A stretch of 64,000 bases of DNA from Pseudomonadota bacterium (GTDB taxonomy: Bacteria; Pseudomonadota; Gammaproteobacteria; Pseudomonadales; Ketobacteraceae): positions 187,862-251,861 of the forward strand of contig JAYZEN010000013.1 in assembly GCA_036337295.1 (NCBI GenBank), in the 5' to 3' direction. Position numbers and translations under genes: made by a program. Below the pieces are notes generated by a model. That model was not told where the DNA came from, did no database searches, and was given only the letters and a program-made list of their open reading frames with translations. Positions within the stretch are counted from its first letter, which is position 1. Every line of letters begins with the position of its first letter. This document shows positions 1 to 64,000 of the stretch, in pieces.

Positions 1-16
1 CGGTTGGCCACCGGCT

Positions 17-1078
17 GTGACCCTGTGCCTTGTCTCCCTGGTGCTGGTCTGGTTGATCAAACGCCTGACCCTGAATCGACTGCAACGCATCGCCGACCGC
101 TCCCGATTTTATTATGACAGCCTGCTCATCAGTGCCCTGCATCTGCCACTGACGCTTTTGATTCTGCTGCTGCACCTGTTTTTTCTGGAATACCTGCTGA
201 TCACCTTCGAAGCAGAGACCTTCAGCCTGCAGCCCATCCTGTCCGGCGCGGCCAAAATTCTCATCATCGTCGCCATCATCCTGTTCGCCGACCGCTTCCT
301 CTCGGGGCTGCTGCAGCAACAGACCACCCGCTCCGAGGCGCTGAAAACCAGCAAGGGCATCCTCATGGGGATTACCCGCGGCATTGTGTTCGGCATCGGT
401 GGACTCATCATGCTGGGCACCCTGGGGATTTCCATCACTCCTTTGATTGCCTCCCTGGGCATTACGTCCCTGGCGGTGGCGCTGGCGCTGCAGCCCACCC
501 TGGAAAACTTTTTTTCCGGCGTACAACTGATTGTGGACAAACCGGTTCGCGTGGGGGATTTCATAGAACTGGATTCCGGTGAACAGGGCTTTGTGGAAAA
601 GATCGGCTGGCGTTCCACCTGGATCAGGATGCTGCCCAACAACACCGTCATCATGCCCAACAGCGCGCTTTCCAACTCCAAGATCATCAATTATTTCTAT
701 CCGGAAAAAGAGCTGTCGGTGCCGGTGGAAGTGGGCGTGCACTACAACTCGGATCTGGATCATGTGGAGCAGATTACCCTGGAGGTGGCCCGCGAGATTC
801 TCATCTCACACAAATGGGGTGTAGATGATTACGAAACCTTTGTCGTGTTTCACACCTTTGACAGTTCCAGCATCAACTTCACGGTGATGTTGCGGGCCCA
901 GGAATATTTTAACCGCTTTTTCATAAAATCCGAGTTCATCAAGGCATTACACAGGCGTTACCGGGAGGAAGGCATCGTCATTCCATACCCCATCCGCGCC
1001 ATCAACACCTCTCAGGAAAATGGGCGCGATCTTTGCAGCGACACTGCAAACCAGACAAACCGGGGTACGGACACATGA
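17..1078 (+). CDS. MscS-family mechanosensitive ion channel; the N-terminus may extend beyond the window start
   Basis: 353-aa ORF with N-terminal TM helices and the conserved MscS beta-domain region (GIGGLIMLG, PVRVGDFIE, GWRSTWIRMLPNNTVIMPNS). A GTG at 17 is only 16 nt from the window edge. Confidence 0.75.
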   Translation: MTLCLVSLVLVWLIKRLTLNRLQRIADRSRFYYDSLLISALHLPLTLLILLLHLFFLEYLLITFEAETFSLQPILSGAAKILIIVAIILFADRFLSGLLQQQTTRSEALKTSKGILMGITRGIVFGIGGLIMLGTLGISITPLIASLGITSLAVALALQPTLENFFSGVQLIVDKPVRVGDFIELDSGEQGFVEKIGWRSTWIRMLPNNTVIMPNSALSNSKIINYFYPEKELSVPVEVGVHYNSDLDHVEQITLEVAREILISHKWGVDDYETFVVFHTFDSSSINFTVMLRAQEYFNRFFIKSEFIKALHRRYREEGIVIPYPIRAINTSQENGRDLCSDTANQTNRGTDT

Positions 1079-1509
1079 CGCTACACATCAGCATTGCCAC
1101 CGCCAGCAGCGAACTGGGGGATACACCCATCAACCTCGCCATCACCAAACTGGCCGCAGACCTGGCCCGTGCCCGCAGCCAGAGACGTTTACCCGCCGGC
1201 CCCACGCTGGATTTGAGCTTTCTGTTGCCGGGCAAGCTGGATAAACCGGAATTCTCCGGCATGCGGATGGGCGGCTATACCCACGACAACAACATTCTGT
1301 TTTTCGAAAAAGCAGTACCGGAAGGCATGATCTATTCTGAGCGCGCCGACGACTACGTGGCCATGGTACTGCAGGATGTGATCGACAACGCCGACAGCTT
1401 CTTCAGCGAGAATCATATTTCATTTGACGTCAAAGCCTGGCACAACCTGGTGTACGCCATCACCGCCGCCCTGCCTGCCGACGCCTACCCGATCAACACC
1501 GGCCTGTAA
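1075..1509 (+). CDS. hypothetical protein (144 aa)
   Basis: ORF whose ATG at 1075 overlaps the preceding stop (ATGA). No recognisable motif. Confidence 0.45.
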   Translation: MTLHISIATASSELGDTPINLAITKLAADLARARSQRRLPAGPTLDLSFLLPGKLDKPEFSGMRMGGYTHDNNILFFEKAVPEGMIYSERADDYVAMVLQDVIDNADSFFSENHISFDVKAWHNLVYAITAALPADAYPINTGL

Positions 1510-1640
1510 GCCACCCGTCATGCACTTCGCTTCTATGCATCCGGCGTTATGAAACCAATCGTTCTCAATAGACTTTCCAACCCTGACACATATCATGGGT
1601 CAACCTGTACAGACACTGCCATACTTAGCGTTCATGTTTC

Positions 1641-2582
1641 ATGAATATCCAGACGGACAGGGTGGTAGGTGCAGTGCAGCAGATCAGCAACATCGATTCA
1701 GTAGCCAAGCAGATTCAACAGGAAAGCGCGGGCAAAGCCGACAAGCGCGAACTGACCAAGCAGGACATTTTCAAACACGGGTACTATCCCTACAGCAAGA
1801 AAATGACCCGCCGTGAATACGAAACCAAAAAGCAGGAACTGCAGGTGGAGTTGCTGAAATTTCAGAATTGGGTCAAAACCACCAAGCAGAAAGTGGTGAT
1901 TCTGTTTGAGGGCCGCGACGCCGCCGGCAAGGGAGGCACCATCAAACGGGTAATGGAGCACATGAACCCCCGTGGTGCCCGGGTGGTGGCATTGGAAAAA
2001 CCCACCGAAACCGAAGCCGGCCAGTGGTACTTCCAGCGTTACATCGAACACTTCCCCACGGCCGGTGAAATCGTCCTGTTTGACCGCTCCTGGTACAACC
2101 GGGCAGGTGTAGAGCGGGTAATGAATTTCTGCAATGAACAGGAATACCTGGAGTTCATGCGCCAGACCCCGGAGCTGGAACGCATGCTGACCCGCAGCGG
2201 TATCCTGCTGTTCAAGTTCTGGTTTTCCGTCAGTCGTGAGGAGCAGTTCCGCCGCTTTCAGGAACGCCGCAAAGACCCGCTCAAACAATGGAAGCTGAGC
2301 CCCATCGACCTGGCCTCGCTGGACAAATGGAGCGATTACACCAAAGCCAAGGAAGCCATGTTTTTTTATACCGACACCGCCGACGCGCCCTGGACGGTTA
2401 TAAAATCCGACGACAAAAAGCGGGCCCGCATCAACGCCATGCGTTATCTGTTAAGCAAAGCCGACTATCCCGATAAAAATCCCGAAGTAGCAATGGACCC
2501 GGACCCGCTCATCGTCGGCAGCGCCCGCGACATCCATGAGCAGGACGAGAAAGTGCTCACGCGCGATGATTTGATCAGTTAA
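1641..2582 (+). CDS. ppk2: polyphosphate kinase 2 (PPK2 family phosphotransferase)
   Basis: Walker A FEGRDAAGKGG and PPK2 lid motifs (DRSWYNRAG, KFWFSVSREEQ). Confidence 0.85.
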   Translation: MNIQTDRVVGAVQQISNIDSVAKQIQQESAGKADKRELTKQDIFKHGYYPYSKKMTRREYETKKQELQVELLKFQNWVKTTKQKVVILFEGRDAAGKGGTIKRVMEHMNPRGARVVALEKPTETEAGQWYFQRYIEHFPTAGEIVLFDRSWYNRAGVERVMNFCNEQEYLEFMRQTPELERMLTRSGILLFKFWFSVSREEQFRRFQERRKDPLKQWKLSPIDLASLDKWSDYTKAKEAMFFYTDTADAPWTVIKSDDKKRARINAMRYLLSKADYPDKNPEVAMDPDPLIVGSARDIHEQDEKVLTRDDLIS

Positions 2583-2593
2583 GGAGTATTTAG

Positions 2594-2821
2594 ATGGCAC
2601 AGAAACAAACCCGGCACGCACAACAGGTGGTGGACGCCTTCAAGGATAAGCTCAGCAAAAGCGGCATTGAACATGTTGGCCAGAAGCATTTCGAGGAGCT
2701 GCAGTTGCTGATCGAGTCGGCCATAGATGCCGCTGTGTTTTTGGAGATGGAACGGGTGGCGGACCAGGTCAGCAGCCTGGCCCATTCCATCCGCAACAGT
2801 GCCGAGCACTTCGACAGCTGA
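2594..2821 (+). CDS. small hypothetical protein (75 aa)
   Basis: Strong RBS AAGGAG 8 nt upstream of the ATG. A terminator hairpin follows. Confidence 0.45.
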   Translation: MAQKQTRHAQQVVDAFKDKLSKSGIEHVGQKHFEELQLLIESAIDAAVFLEMERVADQVSSLAHSIRNSAEHFDS

Positions 2822-2832
2822 TCCAAATAAAA

Positions 2833-2857
2833 TCCCCCGGCCTTGCGGCTCGGGGGA
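2833..2857. terminator. bidirectional rho-independent terminator hairpin
   Basis: TCCCCCG(N11)CGGGGGA inverted repeat. On the minus strand it is followed by a U-tract (AUUUUAUUU), so it terminates the convergent MCP gene. It also closes the small plus-strand ORF. Confidence 0.55.
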
Positions 2858-2911
2858 TGTTCAAATTGTCTCGATTCCATTTGTTTCTGTTCAGACCAGT
2901 ATGATCCGGTT

Positions 2912-5900
2912 TTAAAACTCTTCCCACTCATCATCGTCATGCACCCTGGGGGCGGCAGGTGTTCTTACTCCACCCCCAAAGGCCGGTGCCTTCGACGGCG
3001 CAGCTTTGCCCGCACTGGGGGCTGACCGTGCCGCCGCGGCTCTTGGCGCTGCAGCGTGACCACCCTGCACCATGGTGGCACCGTGATCCAGTTTAAAGAA
3101 GCCCACCAGATTCATCAGTGAACGGGCCTGTTCTGCCATGGCTTCCCCTGCAGCGCTGGCCTCTTCCACCAAGGCCGCATTTTGCTGGGTCATTTCATCC
3201 ATCTCACCCACGGCCTGGTTGATCTGGATAATGCTGGAGCTCTGCTCACTGGCCGCGGCATTGATGTCACCAATCATGGCAGTCACTTCCCGCACCGCCT
3301 CCACAATCTCGGCTAAGGTGGTGCCGGACCGGTTCACCAGGTCCGTACCGGCTTCCACTTTCTTCACCGAATCCCGGATCAGATCCTTGATTTCTTTAGC
3401 CGCACCGGCAGAGCGCTGTGCCAGGTTACGCACCTCGCCCGCCACCACGGCAAACCCGCGCCCCTGCTCTCCGGCCCGGGCCGCTTCCACCGCAGCATTG
3501 AGCGCCAGCAGGTTGGTCTGGAAGGCTATCTCATCGATCACACCGATGATATCCGCAATGCGTTTACTGGAGCTGTTGATCTCCTCCATGGCCACCACAG
3601 CATTCTTGACCACCTGACCGCCGGATTCCGCTTTGCCCACCGCGTTCTGCGACAACTGGTTGGCATGCTGGGCATTGTCACTGGTTTGCTGCACCGCCCC
3701 GGTCATCTCTTCCATGCTGGATGCGGTTTCCTCCAGCGAGGACGCCTGCTCTTCGGTACGCTGGCTGAGATCGGCATTACCCTGGGCAATTTCATTGGCA
3801 CCGGTGGTAACCGAAGAAGACGCCTCGATGATGTTGGCGATAACCTCTTCCAGTTTGTCCACAGTGGCGTTGGCATCGTCCTTCAGGCGTTTGAACAGGC
3901 CGTCATAGTCAGCGTTGATTTTCTGGGTCAAATCACCGGCAGCCAGGGCCGACAACACCCGGGCAATATCATGCATGCCGTCATTGGTGACCTTCATCAA
4001 CTCGTTAAGCCCATTGGCCAGGTTGGCAAAGAATCCCTGTTTGCCCGCCAACGGCAGGCTCTGACTGAAATCACCCTTGGCTGCCGCTTCCACGATGCTG
4101 TTGACTTCGTTCTCCACCACCACTTCCTGGGTTCGATCCAGCCATTCCACCACGGTGCCCAGGCGTTCACCGGTTTCCGACAATACGGGATTCGCCACCA
4201 GGCGGAAGGTGCGGCCACCCACCTTGATCTGTGTATCGTAAGTACCTTTTAACTCACGGATCAGGCGTTGCTGGTGTGCCGGGTTCTTATGGAACACATC
4301 CATATTCGCCCCCATCAGCTTGCTGGCCTGAAAATTCGGCAGATCTTTACGCAAATCCCGTTCGGCCGTGGACATCATCTCCTTCAGGGATTCGTTCATA
4401 TAAACGATCTGGTTATTGGCATCGGCGATCATGGTGTTGGTGGAACCATTATCCAATGCAATACGCACCCGTTGATTCTCACTGGCAATCTGCAGCTCTT
4501 CCTGCTCTTGTGCCAATTGATCGGTCATGTCGTTCCATTCCACAATGGTTCCGATCCGCGCACCGGCTTCATCGAACAGGGGCGTGGCAATCAAGCTGAA
4601 GGTCAGGGTGCCTACCTTGATGCGGGTGCGGTACACTTCTTTCAACTTGTTTACCATGCCACGCTGATGGGAAGGGTCCTTATGGAAGATATCCATATTC
4701 GCCCCCATCAATTGCGACAGATTGAAATTGGGCACATGCTGCCTTAGCTCATCGTTGCGCCGCTCCAGCATGCGGGTGACCGCCTGATTCAGGAACACAA
4801 TGTTGTAATCCGCGTCGGCAATCATCACTGAGGTATCACACACCATCAACGCATCCGCCAGGCGTTTGCTCTCGGCACTCAAGCGCTCCGCCTCCTCTGC
4901 CGACTTCGCAGATTCCTGCGCCGCCTCCTGTTCCCGCTGACGGGTTTCCCGCAAGGCGGTTTGCAATGAACGCACACCGCCCAGCAGGCTGGCGATTTCA
5001 TCGGTTCCCTGAACAGCGATTTGGCCTTCCAATTGGCCATGCTGAATGTTGGCCATGTGTTCATTGGCCGCGTTCAACCCTCGCAGCAAGTTCCGAATCA
5101 CCAATACCGTCAGCCCCAACGCAACCACGAAGGCAATGATCATTTCCGCCAGCGTCCGATTCTGCTCGCTTTGCATGGAATCAATGCGAGCCTGCAACAG
5201 GCGCTGCAAATGGGGCACGGTATTCTGCTGCAAGGTATAACCGGCGCTCACCAGATTGGTGCCCTGTGCAAACAGTTCACGACTGTCCAGGTCCGAGCGC
5301 TCGCTATCAATAATCTGCTGCACGTGACTGGCGAAACGATCGCTGGCGGCCTGCATCGTGGCAATATCACCACTCAGCGCGCCGCCGATGGAATCACTGG
5401 CCTTCTGGGCCGAGCGCAGGGCGTCCCGCACTTTGTCCACGGCGATCGGTTTCAACGCAATCAAGTTTCGAAGCGCGGCATCCGGCGCCCGACCATCCGC
5501 CACCGAGGCCGCTGCCGCACCCCGCATACGGGCAGAGTATTCAATGGCACGGGGCAGGGTGAACGACATCAGCTGCATCAGATAGAAGCTGTCTACTTCC
5601 GGGTCCAGGGTCAGGTTGGACTGATCGGAGTAAAACTCGATATACACCAGGATGTCTTCGATCATGCGGGTGTGGGCGGCGAAGCCCTCCGCAGGGGCGA
5701 GGGTGTTGAGTGATGACTTTACGCTCTGCCAGGTGCGCTCGATGTTCGCCAGGCGATCCCCCAACTTCACATCGTCACGGTACTTTTGCTCGAGGGCTTT
5801 CAGCGTGCTGAGCGCCGCCTCAAATTTCCCGGCGGCCTCCAGCATGGGCCCGCGGGCGGCTTCCACCCCTTTCGCCACCTGGATACCGTTGCCCCGGTGC

Positions 5901-6091
5901 AGTTGCGCGGATTTGATCAGTTCAAAGGAGGGTTGATAGAACTCTGTGCCGTACAGTTCTTTCGCGGAGAAATATTCGCGGGCACTCCATTCGCTGAATA
6001 CGATGCTGGCGATGATGCCGATTACCACGGTAAACAGCCCCACCACCAAAGCCATCTTGGCCTTCATACTCAAATACGTTATCCAGTTCAT
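2912..6091 (-). CDS. methyl-accepting chemotaxis protein with tandem PAS domains
   Basis: 1059 aa. N-terminal TM and ligand-binding region, HAMP, two PAS-like repeats (MGANMD.FHK...QRG/QQR), and an MCP signalling domain (LLALNAAVEAARAGEQGRGFAVVAGEVRNLA). The C-terminus ends ...DDDEWEEF. Confidence 0.9.
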   Translation of the reverse strand: MNWITYLSMKAKMALVVGLFTVVIGIIASIVFSEWSAREYFSAKELYGTEFYQPSFELIKSAQLHRGNGIQVAKGVEAARGPMLEAAGKFEAALSTLKALEQKYRDDVKLGDRLANIERTWQSVKSSLNTLAPAEGFAAHTRMIEDILVYIEFYSDQSNLTLDPEVDSFYLMQLMSFTLPRAIEYSARMRGAAAASVADGRAPDAALRNLIALKPIAVDKVRDALRSAQKASDSIGGALSGDIATMQAASDRFASHVQQIIDSERSDLDSRELFAQGTNLVSAGYTLQQNTVPHLQRLLQARIDSMQSEQNRTLAEMIIAFVVALGLTVLVIRNLLRGLNAANEHMANIQHGQLEGQIAVQGTDEIASLLGGVRSLQTALRETRQREQEAAQESAKSAEEAERLSAESKRLADALMVCDTSVMIADADYNIVFLNQAVTRMLERRNDELRQHVPNFNLSQLMGANMDIFHKDPSHQRGMVNKLKEVYRTRIKVGTLTFSLIATPLFDEAGARIGTIVEWNDMTDQLAQEQEELQIASENQRVRIALDNGSTNTMIADANNQIVYMNESLKEMMSTAERDLRKDLPNFQASKLMGANMDVFHKNPAHQQRLIRELKGTYDTQIKVGGRTFRLVANPVLSETGERLGTVVEWLDRTQEVVVENEVNSIVEAAAKGDFSQSLPLAGKQGFFANLANGLNELMKVTNDGMHDIARVLSALAAGDLTQKINADYDGLFKRLKDDANATVDKLEEVIANIIEASSSVTTGANEIAQGNADLSQRTEEQASSLEETASSMEEMTGAVQQTSDNAQHANQLSQNAVGKAESGGQVVKNAVVAMEEINSSSKRIADIIGVIDEIAFQTNLLALNAAVEAARAGEQGRGFAVVAGEVRNLAQRSAGAAKEIKDLIRDSVKKVEAGTDLVNRSGTTLAEIVEAVREVTAMIGDINAAASEQSSSIIQINQAVGEMDEMTQQNAALVEEASAAGEAMAEQARSLMNLVGFFKLDHGATMVQGGHAAAPRAAAARSAPSAGKAAPSKAPAFGGGVRTPAAPRVHDDDEWEEF

Positions 6092-6235
6092 TTCCGTCGT
6101 GCTCCCTGCTATTTACGAAGACCTGTGGCATGGGCAGAATTCACCCCTTAACTATTAGTTATAGCATCGCCTGCCAACTTCGCTACAGTGCTCCCCGCCG
6201 ACGGTACGGGGAGCACAGCCCCTATACAGCAGCCC

Positions 6236-6793
6236 CTACACCGCGCCCCACACCTCGCGCTTGGCATCGGTGGTGCAGGCCAGCGCCTCATCCAGGGTGG
6301 CGGCCGGGTATTTGGGTTTGTAAGAGGCCAGCTCCGCGGCCAACGTCACCAGCTTGTCCGCCGGGGACTGACCCTTGAAGTCGCCTTTCTCCAGCGCCAG
6401 CTCTTCCATGGCCTCGTTCCAGGGCACCCCCTGTACCAGGGGAATCAGGGTCATATCGGCGCCACCGAGTTCAATTTTCATGGGGTCTTTCAAATCGACG
6501 ATGAACAGGATTCCCTTCAGGCCCGGCGCAAAATCACTGCCGTACTTGTCCAACAGAGTGGGGATGTCTGCCACGGAGTCCAGGCCACCCACCAGCAGGG
6601 TAAGGGTCTCACCGGCCACCAGCACTGCGCCCCGCATCACCAGCTCCGGCGGCATGGCATGGCCTTTGTCGTCCTTCTCCCCTTCCACCAGGATCAGGTC
6701 ACCACGGTAACCCCAAACCCCTGCGTCGCTGGTTTCCTCCAGGAAATTCTGGTTGAAAAACAGCCCTTTATCTTTGTATTGCTGTAATAGCAT
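6236..6793 (-). CDS. conserved hypothetical protein (185 aa)
   Basis: Single long ORF with coding-like codon usage. No confident domain call from sequence alone. Confidence 0.5.
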   Translation of the reverse strand: MLLQQYKDKGLFFNQNFLEETSDAGVWGYRGDLILVEGEKDDKGHAMPPELVMRGAVLVAGETLTLLVGGLDSVADIPTLLDKYGSDFAPGLKGILFIVDLKDPMKIELGGADMTLIPLVQGVPWNEAMEELALEKGDFKGQSPADKLVTLAAELASYKPKYPAATLDEALACTTDAKREVWGAV

Positions 6794-7041
6794 GATCAGC
6801 TCCTAACGGTTTTGTGATATTACCGACAGGGCAATTCCCGTGCCCAGATCGCTGCGACCAGAATTGTCATAAAAACAACATGTTAACAATCTGAACCCTT
6901 GGCGCGTTTACCTCACTTGTCGCACTTGCGACAAACCACTTCAGCCATTGACCCACCGGTCCCAAACCCGGTATGTTGCCGTGGCCTGTCCTAATCACAA
7001 CCAAGCTCACAATCAAGCCAATCGACCAAGGAGAAGTTTCC

Positions 7042-7344
7042 ATGTACATCGCCATGAACCGGTTCCGCATCGCCCTGGGCCGGGAACAGGATTTCATCAA
7101 CATCTGGAAAAACCGCGAAACCCATCTGGACGAAGTGCCCGGCTTCAAGCAATTCAACCTGCTGCAGGGCCCCTCCGACGAACAATGCACCCTGTTTGGC
7201 TCCCACTCCGTCTGGGAATCCGAGGAGGCCTTCATCAACTGGACGCAATCCGAAGCCTTCCGCAAAGCCCATGCCCAAGCCGGGGATTCCAAGGGCATCT
7301 ATCTGGGTCCGCCGAAATTTGAGGGTTTCAAGGCGGTGCTCTGA
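7042..7344 (+). CDS. antibiotic-biosynthesis-monooxygenase (ABM) domain protein
   Basis: 100-aa product. MYIAMNRFRIA...F...W.SEEAF..W..S..F is typical of the ABM/ActVA-Orf6 fold. RBS AAGGAGAAG before ATG 7042. Confidence 0.6.
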   Translation: MYIAMNRFRIALGREQDFINIWKNRETHLDEVPGFKQFNLLQGPSDEQCTLFGSHSVWESEEAFINWTQSEAFRKAHAQAGDSKGIYLGPPKFEGFKAVL

Positions 7345-7383
7345 AGCACCGCTGCGCGCTCACCCGGGCACAAGCCCCGGCCC

Positions 7384-7411
7384 TGACGCCCCTGCCTAAA
7401 CCGGTTATAAT
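7384..7411 (+). promoter_or_regulatory. sigma70-like promoter upstream of gmk
   Basis: TGACGC, a 16-nt spacer, then a perfect TATAAT at 7406-7411, about 110 nt upstream of the gmk start. Confidence 0.4.
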
Positions 7412-7488
7412 GCCGCGGCGACCTGCGCCGTGGCCCCCACATCGAAATATCCGCCACTTGCCACTAAACTGAATCACACAGCCTGTAG

Positions 7489-8133
<645 letters not shown>

Positions 8134-8186
8134 TCCCACAAAACGGTACAATACCCGGCTTGGCCGAAAAAACACTGAGGTAAAAC

Positions 8187-8456
8187 ATGGCACGCGTGAC
8201 CGTTGAAGACTGCCTGACGAAAGTAGACAACCGATTCTCTCTGGTGCTGGTTGCGAGCAAGCGCGCCCGCCAGATCGCCACCGGCGGTAAAGACCCCTAT
8301 GTCGAGTGGGAAAACGACAAACCCACTGTCGTGGCCCTGCGGGAAATCGCCGAAGGCTACGTGGATCAGTCCATCCTGACCCGCAAACCAGAGCCCAAAC
8401 AGTTCCGTGAGAGCACTTTCCACAGTGCCTTCAACAACCCCGGCCTGGAAGATTAA
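8187..8456 (+). CDS. rpoZ: DNA-directed RNA polymerase omega subunit
   Basis: [10 protein letters not shown]...[14 protein letters not shown] is the canonical RpoZ N-terminus. Confidence 0.9.
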
Positions 8457-8529
8457 TTCACTTTCAATCTGCTGTTCTCATTACCGCTCAATCCCATTAC
8501 ACTAAATCCTCTGAGGAGGGATTGAGCAG

Positions 8530-10647
8530 TTGCAAACCGTTGAAACACTTATAGAAAAGCTGGACTATCTGCCCGTTGAGCAGCGCGCAGACATCGAGCG
8601 CGCCTATTATTTCGCCGAGCAGGCCCACGAAGGCCAGTATCGGCGCAGCGGCGACCCCTACATTGTCCACCCCCTCGCCGTCGGCAAGATCCTGGCAGAC
8701 ATGCACATGGATGCCCAGAGCGTGGAAGCCGCCCTCCTCCACGACGTCATCGAAGATACCCACGTCTCCAAAGACGACGTCACCAACGCCTTTGGCGAAG
8801 TGGTGGCAGACCTGGTGGACGGTGTCTCCAAAATCGGCGCCATCAAGTTCGAATCCAAGGCGGAGGCCCAGGCGGAGAACTTCCGCAAGATGGTACTGGC
8901 CATGACCAAGGACATCCGCGTGATCCTGGTGAAACTGGCAGACCGTCTCCACAACATGCGTACCCTGGGGGTTCTGCACCCCACCAAACGCCGCCGCATC
9001 GCCCTCGAGACCCTGGAGATCTATGCCCCCATCGCCAACCGGCTGGGCATGAACAACATCCGGGTGGAACTGGAGGATCTCAGCTTCACCCACATGTACC
9101 CCATGCGGGCGGCGCGCATCAAAAAGGCCACCAAGACCTCCCGCGGTCATCGCAAGGACATGGTGTCCCGCATCCAGGAGTCCATCGACAATCGCCTGGC
9201 ACGGGACGGCCTGAGCGGCCGCGTCATCGGCCGGGAAAAGCACCTGTACAGCATCTACAGCAAGATGAAAACCCAGCGCAAACCGTTCAACGAAATCATG
9301 GACGTATACGGCTTCCGCATCATCGTGGACTCCGTCGACATGTGCTATCGGGTATTGGGCGCCATCCACAACCTGTACAAACCCATCCCCGGCCGCTTTA
9401 AAGATTACATCGCCATTCCCAAAGCCAACGGCTACCAATCCCTGCACACTACCCTCATCGGCATGAACGGGGTGCCCATCGAAATCCAGGTCCGCACCGA
9501 GGAAATGGACGCCATGGCCAACAACGGGATTGCCGCCCACTGGCTGTACAAGTCCGACCCGGACCCCGCTGGCGGCGCCCAGAACCGGGCCAAGGAATGG
9601 TTGAAAGGCCTGCTGGAAATGCAGCAACGGGCCGGTAATTCCCAGGACTTCCTGGAAACCGTGAAGATCGACCTGTTCCCCGATGAGGTCTATGTGTTCA
9701 CCCCCAAAGGGGACATTCTGGAACTGCCCACCGGCGCCACTCCAGTGGATTTCGCCTATGCCGTGCATACCGATGTGGGCAACAGCTGCGTGGCGGCGCG
9801 CCTGGACCACCGTCTGGTGCCCCTGTCCACACCGATCCAGAGCGGCCAGACCATCAAGATCATCACCGCACCGGGGGCCTGCCCCAACCCGGCCTGGCTC
9901 AGCTTCGTCACCACCGCCAAGGCCCGCGCCAACATCCGGCATTTCCTGAAGAATCAGCGCCGCTCCGAATCCGTGGCCCTGGGTCGCCGCCTGCTGGACA
10001 AAGCGCTGTCCAGCTTCGACCTGGCCCTGGAGGCCATTTCCGAGGAACGCATCACCACCGCTCTGGCGGAAGCCGGCTTCAAAACCCTGGACGACCTGCT
10101 GGAAGACATCGGCCTGGGCAACCAGATGGCGCAGATTGCCGCCCGCCGCATGCTGCCCCACGAAGGCGACACCAACGACGCCGGTGGCGTCAGCAAGCCC
10201 AAACCGTTGGTGATCCGCGGCACCGAAGGCATGGTAATCGCACTGGCCAAATGCTGTCGCCCCATTCCCGGCGACTCGGTCATGGGCCACCTCAGCTCCG
10301 GTCGCGGCATGGTGATTCACCGGGATAACTGCAAGAACATCGCCTCGGAACTGAAAGAGAATCCGGAGAAATGCCTGTCGGTGGAATGGGCCAAGGATTT
10401 TGAAGGGGAATACGCTGTGGACCTGCGGGTGCAGATGGAAAACGAACGCGGCGCCCTGGCCAGCCTGGCCTCCCTCATCTCCCAGGCCGACGCCAACATC
10501 GAAACCATCAACATAAAAGAAAAAGATGCCCACCTGTCAGTGGTGAGTCTGCGTATTTCCATTCGCGACCGACAGCATCTGGCCAAAACCATCCGCCGCA
10601 TGCGTACGCTGAAAGCCGTGCATCGCATCGTGCGGGTGCGCAACTGA
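8530..10647 (+). CDS. spoT: bifunctional (p)ppGpp synthetase/hydrolase SpoT
   Basis: 705 aa. HD domain (HPLAV...HDVIEDT), synthetase, TGS and ACT regions collinear with E. coli SpoT. TTG start. Confidence 0.9.
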
Positions 10648-10666
10648 TTTATTCTGGAGACCAACC

Positions 10667-11050
10667 ATGAGCAAGCGCGAAATCATTTCCACCGACAAAG
10701 CCCCTCAGGCCATCGGCACGTACTCCCAGGCGGTGAAGTGCGGCAGCACCGTGTACCTGTCGGGCCAGATCCCATTGGACCCCGCCACCATGACCCTGGT
10801 GGACGGTGATATGGAAGCCAGCATCGTGCGCGTGTTCGAGAATCTGAAAGCGGTGTGTGAAGCCGCCGGCGGTTCCATGCAGGACATCGCCAAACTGAAT
10901 ATCTTCCTGATTGACCTGAGCCATTTTGCCTTGGTCAACGAAGTGATGGCCCGTTACTTTGAGCAACCCTATCCGGCCCGCGCGGCACTGGCGGTGGCAT
11001 CCTTACCAAAAGGCGCGCCGGTGGAAATGGATGGGGTAATGGAGCTGTAA
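10667..11050 (+). CDS. ridA: RidA/YjgF family reactive-intermediate deaminase
   Basis: 127 aa. AIGTYSQAV...[11 protein letters not shown] is the RidA signature. Position after spoT matches E. coli and Pseudomonas. Confidence 0.85.
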
Positions 11051-11056
11051 TTCAAC

Positions 11057-13774
11057 GTGAACGCCATATCTTCCAACAAGCCCCTGGTCCTCGTTGACGG
11101 ATCGTCCTACCTGTATCGCGCCTTTCATGCCCTGCCACCACTGGTGACCTCCAAAGGCCAACCCACCGGCGCCATCAAGGGCGTACTCAACATGCTGATC
11201 CGCCTGCGCAAGGATTACGAGCCGGATTACATGGCGGTGATTTTTGATGCCAAGGGCAAGACCTTCCGCGACGACCTGTATCCGGAATACAAAGCCCATC
11301 GTCCGCCCATGCCCGATGACCTGCGTTCCCAGATCGAACCCCTGCACAGCGCCATTCGCGCCATGGGTCTGCCGCTGCTGATCATCGACGGGGTGGAAGC
11401 CGATGACGTGATCGGCACCCTGTGCGACATTGCTACCCAAAACGGGATCGACACCATCGTCTCCACGGGTGACAAGGACATGGCTCAACTGGTCAGCGAT
11501 CACGTTACCCTGATCAATACCATGAACGACTCGAAGATGGACCGCGACGGTGTCATTGAAAAATTCGGTATTCCGCCGGAGCGCATCATTGATTACCTGA
11601 CCCTGGTGGGCGACAGCGTCGACAACATTCCCGGCGTACCCAAGTGCGGCCCGAAAACCGCCGTCAAATGGCTCACGGAATTCGGTTCGCTGGACGACCT
11701 GATGGCAAACGCCGACCAGATCAAAGGTAAGATCGGCGAAAACCTGCGCGCAGCGCAGGACCAGATTCCGCTGTCCAAACAACTGGCCACCATCAAACTG
11801 GATGTGGCACTGGAGCAACAACCCACCGACCTGAAAATTCAGGAGCCAGACAACGCCCAGCTGCTGGAACTGTACAAGGATCTGGAATTCAAAGGCTGGA
11901 CTGCTGAGCTCTCCGACGCCGAGGGTGCAACAGACACCAGCGACGGCAACGCAGCACCCATTACCGAAACCCAGTACGAGTGCATCACCACACAGGAAGC
12001 CTTCGCTGCGTGGCTGGAGCAATTGCAGCAATGCGACGTCTTCGCCTTCGACACCGAAACCACCAGCCTCAATTACATGCAGGCGGAACTGGTAGGCCTG
12101 TCTTTCAGTATTGAGCCGGGCAAGGCCGCCTATGTGCCGGTGGCCCACGATTACCCCGGCGCGCCGGATCAGCTGGAGCGCGCCTGGGTGCTGCAGCAAA
12201 TGCAACCGCTGCTGGCAGCCGAGACGCCGAAAAAAATCGGCCAGAACCTCAAGTACGACAAAAGCGTGCTGGCGCGCTACGACATCGAGCTTAACGGGAT
12301 CGGCTTCGACACCATGCTGGAATCCTATGTGCTGAATTCCACCGCCTCACGGCACGATATGGACAGCCTGGCGCTGAAATATCTGGGCCATAAAAACATT
12401 GCCTTCGAAGACATTGCCGGCAAGGGCGCCAAACAACTCACCTTCAATCAAATCGACCTGGCCCAGGCCAGCGATTACGCAGCTGAAGACGCCGACATCA
12501 CCCTGCGCCTGCATCAGGCGTTGTGGCCGCAGCTGGAGCCGGAAACCAGTTTACGTCAGGTGTTCGAAGACATTGAAATGCCCCTGTTGCCGGTGCTGTC
12601 CAAAATCGAACGCACCGGCGCCCTGGTGAATGCGGACATGCTGCGCCTGCACAGCCAGCAACTGGCCAAGCGCATGCTGGAACTGGAAAAAGAAGCCCAC
12701 GACATTGCCGGCGAGCCGTTCAACCTGGGCTCCCCAAAACAGTTGGGGGAAATCCTGTTTGAAAAGCTGGGACTGCCGGTTCTGCAGAAAACCCCCAAAG
12801 GTGCGCCGTCCACCGCCGAGCCGGTACTGCAGGAACTGGCGCTGGATTACGAACTGCCTAAAGTGCTGATGGAATATCGCGGCCTCAGCAAACTGAAATC
12901 CACTTACACCGACAAACTGCCGGAACTGATCGATTCCAACACCGGCCGCATTCACACCTCTTACCATCAGGCCGTGGCCGCCACCGGTCGCCTGTCTTCT
13001 TCCGATCCCAACTTGCAGAATATCCCCATCCGCAACGACGAAGGCCGTAAAATTCGACAGGCGTTTATCGCCCGACCCGGTTGCAAATTGCTGGCGGCAG
13101 ACTACTCGCAAATCGAACTGCGCATCATGGCCCATTTGTCCGGCGATCAAAGTTTGCTGGACGCGTTTAATCAGGGATTGGATATTCACAAAGCCACTGC
13201 CGCAGAAGTCATGGGTGTGGCACTGGAAGACGTTACCAGCGACATGCGCCGCAACGCCAAGGCCGTCAACTTTGGATTGATTTACGGCATGTCCGCCTTC
13301 GGCCTGGCCAAACAATTGGGCATTGGCCGCAAGGAAGCCCAGAACTACATCGACACCTACTTTCAACGCTATCCCGGTGTGCACGATTACATGGAACGCA
13401 TTCGTGAACAGGCCGCGCATCAGGGCTATGTGGAAACCTTGTTCGGACGCCGCCTGCATTTGCCGGAAATCAATTCCCGCAATGTTCCCCGTCGGCAAGC
13501 AGCGGAACGCACCGCCATCAACGCACCCATGCAGGGAACCGCGGCAGACATCATCAAACGCGCCATGATCGCCGTGGATGCGTGGCTGGTTAAAAATCAG
13601 CTGGAAACCCGCATGATTATGCAGGTGCATGATGAATTAGTGTTCGAAGTCCCGGACCAGGAACTGGATTGCATCACAAAAGAAGTAACGCTCCTGATGG
13701 AGGGCGCGGCGGATTTGAAAGTTCCCTTGCTAGTGGAGGTCGGGGTGGGCGATAATTGGGATCAAGCTCATTAG
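11057..13774 (+). CDS. polA: DNA polymerase I
   Basis: 905 aa. 5'-3' exonuclease N-terminus ([16 protein letters not shown]), 3'-5' exonuclease, and pol motifs ([23 protein letters not shown]). Confidence 0.95.
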
Positions 13775-13901
13775 CTTAGGTGGGTCACCCCAATGCCCAC
13801 TTGAGATTCCCTGATGGGCCCAAATAATAACCATAATAAGCGCGGATTGGTGCCCTGGCCCGGTCGGACACTGAAACCGAAAAAAATTTTTCGAATTCAG
13901 T

Positions 13902-13930
13902 GAAACTTTTCCCGACCATCATCGTCTTAA
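13902..13930 (+). promoter_or_regulatory. sigmaE/AlgU-type promoter (GAAACTT-N16-TCTTAA)
   Basis: Close match to the extracytoplasmic sigma consensus GAACTT-N16/17-TCTGA/TCAAA. Sits about 110 nt upstream of the terminator at 14049. Confidence 0.45.
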
Positions 13931-13936
13931 TACATG

Positions 13937-14049
13937 AAGCTAAGGCAGCAATCCCCAGCCGAGTAAAATCGGCTACAGCAAACCGGCTTTCCCCCAAGAG
14001 CCGGACCCTAGGCCGGTAGCTTGCCCCAAGGCTACCGGCTCTTTTTTTT
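13937..14049 (+). ncRNA. putative Spot42/ErsA-like small RNA in the polA-engB intergenic region
   Basis: 275-bp non-coding gap between convergent polA and engB. This is the locus of spf in E. coli and of ErsA in Pseudomonas. It has a sigmaE-type promoter and three hairpins (AGCCGAguaaaaUCGGCU; CCGGCU..AGCCGG; GCCGGTAGC-N10-GCTACCGGC plus a U8 tract). The 5' end is approximate. Confidence 0.5.
14012..14049 (+). terminator. rho-independent terminator
   Basis: GCCGGTAGC / GCTACCGGC stem followed by TCTTTTTTTT. Confidence 0.7.
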
Positions 14050-14676
14050 CTACTCCTGTTCAAACCCGAACCAGTTCGCCAATACCGCCCGCGCCTGTTC
14101 CACGCCACTTTTGTTCAGCGATGAAAACAACTGCACGCTCACCCGGTCACCGTATTCCTTGACTGCCTTTTTCACTGCAAACAACGCGTTACTCGCGGGG
14201 CCCCGTTTCAGCTTGTCGCTCTTGCTGAGCAGAATGTGCACCGGCATCTCGTAGTGGCGAGCCCAGTCCAACATCATCAGGTCGAACTCCTTGAGCGGGT
14301 GGCGCACATCCATGACCAAGAACAAACCGGCCAGGCACTCGCGCTTCTCCAGGTATTCCCCCATGTTGGCCTGCCATTCCTGCTTCAGTTTTTCCGGCAC
14401 CTTGGCATAGCCATAGCCCGGCAGGTCCACCAGCTTCCACTGTTCGTTCAGGCTGAAAAAGTTGATCAGCTGCGTGCGGCCCGGTGTTTTACTGGTGCGC
14501 GCCAGCCCGGAGTGGTCCACCAGGGTATTCAGGGCACTGGATTTGCCGGAGTTGGAGCGGCCGGCAAAGGCAATTTCGACGCCGGCTTCCGGCGGGCACT
14601 GCGGCAGGGTGGCGGCGCTGATCTCAAACTGGGTCTGGCGCAGGAGGATAGTGAACAGGTCCTGGGGGTTGCTCAT
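14050..14676 (-). CDS. engB: ribosome biogenesis GTP-binding protein EngB/YihA
   Basis: [17 protein letters not shown] (G1), DLPGYGY (G3), LLSKSDK (G4). The ORF could alternatively start at 14745. Confidence 0.8.
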
Positions 14677-14864
14677 GGTGATTTCCGGGGGCTTGAAGAT
14701 GATGGCGGCATTTTCTCCAATATTCCCCAGGGCTGTAAAGGACATTACCCCTTAGCCGGACTTTGTTATATAATCCACCCAATTTTTTGCACACACGGCG
14801 AAGAGAGAGGGGTTCCGTTTGCGCGGAAACCTTGCCAAATCAAGGGTATATAAGGGGTTCGTTC

Positions 14865-15161
14865 ATGAAAAAACTGATGCTCGCTTCTGCAATGATCGCG
14901 CTGGGCCTGTCTTTCAATGCGCAGGCGGAAGCACCCGCCAAATACAACACCTTCTGCATGGCCTGCCACGGCACGGGAGCCGCCGGTGCCCCCAAATCCG
15001 GTGACAAAGCAGCCTGGGCCGCCCGTAGCGAAGCCGCTGGTGGCATTGACGGCCTGGTAACCAGCGCCAAGAAAGGCAAGAACGCCATGCCCCCTATGGG
15101 TCTGTGCAGCGACTGCAGCGATGACGAGCTGAAATCCATCATTGAATTCATGTCGAAGTAA
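14865..15161 (+). CDS. cytochrome c5 (monoheme class I c-type cytochrome)
   Basis: Signal peptide MKKLMLASAMIALGLSFNAQA, heme motif CMACHG, RBS AAGGGG. Same position as cytochrome c5 next to cc4 in pseudomonads. Confidence 0.8.
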   Translation: MKKLMLASAMIALGLSFNAQAEAPAKYNTFCMACHGTGAAGAPKSGDKAAWAARSEAAGGIDGLVTSAKKGKNAMPPMGLCSDCSDDELKSIIEFMSK

Positions 15162-15208
15162 CGTCGGCACAACACACTGATTTTCAAGCATTAAATTAGG
15201 ACGAAAAT

Positions 15209-15844
15209 ATGAAATTGGTAGCAAACGTGCTGGTCGCTGCTGCGCTGATGGCGAGCGCAGGCATCACCAACGCCGCTGGCGACGCCGAAGCCGGCAAAAA
15301 CAAATCCGCAGTCTGTGCCGCCTGTCATGGCGCTGACGGCAACAGTGCCATCCCCAACTTTCCCAAGCTGGCGGGCCAGGGCACTGCGTACACCGTGAAA
15401 CAGCTGCAGGACATGAAGAGCGGCGCCCGTTCCGTGCCGGAGATGGCCGGAATCGTACCGGGCCTGTCTGATCAGGATATGGCCGACCTGGCCGCCTACT
15501 TTGCAGCCCAAACGCCTTCCAAAGGCGCCGCCGACCCGGCACTGGTTGAGCGCGGCCAGCAATTGTTCCGTGGCGGCGATGCCGACAACGGCGTAACCGC
15601 CTGTGCCGGTTGCCATGGCGCCACTGGTCAAGGCATGCCGGAAGCCGGTTTCCCTGCCCTGGCCGGTCAACACGGCGCCTATCTGGAAGCCCAGTTGAAA
15701 GCCTTCCGTGCCGCCGGTCGTGAAGATCACGATGGCAAGCGTCGCGATAACGACGGCGAAGGCAAGATGATGCAGGCCACTGCGGCCCGCCTCAGCGACG
15801 ACGACATCAAGGCACTGGCCAGCTACATCAACGGCATGTACTGA
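15209..15844 (+). CDS. cytochrome c4 (diheme)
   Basis: Two CxxCH motifs (CAACHG, CAGCHG) and a signal peptide. The engB/cc4/dsbA neighbourhood is conserved. Confidence 0.85.
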   Translation: MKLVANVLVAAALMASAGITNAAGDAEAGKNKSAVCAACHGADGNSAIPNFPKLAGQGTAYTVKQLQDMKSGARSVPEMAGIVPGLSDQDMADLAAYFAAQTPSKGAADPALVERGQQLFRGGDADNGVTACAGCHGATGQGMPEAGFPALAGQHGAYLEAQLKAFRAAGREDHDGKRRDNDGEGKMMQATAARLSDDDIKALASYINGMY

Positions 15845-15872
15845 GCCCGCTGCACGGCGATGGTACCCAAAG

Positions 15873-15899
15873 AACCCCGGCCTGATCCGGGGTTTTTTG
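15873..15899 (+). terminator. rho-independent terminator after cytochrome c4
   Basis: AACCCCGGcctgatCCGGGGTT followed by TTTTTT. Confidence 0.7.
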
Positions 15900-16038
15900 T
15901 GCATGGCCGGGCACTTATCGCCATGATTGGATTCAGTTTCCATTCAGGTGGAACCCGCTAGCCTGAAAACAGTCAGACAATACAGTCACAGTCATACCAA
16001 GACCGCTAGGAACAACGATTCAGGAATTCAGGACGCTT

Positions 16039-16704
16039 ATGAACAACGCACTTTCCCTCAGAACCACACTGGTGGCCACCCTGGCCCTGTTCACCTCCCT
16101 TTTTACCTCCCTGCTCCAGGCGGAAACCTACCGTGAAGGCGTGGATTACGAACTGATCCAGCAACCCGGCAAGGTAGAGGTTCCCGGCAAAATCGAGGTG
16201 CGTGAGTTCTTCTCCTTCAGCTGCCCTCACTGCTTCAGCCTGGAAAGCTACACCGCCGAGTGGAAACCCACCCTGGCGGAGGATGTGAATTTTGTGATGA
16301 CCCCTGCGGCCATGCGCAAGGACTGGGAGCCCCTGGCCCATGCCTATTATGTTGCAGAGGCCCTGGGCAAGCTGGAACAGATCAAACCGGACCTGTTCAG
16401 CGCCATTCACGTGAAGAAGCAAAACCTGTACACCCAGGCAGAGCTGGCCGGGTTTTTCAAAGGCTACGGCGTCACTGAGGATGACTTCAACAAGCTCTTC
16501 AACTCCTTCAGTGTGCGGGTAAAAGTGCGCCAGGCCACCGCCCTGGCCAAGACCTACCGCCTGCGGGGCGTACCCGCCCTGGTGGTGAATGGCAAATACG
16601 TGGTCAAATCCCAGACTGGTAAAACCTTCGCTGACCTGCTGCAGGTGGTGAACTTCCTGGTGGACAAGGAGCGGGCTGCCTCCAAAGTAGCCGTTGCCCA
16701 ATAA
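16039..16704 (+). CDS. dsbA: thiol:disulfide interchange protein DsbA
   Basis: Signal peptide and CPHC active site (FSFSCPHCF). Thioredoxin-fold length is about 200 aa. Confidence 0.85.
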   Translation: MNNALSLRTTLVATLALFTSLFTSLLQAETYREGVDYELIQQPGKVEVPGKIEVREFFSFSCPHCFSLESYTAEWKPTLAEDVNFVMTPAAMRKDWEPLAHAYYVAEALGKLEQIKPDLFSAIHVKKQNLYTQAELAGFFKGYGVTEDDFNKLFNSFSVRVKVRQATALAKTYRLRGVPALVVNGKYVVKSQTGKTFADLLQVVNFLVDKERAASKVAVAQ

Positions 16705-16712
16705 GCATCCAG

Positions 16713-16740
16713 GCGGGAGCAAGCTGGCTCCCGCCTCTTC
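16713..16740 (+). terminator. putative terminator after dsbA
   Basis: GGCGGGAGC-N7-GCTCCCGCC hairpin followed by a T-rich tract. Confidence 0.5.
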
Positions 16741-16824
16741 ATTCCGCAATTGCGAACCCCATTCATAGAACAGCCACGCTTTAGCGCCTACAATAAATAT
16801 TCCAGGCACGTTGAGTGAGACCGC

Positions 16825-17667
16825 GTGAACTTCGACATCAGCACCCATAACCAGACCGGCTTCCAATCCACAGAACAACCCAGTGTGTTGCGTCTGCTGA
16901 GCTACAACATCCAGGCCGCCATCGGCACCAGCCAATTCCATCACTATGTGACCCGCAGCTGGCGTCATGTCTTACCGGACTGGCGTGGCCTGCAGCGGCT
17001 GGATCGCATCGGCCATGTGCTGGCCCACTATGACCTGGTGTGTCTGCAGGAAGTGGATGGTGGCAGCCTGCGCAGCGGCTTTGTGAACCAGGTTGCCTAT
17101 CTGGCGGAGCTGGGCCGTTTCGAATACTGGTACCAGCAGCTGAACCGCAACTTCGGCCGCCTGGGCCAGTTCAGCAACGGCGTGCTGTCGCGCTTTGTGC
17201 CCTATGAGATCGAAGATCACAAACTGCCCGGACTGAAAGGTCGCGGTGCCATCGTCGCCAAATACGGCAACGACAAGCACACCCTGGTGCTGGTGGGATT
17301 GCATCTGGCCCTCAGTGAACGCGCCCGGTTCCGGCAACTGGATTATGTGCGGGAGCTGATCGAGCACTATGAACACGTAGTGGTGATGGGGGACATGAAC
17401 TGCCGCAGCGAGCAGATCATCGACACCCCACTGCGGGATACCCACCTCAAACAAGTGAGCGGCGACCACCACACCTACCCCAGCTGGAACCCCACCCGCA
17501 ACATCGACCACATCCTGGTTTCCCCCAGCCTCAAGATCAACCACGTCAAGGTACTGGACTACGATTACTCCGACCACCGCCCCATCGCCATGGAAGTGGC
17601 GCTGCCGGAGACCCTGGCCGATGCCCTGGCGGAACAATCCCTGCTGCGCTCCACCTCCCCCAATTAA
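16825..17667 (+). CDS. endonuclease/exonuclease/phosphatase (EEP) family protein
   Basis: LLSYNIQ... (N-terminal catalytic Asn/Glu region), GDMN, and a C-terminal SDHRPI motif typical of the EEP fold. Confidence 0.7.
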   Translation: MNFDISTHNQTGFQSTEQPSVLRLLSYNIQAAIGTSQFHHYVTRSWRHVLPDWRGLQRLDRIGHVLAHYDLVCLQEVDGGSLRSGFVNQVAYLAELGRFEYWYQQLNRNFGRLGQFSNGVLSRFVPYEIEDHKLPGLKGRGAIVAKYGNDKHTLVLVGLHLALSERARFRQLDYVRELIEHYEHVVVMGDMNCRSEQIIDTPLRDTHLKQVSGDHHTYPSWNPTRNIDHILVSPSLKINHVKVLDYDYSDHRPIAMEVALPETLADALAEQSLLRSTSPN

Positions 17668-17762
17668 CGGAACTTTTCCTAATTTTTTTAAGTCGCCACT
17701 GGGAGAATCCCACAACTTTTCTATACTCTTTAAACAAAGAGAACGCAGAATTACCCGCGCCC

Positions 17763-19577
17763 ATGGCTGACAGTAATGCACTCAATTGGAAAGACAAATA
17801 CCTGACTGCGCTTGAGGAGTTTGAACTCAGCCAGCAGCGGGATCAGTCGCGCCTGGACCTATTGCGCCGCGGCCTGGTGCGGGTGAGCCTGGCGGCAGAC
17901 GGCCTGGACCCCATTCTGGACGAACAATTGGATGAGATCCGCACCGCCTTGCGCGGGGGCCGCGACATTCAATCCCTGGAGCCGGTGATCGCCCAGCTGG
18001 AACGCACCATCATGGCCCTGGACGACCGCCGGAAGGATGACCAGAGCGAGCTGCAGGAGCTGATCGACACTCAGCTGGAAAAATACCTCGCCCTGAGCCT
18101 GCCCCGGGCCGACAAAACCACCATCAAGAAATTACGCAAATCCCTGCCCGAGTTGCTGGCGGGCAACGGCATGCAGTCCGATATGATCAAAGGCCTCAAC
18201 CAGGCCCACAATCGCGTCACAGGTCACCTGTTGGAACGCATTGAAGAGTTGGGCCAGGGCCAGAAAGGCGGGCTGCTGTCCCGCCTGTTCGGCGCCTCCA
18301 ACCCGGAGAAATCTGCACACCTGGAGGCGGACGCTGACGGTGTTAGCGATTTGACCGAAACGCCGGATCTGGCCGCAGCGGATTACGATGCACGGCACCC
18401 GGATGAGCAGGAACTCGCGCCACCGCATCTGAATATCGAACCCGAAGCTGCACCCGCTACAGTGGCTGAGTCTGCACTGGAAATTGCCCCCGAAATAACA
18501 CCCGCGACCAACCCGGACAGCGCGGATCAAAGCGATCCCCAGCTACCGGACCGGCTGAGCCGAATCCTGTGCAACCTGCTGGAGCAGCTGGAAGTACCCA
18601 CTGACTTCACCACCCGCAAGGAACGGCTGGTGGACCGCATCAAATCCGCCTTCAGCCTCAACAGCCTGCCGGATTTTCTGGACGAAACCACTCAGCTGGT
18701 GGCCTCCACCCGCCTGGTGGCCCAGAAGGAATTCGAAGGTTTTCTGGTGGCCTTGCACCAGCGCCTGAACGACATCCAGGATTTTCTGGTGACCGCCCGG
18801 GAAGGGGAGGAACGCAGCCAGCAGAACCAGGAGAAACTGGATCAGGATGTGCGCCAGGAACTGGCGGACATGCGGCAGAACGTGGCCGACACCAACGACC
18901 TGGGCAAACTGAAACTGGACATTGAAAGCATGGTGAACCGCATTGTGTCCGCCGTGGACCTGTTTCAGTCGGAAGAACGCAAGCGCCGGGAAGACGTGTA
19001 CCAACACATCGAAACCCTGGGTCAACGCATGGCCACCATGGAAGACGAAGCCACCCAACTGAAGAGCACCCTGGAAGCGCAACGAATGGAAGCGTTAAGG
19101 GACGCGCTCACCGAACTGCCCAACCGGGCTGCCTACGATGATTGCATCGAAGCAGAGTTTTCACGCTGGCGCCGCCACGGTCGCCCGCTTTCCCTGGCCA
19201 TCATCGACGTGGATCATTTCAAAGCGGTGAACGACAACCTGGGGCATCTACGGGGTGACAAAGTATTGAAACTGGTGGCCCGGGAAATTTCCCGCCGGGT
19301 CCGCAATGAGGATTTTGTCGCCCGTTACGGTGGCGAGGAGTTCATTGTGATCATGCCGGAAACCGATCTGCACGCGGCCCACGCGGCCATGGAAAAAGTG
19401 CGAGCCTCCATTGAAGCCTGCCCCTTCAACTTCAACCAGAAGCGCATTCCCATTACCGCCTCGTTCGGCATCTCGGCCTTTGTGGAAGGGGATGAAATCG
19501 TCACCTGCTTCGAACGGGCCGACCAGGCACTCTACAAAGCCAAGGGAAACGGTCGAAACCGGATAGAACTGGGCTAG
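17763..19577 (+). CDS. diguanylate cyclase (GGDEF) with long N-terminal coiled-coil/acidic region
   Basis: C-terminal GGDEF domain with an RYGGEEF active site and an RxxD I-site-like region (ISRRVRNEDFV). The N-terminal ~430 aa are coiled-coil rich. Confidence 0.85.
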   Translation: MADSNALNWKDKYLTALEEFELSQQRDQSRLDLLRRGLVRVSLAADGLDPILDEQLDEIRTALRGGRDIQSLEPVIAQLERTIMALDDRRKDDQSELQELIDTQLEKYLALSLPRADKTTIKKLRKSLPELLAGNGMQSDMIKGLNQAHNRVTGHLLERIEELGQGQKGGLLSRLFGASNPEKSAHLEADADGVSDLTETPDLAAADYDARHPDEQELAPPHLNIEPEAAPATVAESALEIAPEITPATNPDSADQSDPQLPDRLSRILCNLLEQLEVPTDFTTRKERLVDRIKSAFSLNSLPDFLDETTQLVASTRLVAQKEFEGFLVALHQRLNDIQDFLVTAREGEERSQQNQEKLDQDVRQELADMRQNVADTNDLGKLKLDIESMVNRIVSAVDLFQSEERKRREDVYQHIETLGQRMATMEDEATQLKSTLEAQRMEALRDALTELPNRAAYDDCIEAEFSRWRRHGRPLSLAIIDVDHFKAVNDNLGHLRGDKVLKLVAREISRRVRNEDFVARYGGEEFIVIMPETDLHAAHAAMEKVRASIEACPFNFNQKRIPITASFGISAFVEGDEIVTCFERADQALYKAKGNGRNRIELG

Positions 19578-19718
19578 ATACGGCCACCCACCCCCTCCTT
19601 TTGGCCGGCAACACCTATCCCCCCCTCCCGCGGACATGATCTAATTTTTTCTGTTCAGTCACACCTATCCAATCCTGGACATCGACAATAACAAAAACAA
19701 CGTACCTGGATTTAGTAC

Positions 19719-21098
19719 ATGACGACTCTACGCAGCTCCGCTTCGTTAACGTTATTGGACAAGGTCAACGTCTGTCTGCAGGACTTCGGGGACCATGTCA
19801 TGCATCTGATTTTTGATGTGCAGGGCGTTCTGCATCTGGAGCGCCTGCAACAGGCCCTGCGGCTCAGCCTGGAACAACATCCCATCATGGCCATGCGCCT
19901 GGAAGGTAGCGGGCTGCAGCCGAAATGGATTCGTCACACGCCTGCCACCCTGGCCCACTACGAATTTTGCGAGCACCACCTGCTTAACGGTGGCTCCGGC
20001 AATCATTCACTGCAGCACGCCATTGATGAATTCATGCTGCAGCAGTTTGATTATCAGCGTGTACCCATGGTGAAAGTGCGGGTCATTCAGCACGCGGCCC
20101 GTAACACCACATCACAAGATGCAACGCATACTATCTGCATTAAGGTCAGTTGTGTCCCCATCGATGGGAGGGGATTTTTGATTTATGTGGAGGATGTGCT
20201 CGCCCTGTATGAAAAACTGGAGCTGAACCCTTCCTTCCACCCGCAGCCCGGCACACTGAATCTGCGCAGCACCAAAGCACTGGTGCCGTATTTTCGCCCC
20301 CGGGATCTGTTGCCCCTGTTGTTCCATGGGCTCAAACATCAACTGCAGGACAGTCGCACCGCCCACAACTGGCAGGTGCCCTGCGTACCCGACAGCGCCA
20401 TTCACAAACGTTATCTTTGCCATCAGTGTTCACCGCGCACCCTGCAGGCACTGACCCGCTTTCGGCGACAGCAAGGGTTGAGTTTCAATGATGTATTGCT
20501 GGGTGCCTATTACCTGGCACTGCATGAACAGATTCAACCTGAGCACCAGGGCCCGTTCTGTGTGCTGAACACCTATGACCTGCGCCGGTACGAAACGGAC
20601 AAAGCTCCCCACCGAGTGGCCAATTATTCCAGCTTTATCAATACCAATGTGTCGCTCTCCGCGGGCAGCACCTTGTTGCAGGCCGCCCGCGCCGTACAGG
20701 ATGCCATCCACCAGCGCAAACAGCATTACCCCGGTATTACCGAAGGCCCCTTTATCTGGCCCTTGTTGACCTTTCTGCCGTTCGGCCTGGGCAGTCGCAT
20801 CGTGAAATTCCTGCTCAAGCATCGGGGCGAGAAAATCCCCGTGTTCACCAACGTGGGCGTGATCCCGGTGGAACGCATGCGGTTCAACGGCATGCCGATC
20901 CGCAACGTGCGACCCTTTGCACCATTGGAATACCCACCCAAACTAACGGTGACACTGGCCACCGCCGGCGAGGTCATCAGCCTGAGCGTGGGCTACAGCA
21001 ACCGCCATTTTGCCACCGACAACATGCAGCGCCTGTTCACGCGCATGGAACAACTGATTCAGGCCACCTGCACCCAAACGGTAACCGAGGCGGCGTGA
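19719..21098 (+). CDS. condensation-domain-like acyltransferase (PapA / WS-DGAT superfamily-like), putative
   Basis: 459 aa, the size of a stand-alone condensation domain. It carries an HHxxxDG-like box, EHHLLNGGSG. First gene of a co-directional lipid cluster. This is a motif-level call only. Confidence 0.45.
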   Translation: MTTLRSSASLTLLDKVNVCLQDFGDHVMHLIFDVQGVLHLERLQQALRLSLEQHPIMAMRLEGSGLQPKWIRHTPATLAHYEFCEHHLLNGGSGNHSLQHAIDEFMLQQFDYQRVPMVKVRVIQHAARNTTSQDATHTICIKVSCVPIDGRGFLIYVEDVLALYEKLELNPSFHPQPGTLNLRSTKALVPYFRPRDLLPLLFHGLKHQLQDSRTAHNWQVPCVPDSAIHKRYLCHQCSPRTLQALTRFRRQQGLSFNDVLLGAYYLALHEQIQPEHQGPFCVLNTYDLRRYETDKAPHRVANYSSFINTNVSLSAGSTLLQAARAVQDAIHQRKQHYPGITEGPFIWPLLTFLPFGLGSRIVKFLLKHRGEKIPVFTNVGVIPVERMRFNGMPIRNVRPFAPLEYPPKLTVTLATAGEVISLSVGYSNRHFATDNMQRLFTRMEQLIQATCTQTVTEAA

Positions 21099-21102
21099 GC
21101 AC

Positions 21103-23445
21103 ATGATTGAGCATCTGGTTCGACGGCGCTGGTGGTATTGTGTGGGCACCTTTCTGGTGATGGTGCTGCTTTCCAGTCAACTGCTGCATATGGTGTTCAA
21201 CGGCAACGTGAACGTCATGTTTGATGAAGACGATCCCCATTACCAGCGTCTGCAGCAACTGAATCAACAATACATCGACTCCAATTATCTGGTGCTGCTG
21301 TTCAAACCTGCACGAGGCAGCGTGTTTGACAATGACAACCTGCACATCATCCGTGAGTTGACCGAAGCCCTGTGGCAACTGCCTCACGTAGTCCGGGTGG
21401 ATTCCCTCACCAACTTTCCCCGCCTGCAGGTGGAGGGGGATTCCCTTATAGTGGCCAACCTTGTCCCTGAATCATCCCCCTCTGCGCCCTTAAGCCAGGG
21501 CCAACTGGACGCTATTCAACGCTACGCGCAAGAGGATCAACAGTTACATGGGCGCCTGGTGTCCCCGGATGGACAGGCCGGTGCTCTGTTTGCCAGCGTG
21601 GTGTTGCCGGAGGATCACCTGACTTCGGTTTTGGAATTGAGCCGCCATGCCTTGGCACTGCAACGGGATTTTGAGCAGCGTTACCCGGGCCTGGAGCTGC
21701 ACCTGAACGGCGACATCGCCATCGAAAACGCCATGCTGCAGGTGACCATGGACGACATACTGCGGGTGAATCCGTTGGTGTTCGCCACCATCTTCATCCT
21801 GCTGGGAATATTTCTGCGTTCGGTGATGGCCATCGCCGCCACCGGTGCCGTGGTGATCGCCGCCACCGGCATTGCCAGTAGCATTCATGTGTTGCTGGGA
21901 TTTGAAATGAATCCCATCACCATGATGGCGCCGGCCATCATCATGATCCTCGCCGTGGCAGACAGCATCCACGTACTCACCCTGTTTCGCATTCTGTGTG
22001 GCAACGGTACTGCACCCCTGCAGGCCATGACCCAAAGCCTGCGTAAAAACCTGAGCCCGGTGTTCTGGACCAGCGTGACCACGGCGGTGGGATTCCTCGG
22101 CATGAACTTTGGTGATTCGCCACCATTTCGCACCATGGGCAACATGGCTGCCATCGGTGTGGTGTTTGCGTTTGTCTGCACCTTCACGGTATTGCCGGCG
22201 GTGGCCCTGCAATTCGGCAATCGGTTCCAGGATCAACCGTTCAGCCTCACCCGCTGGATGGAACAACTCGCTCGTTGGGTCATCGCCTCCGGGCGCGCCA
22301 CGTCAGTGATGGTGGTCGCGTTGTTGGGTTCCCTGGCGTTGTTGCTGTGCATTCCCAATATGAAATTGAACGACGACATCTCGGAGTATTTCGACGAATC
22401 CCTGCCGATTTATGATTCCATCCAGTTTGCCCGCCAGCACACCAACGGCGTGCAGTTTATTGTTTATTCCATGGAATCCGGCCAGCCCAACGGCATCTAT
22501 CAACCAGCTTTTTTGAACGCGGTGGAGGCCTTCACCGATTGGTTGCGGCAACAGCCCGACGTGAGTGCCGTGACCAGTTATCTGGATGTATTGAAACGCA
22601 TTCACCGCACCATGAACCAGGATCAGCCGGAGTTTTATGCCATTCCCGATGATGCCGCCCTGATTGCCCAATACCAGCTGCTGTATGAGATGTCCCTGCC
22701 CCAGGGCATGGACCTGACCCACGACATTGCAGAGGATCATTCCGCTCTGAAACTCTCCGTCAACGTGCGCGACAGCGACAACCAGACCCTGATGAACCTG
22801 GAACAACAGATTGACGATTGGCTCGCCCAACATCAACCGGCGTTGCGCAGCCAGGGCAGCAGCCAGTTGCTGATGTTTGCTCACATGGGTTCGAACATCA
22901 TCCGTAGCATGGTGGATGGCTCCCTCTTCACCCTGGCCTTCATCACCCTGTTTATGATCGTCGGCCTGCGTTCATTCAAGTTCGGTCTGCTGAGTATTAT
23001 TCCCAATCTTTTCCCGGCCATCGTGGTGTATGGCATCTGGTCTCTCACGGTGGGGCACGTCAATCACGCGGCGGCCATGACCTTCAGCATCTGCCTGGGG
23101 CTGGTGGTGGACGACACCATTCATTTCATCAGCAAATATCTGTCCGCCCGCCGCCAGGGCCGCTCACCCCAGCAGGCCATTCACGACAGCTTCATTCAAT
23201 CCGGTACCGCCATCGTCATCACCTCGGTGATTCTGATCTGCGGTGTGCTGTTGCTGTCTCTATCGAATTTTACGGTGAACGACACCATGAGCCTGATGCT
23301 GGCGGGCATCATCTCCACTGCCTTGCTGTTCGACCTGCTGTTGTTACCCAGCCTATTGCTGTTTGCAGACCGCTTTGCGGTGGAACCCGATACCCGCATT
23401 GAACCTGATACCAGTTTTAAACCCGAATCCCACGTCAACACCTGA
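21103..23445 (+). CDS. RND-superfamily MMPL-type lipid exporter
   Basis: 780 aa. Two repeats, each with an N-terminal TM, a large periplasmic loop and a 5-TM bundle (e.g. VMAIAATGAVVIAATGIASS..., IIPNLFPAIVVYGIWSL...). Architecture matches COG1033/HpnN/MmpL exporters. Starts 4 nt after the upstream gene. Confidence 0.75.
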   Translation: MIEHLVRRRWWYCVGTFLVMVLLSSQLLHMVFNGNVNVMFDEDDPHYQRLQQLNQQYIDSNYLVLLFKPARGSVFDNDNLHIIRELTEALWQLPHVVRVDSLTNFPRLQVEGDSLIVANLVPESSPSAPLSQGQLDAIQRYAQEDQQLHGRLVSPDGQAGALFASVVLPEDHLTSVLELSRHALALQRDFEQRYPGLELHLNGDIAIENAMLQVTMDDILRVNPLVFATIFILLGIFLRSVMAIAATGAVVIAATGIASSIHVLLGFEMNPITMMAPAIIMILAVADSIHVLTLFRILCGNGTAPLQAMTQSLRKNLSPVFWTSVTTAVGFLGMNFGDSPPFRTMGNMAAIGVVFAFVCTFTVLPAVALQFGNRFQDQPFSLTRWMEQLARWVIASGRATSVMVVALLGSLALLLCIPNMKLNDDISEYFDESLPIYDSIQFARQHTNGVQFIVYSMESGQPNGIYQPAFLNAVEAFTDWLRQQPDVSAVTSYLDVLKRIHRTMNQDQPEFYAIPDDAALIAQYQLLYEMSLPQGMDLTHDIAEDHSALKLSVNVRDSDNQTLMNLEQQIDDWLAQHQPALRSQGSSQLLMFAHMGSNIIRSMVDGSLFTLAFITLFMIVGLRSFKFGLLSIIPNLFPAIVVYGIWSLTVGHVNHAAAMTFSICLGLVVDDTIHFISKYLSARRQGRSPQQAIHDSFIQSGTAIVITSVILICGVLLLSLSNFTVNDTMSLMLAGIISTALLFDLLLLPSLLLFADRFAVEPDTRIEPDTSFKPESHVNT

Positions 23446-23466
23446 CTGTTACCTGGAGTAAACACA

Positions 23467-24501
23467 ATGACCATGACACGATTCGAAAGTATAGGGGTGT
23501 ATCTTCCGGAACAGGAAGTCACCACCCGTGAACTGATTGACAGCATGGACACCGAACCCATGTTCGATCTGGAAAAGCTCACCGGCGTGAAAAGCCGTCG
23601 CTGGCGGGCACCCCATGAAGACTGTCACAGCCTGGCGCTGGAAGCCATCGAACGCTGCCTGGTGAACTCCCGCTATGAAGCCGACGAAATCGACGTGATC
23701 ATCTGCACCTCAATCACCCGTTTTAAAGACGGGCTCAAGTTTGTGTTGGAACCCTGCCTGAGCAGTTACCTGAAAAAACGCCTGGGCATGAGGGAAGATG
23801 CCTTGAATTTTGACATCACCAACGCCTGTGCCGGCATGTTCACCGGCGTACACGTGCTGGACCAGATGATCAAAAGCGGCGTGGTGCGCAACGGCCTCAT
23901 TGTCAGTGGTGAGTGCATTACCCCCATTTCCGAAACCGCATTGAAAGAAATCAACAACCCGGTGGATGAACAGTTCGCCTCCCTCACCGTGGGGGATTCC
24001 GGGGCCGCTGTATTGATGGATCAGTCCCCCAGCGACGACGAAGGGGTGGAGTTTCTGGAGTTGCTGACCTTGTCGCAGTTCTCGGACTTTTGTTACGGCA
24101 TGCCCAGCGATAAAAACCCCGGCGTGGCCATGTACACCAAGGCCATGGAAATTCACGCCACGGTGATTCAACGCCTGCCGCAAACACTGGGCCATTTTGC
24201 CGAGAAATACCAGGTCAGCGGCGCGGACTTTGCGCACGTGATTCCACATCAGACTTCCGAGCGCGCCATCCGCTCCGCCCTGGCCCTGTGCAGCGAATCC
24301 CTGGGCGACATTCCCAACATTTGCGTGTCGCTGGACCGCTACGGCAACACCTCTTCCACCTCGCACTTTGTGGTGCTCAACGACCACATCCAACAGGGCC
24401 ACATCCAGCCCGGGCAACGCATCCTGATGCTGGTGCTGGCCTCGGGTATTGTGTTGGGCGTGGCCTCCGTTCGCATCGGCAACCTGACAGGAGCACACTG
24501 A
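23467..24501 (+). CDS. FabH/OleA-like beta-ketoacyl synthase III (thiolase-fold condensing enzyme)
   Basis: Catalytic Cys in DITNACAGMF, His in VIPHQTSERA, Asn in DRYGNTSSTS: a complete Cys-His-Asn triad. 344 aa. Confidence 0.8.
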   Translation: MTMTRFESIGVYLPEQEVTTRELIDSMDTEPMFDLEKLTGVKSRRWRAPHEDCHSLALEAIERCLVNSRYEADEIDVIICTSITRFKDGLKFVLEPCLSSYLKKRLGMREDALNFDITNACAGMFTGVHVLDQMIKSGVVRNGLIVSGECITPISETALKEINNPVDEQFASLTVGDSGAAVLMDQSPSDDEGVEFLELLTLSQFSDFCYGMPSDKNPGVAMYTKAMEIHATVIQRLPQTLGHFAEKYQVSGADFAHVIPHQTSERAIRSALALCSESLGDIPNICVSLDRYGNTSSTSHFVVLNDHIQQGHIQPGQRILMLVLASGIVLGVASVRIGNLTGAH

Positions 24502-24502
24502 T

Positions 24503-25408
24503 ATGGGCAGCATGATCAAAGCCACCGCACTGGTCACCGACAACGGCTTCAGCGCCATCGACAACGCCACCCGCGCCGGACTGGACTGCCTGCAACAGGC
24601 CGGCATTCAGCCGCAACAGGTGGGCCTGCTGATCAACGCCGGGGTGTACCGGGACGACAACATCATGGAACCCAGCATCGCCAGTTTGATTCAACGGCAC
24701 ATGAACATGGGATTGGATTTTGCGGCAGACAGCCCCAACCAGGTCACCTTCTCGTTCGACGTGGTGAACGGCGCCTGCGGCTTTTTGAACGCGGTGACCA
24801 TCGCCGATGCCTTCCTGCGCAATGGCAGCGTGGAATACGCACTCATCGTGTGCGGCGACGCCCACCCTTCCAAAACCGACCACCCGGAGTTTCCCTACGT
24901 GGCGGTGGGAGCGGCCGCCCTGCTCCACCTTTCCACCGCTGCCGCCGACGCCAACAAGGGCTTTGGCCCGTTCGCCTACCGCAGCAACGAATCCGACTGC
25001 CTTTCCCACATCAGCACCTATGGCGACCTGGCCCAATTCGGCGACCAGGGCCGCGCCCAGGGCCAGTTCCAATTCAGCAATCAATATGTGGAGGAATTCC
25101 GCCGCTTGAACGTGACCCTCATCAACGAGTTTTTAGCACAGCATGAGCAGCCCCGGGTGGACTTTTTGTTGGGATCGGATCTGGAAGCGGGCTATTGCAA
25201 CAGCGTGTGCGCCAGCAGCGATTTAAAACGCCAGCCCACCAGAGCCATGGAATTGTTCGAACATTTCAACGGCGACCCCCACACCGCAGCCCCCATCGCC
25301 GCCTTTCACCAACTGCAGCGGGAAGTGGCCAACCCCAGCGGACTGTCGCTGTTATTCCACGCGGTGGGCTCCGGCGACGCCAGTGCCTGCGCACTGTATC
25401 GCTCATGA
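24503..25408 (+). CDS. KAS III-like paralogue, probably catalytically impaired partner subunit
   Basis: Clear FabH homology (GLLINAGV..., DVVNGACGF, LLFHAVGSGDA). No HQ(A/T)N His motif was found. Starts 1 nt after the upstream KAS III stop. Confidence 0.6.
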   Translation: MGSMIKATALVTDNGFSAIDNATRAGLDCLQQAGIQPQQVGLLINAGVYRDDNIMEPSIASLIQRHMNMGLDFAADSPNQVTFSFDVVNGACGFLNAVTIADAFLRNGSVEYALIVCGDAHPSKTDHPEFPYVAVGAAALLHLSTAAADANKGFGPFAYRSNESDCLSHISTYGDLAQFGDQGRAQGQFQFSNQYVEEFRRLNVTLINEFLAQHEQPRVDFLLGSDLEAGYCNSVCASSDLKRQPTRAMELFEHFNGDPHTAAPIAAFHQLQREVANPSGLSLLFHAVGSGDASACALYRS

Positions 25409-26409
25409 CGGGCAACGCACTGGTCACCGGCGGCGGCGGCTTTCTCGGCCGCTACATTGCCGAACAACTGCAACAAAGGGGTTATCAGGTCACGGTGTTT
25501 TGCCGTGGCCACTACCCGGACCTGGAACAAGCCGGAATACACGTGCAGCGAGGCGATGTGACCAACCCCATCCAACTGGAGAATGCCATCGCCGGGCAGG
25601 ACCTGGTGTTTCACGTGGCCGCCAAAGTGGGCTATTGGGGGGACTACCAGGATTACTACGCGGTGAACGTGCAAGGCACCGATCACGTCATCCGCGCCTG
25701 TCGCCAACAGGGCGTAAAAAAACTCATCTACACCAGCTCCCCTAGCGTCACCATGAACAACATCGACATTCACGGCGGCGACGAACAACTTCCCTACCCC
25801 AAGCACTACCACTCCCACTACTCCGCCACCAAAGCCATCGCCGAACGCAAAGTACTGGCCGCCCACAACCCCCGCGGCCTGCACACCGTCGCCATTCGCC
25901 CCCACCTGATCCTGGGCCCCCGGGACAACCACCTGCTGCCCCGCATACTGCAAAAAGCCCACAGCGGCCGCCTCAAACAGATCGGCCCCGGCCGCAACAA
26001 AGTGAGCGTCACCTATGTGGAAAACGCCGCCCACGCCCACATCCTGGCCGCCGAATCCCCCAACACCGGCGGCAACGCCTACTTCATCAACGAACCGGAC
26101 CCCATTCTGCTCTGGCCCTGGTTAAAGCAGATCCTAGAGAAGTTGGATGCTCCGCCCCCCAGATACCGCGTTCCATTCGCCCTGGCTTTTGCCGCCGGTT
26201 GGGTGCTGGAAAACCTGTACCGCGCCTTGCGTGTAAAACAGGAACCACTGGTGACCCGCTTTATTGCCTCGGAGCTGTACCGCAATCACTACTTTTCCAT
26301 CGACAAGGCGCGCCGCGATTTTGGCTATGAGCCGCTGTACAGCTTTACGCAAGCGGAGGCGAAGACGTTGGAGTATGTGCGGGGGGAGCTGGGGTTGGGT
26401 GGGGAGTAG
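25405..26409 (+). CDS. 3beta-hydroxysteroid-dehydrogenase/NAD-dependent epimerase family reductase (OleD-like)
   Basis: Rossmann motif LVTGGGGFLGRYI and YxxxK (YSATK). Its ATG at 25405 overlaps the upstream stop (ATGA). 334 aa. The longer ORF from 25195 is not supported. Confidence 0.75.
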   Translation: MTGNALVTGGGGFLGRYIAEQLQQRGYQVTVFCRGHYPDLEQAGIHVQRGDVTNPIQLENAIAGQDLVFHVAAKVGYWGDYQDYYAVNVQGTDHVIRACRQQGVKKLIYTSSPSVTMNNIDIHGGDEQLPYPKHYHSHYSATKAIAERKVLAAHNPRGLHTVAIRPHLILGPRDNHLLPRILQKAHSGRLKQIGPGRNKVSVTYVENAAHAHILAAESPNTGGNAYFINEPDPILLWPWLKQILEKLDAPPPRYRVPFALAFAAGWVLENLYRALRVKQEPLVTRFIASELYRNHYFSIDKARRDFGYEPLYSFTQAEAKTLEYVRGELGLGGE

Positions 26410-26763
26410 GCTTTATTGTTGGGTATTTTTTGTTCTGGTTGTTTCTTGATGGTTAATTCGTGCGGGTTAGTTTTCTGTATTCGTTATTAATATAGCGGGT
26501 TGACGACTTTGTCATACTGCGGTCAAATGGCTGTGGGGTGACTGTATTTGGACAGGCGATTTTTGAGGCCTGCTGGATATGGTGGATTTTTAGTGATTGA
26601 TGTTTAACGGGCTGATATGAGTTCTTCGTGAATCTGTGCAAGTGGATGGAAGTGGGTGCTTCCTTGATGTATTTGCTTGGTTAGGTGTGCGGAGGACGTA
26701 GATATGAATGTTATGGCTAAACCGGCTTTGCATCTACCAAAAGGGTGTTAAAGGAAGATTAAA

Positions 26764-27717
26764 ATGCAAAACATGAAAAAATACTTTGGGTTTGAAGTGA
26801 AGGTCTCTAATTTTCTTCACCCAGAAGATTTCTCTATCATTAAGGATAGGCTCGTTAGTTTTGCTAATTCAGAAGGTTTGGATCTTGATCAGTATCGTGT
26901 ATATCTTCATCAGCTCGTAATCTTAGCAAATGAATCACATTTTGGATTGGGCGGTGGTTTGCCCGCCAGGGTTGAAAATGTGTTATTAAAATTTTCGGTC
27001 AACTACAAACAAAAAAGAGATGGAGATATTATTTTTAAAAATAATCTTCTTGAAGAAATGGAAGGAGTTAAATCGTATACCCTTCCTCATGAAATTTGCT
27101 ACACAATTCCTCCCAGCTATTTTCTTGAAAAGCAACAATTTCAGAATGCAATTGTAACGTTTGTCAGTAAATCCCTTCGTCGCGAAGATTTCAAAAAAAT
27201 AAAAGTCTGTGTTTCAGCCAACGCTACTGCAGCATTTAGGCCGCTTATACAAAGCAATCTTGCGGCGGAATCAATAACTAATCTGGATCTTCCTTTAAAT
27301 AAGGGAGTGGATTTTGACAGCGAAATAACATTAAAGCTTCAAGGAAAATTAGGAGAGGTTAAAATGCCAGGAGATGATTCAAAAACAACTAATATCTTTA
27401 ACATTCAACAAGCGGGAGCAGTATCCGCATCGGGAGAAATAACGACTAATAATAATCTGAACCAACAGCAGCAAGGAATTCCCTTTGACCATGTCATCAA
27501 GGAAATGAAGCACCTTCAAACCCTGCTTGATAAGGAAGGACTTCCTGAGCCAAGAAAAAAGGAAGTGGAGGCACTAACAGATGCAATTCAATTGGCTGAT
27601 TCAAAAAGTGAATTTATACCAAAGCTAAAAGAGGCTGGTAGCTGGCTAGCTGATAAAGCCGAAAAAGTAGGCGTCTCTCTAGTAGCGGCGGCTATAAAAG
27701 GTCAGCTAGGTTTGTAA
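26764..27717 (+). CDS. hypothetical protein (317 aa), cassette 1
   Basis: AT-rich ORF with Lys/Asn-rich composition. No recognisable domain. Its stop lies 5 nt before an attC-like element. Confidence 0.55.
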   Translation: MQNMKKYFGFEVKVSNFLHPEDFSIIKDRLVSFANSEGLDLDQYRVYLHQLVILANESHFGLGGGLPARVENVLLKFSVNYKQKRDGDIIFKNNLLEEMEGVKSYTLPHEICYTIPPSYFLEKQQFQNAIVTFVSKSLRREDFKKIKVCVSANATAAFRPLIQSNLAAESITNLDLPLNKGVDFDSEITLKLQGKLGEVKMPGDDSKTTNIFNIQQAGAVSASGEITTNNNLNQQQQGIPFDHVIKEMKHLQTLLDKEGLPEPRKKEVEALTDAIQLADSKSEFIPKLKEAGSWLADKAEKVGVSLVAAAIKGQLGL

Positions 27718-27722
27718 TCAAG

Positions 27723-27836
27723 GCCATAACAAGTTGCAGCACGCGGAGCCAGTTACGCCGCACCAATATGTGGTCGCTCCGCTCTTTACCACATATTGTC
27801 ACGTCGCAACTGGTCCGGTGTGCAAGGCGTTAGAAC
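27723..27836 (+). repeat. attC-like recombination site 1 (114 bp)
   Basis: Begins GCCATAAC (exact complement of GTTATGGC at 26710-26717) and ends GTTAGAAC. Internal inverted repeats GCGGAGC/GCTCCGC and CCAATATGTGGT/ACCACATATTGT. Confidence 0.5.
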
Positions 27837-27902
27837 TTAGATCAGCTATTACCAAATCCGAATTATTGAAGTAATCATTCGTCAGCAATTTAAGGGGGGG
27901 CT

Positions 27903-28406
27903 ATGGATGAATTCCGGCTTGTAATTGAAATAATATCGTTATCTCTATTGGCGGGATCAGTTTTTTACGCGGCTCGCCAAATAAAAAGCAGCCATGATTG
28001 GAATCGTAGAAAAGCTGCACAAGATATAGCAATTAAATATGCTGAACTTAACCCGAATAAGGTTGTAATTAATGAATTTTTGGAACGCATAGGCCATAAA
28101 GAGGCGCTAAAACTAGAAGAATTAAAGGACGAATTTAAAAGGGCTAGCGATCTCAGAGATGCTATCGATACGCTTCTTAATTTCTACGAGTTCTTGGCAA
28201 TGGGCGTGGCGCAAAAAGTATATGATGAGAAACTTATTAGAATATTTTGGGGCGAAGCCATGAGTACGAATAGAATTCGATATAAATCGTATATTGATAA
28301 CTCTATTAAGGAAGAATACCCAGACCTGTGGAGATATTTTATATCCTACACAGCAAAGTGGGATTCACAAAAAAATCAAATTCAAGAGCGAGGCTCAACT
28401 GGGTAA
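27903..28406 (+). CDS. hypothetical membrane-anchored protein (167 aa), cassette 2
   Basis: N-terminal TM helix LVIEIISLSLLAGSVFYAA. No known domain. Confidence 0.5.
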   Translation: MDEFRLVIEIISLSLLAGSVFYAARQIKSSHDWNRRKAAQDIAIKYAELNPNKVVINEFLERIGHKEALKLEELKDEFKRASDLRDAIDTLLNFYEFLAMGVAQKVYDEKLIRIFWGEAMSTNRIRYKSYIDNSIKEEYPDLWRYFISYTAKWDSQKNQIQERGSTG

Positions 28407-28420
28407 ATTTTGTTCGTCAA

Positions 28421-28475
28421 ATTCTAACAATTTGGTGCAGTGGAGCCAGTTACGCTCCGCAAAATTAGTTATTAA
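28421..28475 (+). repeat. attC-like recombination site 2 (about 55 bp)
   Basis: Begins aTTCTAAC (complement of GTTAGAA, which ends site 1). Internal GGAGCcagttacGCTCC hairpin, shared with site 1 (GGAGCCAGTTACGC). Ends GTTATTAA. Confidence 0.45.
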
Positions 28476-28497
28476 TTCCCTCAAGGAGAAAGGAATA

Positions 28498-29664
28498 ATG
28501 AAAGCATACCTATTCGCATTCTGTATTTTGGCGTCCTTGAGTGGATGCGCATCATTTACTCATTACACAAAGGAAACCGATTTGAAGAATTCCAAGGCGG
28601 TTTTTGTGGATGCGAAGCAAAGAGGGATCTACAAGTTTCAAGTAAAAGACCCGCAAGGAAACGTGACTTGGGAGGGAGTTTGTGCGGAGCCATCACCTGA
28701 TGCAGTATCAGCTCTAGCAGCAACTTTAGGTGTTGATCTTTCAATAAATGATAAGGGTCAATTTGGGTTGTCTCAAGCGATATCCGAAGGTGTTAGTAGT
28801 ATCGGCCTCAGAACTGCGGCCATTGAAGCACTGCGGGATATTATGTATCGAAACTGCGAAGCTTATGCTTTAGGCGGAGTATCTAGCATGGGATTGGAGA
28901 CACTCCAAAGAAGATTTCAAAGCACTATGGTAGCGATCTTAGCAATAGAGCAATTGACGGGCGCTGTTCGTCCTCCCGCCACTATTATAGTTAGCAACTC
29001 AAAAGCAGGTGATGCTGATGCGATCGTTGACCTAACTAATAAAACTGAAACAGCGCGAAAATCTCTAGTAGATGCAAAAGAAATCGAAGAAAAAGCCAAA
29101 TCCGAGTTTGATTCGGCAACCACAAAGCAGAGCGACTCCGGGAAAAAAGTAGGGGATGGAAAAGCTGAGTATGACCGCATAAAAGCACTCGCCACTCAAA
29201 CAGATGAAGAAAAGAAAAAAGTTGCTGAGTATCAGGCCCTATTAAAAGAAGACGACGCCAACAAGAAAGCTACAGAAGAAAAGAAGAAAGAATATGACAC
29301 AGCTCAAGCGACCACCAAGGAGCGAGACCAAGCGCTTAAAGCTCTGGACGCATCAAGAGTTGCCGCTCTAACTGGAGGAGGGAGCTCTGGTAATGCCGGA
29401 GAAATTGAAAAAATTGCCCCTCGAACTGCTTTATCCGACGCGGCTGTTAAAGATATAGCGCTCGCTGTTACAAAAATCGTAGAGACAACGGTAAGCCTAA
29501 ATTACACATCCGAGGTTTGTACGACGTTAGTGGGACAGCATCCAGAGATAAAACCGGAGTACGGGTCACCAACATGGGCTTGTACAGTTTTGTTGACATC
29601 CCAGGACAAAAGCCCGAGTGCTATTCAGCAGCAGTTGTTTAATATTTTAAGTAAGCCGGAGTAG
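28498..29664 (+). CDS. lipoprotein with central Lys/Glu-rich coiled-coil (388 aa), cassette 3
   Basis: Lipobox LASLSGC after a signal peptide. RBS AAGGA. Central KKKVAEYQALLKEDDANKKATEEKKKEYD coiled-coil. Cys-containing C-terminal domain. Confidence 0.6.
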   Translation: MKAYLFAFCILASLSGCASFTHYTKETDLKNSKAVFVDAKQRGIYKFQVKDPQGNVTWEGVCAEPSPDAVSALAATLGVDLSINDKGQFGLSQAISEGVSSIGLRTAAIEALRDIMYRNCEAYALGGVSSMGLETLQRRFQSTMVAILAIEQLTGAVRPPATIIVSNSKAGDADAIVDLTNKTETARKSLVDAKEIEEKAKSEFDSATTKQSDSGKKVGDGKAEYDRIKALATQTDEEKKKVAEYQALLKEDDANKKATEEKKKEYDTAQATTKERDQALKALDASRVAALTGGGSSGNAGEIEKIAPRTALSDAAVKDIALAVTKIVETTVSLNYTSEVCTTLVGQHPEIKPEYGSPTWACTVLLTSQDKSPSAIQQQLFNILSKPE

Positions 29665-29672
29665 ACAGGTAT

Positions 29673-29700
29673 GCCTAACAAGCCAATGCACGCGGAGCAA
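29673..29700 (+). repeat. truncated attC-like site 3 (canonical inverse core GCCTAAC)
   Basis: GCCTAACAAGCCAATGCACGCGGAGC matches the 5' half of site 1 (GCCATAACAAGTTGCAGCACGCGGAGC). It lacks the 3' arm. Confidence 0.4.
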
Positions 29701-29728
29701 AAAAAATCAGATTCTTCCCGGTGAGCTA

Positions 29729-29971
29729 ATGAAGAAGATAGGCTGGTTTATAGTAGGATTTATCGCTTCTACTTTCCTCTTTTTCTGCGCGGTCTATCTG
29801 CTCGGTTGGGCAACGGAGTACCTGGGCTTTCCTCTTTACGAATCGGAATCAGATCAGCAACGGAACTTCAATATAGTTCTTGTGGGTTGGCTTTTAGTTG
29901 CAACGGTATCTGGGTTCCTCACCACAAGAATAAAAACCGGCATGTCCACCCCCAATCACTCTCAGAGATAA
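29729..29971 (+). CDS. small two-TM membrane protein (80 aa), possible cassette 4
   Basis: Two hydrophobic helices. The ORF runs from AT-rich DNA into the high-GC flank, so its 3' end is uncertain. Confidence 0.3.
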   Translation: MKKIGWFIVGFIASTFLFFCAVYLLGWATEYLGFPLYESESDQQRNFNIVLVGWLLVATVSGFLTTRIKTGMSTPNHSQR

Positions 29972-29985
29972 GCACACCGGCACCA

Positions 29986-38566: not shown

Positions 38567-39477
38567 CAGAGATTCGCTGCGCCCTGCAGGGAACAACTGG
38601 TGATGGCCTGCACCAGGGCTTCGATGGCCTTGGGTCGGGAGAAGCGTTTGCGCGACACCAGGGACACCCGGCGATAGGGCGTCTTGCCGGCAAACGGGCG
38701 CTCCACAATGGTGTCACTGTCGTAGATGTGTTTGTCGGAGGAGGAGCTGGGCAGAATGGTGATACCGAGACCGGATGCCACCATGTGTCTCAGGGTTTCC
38801 AAAGAGGTGCCCTGGGGCAGGCTGGTTTCGTCACTGTGTTTGAGAATGCCGGGGCAGGCGTTCAGTACCTGATCGCGAAAGCAATGGCCTTCCCCCAGCA
38901 TGAGGATGTTTTCTTTTTCCAGCTGCTTGCGGGTGACCTTTTCCTGCTTGGCCAGGGGGTGCCCCGCCGGAATCAGCACTTCGAACGGCTCGTCGTAAAG
39001 ATCCTGGATTTCCACATCCGGTTCTTCAAACGGCAGCGAGATGATGATGGCGTCCAGCTCTCCGTTACGCAGTTTCTGGCGCAGCACCGCAGTGTAGTTT
39101 TCTTCCAGAATCAGCGGCATTTCCGGCGCAATGGGTTTGATGTTGCGAATCAGGTGGGGGAACAGATACGGGCCCACAGTGAAGATCGCCCCGATGCGCA
39201 GGGGCAGGTTGATCTGGCCTTTGCCTTCCTGGGCGATCTGCTTGACCAGCTCGGCCTCTTCCAGCACTTTGCGGGCCTGGGCCACGATGCGCTCGCCGGC
39301 CATGGTCACCCGCACGTCGGAACGATTGCGTTCGAAGATGGTCACATCCAGTTCATCTTCGAGCTTTTTAATGGCCACACTCAAGGTGGGCTGGCTGACA
39401 AAACACCGTTCAGCGGCGCGGCGGAAATGGCGTTCCTGGGCCAGGGTCACGATGTATCTCAATTCGGTCAGTGTCAT
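38566..39477 (-). CDS. oxyR: LysR-family hydrogen-peroxide sensor OxyR
   Basis: N-terminal HTH (MTLTELRYIVTLAQERHFRRAAERCFVSQPTLS) and the redox Cys region (GHCFRDQVLNACP), collinear with E. coli OxyR. Confidence 0.85.
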   Translation of the reverse strand: MTLTELRYIVTLAQERHFRRAAERCFVSQPTLSVAIKKLEDELDVTIFERNRSDVRVTMAGERIVAQARKVLEEAELVKQIAQEGKGQINLPLRIGAIFTVGPYLFPHLIRNIKPIAPEMPLILEENYTAVLRQKLRNGELDAIIISLPFEEPDVEIQDLYDEPFEVLIPAGHPLAKQEKVTRKQLEKENILMLGEGHCFRDQVLNACPGILKHSDETSLPQGTSLETLRHMVASGLGITILPSSSSDKHIYDSDTIVERPFAGKTPYRRVSLVSRKRFSRPKAIEALVQAITSCSLQGAANL

Positions 39478-39597
39478 GGAATATCCGTTCGATTGGGTAA
39501 TGATATGGCTGGTCACGATGAGTTTTACACGATAGCATATGGCGATTGCAACCATAAGAATTGAATAAATTTAACTATCAGGGGAAGACACCGGCAC

Positions 39598-40452
39598 ATG
39601 GCGCGAATATTGTTGGCGGGATGCGGCTCAATCGGCACCCAACTGGGACTGCAATTGCAGAACGCCGGGCATCAGGTGTGGGGGCTGAAACGCTCCCCGG
39701 ACACCCTGCCGTTCCCGGGCTTGCAGGGGGATCTGGGTCAACCTTTGGCCAGTACGCTGCTGCCGCCCGCACTGGACTACGTGATTCACACCGGCACCCC
39801 CGCCGAGCGCAGCGACGCAGGTTATCGCGCCGGCTACCCCCTGGCAGTGCAGCACCTGCTGGATGCCCTGGGGGAGCAGCGCTTGCAGCGGTTCATTTTT
39901 GTCTCCAGCACCGCGGTGTATGCCCAGGATGACGGCAGCTGGGTGGATGAGACCAGCGCCACCGAACCCCAGGCTTATAATGGCCGACGGGTGCTGGAAG
40001 CCGAACGGCTGGTGCAGGCTTCGGCGCAAACGGCCACCTGTGTGCGCTTTGGCGGCATTTATGGCCCCGGGCGCAACTGGCTGCTGCGTCGGGTCCAGGG
40101 GGGCGCCGACGTTCAGGTGGAGCCACCCAAATACACCAACCGCATCCATCAGGATGACTGTGTCGGCGTGCTTGCTCATCTTTTGCAATTGGCAGAACAG
40201 CGCGCGACACTGGCCGAGTGCTATTTGGCGGTAGACGACGATCCGGCCGATGAAGCCAGTGTCTGCAGCTGGTTGGCGCAACAATTGAAAGCACCGCAGC
40301 CCACCCCCAATAACCCGACAGACACACCGCCGGCGCAGAACAAACGCTGCCGCAATCAGCGCCTGCGCAACAGCGGCTATGCATTTCAGTATCCTTCCTT
40401 TCGGGAAGGCTACCAGGATGTTCTGCGCGGCCAAGCTGAATCTACGCACTGA
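39598..40452 (+). CDS. NAD(P)-binding SDR/epimerase-family protein
   Basis: N-terminal Rossmann motif ILLAGCGSIG. 284 aa. Confidence 0.55.
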   Translation: MARILLAGCGSIGTQLGLQLQNAGHQVWGLKRSPDTLPFPGLQGDLGQPLASTLLPPALDYVIHTGTPAERSDAGYRAGYPLAVQHLLDALGEQRLQRFIFVSSTAVYAQDDGSWVDETSATEPQAYNGRRVLEAERLVQASAQTATCVRFGGIYGPGRNWLLRRVQGGADVQVEPPKYTNRIHQDDCVGVLAHLLQLAEQRATLAECYLAVDDDPADEASVCSWLAQQLKAPQPTPNNPTDTPPAQNKRCRNQRLRNSGYAFQYPSFREGYQDVLRGQAESTH

Positions 40453-40478
40453 ATAAATTGAATAAAAGGAAACCATCC

Positions 40479-41084
40479 ATGTACCACACACTGTTTCGAC
40501 GATTTGCCCTGATCAGCGTGTTGCTGGGCAGCCTGTTGACCCTCAGCGGCTGCGGCATCAACAACATCCCCACGCTGGACGAACAGGTGAAGGCCGATTG
40601 GGCCCAGGTGCAGAACCAGTATCAACGGCGCGCCGACCTGATCCCCAACCTGGTGTCCACCGTCAAAGGCTATGCCGCCCACGAGCAGGAAACCCTGCAG
40701 GCGGTGGTGGAAGCCCGTGCCAAGGTAGGCTCCATGCAGGTGGACAGCAGCATTCTCAACAACCCGGAACAGCTGCAGCAGTTTGAAGCGGCGCAAGGTC
40801 AGCTCAGCAGCGCCTTAAGCCGCCTGATGGTGGTGGTGGAACGCTACCCCGACCTGAAAGCCAACCAGAACTTTCTGGCCCTGCAATCCCAACTGGAAGG
40901 CACCGAAAACCGCATCTCGGTGGCACGCCGTGATTTCATCCAGTCGGTGAGCGCGTATAACACTGAGATCCGCACCTTCCCCGGTCGCATCTGGCACAGT
41001 CTGCTGTACAGCGACATGCCCCTGCGCGAAACCTATGAAGCCACCACCAGCGGTGCCGAAGAAGCGCCCAAGGTGGAGTTCTGA
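40479..41084 (+). CDS. LemA family protein
   Basis: N-terminal TM/lipobox-like segment (LLTLSGC) and a LemA core (W.QVQNQYQRRADLIPNLV...). RBS AAAGGAAA. Confidence 0.8.
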   Translation: MYHTLFRRFALISVLLGSLLTLSGCGINNIPTLDEQVKADWAQVQNQYQRRADLIPNLVSTVKGYAAHEQETLQAVVEARAKVGSMQVDSSILNNPEQLQQFEAAQGQLSSALSRLMVVVERYPDLKANQNFLALQSQLEGTENRISVARRDFIQSVSAYNTEIRTFPGRIWHSLLYSDMPLRETYEATTSGAEEAPKVEF

Positions 41085-41785
41085 TGCTGCGCGCAACGCT
41101 GTTGCCACTGCTGCTGTGCCTGAGCACGCTTGGCAGTGTGAGCGCAGCCCCCAGTTTTCCGGCCCTCAGCGGGCGTGTGGTGGACCAGGCCAATATGCTG
41201 GCAAGCAGCACCGAACGCCGCCTCAGCCAGCAACTGCAAGCCCACGAAAACGCCACCGGCAATCAACTGGTGGTGGTCACTCTGCCCAACCTTCAAGGTT
41301 ACGACATTGAGACCTTCGGCTATCAGCTGGGGCGCCACTGGGGCATCGGCCAGAAAGGCAAGAACAACGGTGTGCTGTTCATCGTGGCGGAAAAGGAGCG
41401 ACGCATACGCATCGAAGGGGGCTATGGCCTGGAAGGCACCCTCACCGATGCCATCAGCGCCAACATCATTCAGACCATCGTGCAACCGGCCTTTAAACGA
41501 GGCCAATTTGAACAGGGCATCGAAGGCGGCACCAGCGCCATCATCCAGGCCTTGGGTGGCCAGTACCAAATGCGCAAAACCCAATCCAAAAGCAAGCTCA
41601 GTAACTGGATCATCATCCCCATCATTCTGTTCCTCATCTTGCGTGGCTTTGGCGGCCGCGGCGGCTTCGGCGGCAGACGGGGTGGGATCTACTATGGTGG
41701 TGGCGGCTTTGGCGGAGGTTCCGGTGGCGGCTTTTCCGGCGGCGGTGGCAGTTTTGGAGGCGGCGGCGCCTCGGGGGGATGGTAA
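41084..41785 (+). CDS. TPM-domain (YgcG-like) protein with Gly-rich C-terminal tail
   Basis: Signal peptide, TPM/TLP18.3 core (VVDQANML...QLVVVTLPNLQGYDIE...), TM, and a (GGGF/GGGS)n tail. Start overlaps the lemA stop. Confidence 0.75.
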   Translation: MLRATLLPLLLCLSTLGSVSAAPSFPALSGRVVDQANMLASSTERRLSQQLQAHENATGNQLVVVTLPNLQGYDIETFGYQLGRHWGIGQKGKNNGVLFIVAEKERRIRIEGGYGLEGTLTDAISANIIQTIVQPAFKRGQFEQGIEGGTSAIIQALGGQYQMRKTQSKSKLSNWIIIPIILFLILRGFGGRGGFGGRRGGIYYGGGGFGGGSGGGFSGGGGSFGGGGASGGW

Positions 41786-42402
41786 TGGCTTTATTCACGG
41801 AATCCGAACTGAAACAGGTGGCGGATGCCATCAACAACGTAGAGCAGCATACGGATGCAGAGTTGGTGGCGGTGCTGGCCCGCCAGTCCGACGATTACGT
41901 TTACATCCCCACACTGTGGGCAGCCATCATCGCCTTGCTGCTGCCCCTGCTGCTGAAATTCACCCCCTTCTGGCTCAATGGCGAAGAGCTGCTGATGCTG
42001 CAGTGGTTTAACTTTATTGCCCTGGCGCTGCTGTTCCGCGTGCCCCCGATCATGATGAGCCTGGTGCCCAAATCCGTAAAACGCTGGCGCGCCGCCAACC
42101 TGGCCCGACGCCAGTTTTTGGACAACAACCTGCACCACACCAAAGGCGAAACCGGGGTGCTGATATTCATCGCAGAAGCTGAGCATTACGTTGAAATCAT
42201 CGCCGACCGCGGCATCAGTCAGCATGTAGCCAATGACCAGTGGCAGGGCATCGTGGATGATCTGGTGGCCAGCATCAAACGCAAAGACACCCTGACGGGG
42301 ATGCTGAAATGCATCGAGGCCTGCGGTGAAAAATTAAAACAACACGCCCCGGCTACGGAAAGCAAGAATGAGTTGCCGAATCACTTGGTGGTGCTGGGGT
42401 AA
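41779..42402 (+). CDS. TPM-domain membrane protein
   Basis: LTESELKQVADAINNVEQHTDAELVAV is a TPM N-terminal motif, followed by TM segments. Forms an operon with lemA. Confidence 0.7.
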   Translation: MVMALFTESELKQVADAINNVEQHTDAELVAVLARQSDDYVYIPTLWAAIIALLLPLLLKFTPFWLNGEELLMLQWFNFIALALLFRVPPIMMSLVPKSVKRWRAANLARRQFLDNNLHHTKGETGVLIFIAEAEHYVEIIADRGISQHVANDQWQGIVDDLVASIKRKDTLTGMLKCIEACGEKLKQHAPATESKNELPNHLVVLG

Positions 42403-42521
42403 CCGTACCGCCAAACATCAATAACACTTGCAGAACGCGACAACATTTCGGCCTGTTGCCGCTTCCCGCACGGTCGCGCCCGTATAATTCAAGGACTTGC
42501 ATGATTTAGAGGGATTTAATT

Positions 42522-43061
42522 GTGACCAATAGACTTTCAGGAATACTCATTCTTATCACGTTCCTTGCAACTGCGTTTTCTGCACAGGCAGATACGTTTC
42601 GTTCCCGCGTAGTCACTGAAATCGACATCGATAAACCCATCGCCGACGTATTTGACTATGCCACCACCGCAGGCAACTGGAAGCACTGGCACCCCAACAC
42701 CTTCAACGCCAGAGGTGCCACTGACCACTCAGCCACTGAAAATGAAGAAATCATTGAAATATTGAAGCTGGGCTTCGTGGTGGGCCCACGCTTGTATTGG
42801 ACCGTCGCCGAACACACCGTGCCGAACAAGTGGCGACTGCTTGGGAAAGATCGAGCCGGGTTAATCAACGTGGAACTCACCTATACCTTTAGTATGAATG
42901 AAGACGGCTCCACCCGTTTTCGTCGAAAAATGATCTTGGATATACCCAAAGACCTGCTTCGCAACCCGATTAACGCGCTTGTGTTTATCGCTTATAACAG
43001 AAGAACATCCGCCAAAGCGCTGCGCCAGCTTAAGTCTGTGATCGAAGCTGATCCGATGTAG
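42522..43061 (+). CDS. SRPBCC (polyketide-cyclase/START-like) family protein
   Basis: Signal peptide and ~150-aa SRPBCC-like core (PIADVFDYATTAGNWKHWHP). Confidence 0.5.
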   Translation: MTNRLSGILILITFLATAFSAQADTFRSRVVTEIDIDKPIADVFDYATTAGNWKHWHPNTFNARGATDHSATENEEIIEILKLGFVVGPRLYWTVAEHTVPNKWRLLGKDRAGLINVELTYTFSMNEDGSTRFRRKMILDIPKDLLRNPINALVFIAYNRRTSAKALRQLKSVIEADPM

Positions 43062-43068
43062 TACCCGA

Positions 43069-43977
43069 TTATTCACCCAGGTCGATTTTCCTGAGCAGCG
43101 TTTCCAATTGCTGCTCAAAATCCTGGGGTTTGGAATCGACTCGAAAATAGAAAGGGGGGCGCCCCTGCCAATCCTCCGACCAGACGGCATCGCGCCCCTG
43201 TTCCATGAACTTCACTATGGCAATCAGCACATTGTCCTGCAGGATTCGGGCGTTCATCAGCGGGTTGCCGGAGGGTTGCAGTGGGTAGTACACCAGCCAG
43301 GGGCGTGCGTTTTCGTCCTTGGGGTCCAAGCGCCTTAGGTACAGATAAAGCGACTGAAAATTGCTGAAGTAGGAAAATTTCTCATAGCGCTGCGCCCATA
43401 CCTCACCGGAACGCCACGTATAGACAATGCGGCGCTCACGGTCGAAAAACAGCGGTGCATGGCGCCGCATGGACACTGACCAGGCACCCAGGAAGAGAAG
43501 GATGGTAATGGGTATGGACGTCATCAGAATGTCGGTTTGGCGGGTTCGGTCCGGATAGGCGTAGAAATTATGACTGTAACGCATCTGAGTCATGTACGTC
43601 ATGAAGGGAAGGGTTCGACCCTCAAAGACGGCGACAAACTTCTGTAGAGATTTACTATCTGACGCCGTTAGATAGTCCTCTCCATGCTTTTCTATTTCCA
43701 GGTCTATCCGCCACAACCCCCTTTGCTCCGCGCCTTTCCAGGAACGATAGACATCCTCCCCCTGCAGACACAGCACCGCCACCATGCCCAGCATCCAGGG
43801 AATAAAGAACATATTACGCACGGCGACATAATTGTCTTTAAACGCCAGAGTAAGTTGATCAATCCCCAGAATCGGAGGCGTCGGCTTTTTGAAACGCGGC
43901 AACTCGCGGCTCAGTAACTGTGCTGACTCATCAGCGAGCGGCTTGGCAGCTGGCAGGCTCTTTACAGTTCTCAACAT
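43069..43977 (-). CDS. membrane protein, putative T6SS immunity protein for the upstream effector
   Basis: 302 aa, two predicted TM helices (FFIPWMLGMVAVLCL; ILMTSIPITILLFLGAW). Last gene of the vgrG operon, 9 nt after the effector stop. Confidence 0.5.
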   Translation of the reverse strand: MLRTVKSLPAAKPLADESAQLLSRELPRFKKPTPPILGIDQLTLAFKDNYVAVRNMFFIPWMLGMVAVLCLQGEDVYRSWKGAEQRGLWRIDLEIEKHGEDYLTASDSKSLQKFVAVFEGRTLPFMTYMTQMRYSHNFYAYPDRTRQTDILMTSIPITILLFLGAWSVSMRRHAPLFFDRERRIVYTWRSGEVWAQRYEKFSYFSNFQSLYLYLRRLDPKDENARPWLVYYPLQPSGNPLMNARILQDNVLIAIVKFMEQGRDAVWSEDWQGRPPFYFRVDSKPQDFEQQLETLLRKIDLGE

Positions 43978-43986
43978 TCAGACCTT

Positions 43987-46900
43987 TCAGGCAACTTCAT
44001 CATTGATCATACCGACCACAGGACTCTCAATCAGACCGTCGTCCGTCAGATAGCGCATCGGTACGACTGTGTTGGGGGTGGGTTTATAGGCCCAAAACAA
44101 TTCAATATCCTCCTGGGCGTCGAACTCCACCAATACATTCGTAAAACCATCCCGCTCTTCAAACCTGGCGGCTTCTATAGCTTCGCCTAACTTGGCCGTC
44201 AACGCCTTATTCTCCCGCCACACACCGGCACTGAAAACATTAAAATCAATATGACGAGTACGTACCTCATACATAATATCGGACACACCGATCTGAAATC
44301 TGGGCAACGAGAACTTTAATGAGAACGTTCTAGTATCACCGGAGGTATCAAACCAACCCTCTGTATCCGAAAGTTCCAGCGTTGGCATGTTCAGGTAGTT
44401 CATAAACTCCTGTAATTCAACTTTGTACGCAGACAGCACCATCGGATTACTCGCCATCTCTTTGGCATCTTCAATACGGTCTGCAACGTCAGGCCGGTCG
44501 TCCTCGAATTCCCAAAACCCATATTTACTGCTCACACCCCAGAAGCAATTTTCCAACAACCGCTGGAAATCCGACTTCCCATATATCCACAGCAGTGCCG
44601 CACCTGTCCCCATACACAATAACCCGACCACTATTACAACCAGGCCGGGGGGAGCCCCGACCCCAGTCGCAGTGGCACCGCCACCGGCAGCCGCTGCGGC
44701 CGCGCCTACACCTTGGAGAGTGGCCAGTATAATGGCAATAGAACCCACTGCCAGCACAAAGTGCCCAGCCGCTTCACCTCGATTGTCGCCCTGCCAGGAG
44801 TTGATGCCGTTCCAGACCGAAGCAGTAGCCGAGGCAAAATTTGCTACCACGATGACACGGGAAAACAGCTGTGACTTCAACAAGGTGCCCAGCACCGAGG
44901 CTCGATCACTCAGTTTCGGTGCCAGGGAGGCGATTACCTGATTGGATGCCTGCGCTGAAGCACTTGCCGAGACGCCCACCGCAGCTCGGCTGATGGTCAA
45001 CACATCCACCGTCAACGACGTCACGGCGGAGGCGAATTGAATCAGGCCATGCACAGTATGCCCCCGCTGCAAAGGGTCATTATCGTAATAGTCCGCCTGC
45101 AAATACAAGTCATAGATCACGCGGCAGTTGGCGTAAGCGGATAAACCCGCAAAGCCGGACTCTGCCGCCACCCCAATACCCTCACCCACACTTTTCGGCA
45201 CCACAAAAGAGAATCGCTTTCCAGGCAGGCGGGTAATCTCGATTTCTGACAGTTCCACATAACGGGGTATGGTGGTCTTTTTGGTTTTTTGTCCCCAATC
45301 AAACATCTTCTGGGCACGGGACAGTGCCTTTTCTGCCGCCTTTAATACATCATCCCCTGCTGTCCCCGGGTAAGACCGGGCGGACGCTTCAATCTGCTCC
45401 GCCAGAATCTGCCCCAACTTCTCCGGCGTATACCGTACTCGATTGGCATTATCCACCGTTATGCCCATAGCCTTGTGCACATAGGGAATGACCTGATTGA
45501 CGGTGTACTTGTAAACATTGGCCAGAAAGCGATTCTTGGCCCGCACCGACACCTGTGCCTCATAAATGGAGAACACTGCAATTTTGGCCCACAGCGGGCC
45601 CAGTTGCTGCAGCAGTTTATCCATTGGGACGCCCACCTTGGCCGCCCAATCTACGGTGTCCTGCGGTGCAGTCACTATGCCTTTGAACACACCAAAAAAC
45701 GCCACATAGGCATTCTTGTCGTTGTTGAAGTCTTCAAGTATTTTTTCTATAACGGAATTGCCCCGGTCAGAGGACAGTATTCCATTGAAAATACCCGCAC
45801 CAATCTCACACAGTTTGGCCAACTCCGCGGTTGCTTCATCCCCTTTCGCGGTATCCTGACAAAAGAATTTCTGGAAATAGTTGTCCAGAGAACCGACCTT
45901 ACCGGTCACCCCCGCGCCGTGCATGAACGCACGATAGAGTTCCACAAACTGTTCCTGTCGGGCCGCAAAGTCCTTGAACTCCTGATCAATTCCAGCCCAG
46001 TATTGATCGTAATCCCCCCAATTTATCGATTCCTTCAGTACATCCTGCAGCGCTTCATCGTTGGATTGTTTCAGCTGCCCCACTAGCTGCCCAATGGTAA
46101 ATGGATAAAGATTCTGCGATGCATAGGCCTTCTCCCACAGCGCCAACTTGGCGTGCACCTCGGCAATGTCTCTTTGTCTGCCGACCGGATCATGCAATGC
46201 CACCACGCGGGCGGTTTCACCCGGTTTGGTTTTGCGTCTCAGCGCCAGTGCAATCTGGTCCGCATCCATGTCGTAGCTGGACTGAGTCGTCAGCACGTCG
46301 AGCGCCAGGTCTTTCACACTGGGATCTGTACTGCTGTTTTTTATCCGTAACAGGCGCGCCTTCTGTTCCCGATAATCCTCAACCAGGCGCGCCAGATTCT
46401 CCGCAGTGGCCGGCACCGCCGCCGGATCGTCGCTCTTAAGCTTGATCCTTTGCATGGACGCAGCCCGCTCACCCGCATCTCCGTTCATTTTATCGATGAT
46501 ATCGGGATGCCACTCGTGCTCACTATACGCAATACTGATTTCAGTGACCTCCTTGCGCACAAAAACGAAGGGATAGCCTCCTTTGACGCCCCCCGATGTA
46601 TCCTCTTTAAGACCACCCTGGGCATTCACTCCATTAGCGAACTGGTATTTTGGAAAACGCTCTTCCAGCTGCCCGTTATTCTCCACCGGTGCATATTTAA
46701 AGATCTGGAAGTGGCCGCCGTTCGGGCCATCTTCTTCCCGTATATAAATCCAACCAGGTCGCAACAATCTTGGCACATAGCCGTTGGTACTGTTCAGGTC
46801 TGCCGCATCCAGCATGGCCGAGAGTGGAGGTGGTTCCGTTGGCGCGAGCAACGACTCCTCAAAGAAGTTTGCATAGGCGTAGCGCACCGGATAGATCGGG

Positions 46901-46995
46901 GTAACGATCGTACCCACAACCAGGGTATTGACTTCGTTCAATGCTACGGGCCTGGGCTCAACACCAGCAGCGGGCGGGGTTTGATTGGTGGTCAT
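43987..46995 (-). CDS. large T6SS cargo effector candidate with C-terminal transmembrane hairpins (VasX-like membrane-disrupting toxin)
   Basis: 1002 aa. No enzymatic motif is recognisable. C-terminal third has two strongly hydrophobic Gly/Ala-rich helices (HFVLAVGSIAIILATLQGVGAAAAAAGGGATATGVGAPPGLVVIVVGLLCMGTGAALLWIY). Sits downstream of vgrG in the same operon. Confidence 0.55.
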   Translation of the reverse strand: MTTNQTPPAAGVEPRPVALNEVNTLVVGTIVTPIYPVRYAYANFFEESLLAPTEPPPLSAMLDAADLNSTNGYVPRLLRPGWIYIREEDGPNGGHFQIFKYAPVENNGQLEERFPKYQFANGVNAQGGLKEDTSGGVKGGYPFVFVRKEVTEISIAYSEHEWHPDIIDKMNGDAGERAASMQRIKLKSDDPAAVPATAENLARLVEDYREQKARLLRIKNSSTDPSVKDLALDVLTTQSSYDMDADQIALALRRKTKPGETARVVALHDPVGRQRDIAEVHAKLALWEKAYASQNLYPFTIGQLVGQLKQSNDEALQDVLKESINWGDYDQYWAGIDQEFKDFAARQEQFVELYRAFMHGAGVTGKVGSLDNYFQKFFCQDTAKGDEATAELAKLCEIGAGIFNGILSSDRGNSVIEKILEDFNNDKNAYVAFFGVFKGIVTAPQDTVDWAAKVGVPMDKLLQQLGPLWAKIAVFSIYEAQVSVRAKNRFLANVYKYTVNQVIPYVHKAMGITVDNANRVRYTPEKLGQILAEQIEASARSYPGTAGDDVLKAAEKALSRAQKMFDWGQKTKKTTIPRYVELSEIEITRLPGKRFSFVVPKSVGEGIGVAAESGFAGLSAYANCRVIYDLYLQADYYDNDPLQRGHTVHGLIQFASAVTSLTVDVLTISRAAVGVSASASAQASNQVIASLAPKLSDRASVLGTLLKSQLFSRVIVVANFASATASVWNGINSWQGDNRGEAAGHFVLAVGSIAIILATLQGVGAAAAAAGGGATATGVGAPPGLVVIVVGLLCMGTGAALLWIYGKSDFQRLLENCFWGVSSKYGFWEFEDDRPDVADRIEDAKEMASNPMVLSAYKVELQEFMNYLNMPTLELSDTEGWFDTSGDTRTFSLKFSLPRFQIGVSDIMYEVRTRHIDFNVFSAGVWRENKALTAKLGEAIEAARFEERDGFTNVLVEFDAQEDIELFWAYKPTPNTVVPMRYLTDDGLIESPVVGMINDEVA

Positions 46996-47025
46996 GTTGG
47001 GTTCCAGTGCGGATGATGCGTTTAA

Positions 47026-47682
47026 TCAACACCCAAAATCTTTTTGGGCAGCATGATAGATGTCGGGTGATGGTTGTCCATCTACGGTCATATTGCAGGC
47101 GGCCTGATACGACATTATTCCTTCTTTGGTACGCCTGCCATAAATGCCATCGACTACACCACAATCGTGCCCAAGGCTGTTGAGCCTGGCTTGCAAACCG
47201 GCGAGCGTATCGGCAGGATCAAGGTGCGCCAATTGCAGTTCGAATCGATGGCTGGGCTCTGCCATGTCTGGATCATCAAACACGTCCAGGTGCATGACTT
47301 TGACATTGGGATCATCCACTTCGAGTTTGAGCGTGCCGTCTGTACCGCTGACCACCGGCTTCTTGTTTCCATTGATGGAAAGCTCAGCAGGGACTTTGCT
47401 TTTGGGTCGTCCACTTTCATCCAGCAGGCGTAGCGTGAGCTTCTGCGTTTCCCGATCCACATAAAAAACATGATGAGCACCGGTTCGAACCGTGACACTT
47501 TTGCTTTCAGTTTGCGGGATCTGGATTTCATCACCGGCACAAATGATATTGGGGTTGGGTCGCTTTTTTCGAAACGCGGCATTGGCGTCATGAAAGTAAA
47601 TATCCCGCCAATTTGCGATCTTATGCTGGCGGGCGATGGTGAAGAGGTTTTCGCCTTGCTGAACGATATGAGTGGTTGGCAT
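47026..47682 (-). CDS. LysM plus peptidoglycan-binding (PG_binding_1-like) domain protein
   Basis: N-terminal LysM (HIVQQGENLFTIARQH...ICAGDEIQIP). C-terminal LQARLNSLGHDCGVVDGIYGRRTKEGIMSYQAACNMTVDGQPS is a PG-binding repeat. Confidence 0.7.
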   Translation of the reverse strand: MPTTHIVQQGENLFTIARQHKIANWRDIYFHDANAAFRKKRPNPNIICAGDEIQIPQTESKSVTVRTGAHHVFYVDRETQKLTLRLLDESGRPKSKVPAELSINGNKKPVVSGTDGTLKLEVDDPNVKVMHLDVFDDPDMAEPSHRFELQLAHLDPADTLAGLQARLNSLGHDCGVVDGIYGRRTKEGIMSYQAACNMTVDGQPSPDIYHAAQKDFGC

Positions 47683-47704
47683 GGTTTCAGGTCTTCAAAT
47701 GAAT

Positions 47705-49996
47705 TTATTTCCAGGGCTCGCTGTCCGGAAAGCTGACTTTGCAATCCCCCTTGGGTAGCCCCTGAATACGGGCCACACCGTTTGCGTCGGTGACACCCGT
47801 GTATTGCTTGCCGTTTTTGTCCGTCACCACATACTGGGTGTTGGCAATGGGGTTGCCCTGGGTATCGCACATCTCCAGGCTTACGTTATCCGGAAGCGCT
47901 TCAATCTGTTCGCGGGTGATGCTGGTATCTCGACTCGCCACTGCCACCCTCGTCACCGCCTCATCCGGATTCGCCTGCCCACCGGTGACCGACTGGGTGC
48001 TGACCACCTTGCTGGCCACCGGGGCGGTGTTGGGCATGGCGGGTGCGCTGGCGCTGCCAGGTTTGTCGCCCTGATCGGCGGGTTTGGGTTCACGGGGGGG
48101 CGTGATTACTGCGGGTCGGCCCGGGGTGGCCGCGCCGCCGGTGTTGATGCGGACCATGGGGCCTTTGATGGTGACGCCGCTGGGGTCCAGTTTCACCAGT
48201 CCGCCACCGGCCTTCAGGGTCAGCTCCACTCCGGCCTGGATCACCAGCGACATGCCGGCTTTCAACACAATGTCCTGACCGGCCTGCTCCACATAAGAGC
48301 CGGAGATTTTGATCTGCGCCGCCTGCCCGATGTTCTGTGACAGGTTCTGGCCGATCTTCTGATGATGGTTTTGCTTAATGGTGGTGTGCTGGTCGGCACC
48401 CACGGCCTGATTCATGTGATTGCCCACGGTGGTGTGCTGTTCGTTGCCCACCCACTCCTTCCAATCGTTTTGGGTGTACAGATCCAGATCCTTTTCGCTG
48501 TGCAGGTAGATCTGCTCCTGGCCTTTTTTGTCTTCGATGCGCAGTTCGTTGAAACCGCCTCCGCCGGGGCTGCTGATGCTCTTGAACGCGGTGCGGGTTT
48601 TGTGGGTGGGCAAGGGATAGGGCAAGGCGTTGGTGCCGTTGTAGAGGGTGCCCGTGACCAGGGGACGGTCCGGATTGCCCTCCAGGAACGAGACGATGAC
48701 CTCCTGGCCGATGCGGGGGATCACCATGGCGCCCCATTGGTTGCCCGCCAAGCCCTGGCTGACCCGCAGCCAGCAACTACTGGCCTCATCATACTGGCCT
48801 TCCCGGTCCCAGTGGAACTGGACCTTCACCCGCCCAAACTGGTCGGTGTAGATCTCCTCCCCCGCCGGGCCGGTGACGAAGGCCGTTTGGGTACCTTCCA
48901 CCCGGGGCGGCGGCGTGATGGCGGGGGCACGAAACGGCAGGGACGCGGGCATGGCGCCAAATTCACAGCTGAAGCGGCTGCCCTCACTGCTGGCACCTTC
49001 CCCCAGGGATTGGGGCTGGCGCCCCTGCACCCGCACAGACAGCAGAATCGCCTCGGCATTCAGGTCCTGGCGCGGATGGTCCTTCACCGTGAAGCGGTAG
49101 CCCGGCCACAGCCGCGGGCAATCCGATTCGCCTTCAATGCTCTGGCGTTGGGCCTGGTGGGCTTCCAATTGCAGCCTGGCGTAGCGCTCACCCTGGGCGG
49201 GATCATTGAAATCCCCGCGATAGTGGTATTGTTCCAGACCCTGATAAGGGCCGGCCTGCGCGCTCTTGTCCAGCCGCAGCTGGCTCTTCTCAAAAAAGTA
49301 ATCCCGCAGGGTGACCTTGCCCGGCCGGATGGCAGCACGGGCATGCAACCGGTAGATGGATTCCTGGTCGGACACCATGCCCGTGCGTTCCTTGTAGCGC
49401 ACGGCACGGGCACCGGCAATAGGCTGGAAGCGCCCGTTGTGATCACAGATCACCAGGGTATGGCGATCCGCATGGTGTTCGAAAAAGTAGAAGAGCCCCT
49501 CTTCCTCCAGCAGCCGGCTGATGAAGTGAAAATCCGTTTCGCCATACTGGGTACAGTATTCCCGCAGTGGATACTGCCCCCTCAGATCCAGGCTCACATC
49601 CTGGCCCTGGATATTGGCTTCCTTCAACACCTGGCGGATGATCTCCGGTACGGTTTTTTGCTGGAAGATGCGCAGGTTGCTGCGGTAAAGCAGAAACGCC
49701 AGCTTCGGCACCAGAGTGACGGTATAGAGGGTGAACTGATGGCCGCTTTCCCCCTGCCGGATTTGCAGGATTTCACCATGGAAATAGTGCGGATGGCGCT
49801 CATCAAACAGGGTCAGGAGGCCATTTTTGCCAACCAGCTTTTCCAGCGCCAGGGCATTGTTTTCGCAGGCCAGCTCCACTTCACAGCGGAACAGGTCAGA
49901 AACCGCCGCCTTTATGTCGAATCCCACCACCCGCAGGGTGTCCGGCAGGCTGGGAATCTGGAATAAAAAGCGAGTCACATTGGCAGGTACGGTCAT
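47705..49996 (-). CDS. vgrG: type VI secretion system spike protein VgrG with C-terminal extension
   Basis: 763 aa. gp27-like N-terminus (FDERHPHYFHGEI...LYRSN...), gp5-like OB and beta-helix region (GSYVEQAGQDIVLKAGMSLVIQAGVELTLKAGGGLVKLD), and an extra ~120-aa C-terminal domain after a Pro-rich linker. Confidence 0.9.
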   Translation of the reverse strand: MTVPANVTRFLFQIPSLPDTLRVVGFDIKAAVSDLFRCEVELACENNALALEKLVGKNGLLTLFDERHPHYFHGEILQIRQGESGHQFTLYTVTLVPKLAFLLYRSNLRIFQQKTVPEIIRQVLKEANIQGQDVSLDLRGQYPLREYCTQYGETDFHFISRLLEEEGLFYFFEHHADRHTLVICDHNGRFQPIAGARAVRYKERTGMVSDQESIYRLHARAAIRPGKVTLRDYFFEKSQLRLDKSAQAGPYQGLEQYHYRGDFNDPAQGERYARLQLEAHQAQRQSIEGESDCPRLWPGYRFTVKDHPRQDLNAEAILLSVRVQGRQPQSLGEGASSEGSRFSCEFGAMPASLPFRAPAITPPPRVEGTQTAFVTGPAGEEIYTDQFGRVKVQFHWDREGQYDEASSCWLRVSQGLAGNQWGAMVIPRIGQEVIVSFLEGNPDRPLVTGTLYNGTNALPYPLPTHKTRTAFKSISSPGGGGFNELRIEDKKGQEQIYLHSEKDLDLYTQNDWKEWVGNEQHTTVGNHMNQAVGADQHTTIKQNHHQKIGQNLSQNIGQAAQIKISGSYVEQAGQDIVLKAGMSLVIQAGVELTLKAGGGLVKLDPSGVTIKGPMVRINTGGAATPGRPAVITPPREPKPADQGDKPGSASAPAMPNTAPVASKVVSTQSVTGGQANPDEAVTRVAVASRDTSITREQIEALPDNVSLEMCDTQGNPIANTQYVVTDKNGKQYTGVTDANGVARIQGLPKGDCKVSFPDSEPWK

Positions 49997-50087
49997 GGGG
50001 TCAGCACTTGGGTTTTGTTAGCCTAGCGTCATACGGAATATCCGCGCTCTGAATAAAGACAGCGCCCCAACAAAGATCGAGGCCCTA

Positions 50088-50828
50088 ATGACCGACTATC
50101 GTGACGAAGCCACCGCCCCCAAGACCAATATTGAGGAGTTCCGCAAGATCGTGGAAAGCCGACGCTCCGTGCGCCGCTTTACCGACGCTCCGGTGCCGGA
50201 TGAAGTGGTGGAGGACTGTCTGGATCTGGCCATGCTGGCCCCCAATTCCTCGAACCTGCAGCCCTGGGAGTTCTACGTGGTGCGGGACCCGGCCGTACGC
50301 GCCAAACTGGCGGAAGCCTGCCTGGGCCAGAACGCTGCCACCACTGCCCAGGTACTGATTCCCATCATTGCCCGCCCGGACACCTGGAAGCAGAACAGCC
50401 TGCGCAACCTGGAGTTCTGGCCGGAAGAGACCATGCCCAGGATCATCAAAAACTATTATTCCAAGCTGGCCCTGATTCATTACAACCCGGGCCCGCTGGG
50501 TTCCTTTGGCCTGGCCAAGAAAGCCATGGGTCTGGTGGCGGGCCTGAAACGGGCGGTGCCGCGGGGGCCCTACGGCATCAATGAGATGAAGACCTGGGCA
50601 GTGAAGTCGACCGCCCTGGCAGCGGAGAACATGATGCTGGCGTTCCGCGCCCATGGCTACGACACCTGCCCCATGGAGGGGTTTGACGAACACCGGGTGC
50701 GCAAGATTCTGGACCTGCCCTCAGACGCCATCGTCACCATGATATTGGGTGTGGGCAAACGGGCCGAAGACGGCATCTATCACCGCCGCTACCGTTTTCC
50801 GCGTGAAGAATTCATTCACCGCATCTGA
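50088..50828 (+). CDS. nitroreductase family protein
   Basis: RRSVRRF...V (FMN-binding N-terminal motif) and NSSNLQPWEF. 246 aa. Confidence 0.8.
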   Translation: MTDYRDEATAPKTNIEEFRKIVESRRSVRRFTDAPVPDEVVEDCLDLAMLAPNSSNLQPWEFYVVRDPAVRAKLAEACLGQNAATTAQVLIPIIARPDTWKQNSLRNLEFWPEETMPRIIKNYYSKLALIHYNPGPLGSFGLAKKAMGLVAGLKRAVPRGPYGINEMKTWAVKSTALAAENMMLAFRAHGYDTCPMEGFDEHRVRKILDLPSDAIVTMILGVGKRAEDGIYHRRYRFPREEFIHRI

Positions 50829-50884
50829 GATCGCACCACATTCCGGCACTTGCCATAATAAACCAGTCGGTCTATTATCACCCC

Positions 50885-51454
50885 ATGAGCAGCAAAGGCC
50901 AACAGACACAAGAGCGCATTCTTTCCGCAACGCTGGATTTGATTGAACGGCAGGGCTTTCACAGCACCGGCCTGCAACAGATCATCAAAACCAGCGGGGC
51001 ACCGAAAGGGTCGCTCTATTTTCATTTTCCCGAGGGCAAAGACCAGATTGTTGCCTGCGCCCTGCAGCAGGGGGCCGAGTTCATCAACACCCTGATTCAG
51101 CATGCTTTCGCCATGGCACAGAACCCGGCCCAAGGCGTGGGCTGGCTATTTGATGGGCTGACCCGGCGCCTGCTGGATTCCCACTATGAAAAGGGGTGTC
51201 CGGTGGCCACCACGGCCCTGGAAACCGGTGACGCGCATCCTCAGGTGCGACAGGCCTGCGAACAAGCCTATGACCTGTGGCAGTCCTCCATTATCCAGGG
51301 CTTGCAGCAACAGGGGATGGATCGGGAACAGGCCAATCGGGAGGCTCCCCTGATCCTGTCCATACTGGAAGGGGCGCTGATGCTGGCCAAGGTGCGCCGG
51401 TCGCGGCTGCCCCTGGATCAGGCCCGGGATGCTGTGCTGATGCGACTGACCTAG
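50885..51454 (+). CDS. TetR/AcrR family transcriptional regulator
   Basis: N-terminal HTH ILSATLDLIERQGFHSTGLQQIIKTSGAPKGSLYFHFPEGKDQ. Confidence 0.8.
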   Translation: MSSKGQQTQERILSATLDLIERQGFHSTGLQQIIKTSGAPKGSLYFHFPEGKDQIVACALQQGAEFINTLIQHAFAMAQNPAQGVGWLFDGLTRRLLDSHYEKGCPVATTALETGDAHPQVRQACEQAYDLWQSSIIQGLQQQGMDREQANREAPLILSILEGALMLAKVRRSRLPLDQARDAVLMRLT

Positions 51455-51556
51455 GGTCTATTTTTTGATTCTTGAAATATATAGACCGGTCTATTTTTAC
51501 ACTAAACTGATCAACTGACCGGGTTTACCACACCCTCAATTAACAGGAGCAACTCG

Positions 51557-52600
51557 ATGCAGACCACACCCCAAACCATTCTGGTTACCGGCGCCAATGG
51601 ACTGATCGGCCGTTGGCTGGTGCCGGCGCTATTGGATCAAGGGTACCGTGTTTTGGCCGCCATGCGGCAGCATGAGTCCCGCGCAGCGGAATACCAAACC
51701 TGGGTGCAGCAGCACGTGCAGCAGCCCTTCCACCCGGAACGCCTGCAGTTGTGCGAGTTCCGCCTGGAACAGGTGGACACTCTGTTCTCCGCACCAGACC
51801 GGCAGCACCTGATTGCGGTCTACCATCTGGCGGCGGCGTTTCACTGGGGATTGGATCGACGCCATGCCCACCAGGTCAATGTGGAAGCGGGCAACCGGGT
51901 GCTGGAACTGGCAGCCGCCTTGCCCAACCTTCAGCGCTTCATCTGGATTGGGGGTTACCGGGTAGCCTATGCCCCGCAGCTGGACACCGACGGACTCTAT
52001 AAAACCCTGGGTGGGTATGAAGCGTCGAAGCAGATTTCCCATCAGCAGATGAAACAGAAAGCCAACCAGCTGCAACTGCCCTGGACGGCGCTGCACCCCA
52101 GCTCGGTGATCGGTGACAGCCGCAGCGGGGAAACCACCCAGTTCATCGGGGCGGCGGAGCTGGTGCAACAACTGCAGCAGGGCAAGATGCCGGCCATCCC
52201 CGGCGACCGCACCACATTCCTGCCGCTGGTGCATGTGGATTTTGTGGCGGAGTTTGCCAGCCGCCTGCTGCAGTACCCTTCCTCGGTGAATCAGGAGTAC
52301 TGGCTGCTGGACGACACCACGCCACCCCTGCCGCAATTGCTGCACCGCATTGCCCATCACCTGCAGGTAAAAGCCCCCAGCCGCCAGGTGCCGTTATGGC
52401 TATTGCGAAGGTTACCTGCATTTTTACTGCCGGGCTCCAAGGAAACCCTGTCGTTCCTGGGCTCAGACCGCTATGACGTCAGCAACACCCGGCAATTGGC
52501 TACGGAAATGGGCATCGAAGCACGGCTTCAACTGGGCAATCTGGAAGCCTGGGTGGATTATCTGGTGGAGCACCGGTTACAGCTCCATACGAATACCTGA
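51557..52600 (+). CDS. NAD-dependent epimerase/dehydratase family protein
   Basis: ILVTGANGLIGRWL Rossmann motif and a YxxxK (YEASK). Confidence 0.7.
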   Translation: MQTTPQTILVTGANGLIGRWLVPALLDQGYRVLAAMRQHESRAAEYQTWVQQHVQQPFHPERLQLCEFRLEQVDTLFSAPDRQHLIAVYHLAAAFHWGLDRRHAHQVNVEAGNRVLELAAALPNLQRFIWIGGYRVAYAPQLDTDGLYKTLGGYEASKQISHQQMKQKANQLQLPWTALHPSSVIGDSRSGETTQFIGAAELVQQLQQGKMPAIPGDRTTFLPLVHVDFVAEFASRLLQYPSSVNQEYWLLDDTTPPLPQLLHRIAHHLQVKAPSRQVPLWLLRRLPAFLLPGSKETLSFLGSDRYDVSNTRQLATEMGIEARLQLGNLEAWVDYLVEHRLQLHTNT

Positions 52601-53749
52601 GGAGATCTTCCAGGAATCCAGGTATTCGTGGCTCACCAGGCTTTCCGCATCCAGATAGAACATCAGCCCGCCCGGCACAATCATCTGGACACCGGCACCC
52701 ACCACGCCGTACAGGTCGTCCGGAGCATCGGTGATGATGGTGAATGCCGGAGCGTCCGGTGCCACCACCAGATGCGTTTGTACCGTGCGGGCATCATCTT
52801 CCTGCTCGCGGGTGATCTCGGATTTGAAGTATGGAACCAGAACCCCCTGCTGCAGGCCCAGGCTGTAGGCAGCGAACAGCGCCAGGGTAAGGGTTTCCGA
52901 GTCCACCGTCTGCCTCGCGTACGCCAGGTTCAGGTTTTCGATGGGGTCGCCACCGGTTTCCTCGTAGGCATCGATGTCCAGCTCCGACCCTTCATAGCGC
53001 AGCGCCAGATCCAGCGCCAGCGCCTGCAGGTTCATCTGGTAACCAGCCCCCAACCCCCATTGTGTTTTCTCGGAATCAAAACGGGCACGGGCGGTGTTGC
53101 GGATGAGGCCAAACCGCACATTACGGTCGGTGTCGTTCTCTTGCTGCAACCACCCCAGATAACCATCTAAATAAAAAGATGGTGAGAGCTGATAGCTGGC
53201 GAAGGCCACCCACTCCTGGCTTTCGGTACTGACCTTGCCGGCGTCGGTGTTCATGTCCAGATCGGTTTCCTGCCAGGAGAACGCGCCCCCCGCCAGCAGC
53301 CGCTCACTCAGCCGGTAATCCAGCCCCACACTGGCCAACCAGGCGCTGCCGTCATAACCGGTTTCCGCGTCGGTATTACTGCGTTCCAGATTGCGGTAAT
53401 CGATTCCGCCAAACATGCCCAGGCCGTTGAACTCCATGCGCGCAACGGCTTCGCTGTCCTCGTTTTCCGTGCCCGGCAGTTGCAGCCGCTCCCGGGCCGC
53501 CAGTTCGTTCGCTCCCTGAGTGCCGGTATTGCCGGTTTGCGACAGGGTTTCCCCGCTGCCGCCCACGGTTTCACCGGCCGCCGCACAAGTGGCCACCAGA
53601 TCGCCCTCCGGTGCGTCACAAATCACCGTGTTCAGATAATCAAAAAACGCATCGTCGTTGGTGGTGGCATGGCACAGGGGCACCAGGGGCACCACACCGA
53701 ACGCGCCCAGCAAAACGCCGTGCAGCTTCCATTGCTTGAGGTTGAACAT
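52577..53749 (-). CDS. autotransporter-type outer-membrane beta-barrel domain protein with own signal peptide
   Basis: Signal peptide MFNLKQWKLHGVLLGAFGVVPLVPLCHA. C-terminal ~280 aa show alternating aromatic/hydrophobic beta-strand periodicity typical of AT beta-domains. Starts 4 nt after the S8 protease stop. Confidence 0.5.
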   Translation of the reverse strand: MFNLKQWKLHGVLLGAFGVVPLVPLCHATTNDDAFFDYLNTVICDAPEGDLVATCAAAGETVGGSGETLSQTGNTGTQGANELAARERLQLPGTENEDSEAVARMEFNGLGMFGGIDYRNLERSNTDAETGYDGSAWLASVGLDYRLSERLLAGGAFSWQETDLDMNTDAGKVSTESQEWVAFASYQLSPSFYLDGYLGWLQQENDTDRNVRFGLIRNTARARFDSEKTQWGLGAGYQMNLQALALDLALRYEGSELDIDAYEETGGDPIENLNLAYARQTVDSETLTLALFAAYSLGLQQGVLVPYFKSEITREQEDDARTVQTHLVVAPDAPAFTIITDAPDDLYGVVGAGVQMIVPGGLMFYLDAESLVSHEYLDSWKISSGIRMEL

Positions 53750-53753
53750 GAGA

Positions 53754-54926
53754 TCACTCCATCTCTACGGTGAAATTTCCAGGCCTTTGGGGAGGGCTTG
53801 GTGGATGCTCAGTGGACTGGGTGCACTGTGAGCCATCAATGGATTTCATCGCCTCCCCCAGGTTAATCCGGCCACGGTGTTGGTTACGGGACGGGTCACT
53901 GCAGTCGTCAAGGGCCGCGCCCGCTGCACTGAACACAGGATCTGCGGATTGCCGCAGCAGGGTTACGATCTCCGCTGCGGTTTTTTCCGGTGCCATGGAC
54001 CACAGCACCGCGGCCGCTCCGCTGACAAACGCCGCGGCCTGCGAGGTCCCAAACCAGGTCGCATAGATGCCGTTCTCGTAGCGCGTCACACCACCACGGG
54101 GGGGAATCTCCGGCGACCAGGTGGACATCACCTCACTGCCGGGGGCAAAGGTGTTCACCCAACAGCCCCGGTTGGAATAGGACGCCACCCGATCGCGCAG
54201 GTTGGTGCTGCTGTTCACGCTGCCCACGGACAGCAGATTGTCGACCCCGGCCAGAGTGCAGGCGGCCGGATAATGAGGCTCATCAAGGCCACTGTTCATG
54301 GCCGCCGCCACCACCAGAACCCGGGCTTTCGGGTTCTGGGCAATGGTCTGCAGGGCGTTGCAATAGCCATTGCTCAGGGTGCTGCCGAAGCTGGCGTTGA
54401 TCACCACATTGACCTGCTGATCCTCGGAATATTGGGCCGCCGCCTTCAACCCCTGAATGGTGGACAGTTCCGTGTCCGCCCCGGTGCCGTTGACTTTGTG
54501 CACCAGATTCTCACGCAATACCCTGAGGGGCAGAATGGTGGCCTGCGGCGCTACCGAGGCAATGCCTCTGCCGTTATCCGTGGCCGCCGCAATGATGCCC
54601 GTAAGGTGGGTGCCGTGGCCGTTGGGATCGACGCTGGTGGCCACGCCGCCGTCCTCGGTCTGGATGAAATCCATGCCTGGCAGCACCGACGCCGGACTGT
54701 CTTCCGGATGCAGTACCAGGCCGCTGTCCAACACCGCCACCACCACGTTGCGGCCCTTGGAACAGGCCCAGGCGGGCTCGGGGTTAATCTGCTTCAAACC
54801 CCGCTGGGTTGGCGCTGACTGATCTTGATAGTATGGATCGTTCGGTGGTGCTGCGACTACGTTACCCCAAAACAAAACGGTCGCCAGGCTCACCGCCACA
54901 GGGCCGGTATGCGCCTTGAAAAACAT
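53754..54926 (-). CDS. S8 family serine peptidase (subtilisin-like)
   Basis: Catalytic Asp (VAVLDSG), His (HGTHLTGII) and Ser (GTSQAAAFVSGAAAV) in canonical order. Signal peptide. Confidence 0.85.
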   Translation of the reverse strand: MFFKAHTGPVAVSLATVLFWGNVVAAPPNDPYYQDQSAPTQRGLKQINPEPAWACSKGRNVVVAVLDSGLVLHPEDSPASVLPGMDFIQTEDGGVATSVDPNGHGTHLTGIIAAATDNGRGIASVAPQATILPLRVLRENLVHKVNGTGADTELSTIQGLKAAAQYSEDQQVNVVINASFGSTLSNGYCNALQTIAQNPKARVLVVAAAMNSGLDEPHYPAACTLAGVDNLLSVGSVNSSTNLRDRVASYSNRGCWVNTFAPGSEVMSTWSPEIPPRGGVTRYENGIYATWFGTSQAAAFVSGAAAVLWSMAPEKTAAEIVTLLRQSADPVFSAAGAALDDCSDPSRNQHRGRINLGEAMKSIDGSQCTQSTEHPPSPPQRPGNFTVEME

Positions 54927-55155
54927 GGATTGCTCCCTTTGCTACCCCAATGAATAACCCAATAACTGCACGTTGAATTCTTATTAATGTGCTTAGGCAA
55001 ACCGAAGCATAAACGCTGGTGGCCGGTTTTCCAAGCTTTCGCGCCCGCGCCTGCCCGGGACCCGCTCGACCAACGTCTAATACCCATCCTACATGGGGTG
55101 GTTTAAAACGTTTGATGTACAACGACAATAAAACAAGCATTCGGAGGGTTCGTGT

Positions 55156-55422
55156 ATGGCGTTCAAGAGCAAGGAAGACGCGACCGCTTACTGGGCCGCC
55201 AACGTCAAGTTGATGCTGACGCTGTTGGTGGTGTGGTTCGTGGTGTCTTTTGGTTTCGGTGTGATTCTGGTGGATGTGTTGAATCAAATTCAGCTGGGTG
55301 GTTACAAGCTCGGCTTCTGGTTCGCGCAGCAAGGTTCCATCTACACCTTTGTGGTGTTGATTTTCGTCTATGCGAAAAAGATGGGGCAGTTGGACCGCAA
55401 GTACGGCGTGGACGAGAAGTGA
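55156..55422 (+). CDS. DUF4212-type small membrane protein (accessory subunit of sodium:solute symporter)
   Basis: 88 aa, two TM helices, characteristic ...WFAQQGSIYTFVVLIFVYAKKM... Confidence 0.7.
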   Translation: MAFKSKEDATAYWAANVKLMLTLLVVWFVVSFGFGVILVDVLNQIQLGGYKLGFWFAQQGSIYTFVVLIFVYAKKMGQLDRKYGVDEK

Positions 55423-55433
55423 GGTAAAACACC

Positions 55434-57164
55434 ATGGATCTGCAAACCTTAACCTATATCGTGGTGGGCTTTACCTTTGCCCTGTACATCGGCATCGCCA
55501 TCTGGGCCCGGGCCGGCTCCACCAAAGACTTTTACGTAGCCGGCGGCGGGGTTCACCCCATTTCCAACGGCATGGCCACGGCGGCAGACTGGATGTCGGC
55601 GGCGTCATTTATTTCCATGGCCGGCATGATTGCGTTCATGGGCTACGGTGGTTCGGTGTTCCTGATGGGCTGGACCGGTGGCTTTGTGCTGTTGGCCATG
55701 CTGCTGGCACCCTACCTGCGTAAATTCGGCAAGTTCACGGTGCCGGAATTCATCGGTGATCGTTACTACTCCAAAGCCGCCCGCATTGTGGCGGTGGTGT
55801 GTTTGATCATCGCCTCGGTGACCTATGTTATCGGCCAGATGAAAGGCATCGGGGTGGCGTTCTCCCGCTTCCTGCAGGTGGATTACGGCACCGGCTTGCT
55901 GGTGGGCATGGGCATCGTGTTCGTGTATGCGGTACTGGGTGGCATGAAAGGCATCACCTATACCCAGATCGCCCAGTACTGTGTGCTGATTTTTGCCTAC
56001 ACCATTCCGGCGATTTTTATCTCTCTCAACCTCACCGGTAACCCGATTCCGCAACTGGGCCTGGGCTCCACCATGGCGGGAACGGATACGTTTCTATTGG
56101 ACAGGCTGGACCAAGTGGTGACCGAGTTGGGGTTCCATGAGTACACGACGCAATCGAGGCTTAGTCAGCTCAATATGTTCGTGTACACCATGTCCCTGAT
56201 GATCGGAACAGCCGGTTTGCCCCACGTCATCATCCGTTTCTTCACCGTACCCAAGGTAGCCGACGCCCGCACTTCCGCCGGCTGGGCCCTGGTGTTCATT
56301 GCCATTCTGTACACCACTGCGCCTGCGGTTGCCGCCATGGCACGCATGAACTTCATGAACACCATTGAACCCACCAAGGGCAATTACATGACCTATGATG
56401 AACGCCCCAACTGGTTCAAGAACTGGGAAACCACCGGTTTGCTGGAGTTCAAGGACAAGAACGGTGACGGCAAGGTGCAGTACAGCGCCAACGCCGAGGT
56501 CAACGAAATGGTGACCGTGGACCGTGACATCATGGTACTGGCCAACCCGGAAATCGCCCGCCTGCCCAATTGGGTGATCGCGCTGGTGGCCGCCGGTGGC
56601 CTGGCCGCGGCTTTGTCTACCGCCGCCGGGTTGTTGCTGGCCATCTCGTCTGCCATCTCCCACGATTTGTTGAAAGGGGTGTTCATGCCGGACATCGACG
56701 AGAAGAACGAGTTGATGGCCAGTCGGGTCGCCATGGCCGGGGCCATCGCTGTGGCCGGCTACCTGGGCTTCAATCCGCCGGACTTTGCCGCCGGGACGGT
56801 GGCGCTGGCCTTTGGTTTGGCGGCGTCCTCGATCTTCCCGGCGCTGATGATGGGTATCTTCAACAAGCGCATCAACAAGGAAGGGGCCATTGCCGGTATG
56901 GTGGCGGGTATCACCGTGACCCTGCTGTATGTGTTCCAGCATCAGGGCATCATGTTCGTCGCCAGCACGGCCTTCCTGGGTGATCTCAAACCCAACTGGT
57001 TCTTCGGGATTGAGCCCAATGCCTTCGGTGCCATTGGTGCGGTGGTGAACTTTGCGGTGGCCTTCCTGGTCTCCCGGGTGACCCAGGAGCCGCCGGAACA
57101 CGTGCAGGACATGGTGGAAAGCATCCGTATGCCGGCCGGCGCCGGGGATGCCCAAGCCCACTGA
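55434..57164 (+). CDS. sodium:solute symporter family transporter (ActP/VC_2705-like cation/acetate symporter)
   Basis: 576 aa, ~13 TM. SSS signature region (GGMKGITYTQIAQ). Encoded directly after DUF4212, as in known pairs. Confidence 0.85.
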   Translation: MDLQTLTYIVVGFTFALYIGIAIWARAGSTKDFYVAGGGVHPISNGMATAADWMSAASFISMAGMIAFMGYGGSVFLMGWTGGFVLLAMLLAPYLRKFGKFTVPEFIGDRYYSKAARIVAVVCLIIASVTYVIGQMKGIGVAFSRFLQVDYGTGLLVGMGIVFVYAVLGGMKGITYTQIAQYCVLIFAYTIPAIFISLNLTGNPIPQLGLGSTMAGTDTFLLDRLDQVVTELGFHEYTTQSRLSQLNMFVYTMSLMIGTAGLPHVIIRFFTVPKVADARTSAGWALVFIAILYTTAPAVAAMARMNFMNTIEPTKGNYMTYDERPNWFKNWETTGLLEFKDKNGDGKVQYSANAEVNEMVTVDRDIMVLANPEIARLPNWVIALVAAGGLAAALSTAAGLLLAISSAISHDLLKGVFMPDIDEKNELMASRVAMAGAIAVAGYLGFNPPDFAAGTVALAFGLAASSIFPALMMGIFNKRINKEGAIAGMVAGITVTLLYVFQHQGIMFVASTAFLGDLKPNWFFGIEPNAFGAIGAVVNFAVAFLVSRVTQEPPEHVQDMVESIRMPAGAGDAQAH

Positions 57165-57177
57165 TCTGTAACCCACG

Positions 57178-57232
57178 GCCCGGACACAATCCGGGCCAGA
57201 CCCCAAGCCTCCATCACCACAAGTACTGGGGG
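57178..57232 (+). terminator. terminator region after symporter gene
   Basis: Perfect hairpin GGCCCGG-acacaat-CCGGGCC, then a second weak stem and a T9 tract. Confidence 0.5.
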
Positions 57233-57303
57233 CTTTTTTTTGGGTACTATACTGACGCTGACGCCAATACACTGACGCCAGCCAGCAACCATACGAGTCG
57301 CAC

Positions 57304-64000: not shown

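Follow-up and report, generated by a model that had tools for sequence, protein, structure and literature searches.

A five-gene Ketobacter operon that probably makes and exports a mycolic-acid-like branched lipid

The window, a 64,000-nucleotide stretch of a Ketobacter genome, contains five genes, here designated g1 to g5, that follow one another on the + strand between positions 19719 and 26409, and all five predicted open reading frames were confirmed there. They encode a condensation-fold protein (g1), a transporter (g2), two thiolases of the KAS III type (g3 and g4) and an NAD(P)H-dependent reductase (g5). The tight packing that had been predicted was evident from gaps of 4 nt between g1 and g2, 21 nt between g2 and g3 and 1 nt between g3 and g4, but of the several stop/start overlaps that had also been predicted only that of g4 with g5 is real (ATGA, 4 nt). 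An upstream TTG at 25195 was considered as the start of g5 and rejected, the ATG at 25405 being the most likely start.

All related loci that span the five genes have them in an identical order, even where g1 identity falls to 47%, so their adjacency is not due to chance, and all five are under purifying selection (dN/dS 0–0.19). The operon is present at the identical chromosomal site in K. alkanivorans, a cultured type strain, and in a neighbour-joining tree of the A subunit (g3 and its homologues) the loci that combine g1, an MMPL gene and an OleD-like gene fall into a single clade, which indicates a single origin. Ketobacter are marine oil-degrading Gammaproteobacteria, and the host is Gram-negative, as expected.

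The product of g3 (23467–24501, +; 344 aa) matches Pfam ACP_syn_III and ACP_syn_III_C and is, in agreement with the original prediction, a FabH/OleA-like thiolase with an intact triad, Cys121, His261 and Asn294, which is kept in 75 of 75 homologues. In every locus having upstream sequence, g3 sits immediately 5' of a g4 homologue. By sequence alone g3 is closer to E. coli FabH (90 bits) than to Xanthomonas OleA (58 bits); the NCBIfam FabH-type models score about 143–147 bits, with g3 remaining under the equivalog cut-offs, while PqsC scores 29–33 bits and PqsBC is among the weak matches to solved structures.

The adjoining g4 (24503–25408, +) encodes a shortened KAS III paralogue of 301 aa that scores 23.1 bits against ACP_syn_III, slightly under the cut-off. 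It had been thought to lack the catalytic His, and we found that it lacks the Asn of the triad as well; the Cys is retained in most, though not all, of its homologues. Invariant in two sets of g4 homologues (n = 12 and n = 28) is Glu56, in the motif NIMEPSIA. This residue aligns within the SRDYLEPSTAS (LEPS) segment of Xanthomonas OleA, the Glu of which we take to be OleA Glu117, whereas E. coli FabH has no Glu motif at the aligned position. Among solved structures g4 matches Xanthomonas OleA best (42–45 bits), with FabH scoring about 26 bits. An AlphaFold2 model of g4 (pLDDT 87.9) possesses the complete thiolase fold, and comparison at the level of the fold does not tell OleA and FabH apart.

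Heterodimeric OleA-type thiolases paired with an OleD-type reductase occur in the lipstatin system of Streptomyces toxytricini (LstAB/LstD) and the nocardiolactone system of Nocardia brasiliensis (NltAB/NltD). E60 is essential in LstB, as is E57 in NltB, a truncated protein without the triad whose activity requires co-expression with the A subunit (PMC12141560; bioRxiv 10.1101/856955). The Ketobacter genes resemble these systems in the adjacency of two KAS III genes, in an A protein with Cys-His-Asn and a truncated B protein without the triad, in a conserved Glu near residue 57–60 of B by the published description (E56 in g4), and in a 3-beta-HSD-family reductase adjoining the pair. From these published properties we infer that g3 and g4 are the A and B subunits of an LstAB/NltAB-type heterodimeric OleA; judged by its residues, g4 is not a degenerate KAS III copy but the B subunit carrying Glu56. 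A base supplied by the partner subunit would leave Glu95 of g3 free to vary, and this position is indeed E, K or D among the homologues. Because the scores of g3 favour FabH and the fold of g4 is undiscriminating, the OleA-type assignment is based on the A/B architecture, the gene context and the Glu motif, and not on a robust tree with characterised enzymes. Unlike the Lst and Nlt systems of actinomycetes, the operon of this marine gammaproteobacterium has no OleC/LstC/NltC beta-lactone synthetase, so that a lactone is not expected, and neither an NRPS nor a formyltransferase; it has instead a Cys-type condensation-fold protein and an MMPL exporter.

The reductase encoded by g5 (25405–26409, +; 334 aa; Pfam 3Beta_HSD 182 bits) belongs to the 3-beta-HSD/extended SDR family and carries the sequences GGGGFLG (residue 9) and YSATK (residue 139). 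The OleD-like character proposed for it was upheld, in that two NCBIfam 2-alkyl-3-oxoalkanoate reductase models top its matches at 357.8 and 339.4 bits. These scores are under the equivalog cut-off of 580, but HpnA, the next family, reaches no more than 152 bits. At locus L006, where OleB- and OleC-like genes are clustered as well, the reductase scores at the same level (350/346 bits) and is 49% identical to g5. The reductase g5 clearly groups with OleD, and the OleA-like nature predicted for the thiolases was supported, g4 scoring higher on OleA and g3 taken alone on FabH. With OleABCD, which makes long-chain olefins in Xanthomonas campestris and Shewanella, the operon would share the chemistry of the first two steps. 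OleA, however, is a homodimer of one protein rather than two specialised subunits, and the operon lacks OleB and OleC and adds an exporter and a condensation-fold protein.

The absence of OleB and OleC was borne out in the 64-kb window, where Pfam scans of the larger ORFs yielded no AMP-binding (OleC-type) or alpha/beta-hydrolase (OleB-type) protein and tblastn with one OleB and one OleC gave only matches with E > 1; nor was a homologue of either found within 10 kb of the operon in about ten related loci. A census took in 31 non-redundant loci whose thiolase pair is flanked by at least 4 kb in both directions. Of these, 10 had OleC and OleD in the order nltABCD, which is common among metagenomic relatives of the pair, 9 had g1, MMPL and OleD, one had MMPL and OleD, one had OleB, OleC and OleD, and in 10 the pair stood by itself. 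About a third of the pair loci are therefore without OleC or OleD nearby, and the pair serves other contexts too. In the neighbour-joining tree, the pairs linked to OleC and OleD form a clade separate from that with g1, MMPL and OleD, and among the closest relatives outside the latter are L006 and L065, clusters with OleB-, OleC- and OleD-like genes (for L006 and L026, the OleC-like and OleB-like assignments were checked against NCBIfam).

The MMPL/RND exporter gene that had been recognized is g2 (21103–23445, +), which encodes an MMPL/HAE3-type RND transporter of 780 aa (Pfam MMPL 113.8 bits). None of its matches to the HAE3, MMPL and HpnN subfamily models of NCBIfam reaches the cut-off, and its closest solved relatives are MmpL4 and MmpL5 (30–43 bits). 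Its hydropathy profile has two hydrophobic blocks, in front of each of which lie one hydrophobic segment and a large loop, and the predicted topology is RND-like.

The remaining gene, g1 (19719–21098, +), encodes a stand-alone member of the condensation/CAT superfamily of 459 aa (Pfam Condensation 50.9 bits, cut-off 30.6), with weak matches to PapA_C and WS_DGAT_C that stay under their cut-offs. Its AlphaFold2 model (pLDDT 87.5) matches C domains, TRI3, AzeD and PapA5 in Foldseek (TM 0.6–0.75), and the protein is probably soluble, since no hydrophobic segment was found in it. In PapA5 and WS/DGAT acyltransferases the His of HHxxxDG is the catalytic base. The corresponding motif in g1 is SC145xxxD149G150 (SCxxxDG), with C145 falling on the catalytic His in a HMMER alignment with solved C and E domains; the Cys is kept in 24 of 24 family members, whereas His occupies this position in 143 of the 144 more distant relatives. 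Given this replacement, a point new over the original prediction, the canonical acyltransferase reaction is not expected, and of the condensation-like acyltransferase originally proposed the fold stands but a PapA5-like mechanism cannot be assumed. On the other hand, D149, G150 and the residues R289, N378, D287 and N257-D258, which are invariant in g1 and common to His-type relatives, argue for a working active site. Seven further invariant residues, H26, R249, N284, Y303, E342, K408 and H430, are specific to the g1 subfamily. His-bearing relatives of g1 occur within lipid gene clusters: one has KS, ACP and KR genes alongside, and the neighbours of another encode a canonical C-like protein, an acyl-CoA dehydrogenase and an enzyme of the 3-beta-HSD type. 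Among the structural neighbours of g1, the fold also occurs in dehydratases, epimerases, cyclases and non-catalytic scaffolds.

The PapA5/MmpL7 system (PDIM) likewise pairs an MMPL gene with a neighbouring gene for a free-standing condensation-fold protein of about 450 aa, and PapA5 (1q9j) matches g1 with a TM of 0.62–0.75; unlike that system, no PKS or ACP partner gene lies near g1. With the mycolic and corynomycolic acid system of Mycobacteriales (Pks13, CmrA, MmpL3) the analogy is one of logic only, and we claim no homology of the whole pathway. The mycolate route begins with Claisen condensation of two long acyl chains to a 2-alkyl-3-keto acyl product; transfer of the acyl group to a carrier and reduction of the keto group follow, and the lipid is exported by a transporter of the MMPL family. 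While g2 is of the same family as MmpL3, it is distant from the mycobacterial MmpLs; the mycolate condensing enzyme is the polyketide synthase Pks13, with FadD32 and a carboxylated substrate, rather than a KAS III thiolase pair, and the operon has no trehalose-related gene.

Given that OleA- and OleD-type enzymes, an exporter and a Cys-bearing acyltransferase-like protein are united in one operon, synthesis and export of a branched lipid is probable. We propose, with a probability of about one half, that the operon derives from an ole/beta-lactone lipid pathway that was re-wired to export rather than olefin formation. Its product is probably a mycolic-acid-like branched lipid not previously described, and we found no publication describing the five-gene cluster, in line with the original prediction. 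The g3/g4 heterodimer would hold an acyl chain on Cys121 of g3, with Glu56 of g4 inserted into the g3 active site as base, and would condense two fatty acyl-CoAs in a head-to-head, non-decarboxylative reaction that yields a 2-alkyl-3-ketoacyl product. Reduction of the 3-keto group by g5 would give the 2-alkyl-3-hydroxy skeleton that is the mycolic-acid motif, and, with OleC (the beta-lactone synthetase) and OleB (the decarboxylase) both absent locally, the pathway would halt at this oxygenated, branched stage. We infer that g1 modifies or passes on the lipid, most likely by acyl transfer to form an ester. This reaction may involve an acyl-Cys intermediate, and its outcome would be acylation of the 3-OH or delivery of the branched acyl chain to an acceptor. 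The product would be carried by g2 from the inner membrane to the envelope or medium, and in an alkane degrader might serve as an outer-membrane or surfactant lipid. Characterised OleA-type systems yield the free acid and not an activated acyl donor (PMC12141560; bioRxiv 10.1101/856955), which counts against the proposed pathway.

It is unlikely, if conceivable, that g1 replaces OleC and OleB, acting on the 2-alkyl-3-hydroxy (or 3-keto) acyl intermediate through its Cys and a remodelled site in a dehydration, lactonisation or elimination, in which case an alpha,beta-unsaturated branched acid, ketone, lactone or hydrocarbon would be exported and no ester. The structural neighbours of g1 include the condensation-fold dehydratases AzeD (8s6l) and AmbE-CmodAA (7r9x) as well as cyclisation and epimerisation domains, the change from His to Cys is accompanied by the invariant R249, K408, H430, Y303, N284 and E342, which suggests a remodelled active site, and g1 and MMPL occur in the clade without OleB and OleC. 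However, we know of no Cys-type condensation-fold enzyme with such chemistry, and the genes adjoining the nearest His-bearing relatives, for ACP/KS or for a C-like enzyme of canonical type, are in keeping with acyl transfer. Moreover, known beta-lactone formation requires an ATP-dependent activating enzyme (bioRxiv 10.1101/856955), and none is present here. There is but a slim chance that g1 is inactive, a scaffold like the NRPS X-domain that docks the cytosolic thiolase and reductase, or their lipid product, onto the MMPL protein, with the free 2-alkyl-3-hydroxy acid being exported. The loss of the catalytic His, the presence of the teicoplanin-biosynthesis X-domain (4tx2, 4tx3) among the structural matches and the MMPL gene nearly always directly 3' of g1 would all be consistent with such a role, but the substitute residue is an invariant Cys rather than a variable one, D149, G150 and the residues common to His-type relatives are conserved, and dN/dS for g1 is 0.15–0.19.

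We consider it unlikely that the thiolase pair is not of the head-to-head OleA type and instead catalyses another KAS III reaction, such as decarboxylative priming or a PqsBC/DarB-like condensation, with g5 reducing some other keto intermediate and the exported lipid unrelated to mycolate-type acids. FabH is the best score for g3, a third of the related pairs are without any ole gene, and KAS III heterodimers with one inactive subunit are known beyond the ole family (PqsBC); yet the invariant Glu of the B subunit is missing from E. coli FabH at the aligned position, OleA outscores FabH for g4, g5 falls on the OleD side, OleC-like and OleD-like genes often adjoin the pair, and the match to PqsC is much weaker. 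An ordinary olefin or beta-lactone pathway, with oleC (and oleB) elsewhere on the chromosome and g1 and g2 only modifying or exporting the resulting hydrocarbon or lactone, seems improbable. Our inspection covered 64 kb of the genome and 10-kb flanks in relatives, and contiguity of ole genes is not universal, clusters with intervening genes also being known (PMC7064751). Nevertheless, an OleC-like gene lies no more than a few kb from the pair in every other context type, the layout without OleB and OleC is steady across the clade at different chromosomal sites, and a condensation-fold enzyme is not obviously needed for a hydrocarbon.

A further point against the proposed pathway is that in one Ketobacter lineage g1 is apparently unlinked from the rest of the operon. 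Among the related loci, one has MMPL, the thiolase pair and OleD with g1 missing, and at another g1 occurs apart from the other operon genes, beside a desaturase and an N-acetyltransferase.

The five genes of the operon lie on the plus strand at 19719-26409. The first, g1 (19719-21098), encodes a 459-aa protein with a Pfam Condensation match of 50.9 bits and sub-cut-off matches to PapA_C and WS_DGAT_C, and is followed by g2 (21103-23445; 780 aa; MMPL, 113.8 bits), g3 (23467-24501; 344 aa; ACP_syn_III and ACP_syn_III_C), g4 (24503-25408; 301 aa; a sub-threshold ACP_syn_III match) and g5 (25405-26409; 334 aa; 3Beta_HSD, 182 bits). The intergenic gaps are, in order, 4, 21 and 1 nt, followed by a 4-nt ATGA overlap; 25405 is the start of g5 as annotated on a nearly identical public contig, and the extended reading frame that opens with a TTG at 25195 probably arose only from the way ORFs were listed. 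Because the Pfam assignments agree, the list of five genes in the original prediction (condensation-type protein, MMPL transporter, two KAS III proteins and OleD-like reductase) was correct, g4 being the one with a sub-threshold match. Scans of 19400-26900 returned one promoter-like site, on the wrong strand, and terminator-like sites no more frequent than in shuffled sequence.

The host is a Ketobacter species (Gammaproteobacteria; marine alkane degraders), and g1 and g3 are 95% and 100% identical, respectively, to proteins of one Ketobacter MAG. All five genes are present, in the same order and at the same chromosomal site, in the cultured type strain of Ketobacter alkanivorans (CP022684.1, at about 2,411,857-2,418,447), where engB, cytochrome c, dsbA, Exo_endo_phos and GGDEF genes lie upstream and a response-regulator gene and then recG downstream. 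When one genome per species was scanned, relatives of g1 were found in only 11 loci, all from Ketobacter, Ketobacteraceae, Pseudomonadales, Gammaproteobacteria or Pseudomonadota MAGs. Every contig that spans the region has g1-g2-g3-g4-g5 in this order, down to 47% g1 identity, with a single exception: at locus L012 g1 stands alone, adjoining genes for a ferredoxin reductase, a fatty-acid desaturase and an arylamine N-acetyltransferase, and L020, a contig from the same sequencing run, carries g2-g3-g4-g5 without g1. Measured against three orthologous loci, dN/dS was 0-0.19 for each of the five genes, and thus the operon is being maintained and is not decaying. The possibility that it is a recent degenerate ole remnant was ruled out, given that all of its genes are under purifying selection and are kept across the clade. 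We also ruled out the upstream GGDEF gene as a component of the system: it is syntenic in Ketobacter, yet in a 6.4 Mb Ketobacteraceae genome (a MAG) the operon is flanked by unrelated genes.

As had been proposed, g3 carries an intact Cys-His-Asn triad, with Cys121, His261 and Asn294 invariant in 75 homologues. The loss of the catalytic His proposed for g4 was likewise borne out, and the Asn is missing too; the Cys is retained in most, not all, homologues. Two alignments made independently, of 12 and 28 sequences, show no variation at one glutamate of g4, Glu56, which stands in the motif NIMEPSIA and aligns with the SRDYLEPSTAS (LEPS) segment of Xanthomonas OleA, the glutamate of which we take to be Glu117. 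At the equivalent position of g3, Glu95, the residue varies between E, K and D across homologues. [quoted passage not shown] With its triad-bearing A subunit, short triad-less B subunit and conserved B glutamate, the g3/g4 pair has the features of this heterodimeric type as far as sequence can define them, and at the same level the operon resembles LstAB/LstD and NltAB/NltD in combining the thiolase pair with a reductase. (The 'Lst' names in a listianol preprint were given to unrelated DarAB-type genes.)

The two best matches of g5 were the NCBIfam OleD (2-alkyl-3-oxoalkanoate reductase) models NF042422 and NF042423, at 357.8 and 339.4 bits, with the next family, HpnA, more than 185 bits lower at 152 bits and sugar epimerases far lower. 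Both scores lie below the OleD equivalog cut-off of 580 bits. The reductase of the related locus L006, which is encoded alongside OleB- and OleC-like genes and shares 49% identity with g5, scored similarly on these models (350 and 346 bits), and therefore the cut-off excludes the whole divergent lineage. The nucleotide-binding motif GGGGFLG at residue 9 and the YxxxK motif (YSATK) at residue 139 are intact. The original prediction had named a grouping of the reductase with sugar epimerases as a result that would count against it; g5 does not so group, the OleD models being far ahead and the L006 reductase scoring equally, and thus that adverse result was not obtained.

Neither an AMP-binding (OleC-type) protein nor an alpha/beta-hydrolase (OleB-type) turned up by Pfam or tblastn in those ORFs of the 64 kb window that were scanned, and tblastn of OleB, OleC and a 62-aa ole-linked protein against the window gave chance matches only (all E > 1). 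The related loci that combine g1, MMPL and OleD genes likewise showed no OleB or OleC in the 10 kb to either side of the operon, so that the proposed absence of adjacent oleB and oleC genes holds both here and there. The OleB-type alpha/beta-hydrolase is a feature of olefin clusters only. The ole and beta-lactone clusters (oleABCD, nltABCD, lstABCDEF) share as their defining feature an OleC-type synthetase, whereas the operon is without one.

A profile of g4 retrieved 80 metagenomic loci, and wherever upstream sequence was present the A gene directly precedes the B gene. We took a census of the gene context in those 31 non-redundant loci that are flanked by 4 kb or more on either side: 10 of these have OleC-like and OleD-like genes in an nltABCD-like order, one (L006, from a MAG labelled Promethearchaeota) has OleB, OleC and OleD, nine have g1, MMPL and OleD (a count inflated by the g1-based genome scan), one has MMPL and OleD, and in the remaining 10 the pair is alone. 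The AMP-binding proteins of L006 and of a further locus, L026, scored 451 and 500 bits on the NCBIfam olefin beta-lactone synthetase model and also exceeded the PRK09274 cut-off; the L006 hydrolase is haloalkane-dehalogenase-like by NCBIfam, as is expected of an OleB. In a neighbour-joining tree of A subunits, rooted on E. coli FabH, without bootstrap and containing no characterised heterodimer, all loci with g1, MMPL and OleD form a single clade; its neighbours are the full ole type (L006 and L057) and a pair-only clade from anaerobes, and the OleC+OleD-type loci form a separate clade. The simplest history would be a single origin from an ole-type ancestor, with oleB and oleC lost or never present and g1 and g2 gained.

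The L006 cluster (10001-15895; its contig, of 228 kb, is assigned to an Asgard archaeon) and locus L065 are complete ole-type clusters with a split OleA, in the gene order A, B, a conserved 62-aa ORF, OleB-like, OleC-like and OleD-like; the 62-aa ORF recurs in L057 and L065 at 72-80% identity, whereas the window lacks an equivalent. The A+B pair often occurs alone (L004, L018, L019, L027, L030, L052, L104 and some 30 further metagenomic loci), with no OleB, OleC, OleD, g1 or MMPL gene within 7-10 kb, in hosts that include Spirochaetes, Syntrophales, Myxococcota, Mycolicibacterium and soil organisms. Candidate products of such stand-alone pairs include long-chain ketones. At L018 a DUF362 gene follows the pair, as one follows the g1 relative of locus L102.

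The AlphaFold2 model of g1 (pLDDT 87.5, pTM 0.88) shows the two-lobed condensation/CAT fold, and Foldseek matched it with a probability of 1.00 and TM scores of 0.6-0.75 to NRPS C, E and Cy domains, TRI3, the dehydratase AzeD and PapA5. The fold thus agrees with the original prediction of a condensation-type acyltransferase, but the canonical catalytic His is missing: the HHxxxDG motif is replaced by S144-C145-V-P-I-D149-G150, and C145, which HMMER aligns to the catalytic His of solved C and E domains, is invariant in all 24 members of the g1 family. An exhaustive profile search yielded 534 representative relatives at E <= 1e-30, and because a His stands at this position in 143 of 144 sequences taken from the closest relatives outside the g1 subfamily, the His-to-Cys change is a derived trait of the operon-linked subfamily. 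Seven further residues (H26, R249, N284, Y303, E342, K408 and H430) do not vary within the subfamily and are seldom present in its relatives; most of the other g1-invariant residues, including D149, R289, N378, D287 and N257-D258, are common to both. We read this pattern as suggesting an active site that is remodelled but working. It is plausible that C145 serves as a nucleophile to form a covalent acyl-enzyme, and likewise plausible that the new basic residues bind a free carboxylate.

The two nearest His-bearing relatives of g1, at loci L101 and L102, are both encoded in lipid-type clusters. The cluster around the closest of them, L101 (GCA_054868705.1, 4602-16314), is of an unusual fatty-acid or polyketide type: it encodes a FabA/ApeI-like dehydratase, two ketosynthases and as many ketoreductases, along with a nitroreductase and an ACP, and has four radical-SAM genes in a row. 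L102 has EtfA, an acyl-CoA dehydrogenase, a 3-beta-HSD enzyme, a C-like protein with a canonical HHAAVDG motif and the DUF362 gene.

The MMPL match of g2 (cut-off 20.5 bits) falls in two stretches, and in the hydropathy profile a lone hydrophobic segment, then a large loop and then a hydrophobic block follow one another two times, the pattern of a 12-TM RND protein. Both results agree with the MMPL/RND-family transporter that had been proposed. None of the NCBIfam subfamily cut-offs for HAE3, MMPL or HpnN was reached, and the scores against mycobacterial MmpL4/5 structures were distant (30-43 bits); by its sequence g2 is placed in the MMPL/HAE3 branch of RND transporters.

We favour a pathway in which the g3/g4 heterodimer would join two acyl-CoAs head-to-head to give a 2-alkyl-3-ketoacyl product, which g5 would reduce to the 2-alkyl-3-hydroxy form; these two steps we consider probable. 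Given that no OleC or OleB was detected near the operon, the pathway would stop at this stage, after which g1 would modify or transfer the lipid and g2 export the product. Taken as a whole, this five-step statement has in our estimate a probability of about one in two. For g1 our preferred guess is an ester-forming acyl transfer through Cys145, and it is a tentative one that we would sooner doubt than rely on. The interpretation first placed on these genes, a mycolate-like lipid ester made by a truncated OleA/OleD cluster, keeps its OleA/OleD-like enzymes and the local absence of OleB and OleC, but for g1, which is without the catalytic His, a PapA5-like transfer by the canonical mechanism cannot be presumed.

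Were g3/g4 not a head-to-head enzyme, the scores of g3 could be cited in favor, its match to E. coli FabH being higher (90 bits) than that to OleA (58 bits). Among solved structures g4 was matched best by Xanthomonas OleA, at 42-45 bits versus about 26 bits for FabH, and, with the B-subunit glutamate invariant as well, we regard this alternative as distinctly unlikely. AlphaFold2 models g4 with the full thiolase fold (pLDDT 87.9), to which FabH, PqsD and OleA match equally well, and the fold therefore cannot settle its subfamily. The proposed end point would fall if oleB and oleC were located elsewhere in the genome, beyond the 64 kb in which we searched; with the related loci also devoid of them near the operon, we give this only a slight chance.

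Two further alternatives concern g1. It might perform chemistry other than transfer, that is, dehydration, lactonisation or elimination, and its structural matches do include a dehydratase; we consider this unlikely. It might instead be a non-catalytic adaptor for the transporter encoded by the next gene, for which the missing His could be taken to speak; the invariance of C145 and the conservation of D149, G150 and other residues in common with the His-bearing relatives point the other way, and we consider an adaptor role improbable. Returning to the five-step pathway, its most specific form would be that Ketobacteraceae make a mycolic-acid-type lipid by a thiolase route unrelated to Pks13, esterify it by a new class of condensation-fold enzyme that uses a Cys instead of the usual His and works through a covalent acyl-enzyme, and export it by the MMPL protein as an outer-membrane or surfactant lipid that aids hydrocarbon handling; in all these particulars together it is rather unlikely to be right.

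PapA5 and the WS/DGAT enzymes share the fold of g1, but their defining catalytic His is missing in g1, and the operon parallels mycolate synthesis and export (Pks13, CmrA, MmpL3) in its logic only, not by homology. The literature on OleA/OleD, heterodimeric OleA, MMPL, Ketobacter and mycolic-type lipids yielded no publication on this cluster architecture. To our knowledge OleA/OleD chemistry has two outcomes, olefins and beta-lactones; if the proposal is true, an exported, oxygenated, alpha-branched lipid would be a third, mycolate-type skeletons would arise outside Mycobacteriales by a non-homologous route, and a mycolate-like envelope lipid would occur in a Gram-negative bacterium. A condensation-fold enzyme of the Cys type is by itself unexpected, and, if the proposal holds, the Cys-for-His subfamily with its own conserved residues would represent a testable mechanistic shift in a very large superfamily. 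Ketobacter is a cosmopolitan, plastic-associated genus of marine alkane degraders, and a Ketobacter-specific envelope or surfactant lipid, if the proposal holds, could bear on hydrocarbon uptake and be of bio-surfactant interest. The predictions are directly testable because the cultured and fully sequenced type strain of K. alkanivorans has the operon.

Directly downstream of g5 lies a low-GC segment (26720-30600; 43-44%; compare 13245-19145 of locus L001 and 11881-12422 of locus L103). Its products are an HNH endonuclease, a DUF4760 protein and two others, one of 317 aa without a family and one of 456 aa that only faintly resembles LmuB; PADLOC returned nothing significant for these genes. 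A closely related Ketobacter MAG has about 340 bp after g5 in common and then other cargo (ccdAB, a CBASS CD-NTase with Cap15 and an FRG-domain gene), and nothing of the kind is present in the K. alkanivorans type strain. The segment looks like a variable island hotspot, perhaps for defence, with an uncharacterised gene set. At 31118-34413 the genes rtcR, for a sigma-54 activator, and rtcB, for an RNA ligase, point away from each other, no rtcA was seen at this locus, and the sole tRNA gene of the window, tRNA-Met(CAT), follows at 34338-34413; at this site the K. alkanivorans type strain lacks everything between about 26.7 and 36.4 kb.

On the minus strand, 43069-49996 is a type VI secretion cargo module in which a VgrG-like spike (Phage_GPD, Gp5_C) is followed by a protein of 1002 aa whose N-terminal region is that of a VasX toxin, and then by a 302-aa protein without a family, which could be the immunity or accessory partner of the VasX-type protein. 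At 50088-52600 genes for a nitroreductase and a TetR regulator adjoin one for a reductase of NAD_binding_4/epimerase type that resembles fatty acyl-CoA reductases, the last being a second lipid-reductase-like gene, unrelated to the operon. An mpaB/Lcp-type oxygenase of the rubber-oxygenase catalytic domain family adjoins an ABC-2 transporter pair (59866-62717, minus strand), near a FadL/TodX outer-membrane channel for hydrophobic compounds (58146-59756), an arrangement that is suggestive in a bacterium associated with hydrocarbons and polymers.

Follow-up and report, generated by a model that had tools for sequence, protein, structure and literature searches.

A tandem pair of KAS III-fold genes in a Ketobacter-type cassette is most likely a split OleA of the LstAB/NltAB type

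Two adjacent genes of the KAS III fold, referred to here as A and B, are found within the 64-kb window (the whole stretch of DNA analysed) and most likely represent a member of the LstAB/NltAB-type "split OleA" family, and not an analogue of PqsBC. Sequence comparisons give strong, if indirect, support to the proposal that they encode a catalytic KAS III subunit and a paralogue with a defective triad, which function only as a heterodimer. We estimate at about 75% the probability that this is a 1:1 complex of the LstAB/NltAB type, of ~70 kDa and with one active site, that acts together with a reductase and a system for lipid export. Because the pair belongs to a family already described, its enzymology is probably not new. 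Sequence features, fold, synteny and fusions were observed; the complex, its chemistry, the product and its export are inferred. The new part is the genomic context in Ketobacter and relatives, where genes for an MMPL transporter and a Cys-variant condensation-fold protein precede A, B and an OleD-like reductase, and OleC is lacking. The cassette comprises the following genes, with the codons of the residues discussed below:

19719..21098, + strand: gene 1, stand-alone condensation-fold protein, 459 aa, with the motif SCxxxDG (Pfam, profile against PDB, AF2 model)
21103..23445, + strand: gene 2, MMPL/RND (HAE3-like) inner-membrane transporter, 780 aa (Pfam MMPL, NCBIfam, PDB)
23467..24501, + strand: gene A, catalytic KAS III/OleA-like thiolase, 344 aa (Pfam, NCBIfam and PDB matches)
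23749-23751, 23827-23829, 24247-24249 and 24346-24348, + strand: codons of A for Glu95, Cys121, His261 and Asn294, respectively
24503..25408, + strand: gene B, truncated triad-less KAS III-fold partner of the LstB/NltB type, 301 aa (alignments, profile, AF2)
24668-24670, 24773-24775 and 24776-24778, + strand: codons of B for Glu56, Ala91 and Cys92, respectively
25405..26409, + strand: gene 5, OleD/NltD-like extended-SDR reductase (3-beta-HSD family), 334 aa (Pfam, NCBIfam)

The transporter gene starts 4 nt past the stop of the condensation-fold gene, and the ATG of the reductase overlaps the stop codon of B (ATGA). Between A and B, a single base separates the stop codon TGA (24499-24501) from the ATG of B, with an AGGAG sequence ~9 nt upstream of this start codon. 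A scan for promoters and terminators gave no signal above background. The five-gene cassette is kept, at 47-98% identity, in loci L001-L005 and L082. In the source annotations A and B are alike named "FabH" or "3-oxoacyl-ACP synthase III", a tempting misannotation that is corrected here and from which a reader would think of PqsBC.

The product of gene A was correctly recognized in the first-pass annotation as a FabH-like protein with Cys, His and Asn motifs. These are ITNACAGMF (Cys121), IPHQTS (His261) and YGNTSS (Asn294), and the protein matches Pfam ACP_syn_III (E 8.5e-11) and ACP_syn_III_C (E 1.9e-14). It also carries an OleA-type Glu95, in the column that holds Phe87 in the FabH structure, and the spacing of its Glu/Cys/His/Asn tetrad is that of E117/C143/H285/N315 in OleA (OleA residues: PMC9486936). 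Cys, His and Asn, as well as Pro96, are present in all 79 A-family sequences drawn from the 80 loci, and Glu95 in 75 of them. The best match among solved structures is E. coli FabH (E ~1e-24), and OleA is matched with E 7e-15. A does not reach the curated cut-offs of the FabH models TIGR00747 (119.8 vs 292.1 bits) and NF006829 (143.1 vs 249 bits), and its identity to the A genes found in loci of Nocardia, Streptomyces, Spirochaetes and Smithella is 39-60%.

It had been noted from the sequence that the gene beginning 1 nt past the stop of A is homologous to it, that it keeps a Cys box and that its HQxN histidine motif could not be found. Our results agree on the spacing and on the homology: B is 22% identical to A over 95 aa by BLASTP (E 4e-8), searching with a B-family profile gave full-length matches to FabH structures (E 8e-26), and the AlphaFold2 model of B (pLDDT 86.5, pTM 0.89) superposes on FabH and OleA with TM 0.7-0.8. 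The alignments place its N-terminus at about FabH residue 35-60. They show neither an intact His nor an intact Asn in B, the corresponding positions being taken by Ser225 and Asp258. The string VNGACGF of the proposed Cys box is indeed there, but its Cys is off register: in every alignment it is Ala91 of B that stands opposite the catalytic Cys of A, OleA and FabH, and Cys92 lies one position downstream. Among 81 B-family sequences there is never a Cys in the nucleophile column, while Cys92 is present in 62 and missing in 19; Nocardia NltB-like proteins have NGAVGV at this site. Thus B lacks the whole triad and not the His alone, since Ala91 fills the nucleophile column and Cys92 is not conserved. 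On the same grounds we rejected the idea of B as an enzyme with a retained nucleophile.

What B does retain is a Glu-Pro pair, Glu56-Pro57, which is invariant in all 81 B-family sequences. Glu56 aligns with Glu117 in the "LEPS" motif of OleA, and OleA is the best single-sequence match of B among solved structures (E 6e-11). With Nocardia loci of nltABCD gene order used as proxies for the published NltB and LstB, it also aligns with a Glu of the Nocardia NltB-like proteins that bears the residue number of NltB Glu57. Glu56 is the equivalent of OleA Glu117, LstB Glu60 and NltB Glu57. B is 33-38% identical to the B genes of Nocardia, Streptomyces and other loci (E 1e-40 to 1e-53; E 1e-40 to 1e-49, in the same identity range, for Nocardia and Streptomyces alone).

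Experimental work on such pairs has been published. NltA and NltB are active only if co-expressed, and elute at ~72 kDa; NltB is truncated and devoid of the triad, and its Glu57 is essential (PMC12141560; bioRxiv 10.1101/856955). Enzymes of this kind join two fatty acyl chains head to head, as in the synthesis of lipstatin and nocardiolactone. LstA carries C128/H271/N305, and the substitution E60A in LstB abolishes LstAB activity (PMC12141560; bioRxiv 10.1101/856955). By analogy, A-B would catalyse the non-decarboxylative condensation of two long acyl thioesters. Following the homology, a fatty acyl thioester would acylate Cys121 of A, His261 and Asn294 serving as the usual thiolase machinery, and Glu56 of B would be inserted across the pseudo-twofold interface into the active site of A, where it would remove the alpha-proton. 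The first-pass annotation had expected such a paired arrangement to set chain-length or substrate specificity; given the invariant Glu56, B would be expected to provide the catalytic base, and not specificity alone.

Genes of the B type were found in at least 530 species, and the B family comprises 590 representatives at 50% identity (E <= 1e-30). In 79/80 loci, spanning Actinobacteria, Desulfobacterota, Spirochaetes and Gammaproteobacteria, the gene directly preceding the B-type gene is of the A type, and in 78/80 pairs the start of B lies between -17 and +24 nt from the stop of A, mostly at 1-3 nt. Moreover, among the best 150 representatives there were 64 long ones, and in 61 of these an A-like domain is fused directly N-terminal to the B domain, the order in such fusions being always A then B. 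This arrangement in loci and fusions led us to assign the pair to the split OleA family. A homologue of the reductase is found in most A-B loci and an OleC-like gene in 66/80. The latter count refers to any OleC-like gene: an "OleBC fusion" label (ORFs >750 aa) was dropped, since in high-GC actinobacterial loci longest-ORF calling makes the ORFs too long for it to be trusted. A fusion of OleB and OleC was verified with Pfam in L008 only and is likely, by length, in L010; in Nocardia and Streptomyces loci an OleC-like AMP-binding gene fills the gap between B and the reductase, verified with Pfam only in one Nocardia locus (L028). Taken as a survey, the split-OleA design is widespread, often fused, and joined to several different downstream chemistries.

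These data also bear on whether A could work alone, as a homodimeric OleA-like or FabH-like enzyme, with B as an accessory regulator, chaperone or substrate-delivery factor. Such a homodimer is conceivable because A by itself holds all four catalytic residues, so that an A2 dimer might form complete active sites with its own Glu95, and the best solved-structure matches of A are FabH homodimers. Against this, the scores of A are far below the FabH model cut-offs, A-B fusions are frequent and of constant order, and B is conserved, has an invariant Glu-Pro and is modelled with high structural confidence. Furthermore, homologues of the LstA and NltA type retain the Glu as well (75/79) and are insoluble or inactive when the B partner is absent. 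Therefore, we consider a self-sufficient A improbable, with roughly one chance in eight.

Another reading, suggested by the first-pass annotation, takes PqsBC of Pseudomonas aeruginosa as the model. B would then be a purely structural scaffold that shapes the pocket and its specificity, and A would join an acyl-CoA with a beta-keto acid or another non-fatty substrate, as PqsBC does in alkylquinolone synthesis with octanoyl-CoA and 2-aminobenzoylacetate (PMC4807248). The general idea of an active and an inactive subunit is strongly, though indirectly, supported by the adjacency and the fusions. Both systems pair an active with a triad-less FabH-like subunit in a way that mimics the FabH homodimer, the PqsBC heterodimer being pseudo-twofold symmetric (PMC4807248), and A does match PqsD (E 7.5e-16) and, weakly, PqsC (E 3e-7) among solved structures. 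It is PqsBC as the specific model that did not hold. The active site of PqsC is only a Cys/His dyad, with Val299 in place of the Asn, and PqsB, a scaffold, contributes no catalytic residues (PMC4807248), whereas A keeps Asn294 and Glu95 and B its invariant Glu. The gene order, active then inactive, is the reverse of pqsB-pqsC, the neighbouring gene encodes an OleD-like reductase, and the best single-sequence match of B among solved structures is OleA. PqsB was not present among all 34 single-sequence PDB matches of B (E up to 1), nor among the best 60 of 100 profile matches of the B family to PDB, and the surroundings of the A-B pair showed no anthranilate or pqsA/D/E-type genes. A PqsBC-like function thus appears quite unlikely, even more so than a self-sufficient A. 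Finally, the view of B as a decaying duplicate of A, a pseudo-enzyme without function left by tandem duplication, would account for the loss of all three triad residues and for the N-terminal truncation, but it was rejected as effectively refuted by the wide conservation of B, its invariant residues and confident fold, and an A/B identity of only 22%, which indicates an ancient duplication.

With A-B taken as a split OleA, the remaining genes of the cassette suggest what may become of its product. The reductase matches Pfam 3Beta_HSD (E 9e-54), keeps the SDR motifs TGGGGFLG and YSATK intact, and has as its best NCBIfam models two OleD (2-alkyl-3-oxoalkanoate reductase) equivalogs (357.6 and 340.3 bits, E 6e-107 and 1e-101, below the 580-bit cut-off). 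By homology, this translationally coupled enzyme would convert the condensation product into a 2-alkyl-3-hydroxy acid. The transporter matches Pfam MMPL (E 1.1e-32) and, all below cut-offs, the NCBIfam models for HAE3, actII-MMPL and HpnN-like proteins; its closest solved structures are mycobacterial MmpL4/MmpL5 (E 1e-10), and it is conserved in the same loci as the cassette. Its expected role would be to export the product as a surface or extracellular lipid.

The condensation-fold protein matches Pfam Condensation, PapA_C and WS_DGAT_C, and its AF2 model (pLDDT 85.7) has a C-domain fold, with the best TM scores to AzeD, TRI3, Cy domains and PapA5. In a profile comparison with PDB its segment "kvsCvpiDGrg" aligned with "iiHHlvvDGiS" of NRPS epimerization and condensation domains, so that SCxxxDG replaces HHxxxDG. 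The catalytic second His of this motif in NRPS condensation domains, PapA5 and WS-DGAT was not found in the protein, which has Cys145 at that position; Cys145, Asp149 and Gly150 are invariant in 19/19 family members. In L001-L005 and L082 the gene occurs together with the other four of the cassette. One homologue, in L081, stands without the cassette. The hydroxy acid may be handled by this protein through acyl transfer or dehydration, and the invariant Cys could, for example, take over the thioester-bound product from subunit A.

In tblastn searches with four OleC-like proteins, no OleC was found in the 64-kb window, nor in loci L001-L005 of the Ketobacter type; with the OleB-OleC fusion as query there was one weak match in L004, confined to the hydrolase part. 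An OleC gene may lie elsewhere in the genome. Since the cassette has neither an OleC-type beta-lactone synthetase nor OleB, the pathway probably ends in neither a lactone nor an olefin, and the context suggests instead an exported 2-alkyl-3-hydroxy (mycolate-like) lipid. A wider proposal can be made only tentatively, and we consider it somewhat doubtful: that the cassette is an undescribed proteobacterial route by which alkane-degrading Ketobacter and relatives make and export a corynomycolate-like 2-alkyl-3-hydroxy lipid, the Cys of the condensation-fold protein doing chemistry new for this fold. On the cell surface or as a biosurfactant, such a lipid might play a part comparable to that of the mycolate-containing lipids in Rhodococcus and Corynebacterium. 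A literature search on an OleA/MMPL cluster or Ketobacter lipid genes found nothing relevant. If a Gram-negative hydrocarbon degrader does export a mycolate-like lipid made in this way, it would represent a lipid class new to these bacteria, and the cassette would offer a compact way of making long, branched hydroxy fatty acids.

Among known systems, the closest likeness is to LstA-LstB (lipstatin, Streptomyces toxytricini) and NltA-NltB (nocardiolactone, Nocardia brasiliensis). As in the cassette, the two genes are adjacent, the catalytic one preceding the triad-less one, and an OleD-like reductase is present in the operon. The Cys/His/Asn residues likewise reside in the catalytic subunit, the truncated partner keeps the Glu (E60 and E57; here E56), and LstA and LstB share 23% identity, against ~22% for A and B. 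On the other hand, the cassette has no LstC/NltC-type beta-lactone synthetase, NRPS or formyltransferase, having instead an MMPL transporter and a condensation-fold protein with a His-to-Cys change. Its host is a gammaproteobacterium (Ketobacter), and identity to the actinobacterial proteins is only 33-47%.

OleA itself, from the oleABCD olefin pathway of Xanthomonas campestris, has the same fold and Glu/Cys/His/Asn spacing as A; its Glu acts in trans from the partner chain, and an OleD-like reductase is common to both systems. However, OleA is a homodimer with two active sites, while A and B, as two diverged genes, divide the roles between them, and OleB and OleC are missing from the Ketobacter-type cassette. 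Split-OleA olefin-type clusters are also seen in Spirochaetes, Smithella and Syntrophaceae (L006, L008, L010 and L034), with the order A-B, OleB-OleC fusion, OleD. They show the same A-B coupling, and outside Ketobacter the nearest relatives of A (46-60% identity) and of the reductase (46-51%) are found in them, but they carry a fusion of alpha/beta-hydrolase and AMP-binding domains between B and the reductase (Pfam-verified in L008) and are devoid of the condensation-fold and MMPL genes.

A last comparison is with the mycolate/corynomycolate pathway, in which condensation is performed by Pks13, reduction by CmrA and export by MmpL3, with PapA5/MmpL7 in mycobacteria. The condensation-fold protein of the cassette differs from PapA5 in the absence of its catalytic His. 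The condensing enzymes are unrelated, being a type I PKS in that pathway and, in the Ketobacter-type cassette, a putative KAS III heterodimer.

The two ketosynthase III genes are the centre of a tightly packed operon of five genes:

19719-21098, +, stand-alone condensation-fold protein with an SCxxxDG motif and a condensation-domain fold, first gene of the operon
21103-23445, +, MMPL/RND transporter, second gene
23467-24501, +, subunit A, KAS III/OleA-like, ORF of 344 aa
24503-25408, +, subunit B, adjoining KAS III-fold partner on the same strand as A, ORF of 301 aa
25405-26409, +, extended-SDR reductase, with two OleD '2-alkyl-3-oxoalkanoate reductase' equivalogs as best curated models

A single base separates the TGA stop of A from the ATG of B, which is preceded by AGGAG, and the ATG of the following gene overlaps the TGA of B as ATGA. 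Directly upstream of the operon lies a gene (17763-19577, +) for a GGDEF diguanylate cyclase that also has a DGC-associated coil; its position is kept in the Ketobacter-type loci L001-L003 and not in L004 or L005. Between it and an EngB-like GTPase sit three successive ORFs (15191-17781, -) of 250, 320 and 269 aa, for which neither Pfam nor NCBIfam gave a match. Directly after the operon, from about 26700 to 30550, GC is 0.43-0.44 as opposed to about 0.58. Besides ORFs lacking a Pfam match, this stretch encodes a DUF4760 protein (27903-28406) and, on the minus strand, an HNH endonuclease (29986-30543), and it has the appearance of an islet gained by horizontal transfer. The window also contains a divergent pair of RtcR (sigma-54 activator, -) and the RNA ligase RtcB (31118-34231), and a type VI secretion effector pair (43987-49996, -), consisting of a VgrG spike protein and, after it, a protein of 1002 aa whose N-terminal domain is that of the VasX toxin.

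Subunit A matches Pfam KAS III domains and FabH structures, and the Cys, His and Asn boxes ascribed to it in the first-pass annotation were all recovered: ITNACAGMF (Cys121), IPHQTS (His261) and YGNTSS (Asn294). It also has Glu95, with a Glu-to-Cys spacing of 26 residues equal to that of OleA E117/C143; A retains this residue though it would face the dead pocket of B in an A:B dimer. Direct resemblance between A and B is limited to the N-terminal third of B (BLASTP, 22% identity over 95 aa, E 4e-8). A profile from 25 B-family proteins matched FabH structures along its entire length (E 8e-26), and B as modelled with AlphaFold2 (pLDDT 86.5, pTM 0.89) superposes on FabH, OleA, PqsD and BioZ with TM 0.7-0.8. 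Therefore, the homology of the second gene to the first, already claimed in the annotation, is real and full-length; about the first 35-55 FabH residues are missing from B in the OleA and FabH profile alignments.

The same annotation held that B keeps a Cys box, which turned out to be a matter of register. The A/B BLASTP, OleA and FabH profile alignments, in which the flanks FD... and ...GF both stay in register, pair Ala91 of B with the catalytic Cys of A, OleA and FabH, and Cys92 is one residue past the nucleophile column. Among 81 B-family sequences from 80 loci this column holds Ala in 71, Ser in 3, Pro, Glu and Gly in 2 each and Asp in 1, and never Cys. Cys92 is found in only 62 of the 81, the others having Val, Gly, Asn, Ile or Ala (NGAVGV in the Nocardia proteins). 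The reported lack of an HQxN histidine was borne out, and alignment revealed no intact His or Asn in B, those columns being occupied by Ser225 and Asp258. The entire Cys/His/Asn triad is gone from B. His260, two residues past the former Asn column in a GDPHT motif, is near-invariant in the family (78/81), and Ser is usual at the former His column (61/81); we found no published role for either residue.

When one genome per species was scanned, a B relative turned up in at least 530 of them, and the 80 best loci come from Ketobacter and relatives, Streptomyces, Nocardia, Rhodococcus, Kitasatospora, Smithella/Syntrophaceae, Spirochaetes, Oleispira and others; a Ketobacter sp. MAG (L001) shares 95-100% protein identity with the window. 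An A-type gene lies directly upstream of B on the same strand in 79 of the 80, the exception being a 2-kb contig that begins at B, and B starts -17 to +24 nt from the A stop in 78/80 pairs, most commonly at 1-3 nt. Exhaustive profile search gave 590 B-family representatives at 50% identity (E <= 1e-30). Among the best 150 of these, 64 exceed 500 aa with the B domain C-terminal, and in 61 of the 64 it is directly preceded, on its N-terminal side, by an A-like domain (33-41% identity with A). Since tight coupling is conserved and fusion in the same order recurs, which is classic evidence, A and B probably work as one unit. In some cases the fused didomain forms the C-terminus of NRPS modules (C-A-T-[A-B], C-T-[A-B], T-[A-B]), and a WS/DGAT acyltransferase is fused to one B-type domain (examples of NRPS/acyltransferase fusions with A-B or B domains are P0091, P0094, P0100, P0118 and P0130).

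The proposed heterodimer is thus strongly, though indirectly, supported by this coupling and these fusions, whereas its likening to PqsBC was rejected. In PqsC the dyad is Cys129/His269 and the Asn position is taken by Val (PMC4807248), whereas A keeps Asn294 and Glu95; PqsB serves as a scaffold devoid of catalytic residues, from which B differs by its invariant Glu56, the active-inactive gene order is the reverse of PqsBC, and there are no pqs-type genes near the pair. PqsB was found neither among single-sequence matches of B to solved structures (E up to 1) nor among the best 60 of 100 profile matches of the B family.

The best single-sequence match of B among solved structures is Xanthomonas OleA (E 6e-11). 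Glu56-Pro57 is invariant in 81/81 B-family sequences, and Glu56 aligns with the 'LEPS' Glu of that enzyme, whose catalytic residues are E117 and C143 (PMC9486936); Glu117 of the partner chain enters the active site of the other chain as base in a non-decarboxylative Claisen condensation (bioRxiv 10.1101/856955). For the lipstatin thiolase LstAB, PMC12141560 and bioRxiv 10.1101/856955 give C128/H271/N305 in LstA and loss of activity with LstB E60A. The nocardiolactone proteins NltA and NltB are active only if co-expressed and elute at ~72 kDa, with Glu57 of NltB proposed as base (bioRxiv 10.1101/856955). The B-type Glu is residue 57 in Nocardia loci of nltABCD order and 56 in the window.

The five-gene cassette also occurs in four Ketobacter-clade/Pseudomonadales genomes (L002-L005) and a metagenome contig (L082). 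In the latter a FadL/TodX-type outer-membrane channel for hydrophobic compounds (2074-3735) lies directly upstream; the FadL/TodX-type gene of the window (58146-59756, -) is ~32 kb from the cassette. An OleC-like AMP-binding gene accompanies A-B in 66/80 loci: the Nocardia locus has A-B, AMP-binding gene and reductase, the nltABCD order, and the Spirochaete locus has A-B, a hydrolase and AMP-binding fusion (OleB-OleC) and the reductase. No OleC-like gene was detectable in the 64-kb window or the Ketobacter-type loci. The reductase scores 357.6 and 340.3 bits on the two OleD equivalogs, under the 580-bit cut-off, and together with A shows 46-60% identity to Spirochaete/Smithella olefin-type clusters versus 32-47% to actinobacterial ones. 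A Smithella MAG (L010, 6924-14515) has two tandem A-B pairs followed by an 865-aa gene and a reductase; the counterpart 878-aa gene in a Spirochaete MAG (L008, 8873-14557) is an alpha/beta-hydrolase and AMP-binding fusion (OleB-OleC), and both would be olefin-type clusters built on split OleA.

In the condensation-fold protein the catalytic His of HHxxxDG, the motif of NRPS condensation/epimerization domains, is replaced by an invariant Cys, profile-to-PDB alignment placing its 'SC' at 'HH'. Its family, uncharacterised, is small (35 clusters), and Cys145, Asp149 and Gly150 are invariant in 19/19 sequences. The model has the condensation-domain fold and is closest by TM score to the AzeD dehydratase, TRI3 acetyltransferase, cyclization (Cy) domains and PapA5; the protein may perform acyl transfer, dehydration or mere binding. 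The nearest solved relatives of the MMPL transporter are mycobacterial MmpL4 and MmpL5.

Going by homology with characterised systems, Cys121 of A would be acylated, Glu56 of B, in the role published for OleA, LstB and NltB, would act as base in trans, and head-to-head condensation would give a 2-alkyl-3-keto acid, which the reductase would convert to a 2-alkyl-3-hydroxy acid. Because no lactone synthetase is present, gene content suggests that this product would pass to the condensation-fold protein for tailoring and to the MMPL protein for export. The A-B pair is thus, by its sequence, a further member of the LstAB/NltAB split-OleA family, and the operon is a new arrangement of such genes, since a lactone synthetase is missing from it, while an exporter and an atypical condensation-fold protein are present.

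Follow-up and report, generated by a model that had tools for sequence, protein, structure and literature searches.

Gene content and organization of the locus

The DNA analyzed here (hereafter, the window) is a 64-kb stretch from a Ketobacter-like MAG, a gammaproteobacterium, and four closely spaced genes on its minus strand, together with their flanks, are the subject of this report:

42522-43061, plus strand: SRPBCC gene (Polyketide_cyc2), convergent flank
43069-43977, minus strand: immunity candidate gene, 302 aa (ORF, ATG start)
43987-46995, minus strand: VasX-like toxin gene, 1002 aa (ORF, ATG start)
47026-47682, minus strand: LysM/PG_binding_1 accessory gene, 218 aa (ORF, ATG start)
47705-49996, minus strand: vgrG (tssI), 763 aa (ORF, ATG start)
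49997-50087, no strand assigned: divergent intergenic region of 91 nt, presumed promoter region of the module
50088-50828, plus strand: nitroreductase gene, divergent flank

Read from vgrG to the immunity candidate, the gaps between the four genes measure 22, 30 and 9 nt, a spacing from which we infer that they form a single operon. The stop of the SRPBCC gene lies 7 nt from that of the 302-aa gene, and 91 nt separate the vgrG start from the nitroreductase gene. Searches for intrinsic-terminator-like sites in the three intergenic gaps of the module returned none, and neither sigma-70-like nor sigma-54-like promoter matches were found in 49997-50087. The exact sequences of all four proteins are public as MEE2733690-93, and the NCBI annotation of the module genes already reads VgrG and "toxin VasX".

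The module is surrounded by housekeeping genes, spoT, polA, recG and rtcB among them. Besides its vgrG, no hcp, tssA-M or PAAR gene was detected in 53 of the 56 window ORFs of at least 90 aa, assessed by Pfam or through the annotation of L001, a ~97% identical relative (Ketobacter sp. MAG); most of 33365-42401 and 55062-59539 was assessed via the annotated homologous region of L001 instead of a direct Pfam scan, and the ORFs at 34357-34671, 35969-36340 and 55152-55427 lie outside both. The coordinates and strands bear out the preliminary description of this DNA, which had reported four minus-strand genes 9-30 nt apart between a convergent SRPBCC and a divergent nitroreductase gene; the housekeeping surroundings and the absence of other T6SS core genes from the window likewise agree with its reading of the locus as an auxiliary, vgrG-led module.

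The VgrG spike protein

Judged from its sequence, the 763-aa product of the first gene is a bona fide VgrG/TssI, that is, a cargo-carrying spike protein. The gp27-like hub, the gp5 OB-fold and the beta-helix domains are all present above curated thresholds, with Pfam scores of 307 (Phage_GPD), 57 (Phage_base_V) and 110.6 bits (Gp5_trimer_C) and NCBIfam scores of 631 (TIGR03361, cutoff 186) and 426 bits (TIGR01646, cutoff 122). Over its full length, the protein is 74% identical to the Ketobacter alkanivorans VgrG AUM12815.1. Its C-terminus carries a further domain:

47711-47893, minus strand: VgrG C-terminal TTR/prealbumin-like beta-sandwich, aa 702-762 (sub-threshold Pfam matches)

The sub-threshold matches, to CarboxypepD_reg and SpaA, fall at aa 705-756. 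A tblastn match over this domain was found directly upstream of a LysM-accessory gene in some 21 metagenome loci, in about half of which it forms part of a longer VgrG match, and the domain resembles one present in accessory proteins of Gynuella and of locus L005. It is probable that the TTR-like domain provides the docking site for the accessory protein or the cargo.

The VasX-like toxin and its T6SS linkage

The 1002-aa protein matches the Pfam VasX_N domain (PF20249) with 89.8 bits (gathering score 27) over residues 32-188, so that the profile search for MIX or other effector markers suggested earlier does return a MIX-II domain. The NCBIfam profile NF041559 (BTH_I2691) scores 108.8 bits, under its cutoff of 150, and aligns with residues 33-310 only; by this profile, the protein would represent a distant subfamily and not a member. 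When its AF2 model was compared with the PDB by Foldseek, the sole significant matches were Ptx2 (9qpv, 3.5e-10) and Tke5-Tap3 (9r8g, 6.8e-10), each aligned along the full length, with a probability of 1.0, TM-scores of 0.35-0.40 and 12-13% identity. Similarity to Tke5 at the sequence level is marginal (E = 1.3e-4) and confined to the N-terminus. The model itself is of moderate confidence (pLDDT 65.5), lowest in the putative TM region, and presents the same three parts as Tke5 with nearly the same boundaries:

46432-46902, minus strand: MIX-II/VasX_N delivery domain, toxin aa 32-188 (Pfam match; model beta-rich at 31-195)
44548-45150, minus strand: hydrophobic helical region, toxin aa 616-816 (low-confidence model helices; predicted membrane-inserting domain)
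44014-44382, minus strand: C-terminal beta-rich domain, toxin aa 872-994 (model strands, pLDDT ~70-86)

In Tke5, the MIX-II/VasX_N domain is the adaptor-binding interface (PMC12909789). The hydrophobic region of the window toxin (616-816), with Kyte-Doolittle peaks at 650-669, 740-773 and 772-807, matches in position the predicted TM helices of Tke5 (622-803), and its beta-rich domain (872-994) has as its counterpart the Ig-like, membrane/receptor-binding part of Tke5 (864-996). Orphan copies of this beta-rich domain are found between the immunity genes of locus L005. Fold and family thus point to a VasX/BTH_I2691-type T6SS toxin that is predicted to form pores and depolarize membranes, in agreement with the large effector proposed for this gene; the closest relative of the protein has also been publicly named "toxin VasX".

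The association with type VI secretion extends to homologues of the toxin, of which 113 were collected. The Moritella homologue lies within a T6SS core cluster, after tssG, that of Hafnia follows a VgrG-PAAR-DUF4123 arrangement, that of L005 adjoins tssB, and some homologues are fused to a PAAR-like DUF4150 domain or to VgrG, while the window toxin gene itself is located downstream of vgrG. Homologues of the large protein therefore do not occur solely outside T6SS contexts, and the T6SS link earlier postulated for it is upheld. Support for a T6SS core in the same genome is only indirect: the Hcp MEE2730529.1, which shares its NCBI accession series with the window proteins, is at least 90% identical to an Hcp encoded beside a full T6SS cluster, and the closest plain VgrG paralogues lie within complete T6SS clusters.

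The LysM/PG_binding_1 accessory protein

The 218-aa protein scores 38.9 bits for PG_binding_1 (Pfam cutoff 23) and 16.9 bits for LysM, below the Pfam cutoff of 20.9, but other members of its family carry PF01476 (LysM). Its AF2 model (pLDDT 82) opens with a LysM region (1-56), from which a linker leads to a beta-sandwich (80-150) and then to a three-helix bundle (160-216); in the LysM region, strands at 3-6 and 52-55 flank three helices at 13-40, in keeping with a LysM domain. The PG_binding_1 score and the modeled LysM fold thus sustain its original identification as a LysM/PG-binding protein. PDB matches of the model cover individual domains only, with no enzyme fold among them, and the N-terminus shows neither a hydrophobic stretch nor a signal peptide. 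The Pfam and NCBIfam profiles reveal no DUF4123 domain (PF13503), and the protein is therefore not VasW/Tap-like; its candidacy as a VasW/Tap homologue was rejected. We consider it a member of the LysM-type T6SS accessory class known from K. alkanivorans, with which it shares the position of a stand-alone gene between vgrG and toxin, and predict for it a non-enzymatic role, as a cytoplasmic adaptor or as a partner delivered with the cargo.

Homologues of the accessory gene occur immediately upstream of toxin homologues in five further loci (L001, L002, L004, L005 and L006); in L003 the homologue lies another three genes upstream, and in Moritella a second VasX_N toxin carries a LysM stretch as an N-terminal fusion. 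The family has at least 514 relatives in metagenomes and a canonical, strongly conserved PG_binding_1 motif. Its recognizable cargo partners comprise VasX-like pore formers, Amidase_2 proteins and one OmpA-domain protein; several other partners present no recognizable domain.

The immunity candidate

Two TM helices, at ~50-74 and ~147-170, are predicted for the 302-aa protein, in which no signal peptide was detected and for which no Pfam, NCBIfam or PDB match was obtained. Homologues with 27-41% identity lie directly downstream of each toxin homologue examined, in one to three tandem copies, and the family has 90 representatives in a 50%-identity library. Its location and topology, together with tandem duplication and divergence in step with the toxin, make this inner-membrane protein a credible candidate for the cognate immunity function, as had been surmised.

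A relationship to TsiV2 was considered and rejected: hhalign assigned a probability of 0.2% to the alignment of the 38-sequence immunity family with a Moritella protein annotated with PF27447, and blastp produced no match. The Pfam set used does not include PF27447, the positive control having gone unmatched. The family, of ~300 aa with two TM helices, is unnamed in the sense that it matches no model in the libraries searched.

Composition and divergence of the module

The composition of the module is not uniform. GC3 is 0.76 in vgrG, within the 0.71-0.81 of vgrG and host genes taken together, and 0.52-0.64 in the accessory-toxin-immunity cargo; vgrG thus looks native, and the cargo looks horizontally acquired. 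Comparison with L001 draws a second boundary, inside the toxin gene:

43064-46063, minus strand: toxin-immunity cassette, rapidly diverging or recombined (immunity gene and toxin codons from ~311 onward)

DNA identity to L001 is 79-92% over 43064-46063 and 94-99% from 46064 onward across vgrG and the nitroreductase gene, with 97% on the other flank, the drop falling at about toxin codon 311. At the protein level, the first ~310 aa of the toxin are 99% conserved, VgrG and the accessory protein 98-99%, and the immunity protein 89%. Between two close relatives, then, the loading part (VgrG, accessory protein and toxin 1-310) is near-identical, whereas the killing part and the immunity protein are clearly more diverged. 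Greater divergence of the C-terminal two-thirds of the toxin and of the immunity gene is what would be expected of a swappable toxin-immunity cassette, and the two do behave as an exchangeable unit.

Comparison with known T6SS modules

The preliminary description likened the locus to vgrG2-vasW-vasX-tsiV2 of V. cholerae, and the likeness holds for the gene order (spike, accessory, ~1000-aa toxin, membrane immunity) and for the toxin, since auxiliary cluster 2 of V. cholerae also encodes, away from the core cluster, a VasX_N/MIX-II toxin with predicted TM helices. It fails for the other two components: the window accessory protein lacks the DUF4123 domain, which is also present in the gene upstream of the Hafnia toxin homologue, and the window immunity protein shows no homology to TsiV2 (hhalign 0.2%). 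To the canonical VasX type, represented by a 1180-aa Moritella protein followed by TsiV2, the window toxin is similar in the N-terminal domain only (22.5% over 182 aa).

The full-length toxin fold is shared with Tke5-Tap3-Tki5 of Pseudomonas putida and Ptx2-Tap6-Pti2 of P. aeruginosa (Foldseek E ~1e-10), two systems in which a membrane immunity protein is likewise encoded downstream of the toxin. They differ from the window module in their toxins (12-13% identity, with the window toxin below the NF041559 cutoff), in their adaptor, which is a DUF4123 Tap and not of the LysM type, and in the family of their immunity protein.

Another parallel in layout is GI5 of K. alkanivorans, which belongs to the same genus-level lineage and whose genes Kalk_10465-10450 follow the same order of VgrG, stand-alone LysM protein, toxin and immunity (PMC10673891), the genes downstream of vgrG being compared here by published description and not by sequence. 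In GI5, co-immunoprecipitation revealed binding of the toxin to VgrG only with the LysM protein present (Wang et al. 2023, PMC10673891), and toxicity was relieved by the gene downstream of the toxin (PMC10673891). No K. alkanivorans protein is found among the 113 toxin homologues, and the most GI5-like loci found (L093 and L094) combine a 50% identical accessory protein with an OmpA-domain cargo of ~1090 aa, behind which L093 encodes an FGE-sulfatase protein. The window module is probably a cargo-swapped relative of the GI5 locus, with a toxin that is probably not the ortholog of the GI5 one.

Vibrio parahaemolyticus VP1388-VP1389-VP1390 offers a different precedent, in which a MIX protein acts as non-toxic co-effector of an OmpA_C-like toxin, the MIX and peptidoglycan-binding-domain proteins being physically paired and both carried on the spike (PMC8728615). 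The genetic pairing of a MIX protein with a peptidoglycan-binding-domain protein is common to both loci, but the window MIX protein has a full pore-forming-toxin architecture, its partner contains no OmpA or candidate toxic domain, and the immunity candidate, a two-TM protein without a signal peptide, differs from the periplasmic immunity protein of V. parahaemolyticus. A binary effector module of the VP1388-90 type was accordingly rejected for the window, where a LysM plus PG_binding_1 partner accompanies a MIX protein of toxin architecture.

Proposed function and alternative explanations

Taken together, we interpret the locus, with a probability of roughly 0.85, as an auxiliary ("orphan") T6SS cargo module composed of a VgrG spike, a LysM loading factor, a pore-forming toxin and a membrane immunity protein. 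VgrG would act as the spike and display its C-terminal TTR-like domain, while the 218-aa protein, on the strength of the co-immunoprecipitation in its congener and of conserved gene linkage, may be the loading factor that links VgrG to the N-terminal MIX/VasX_N domain of the toxin. T6SS firing would then deliver the toxin to the periplasm of a neighboring bacterium, where its helices at ~aa 616-816, to judge by fold and family, would enter the inner membrane and collapse the membrane potential in the manner of VasX, Tke5 and Ptx2. The position, topology, tandem duplication and co-divergence of the 302-aa protein suggest that it would reside in the inner membrane of the producer and block the toxin in sister cells.

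The role of the accessory protein admits a second reading, in which it is not a cytoplasmic adaptor but a secreted co-effector loaded and fired with the toxin, its two PG modules acting in the prey periplasm, for instance to tether the toxin at the cell wall beside the inner membrane, by a logic likened to that of the VP1388/VP1390 binary module. In favor of this reading, the PG_binding_1 motif conforms to the canonical pattern and is strongly conserved across the family, and the protein lacks a signal peptide, so that peptidoglycan would be inaccessible to it in the producer; all partners with a recognizable domain target the cell envelope, MIX proteins with co-secreted partners are known (PMC8728615), and secretion or multifunctionality of LysM proteins was left open by Wang et al. 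(PMC10673891). Secretion of the 218-aa protein is nonetheless purely hypothetical, the K. alkanivorans LysM protein is non-toxic in E. coli and has VgrG-toxin bridging as its demonstrated role (PMC10673891), and LysM domains are also structural baseplate modules that do not bind peptidoglycan (discussion in PMC10673891). We consider such co-delivery somewhat unlikely; it is compatible with the cargo-module interpretation and extends it without replacing it. In its broadest and rather doubtful form, the accessory family would be a widespread interchangeable adaptor that docks on the TTR domain of VgrG, is fired with whichever envelope-targeting cargo follows it and anchors that cargo to peptidoglycan in the prey periplasm. 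If this were true, a BTH_I2691-type toxin subfamily would have given up its canonical DUF4123 chaperone and taken on a secreted partner that anchors to PG.

An activity aimed mainly at eukaryotes (grazers, amoebae) instead of bacteria appears improbable. VasX was first found as a factor required for Dictyostelium killing, and marine bacteria face grazing pressure from protists; yet the tightly linked, co-diverging membrane immunity gene and the tandem immunity arrays of relatives imply a risk of self- or kin-intoxication and thus antibacterial activity, with which an anti-eukaryotic one is not mutually exclusive. It is very improbable that the module has been left stranded and without function in a genome devoid of a working T6SS, kept by drift or immunity-gene addiction, as the absence of other T6SS core genes from the window and of a recognizable promoter of either kind upstream of vgrG might suggest, because all four ORFs are intact, their order and length recur in independent assemblies and in another Ketobacter MAG, and the Hcp of the same accession series and the VgrG paralogues described above point to complete T6SS clusters.

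As an auxiliary cargo module, the locus leaves current understanding unchanged: toxins of this class, accessory proteins of the LysM class and auxiliary modules of this layout have all been published before, and the toxin already bears an NCBI name. Since all four parts are of described kinds, it is best regarded as a clean example and not as a new system, and with its native-looking vgrG and its cargo of foreign-looking GC3 it provides a natural example of modular T6SS weaponry. Across bacteria, one and the same toxin subfamily uses three loading routes, namely a LysM-type accessory protein, a DUF4123 adaptor with PAAR, and direct fusion to PAAR or VgrG, which makes it a good system for studying recognition of the MIX domain.

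Gene organization and genomic setting

The module consists of four minus-strand genes set between a convergent SRPBCC gene and a divergent nitroreductase gene, an arrangement proposed in the preliminary description and borne out by the ORF listing.

Genes of the module and its immediate neighbors
47705-49996, minus strand, vgrG (763 aa)
47026-47682, minus strand, accessory gene (218 aa)
43987-46995, minus strand, toxin gene (1002 aa)
43069-43977, minus strand, immunity candidate gene (302 aa)
42522-43061, convergent with the module, SRPBCC gene (Polyketide_cyc2)
50088-50828, divergent from the module, nitroreductase gene, with a TetR gene next

The intergenic gaps within the module are of 22, 30 and 9 nt. 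Neither a sigma-70-like nor a sigma-54-like site was found in the region upstream of vgrG, where sigma-54-like matches are fewer than expected by chance. The exact sequences of the four proteins are public under the accessions MEE2733690-93, which belong to a MAG with the label 'Pseudomonadota bacterium', and are annotated there as hypothetical protein, toxin VasX, peptidoglycan-binding protein and TssI/VgrG. The toxin had thus already been named VasX, and each class of component has been described before.

Besides the module, Pfam scans of the window's ORFs of 90 aa or longer (53 of 56 covered) revealed housekeeping and metabolic genes only, and no hcp, tssA-M or PAAR genes, in keeping with the view that no other T6SS core component is encoded here. 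For the intervals 33365-42401 and 55062-59539, this assessment draws mostly on the annotated homologous region of the Ketobacter locus L001 instead of a direct Pfam scan; the ORFs at 34357-34671, 35969-36340 and 55152-55427 lie outside both routes. The gene content identified by Pfam includes MCP, SpoT, RidA, PolA, a GGDEF protein, RtcR/RtcB, RecG, a subtilase with an autotransporter domain, FadL and an MMPL/KAS III lipid cluster. The latter (19719-24501) combines a condensation/WS-DGAT-like acyltransferase, an MMPL transporter and a KAS III-like enzyme, suggesting that a lipid such as a wax ester is made and exported, which would fit the alkane-degrading Ketobacter lineage. Separately, an HNH endonuclease gene, the RtcR sigma-54 activator, the RtcB RNA ligase and the only tRNA of the window (tRNA-Met) occur together at 29986-34413, and constitute an RNA-repair locus unconnected with the module.

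A VasX-like toxin and its immunity candidate

The toxin scores 89.8 bits against Pfam VasX_N (cutoff 27) and falls below the NCBIfam BTH_I2691 cutoff (108.8 versus 150 bits), the match being restricted to the N-terminus. A PDB sequence search with the toxin alone yielded nothing useful. From 47 homologues, AlphaFold2 yielded a model (pLDDT 65.5, pTM 0.62) with an N-terminal beta-rich domain (residues 31-195), a long helical region (198-573), hydrophobic helices modeled at low confidence (616-816; Kyte-Doolittle peaks at 650-669, 740-773 and 772-807) and a C-terminal beta domain (872-994). Foldseek comparison of this model with the PDB returned only two significant matches, both full-length and with 12-13% identity, to the pore-forming toxins Ptx2 of Pseudomonas aeruginosa (9qpv, E = 3.5e-10) and Tke5, in complex with Tap3, of P. 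putida (9r8g, E = 6.8e-10). The regions of the model are almost equal to the boundaries reported for Tke5, which comprises a MIX domain (17-238), an alpha-region (239-863) with predicted transmembrane helices at 622-803, and an Ig-like beta-rich domain (864-996) (PMC12909789).

Two transmembrane helices are predicted in the immunity candidate (approximately residues 50-74 and 147-170), which has no match in Pfam, NCBIfam or the PDB and belongs to a family of modest size (90 representatives in an exhaustive HMMER search, mostly of 290-330 aa). With a VgrG, a VasX_N toxin and a downstream protein with two predicted transmembrane helices, the essentials of the preliminary description and of its interpretation hold. 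Its parallel with the vgrG2-vasW-vasX-tsiV2 module of V. cholerae stands for the layout of vgrG, accessory, toxin and immunity genes and fails for homology to VasW and TsiV2, because the accessory protein lacks a DUF4123 domain and, in an hhalign comparison, the profile of the immunity family is unrelated (probability 0.2%) to a protein of Moritella that carries the Pfam TsiV2 annotation. In the window, the genes for the accessory and the immunity candidate are hence analogues, and not homologues, of their V. cholerae counterparts. Tke5, VasX and Ptx2 are pore-forming or membrane-depolarizing toxins that are neutralized by membrane immunity proteins (PMC13133200). By analogy, the hydrophobic helices of the toxin would insert in the inner membrane of the prey and lead to its depolarization, and the immunity candidate would neutralize the toxin in the membrane of the producer.

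Related loci and linkage to the T6SS

Homologues of the toxin are detectable in 113 instances, among marine γ- and α-Proteobacteria, Hafnia, Photorhabdus and Xenorhabdus, and some are fused to a PAAR-like DUF4150 domain (Vibrio, ~1450 aa) or to VgrG/DUF2345. Local BLAST locates homologues of accessory, toxin and immunity candidate together.

Loci with homologues of the toxin
L001 and L002 (Ketobacter sp. MAG and independent assembly): the same four genes
L003 (Gynuella): VgrG fragment region, PG_binding_1 protein three genes 5' of the toxin, then three immunity homologues
L004: accessory, toxin and two immunity homologues, with vgrG absent within 8 kb
L005: tssB, 522-aa PG_binding_1/LysM protein, toxin and immunity array
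L006 (Moritella): tssC...tssG, accessory, toxin, two immunity homologues and a third protein similar in size; next, a second VasX_N protein of the canonical type, then a TsiV2 gene
L007 (Hafnia): VgrG, PAAR, DUF4123, toxin and three immunity homologues

Since homologues of toxin, accessory and immunity candidate sit in T6SS loci, the relatives of the toxin are not confined to other contexts, and its linkage to the T6SS is upheld.

Two features of these loci deserve mention. The core T6SS cluster of Moritella sp. 36 harbors two VasX_N toxins (L006:14009-18275): the first belongs to the subfamily found in the window and is accompanied by a stand-alone accessory, and the second is of the canonical type (1180 aa), is followed by a TsiV2-family gene and carries a LysM stretch fused at its N-terminus (LysM match; 42% identity over 78 aa). 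In L005, two ORFs of ~181 aa (11932-12477 and 13472-14020) are interspersed between tandem immunity homologues and share 41-45% identity with the window toxin over its final 100 residues. Judging by sequence, they look like orphan cassettes of C-terminal fragment and immunity gene, as in Rhs/CDI arrays, and such cassettes hint that the C-terminal beta domain of the toxin helps to set specificity.

Both of the closest plain VgrG paralogues of the window protein are encoded in complete T6SS clusters, one (P0170, 57% identity) with hcp, tssA, tssB, tssC, tssE, tssF, tssG and a sigma-54 activator, and the other (P0166, 60% identity) with tssM, pppA, ppkA, hcp, tssA, tssB, tssC and tssE. The Hcp protein MEE2730529.1, from a MAG labelled 'Pseudomonadota bacterium', falls in the 90%-identity cluster of the Hcp encoded in the first of these T6SS clusters, and its accession lies ~3,160 numbers away from those of the window's proteins, a proximity which suggests that the same MAG may encode it. 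In a related core cluster (L173: tssM, pppA, ppkA, hcp, vgrG ... tssA, tssB, tssC, tssE), a small LysM protein is encoded two genes after vgrG (12834-13367); LysM accessories are thus also present inside core clusters of the Ketobacter-like lineage.

The accessory protein as a probable loading module

The identity of the window VgrG is unambiguous (TIGR03361, 631 bits, cutoff 186). Its gp5 beta-helix is followed by a Pro/Ala/Ser-rich linker and a TTR/prealbumin-like domain (aa 702-762), detected through CarboxypepD_reg and SpaA matches that are both below the Pfam threshold. The VgrG of K. alkanivorans (AUM12815.1, 761 aa) is 74% identical to it over the whole length; the matches listed in a genome-collection scan comprise no Ketobacter and consist of VgrGs from Pseudomonas and others at 44% identity or less. 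Between the TTR-like domain and the N-terminal domain of the PG_binding_1 accessory of Gynuella (L003:7422-8141), identity reaches 42%, and the 522-aa accessory of L005 (L005:6414-7982) also contains a domain that resembles it, likenesses which indicate that domains have been shuffled between spike and accessory.

The accessory itself matches PG_binding_1 above the Pfam threshold and LysM just below it. In its structural model (pLDDT 82), a LysM domain (1-56) is joined by a flexible linker to a beta-sandwich (80-150), after which PG_binding_1 forms a bundle of three helices (160-216). Compared with the PDB, the model gave domain-level matches only, with no enzyme fold, and the corresponding sequence search only domain-level matches to PG_binding_1; neither a signal peptide nor a transmembrane segment is predicted.

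In a screen of 130,825 vgrG loci, Wang et al. (2023) reported six domain families, LysM and PG_binding_1 being two of them, that occur stand-alone or fused to VgrG or toxins (PMC10673891). The same study describes the GI5 locus of K. alkanivorans, formed by a VgrG (Kalk_10465), a LysM protein (Kalk_10460), Kalk_10455 and Kalk_10450, in which Kalk_10455 is toxic in E. coli, its toxicity is relieved by Kalk_10450, and it binds VgrG only when the LysM protein is present (PMC10673891). Given this GI5 co-immunoprecipitation and the structure of Tke5-Tap3, in which MIX provides the interface with the adaptor, the accessory would be expected to bridge the C-terminus of VgrG to the MIX domain of the toxin. 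The VP1388-90 binary module was also considered as the family of the accessory and rejected, VP1390 being an OmpA_C-like toxin.

The accessory family, with at least 514 relatives in metagenomes, is much broader than that of the VasX-like toxins. A VasX-like gene lies downstream of the accessory homologue in a single locus (L112) among the 80 best of these relatives, which leads us to reject specificity of the accessory for such toxins. Four loci (L098, L116, L137 and L143) encode instead an Amidase_2 protein of ~1000 aa; in L093, a 1091-aa OmpA-domain protein and then an FGE-sulfatase protein follow, and L094 has a 1089-aa ORF (domains not scanned) in the position of the former. The VgrGs of L093 and L094 are the most K. 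alkanivorans-like among the accessory loci. The cargo of L097 is a LysM-fused 613-aa protein, and other loci present proteins without recognizable domains. Directly upstream of the accessory gene, a tblastn match to the TTR-like region of VgrG appears in ~21 metagenome loci, and in roughly half of these the match extends further over VgrG. Because of this varied downstream cargo and of the TTR-like region directly upstream, we infer that the accessory serves as a loading module of general use, open to swapping, and that the window probably corresponds to a relative of the GI5 locus with swapped cargo instead of to its ortholog.

Composition and divergence of the module

The GC3 of vgrG (0.76) lies in the range of host genes (0.71-0.81), and values of 0.52, 0.59, 0.64 and 0.57 correspond, respectively, to the accessory, toxin, immunity and SRPBCC genes. 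L001 holds the module at the same chromosomal position, with a 97% identical flank. DNA identity to this locus drops sharply at ~46060 (toxin codon ~311), from 94-99% over 46064-50826 (toxin residues 1-310, accessory, vgrG and nitroreductase gene) to 79-92% over 43064-46063 (remaining toxin and immunity gene). At the protein level, identity is 97.9% for VgrG, 99.1% for the accessory, 91.1% for the toxin and 89.4% for the immunity protein. Given the step at codon ~311, the delivery part is conserved and the toxin-immunity part is diverging, which is the pattern expected of polymorphic effector-immunity pairs; the rest of the toxin together with the immunity gene looks like a recombined or fast-evolving cassette.

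Direct or inverted repeats in the flanks do not exceed chance, no tRNA was found at the borders and no integrase or transposase nearby, so that the designation of the module as an island draws its support only from composition and from the SRPBCC indel (42402-43063). Specifically, the SRPBCC/Polyketide_cyc2 gene, cargo-like in GC3, is absent from the otherwise 97%-identical L001, and was acquired perhaps along with the cargo, perhaps independently. A second variable spot adjoins the module at 50827-55061, where genes for TetR, an NAD-dependent epimerase, an autotransporter beta-domain protein and a subtilase occupy the place of a single MCP gene in L001.
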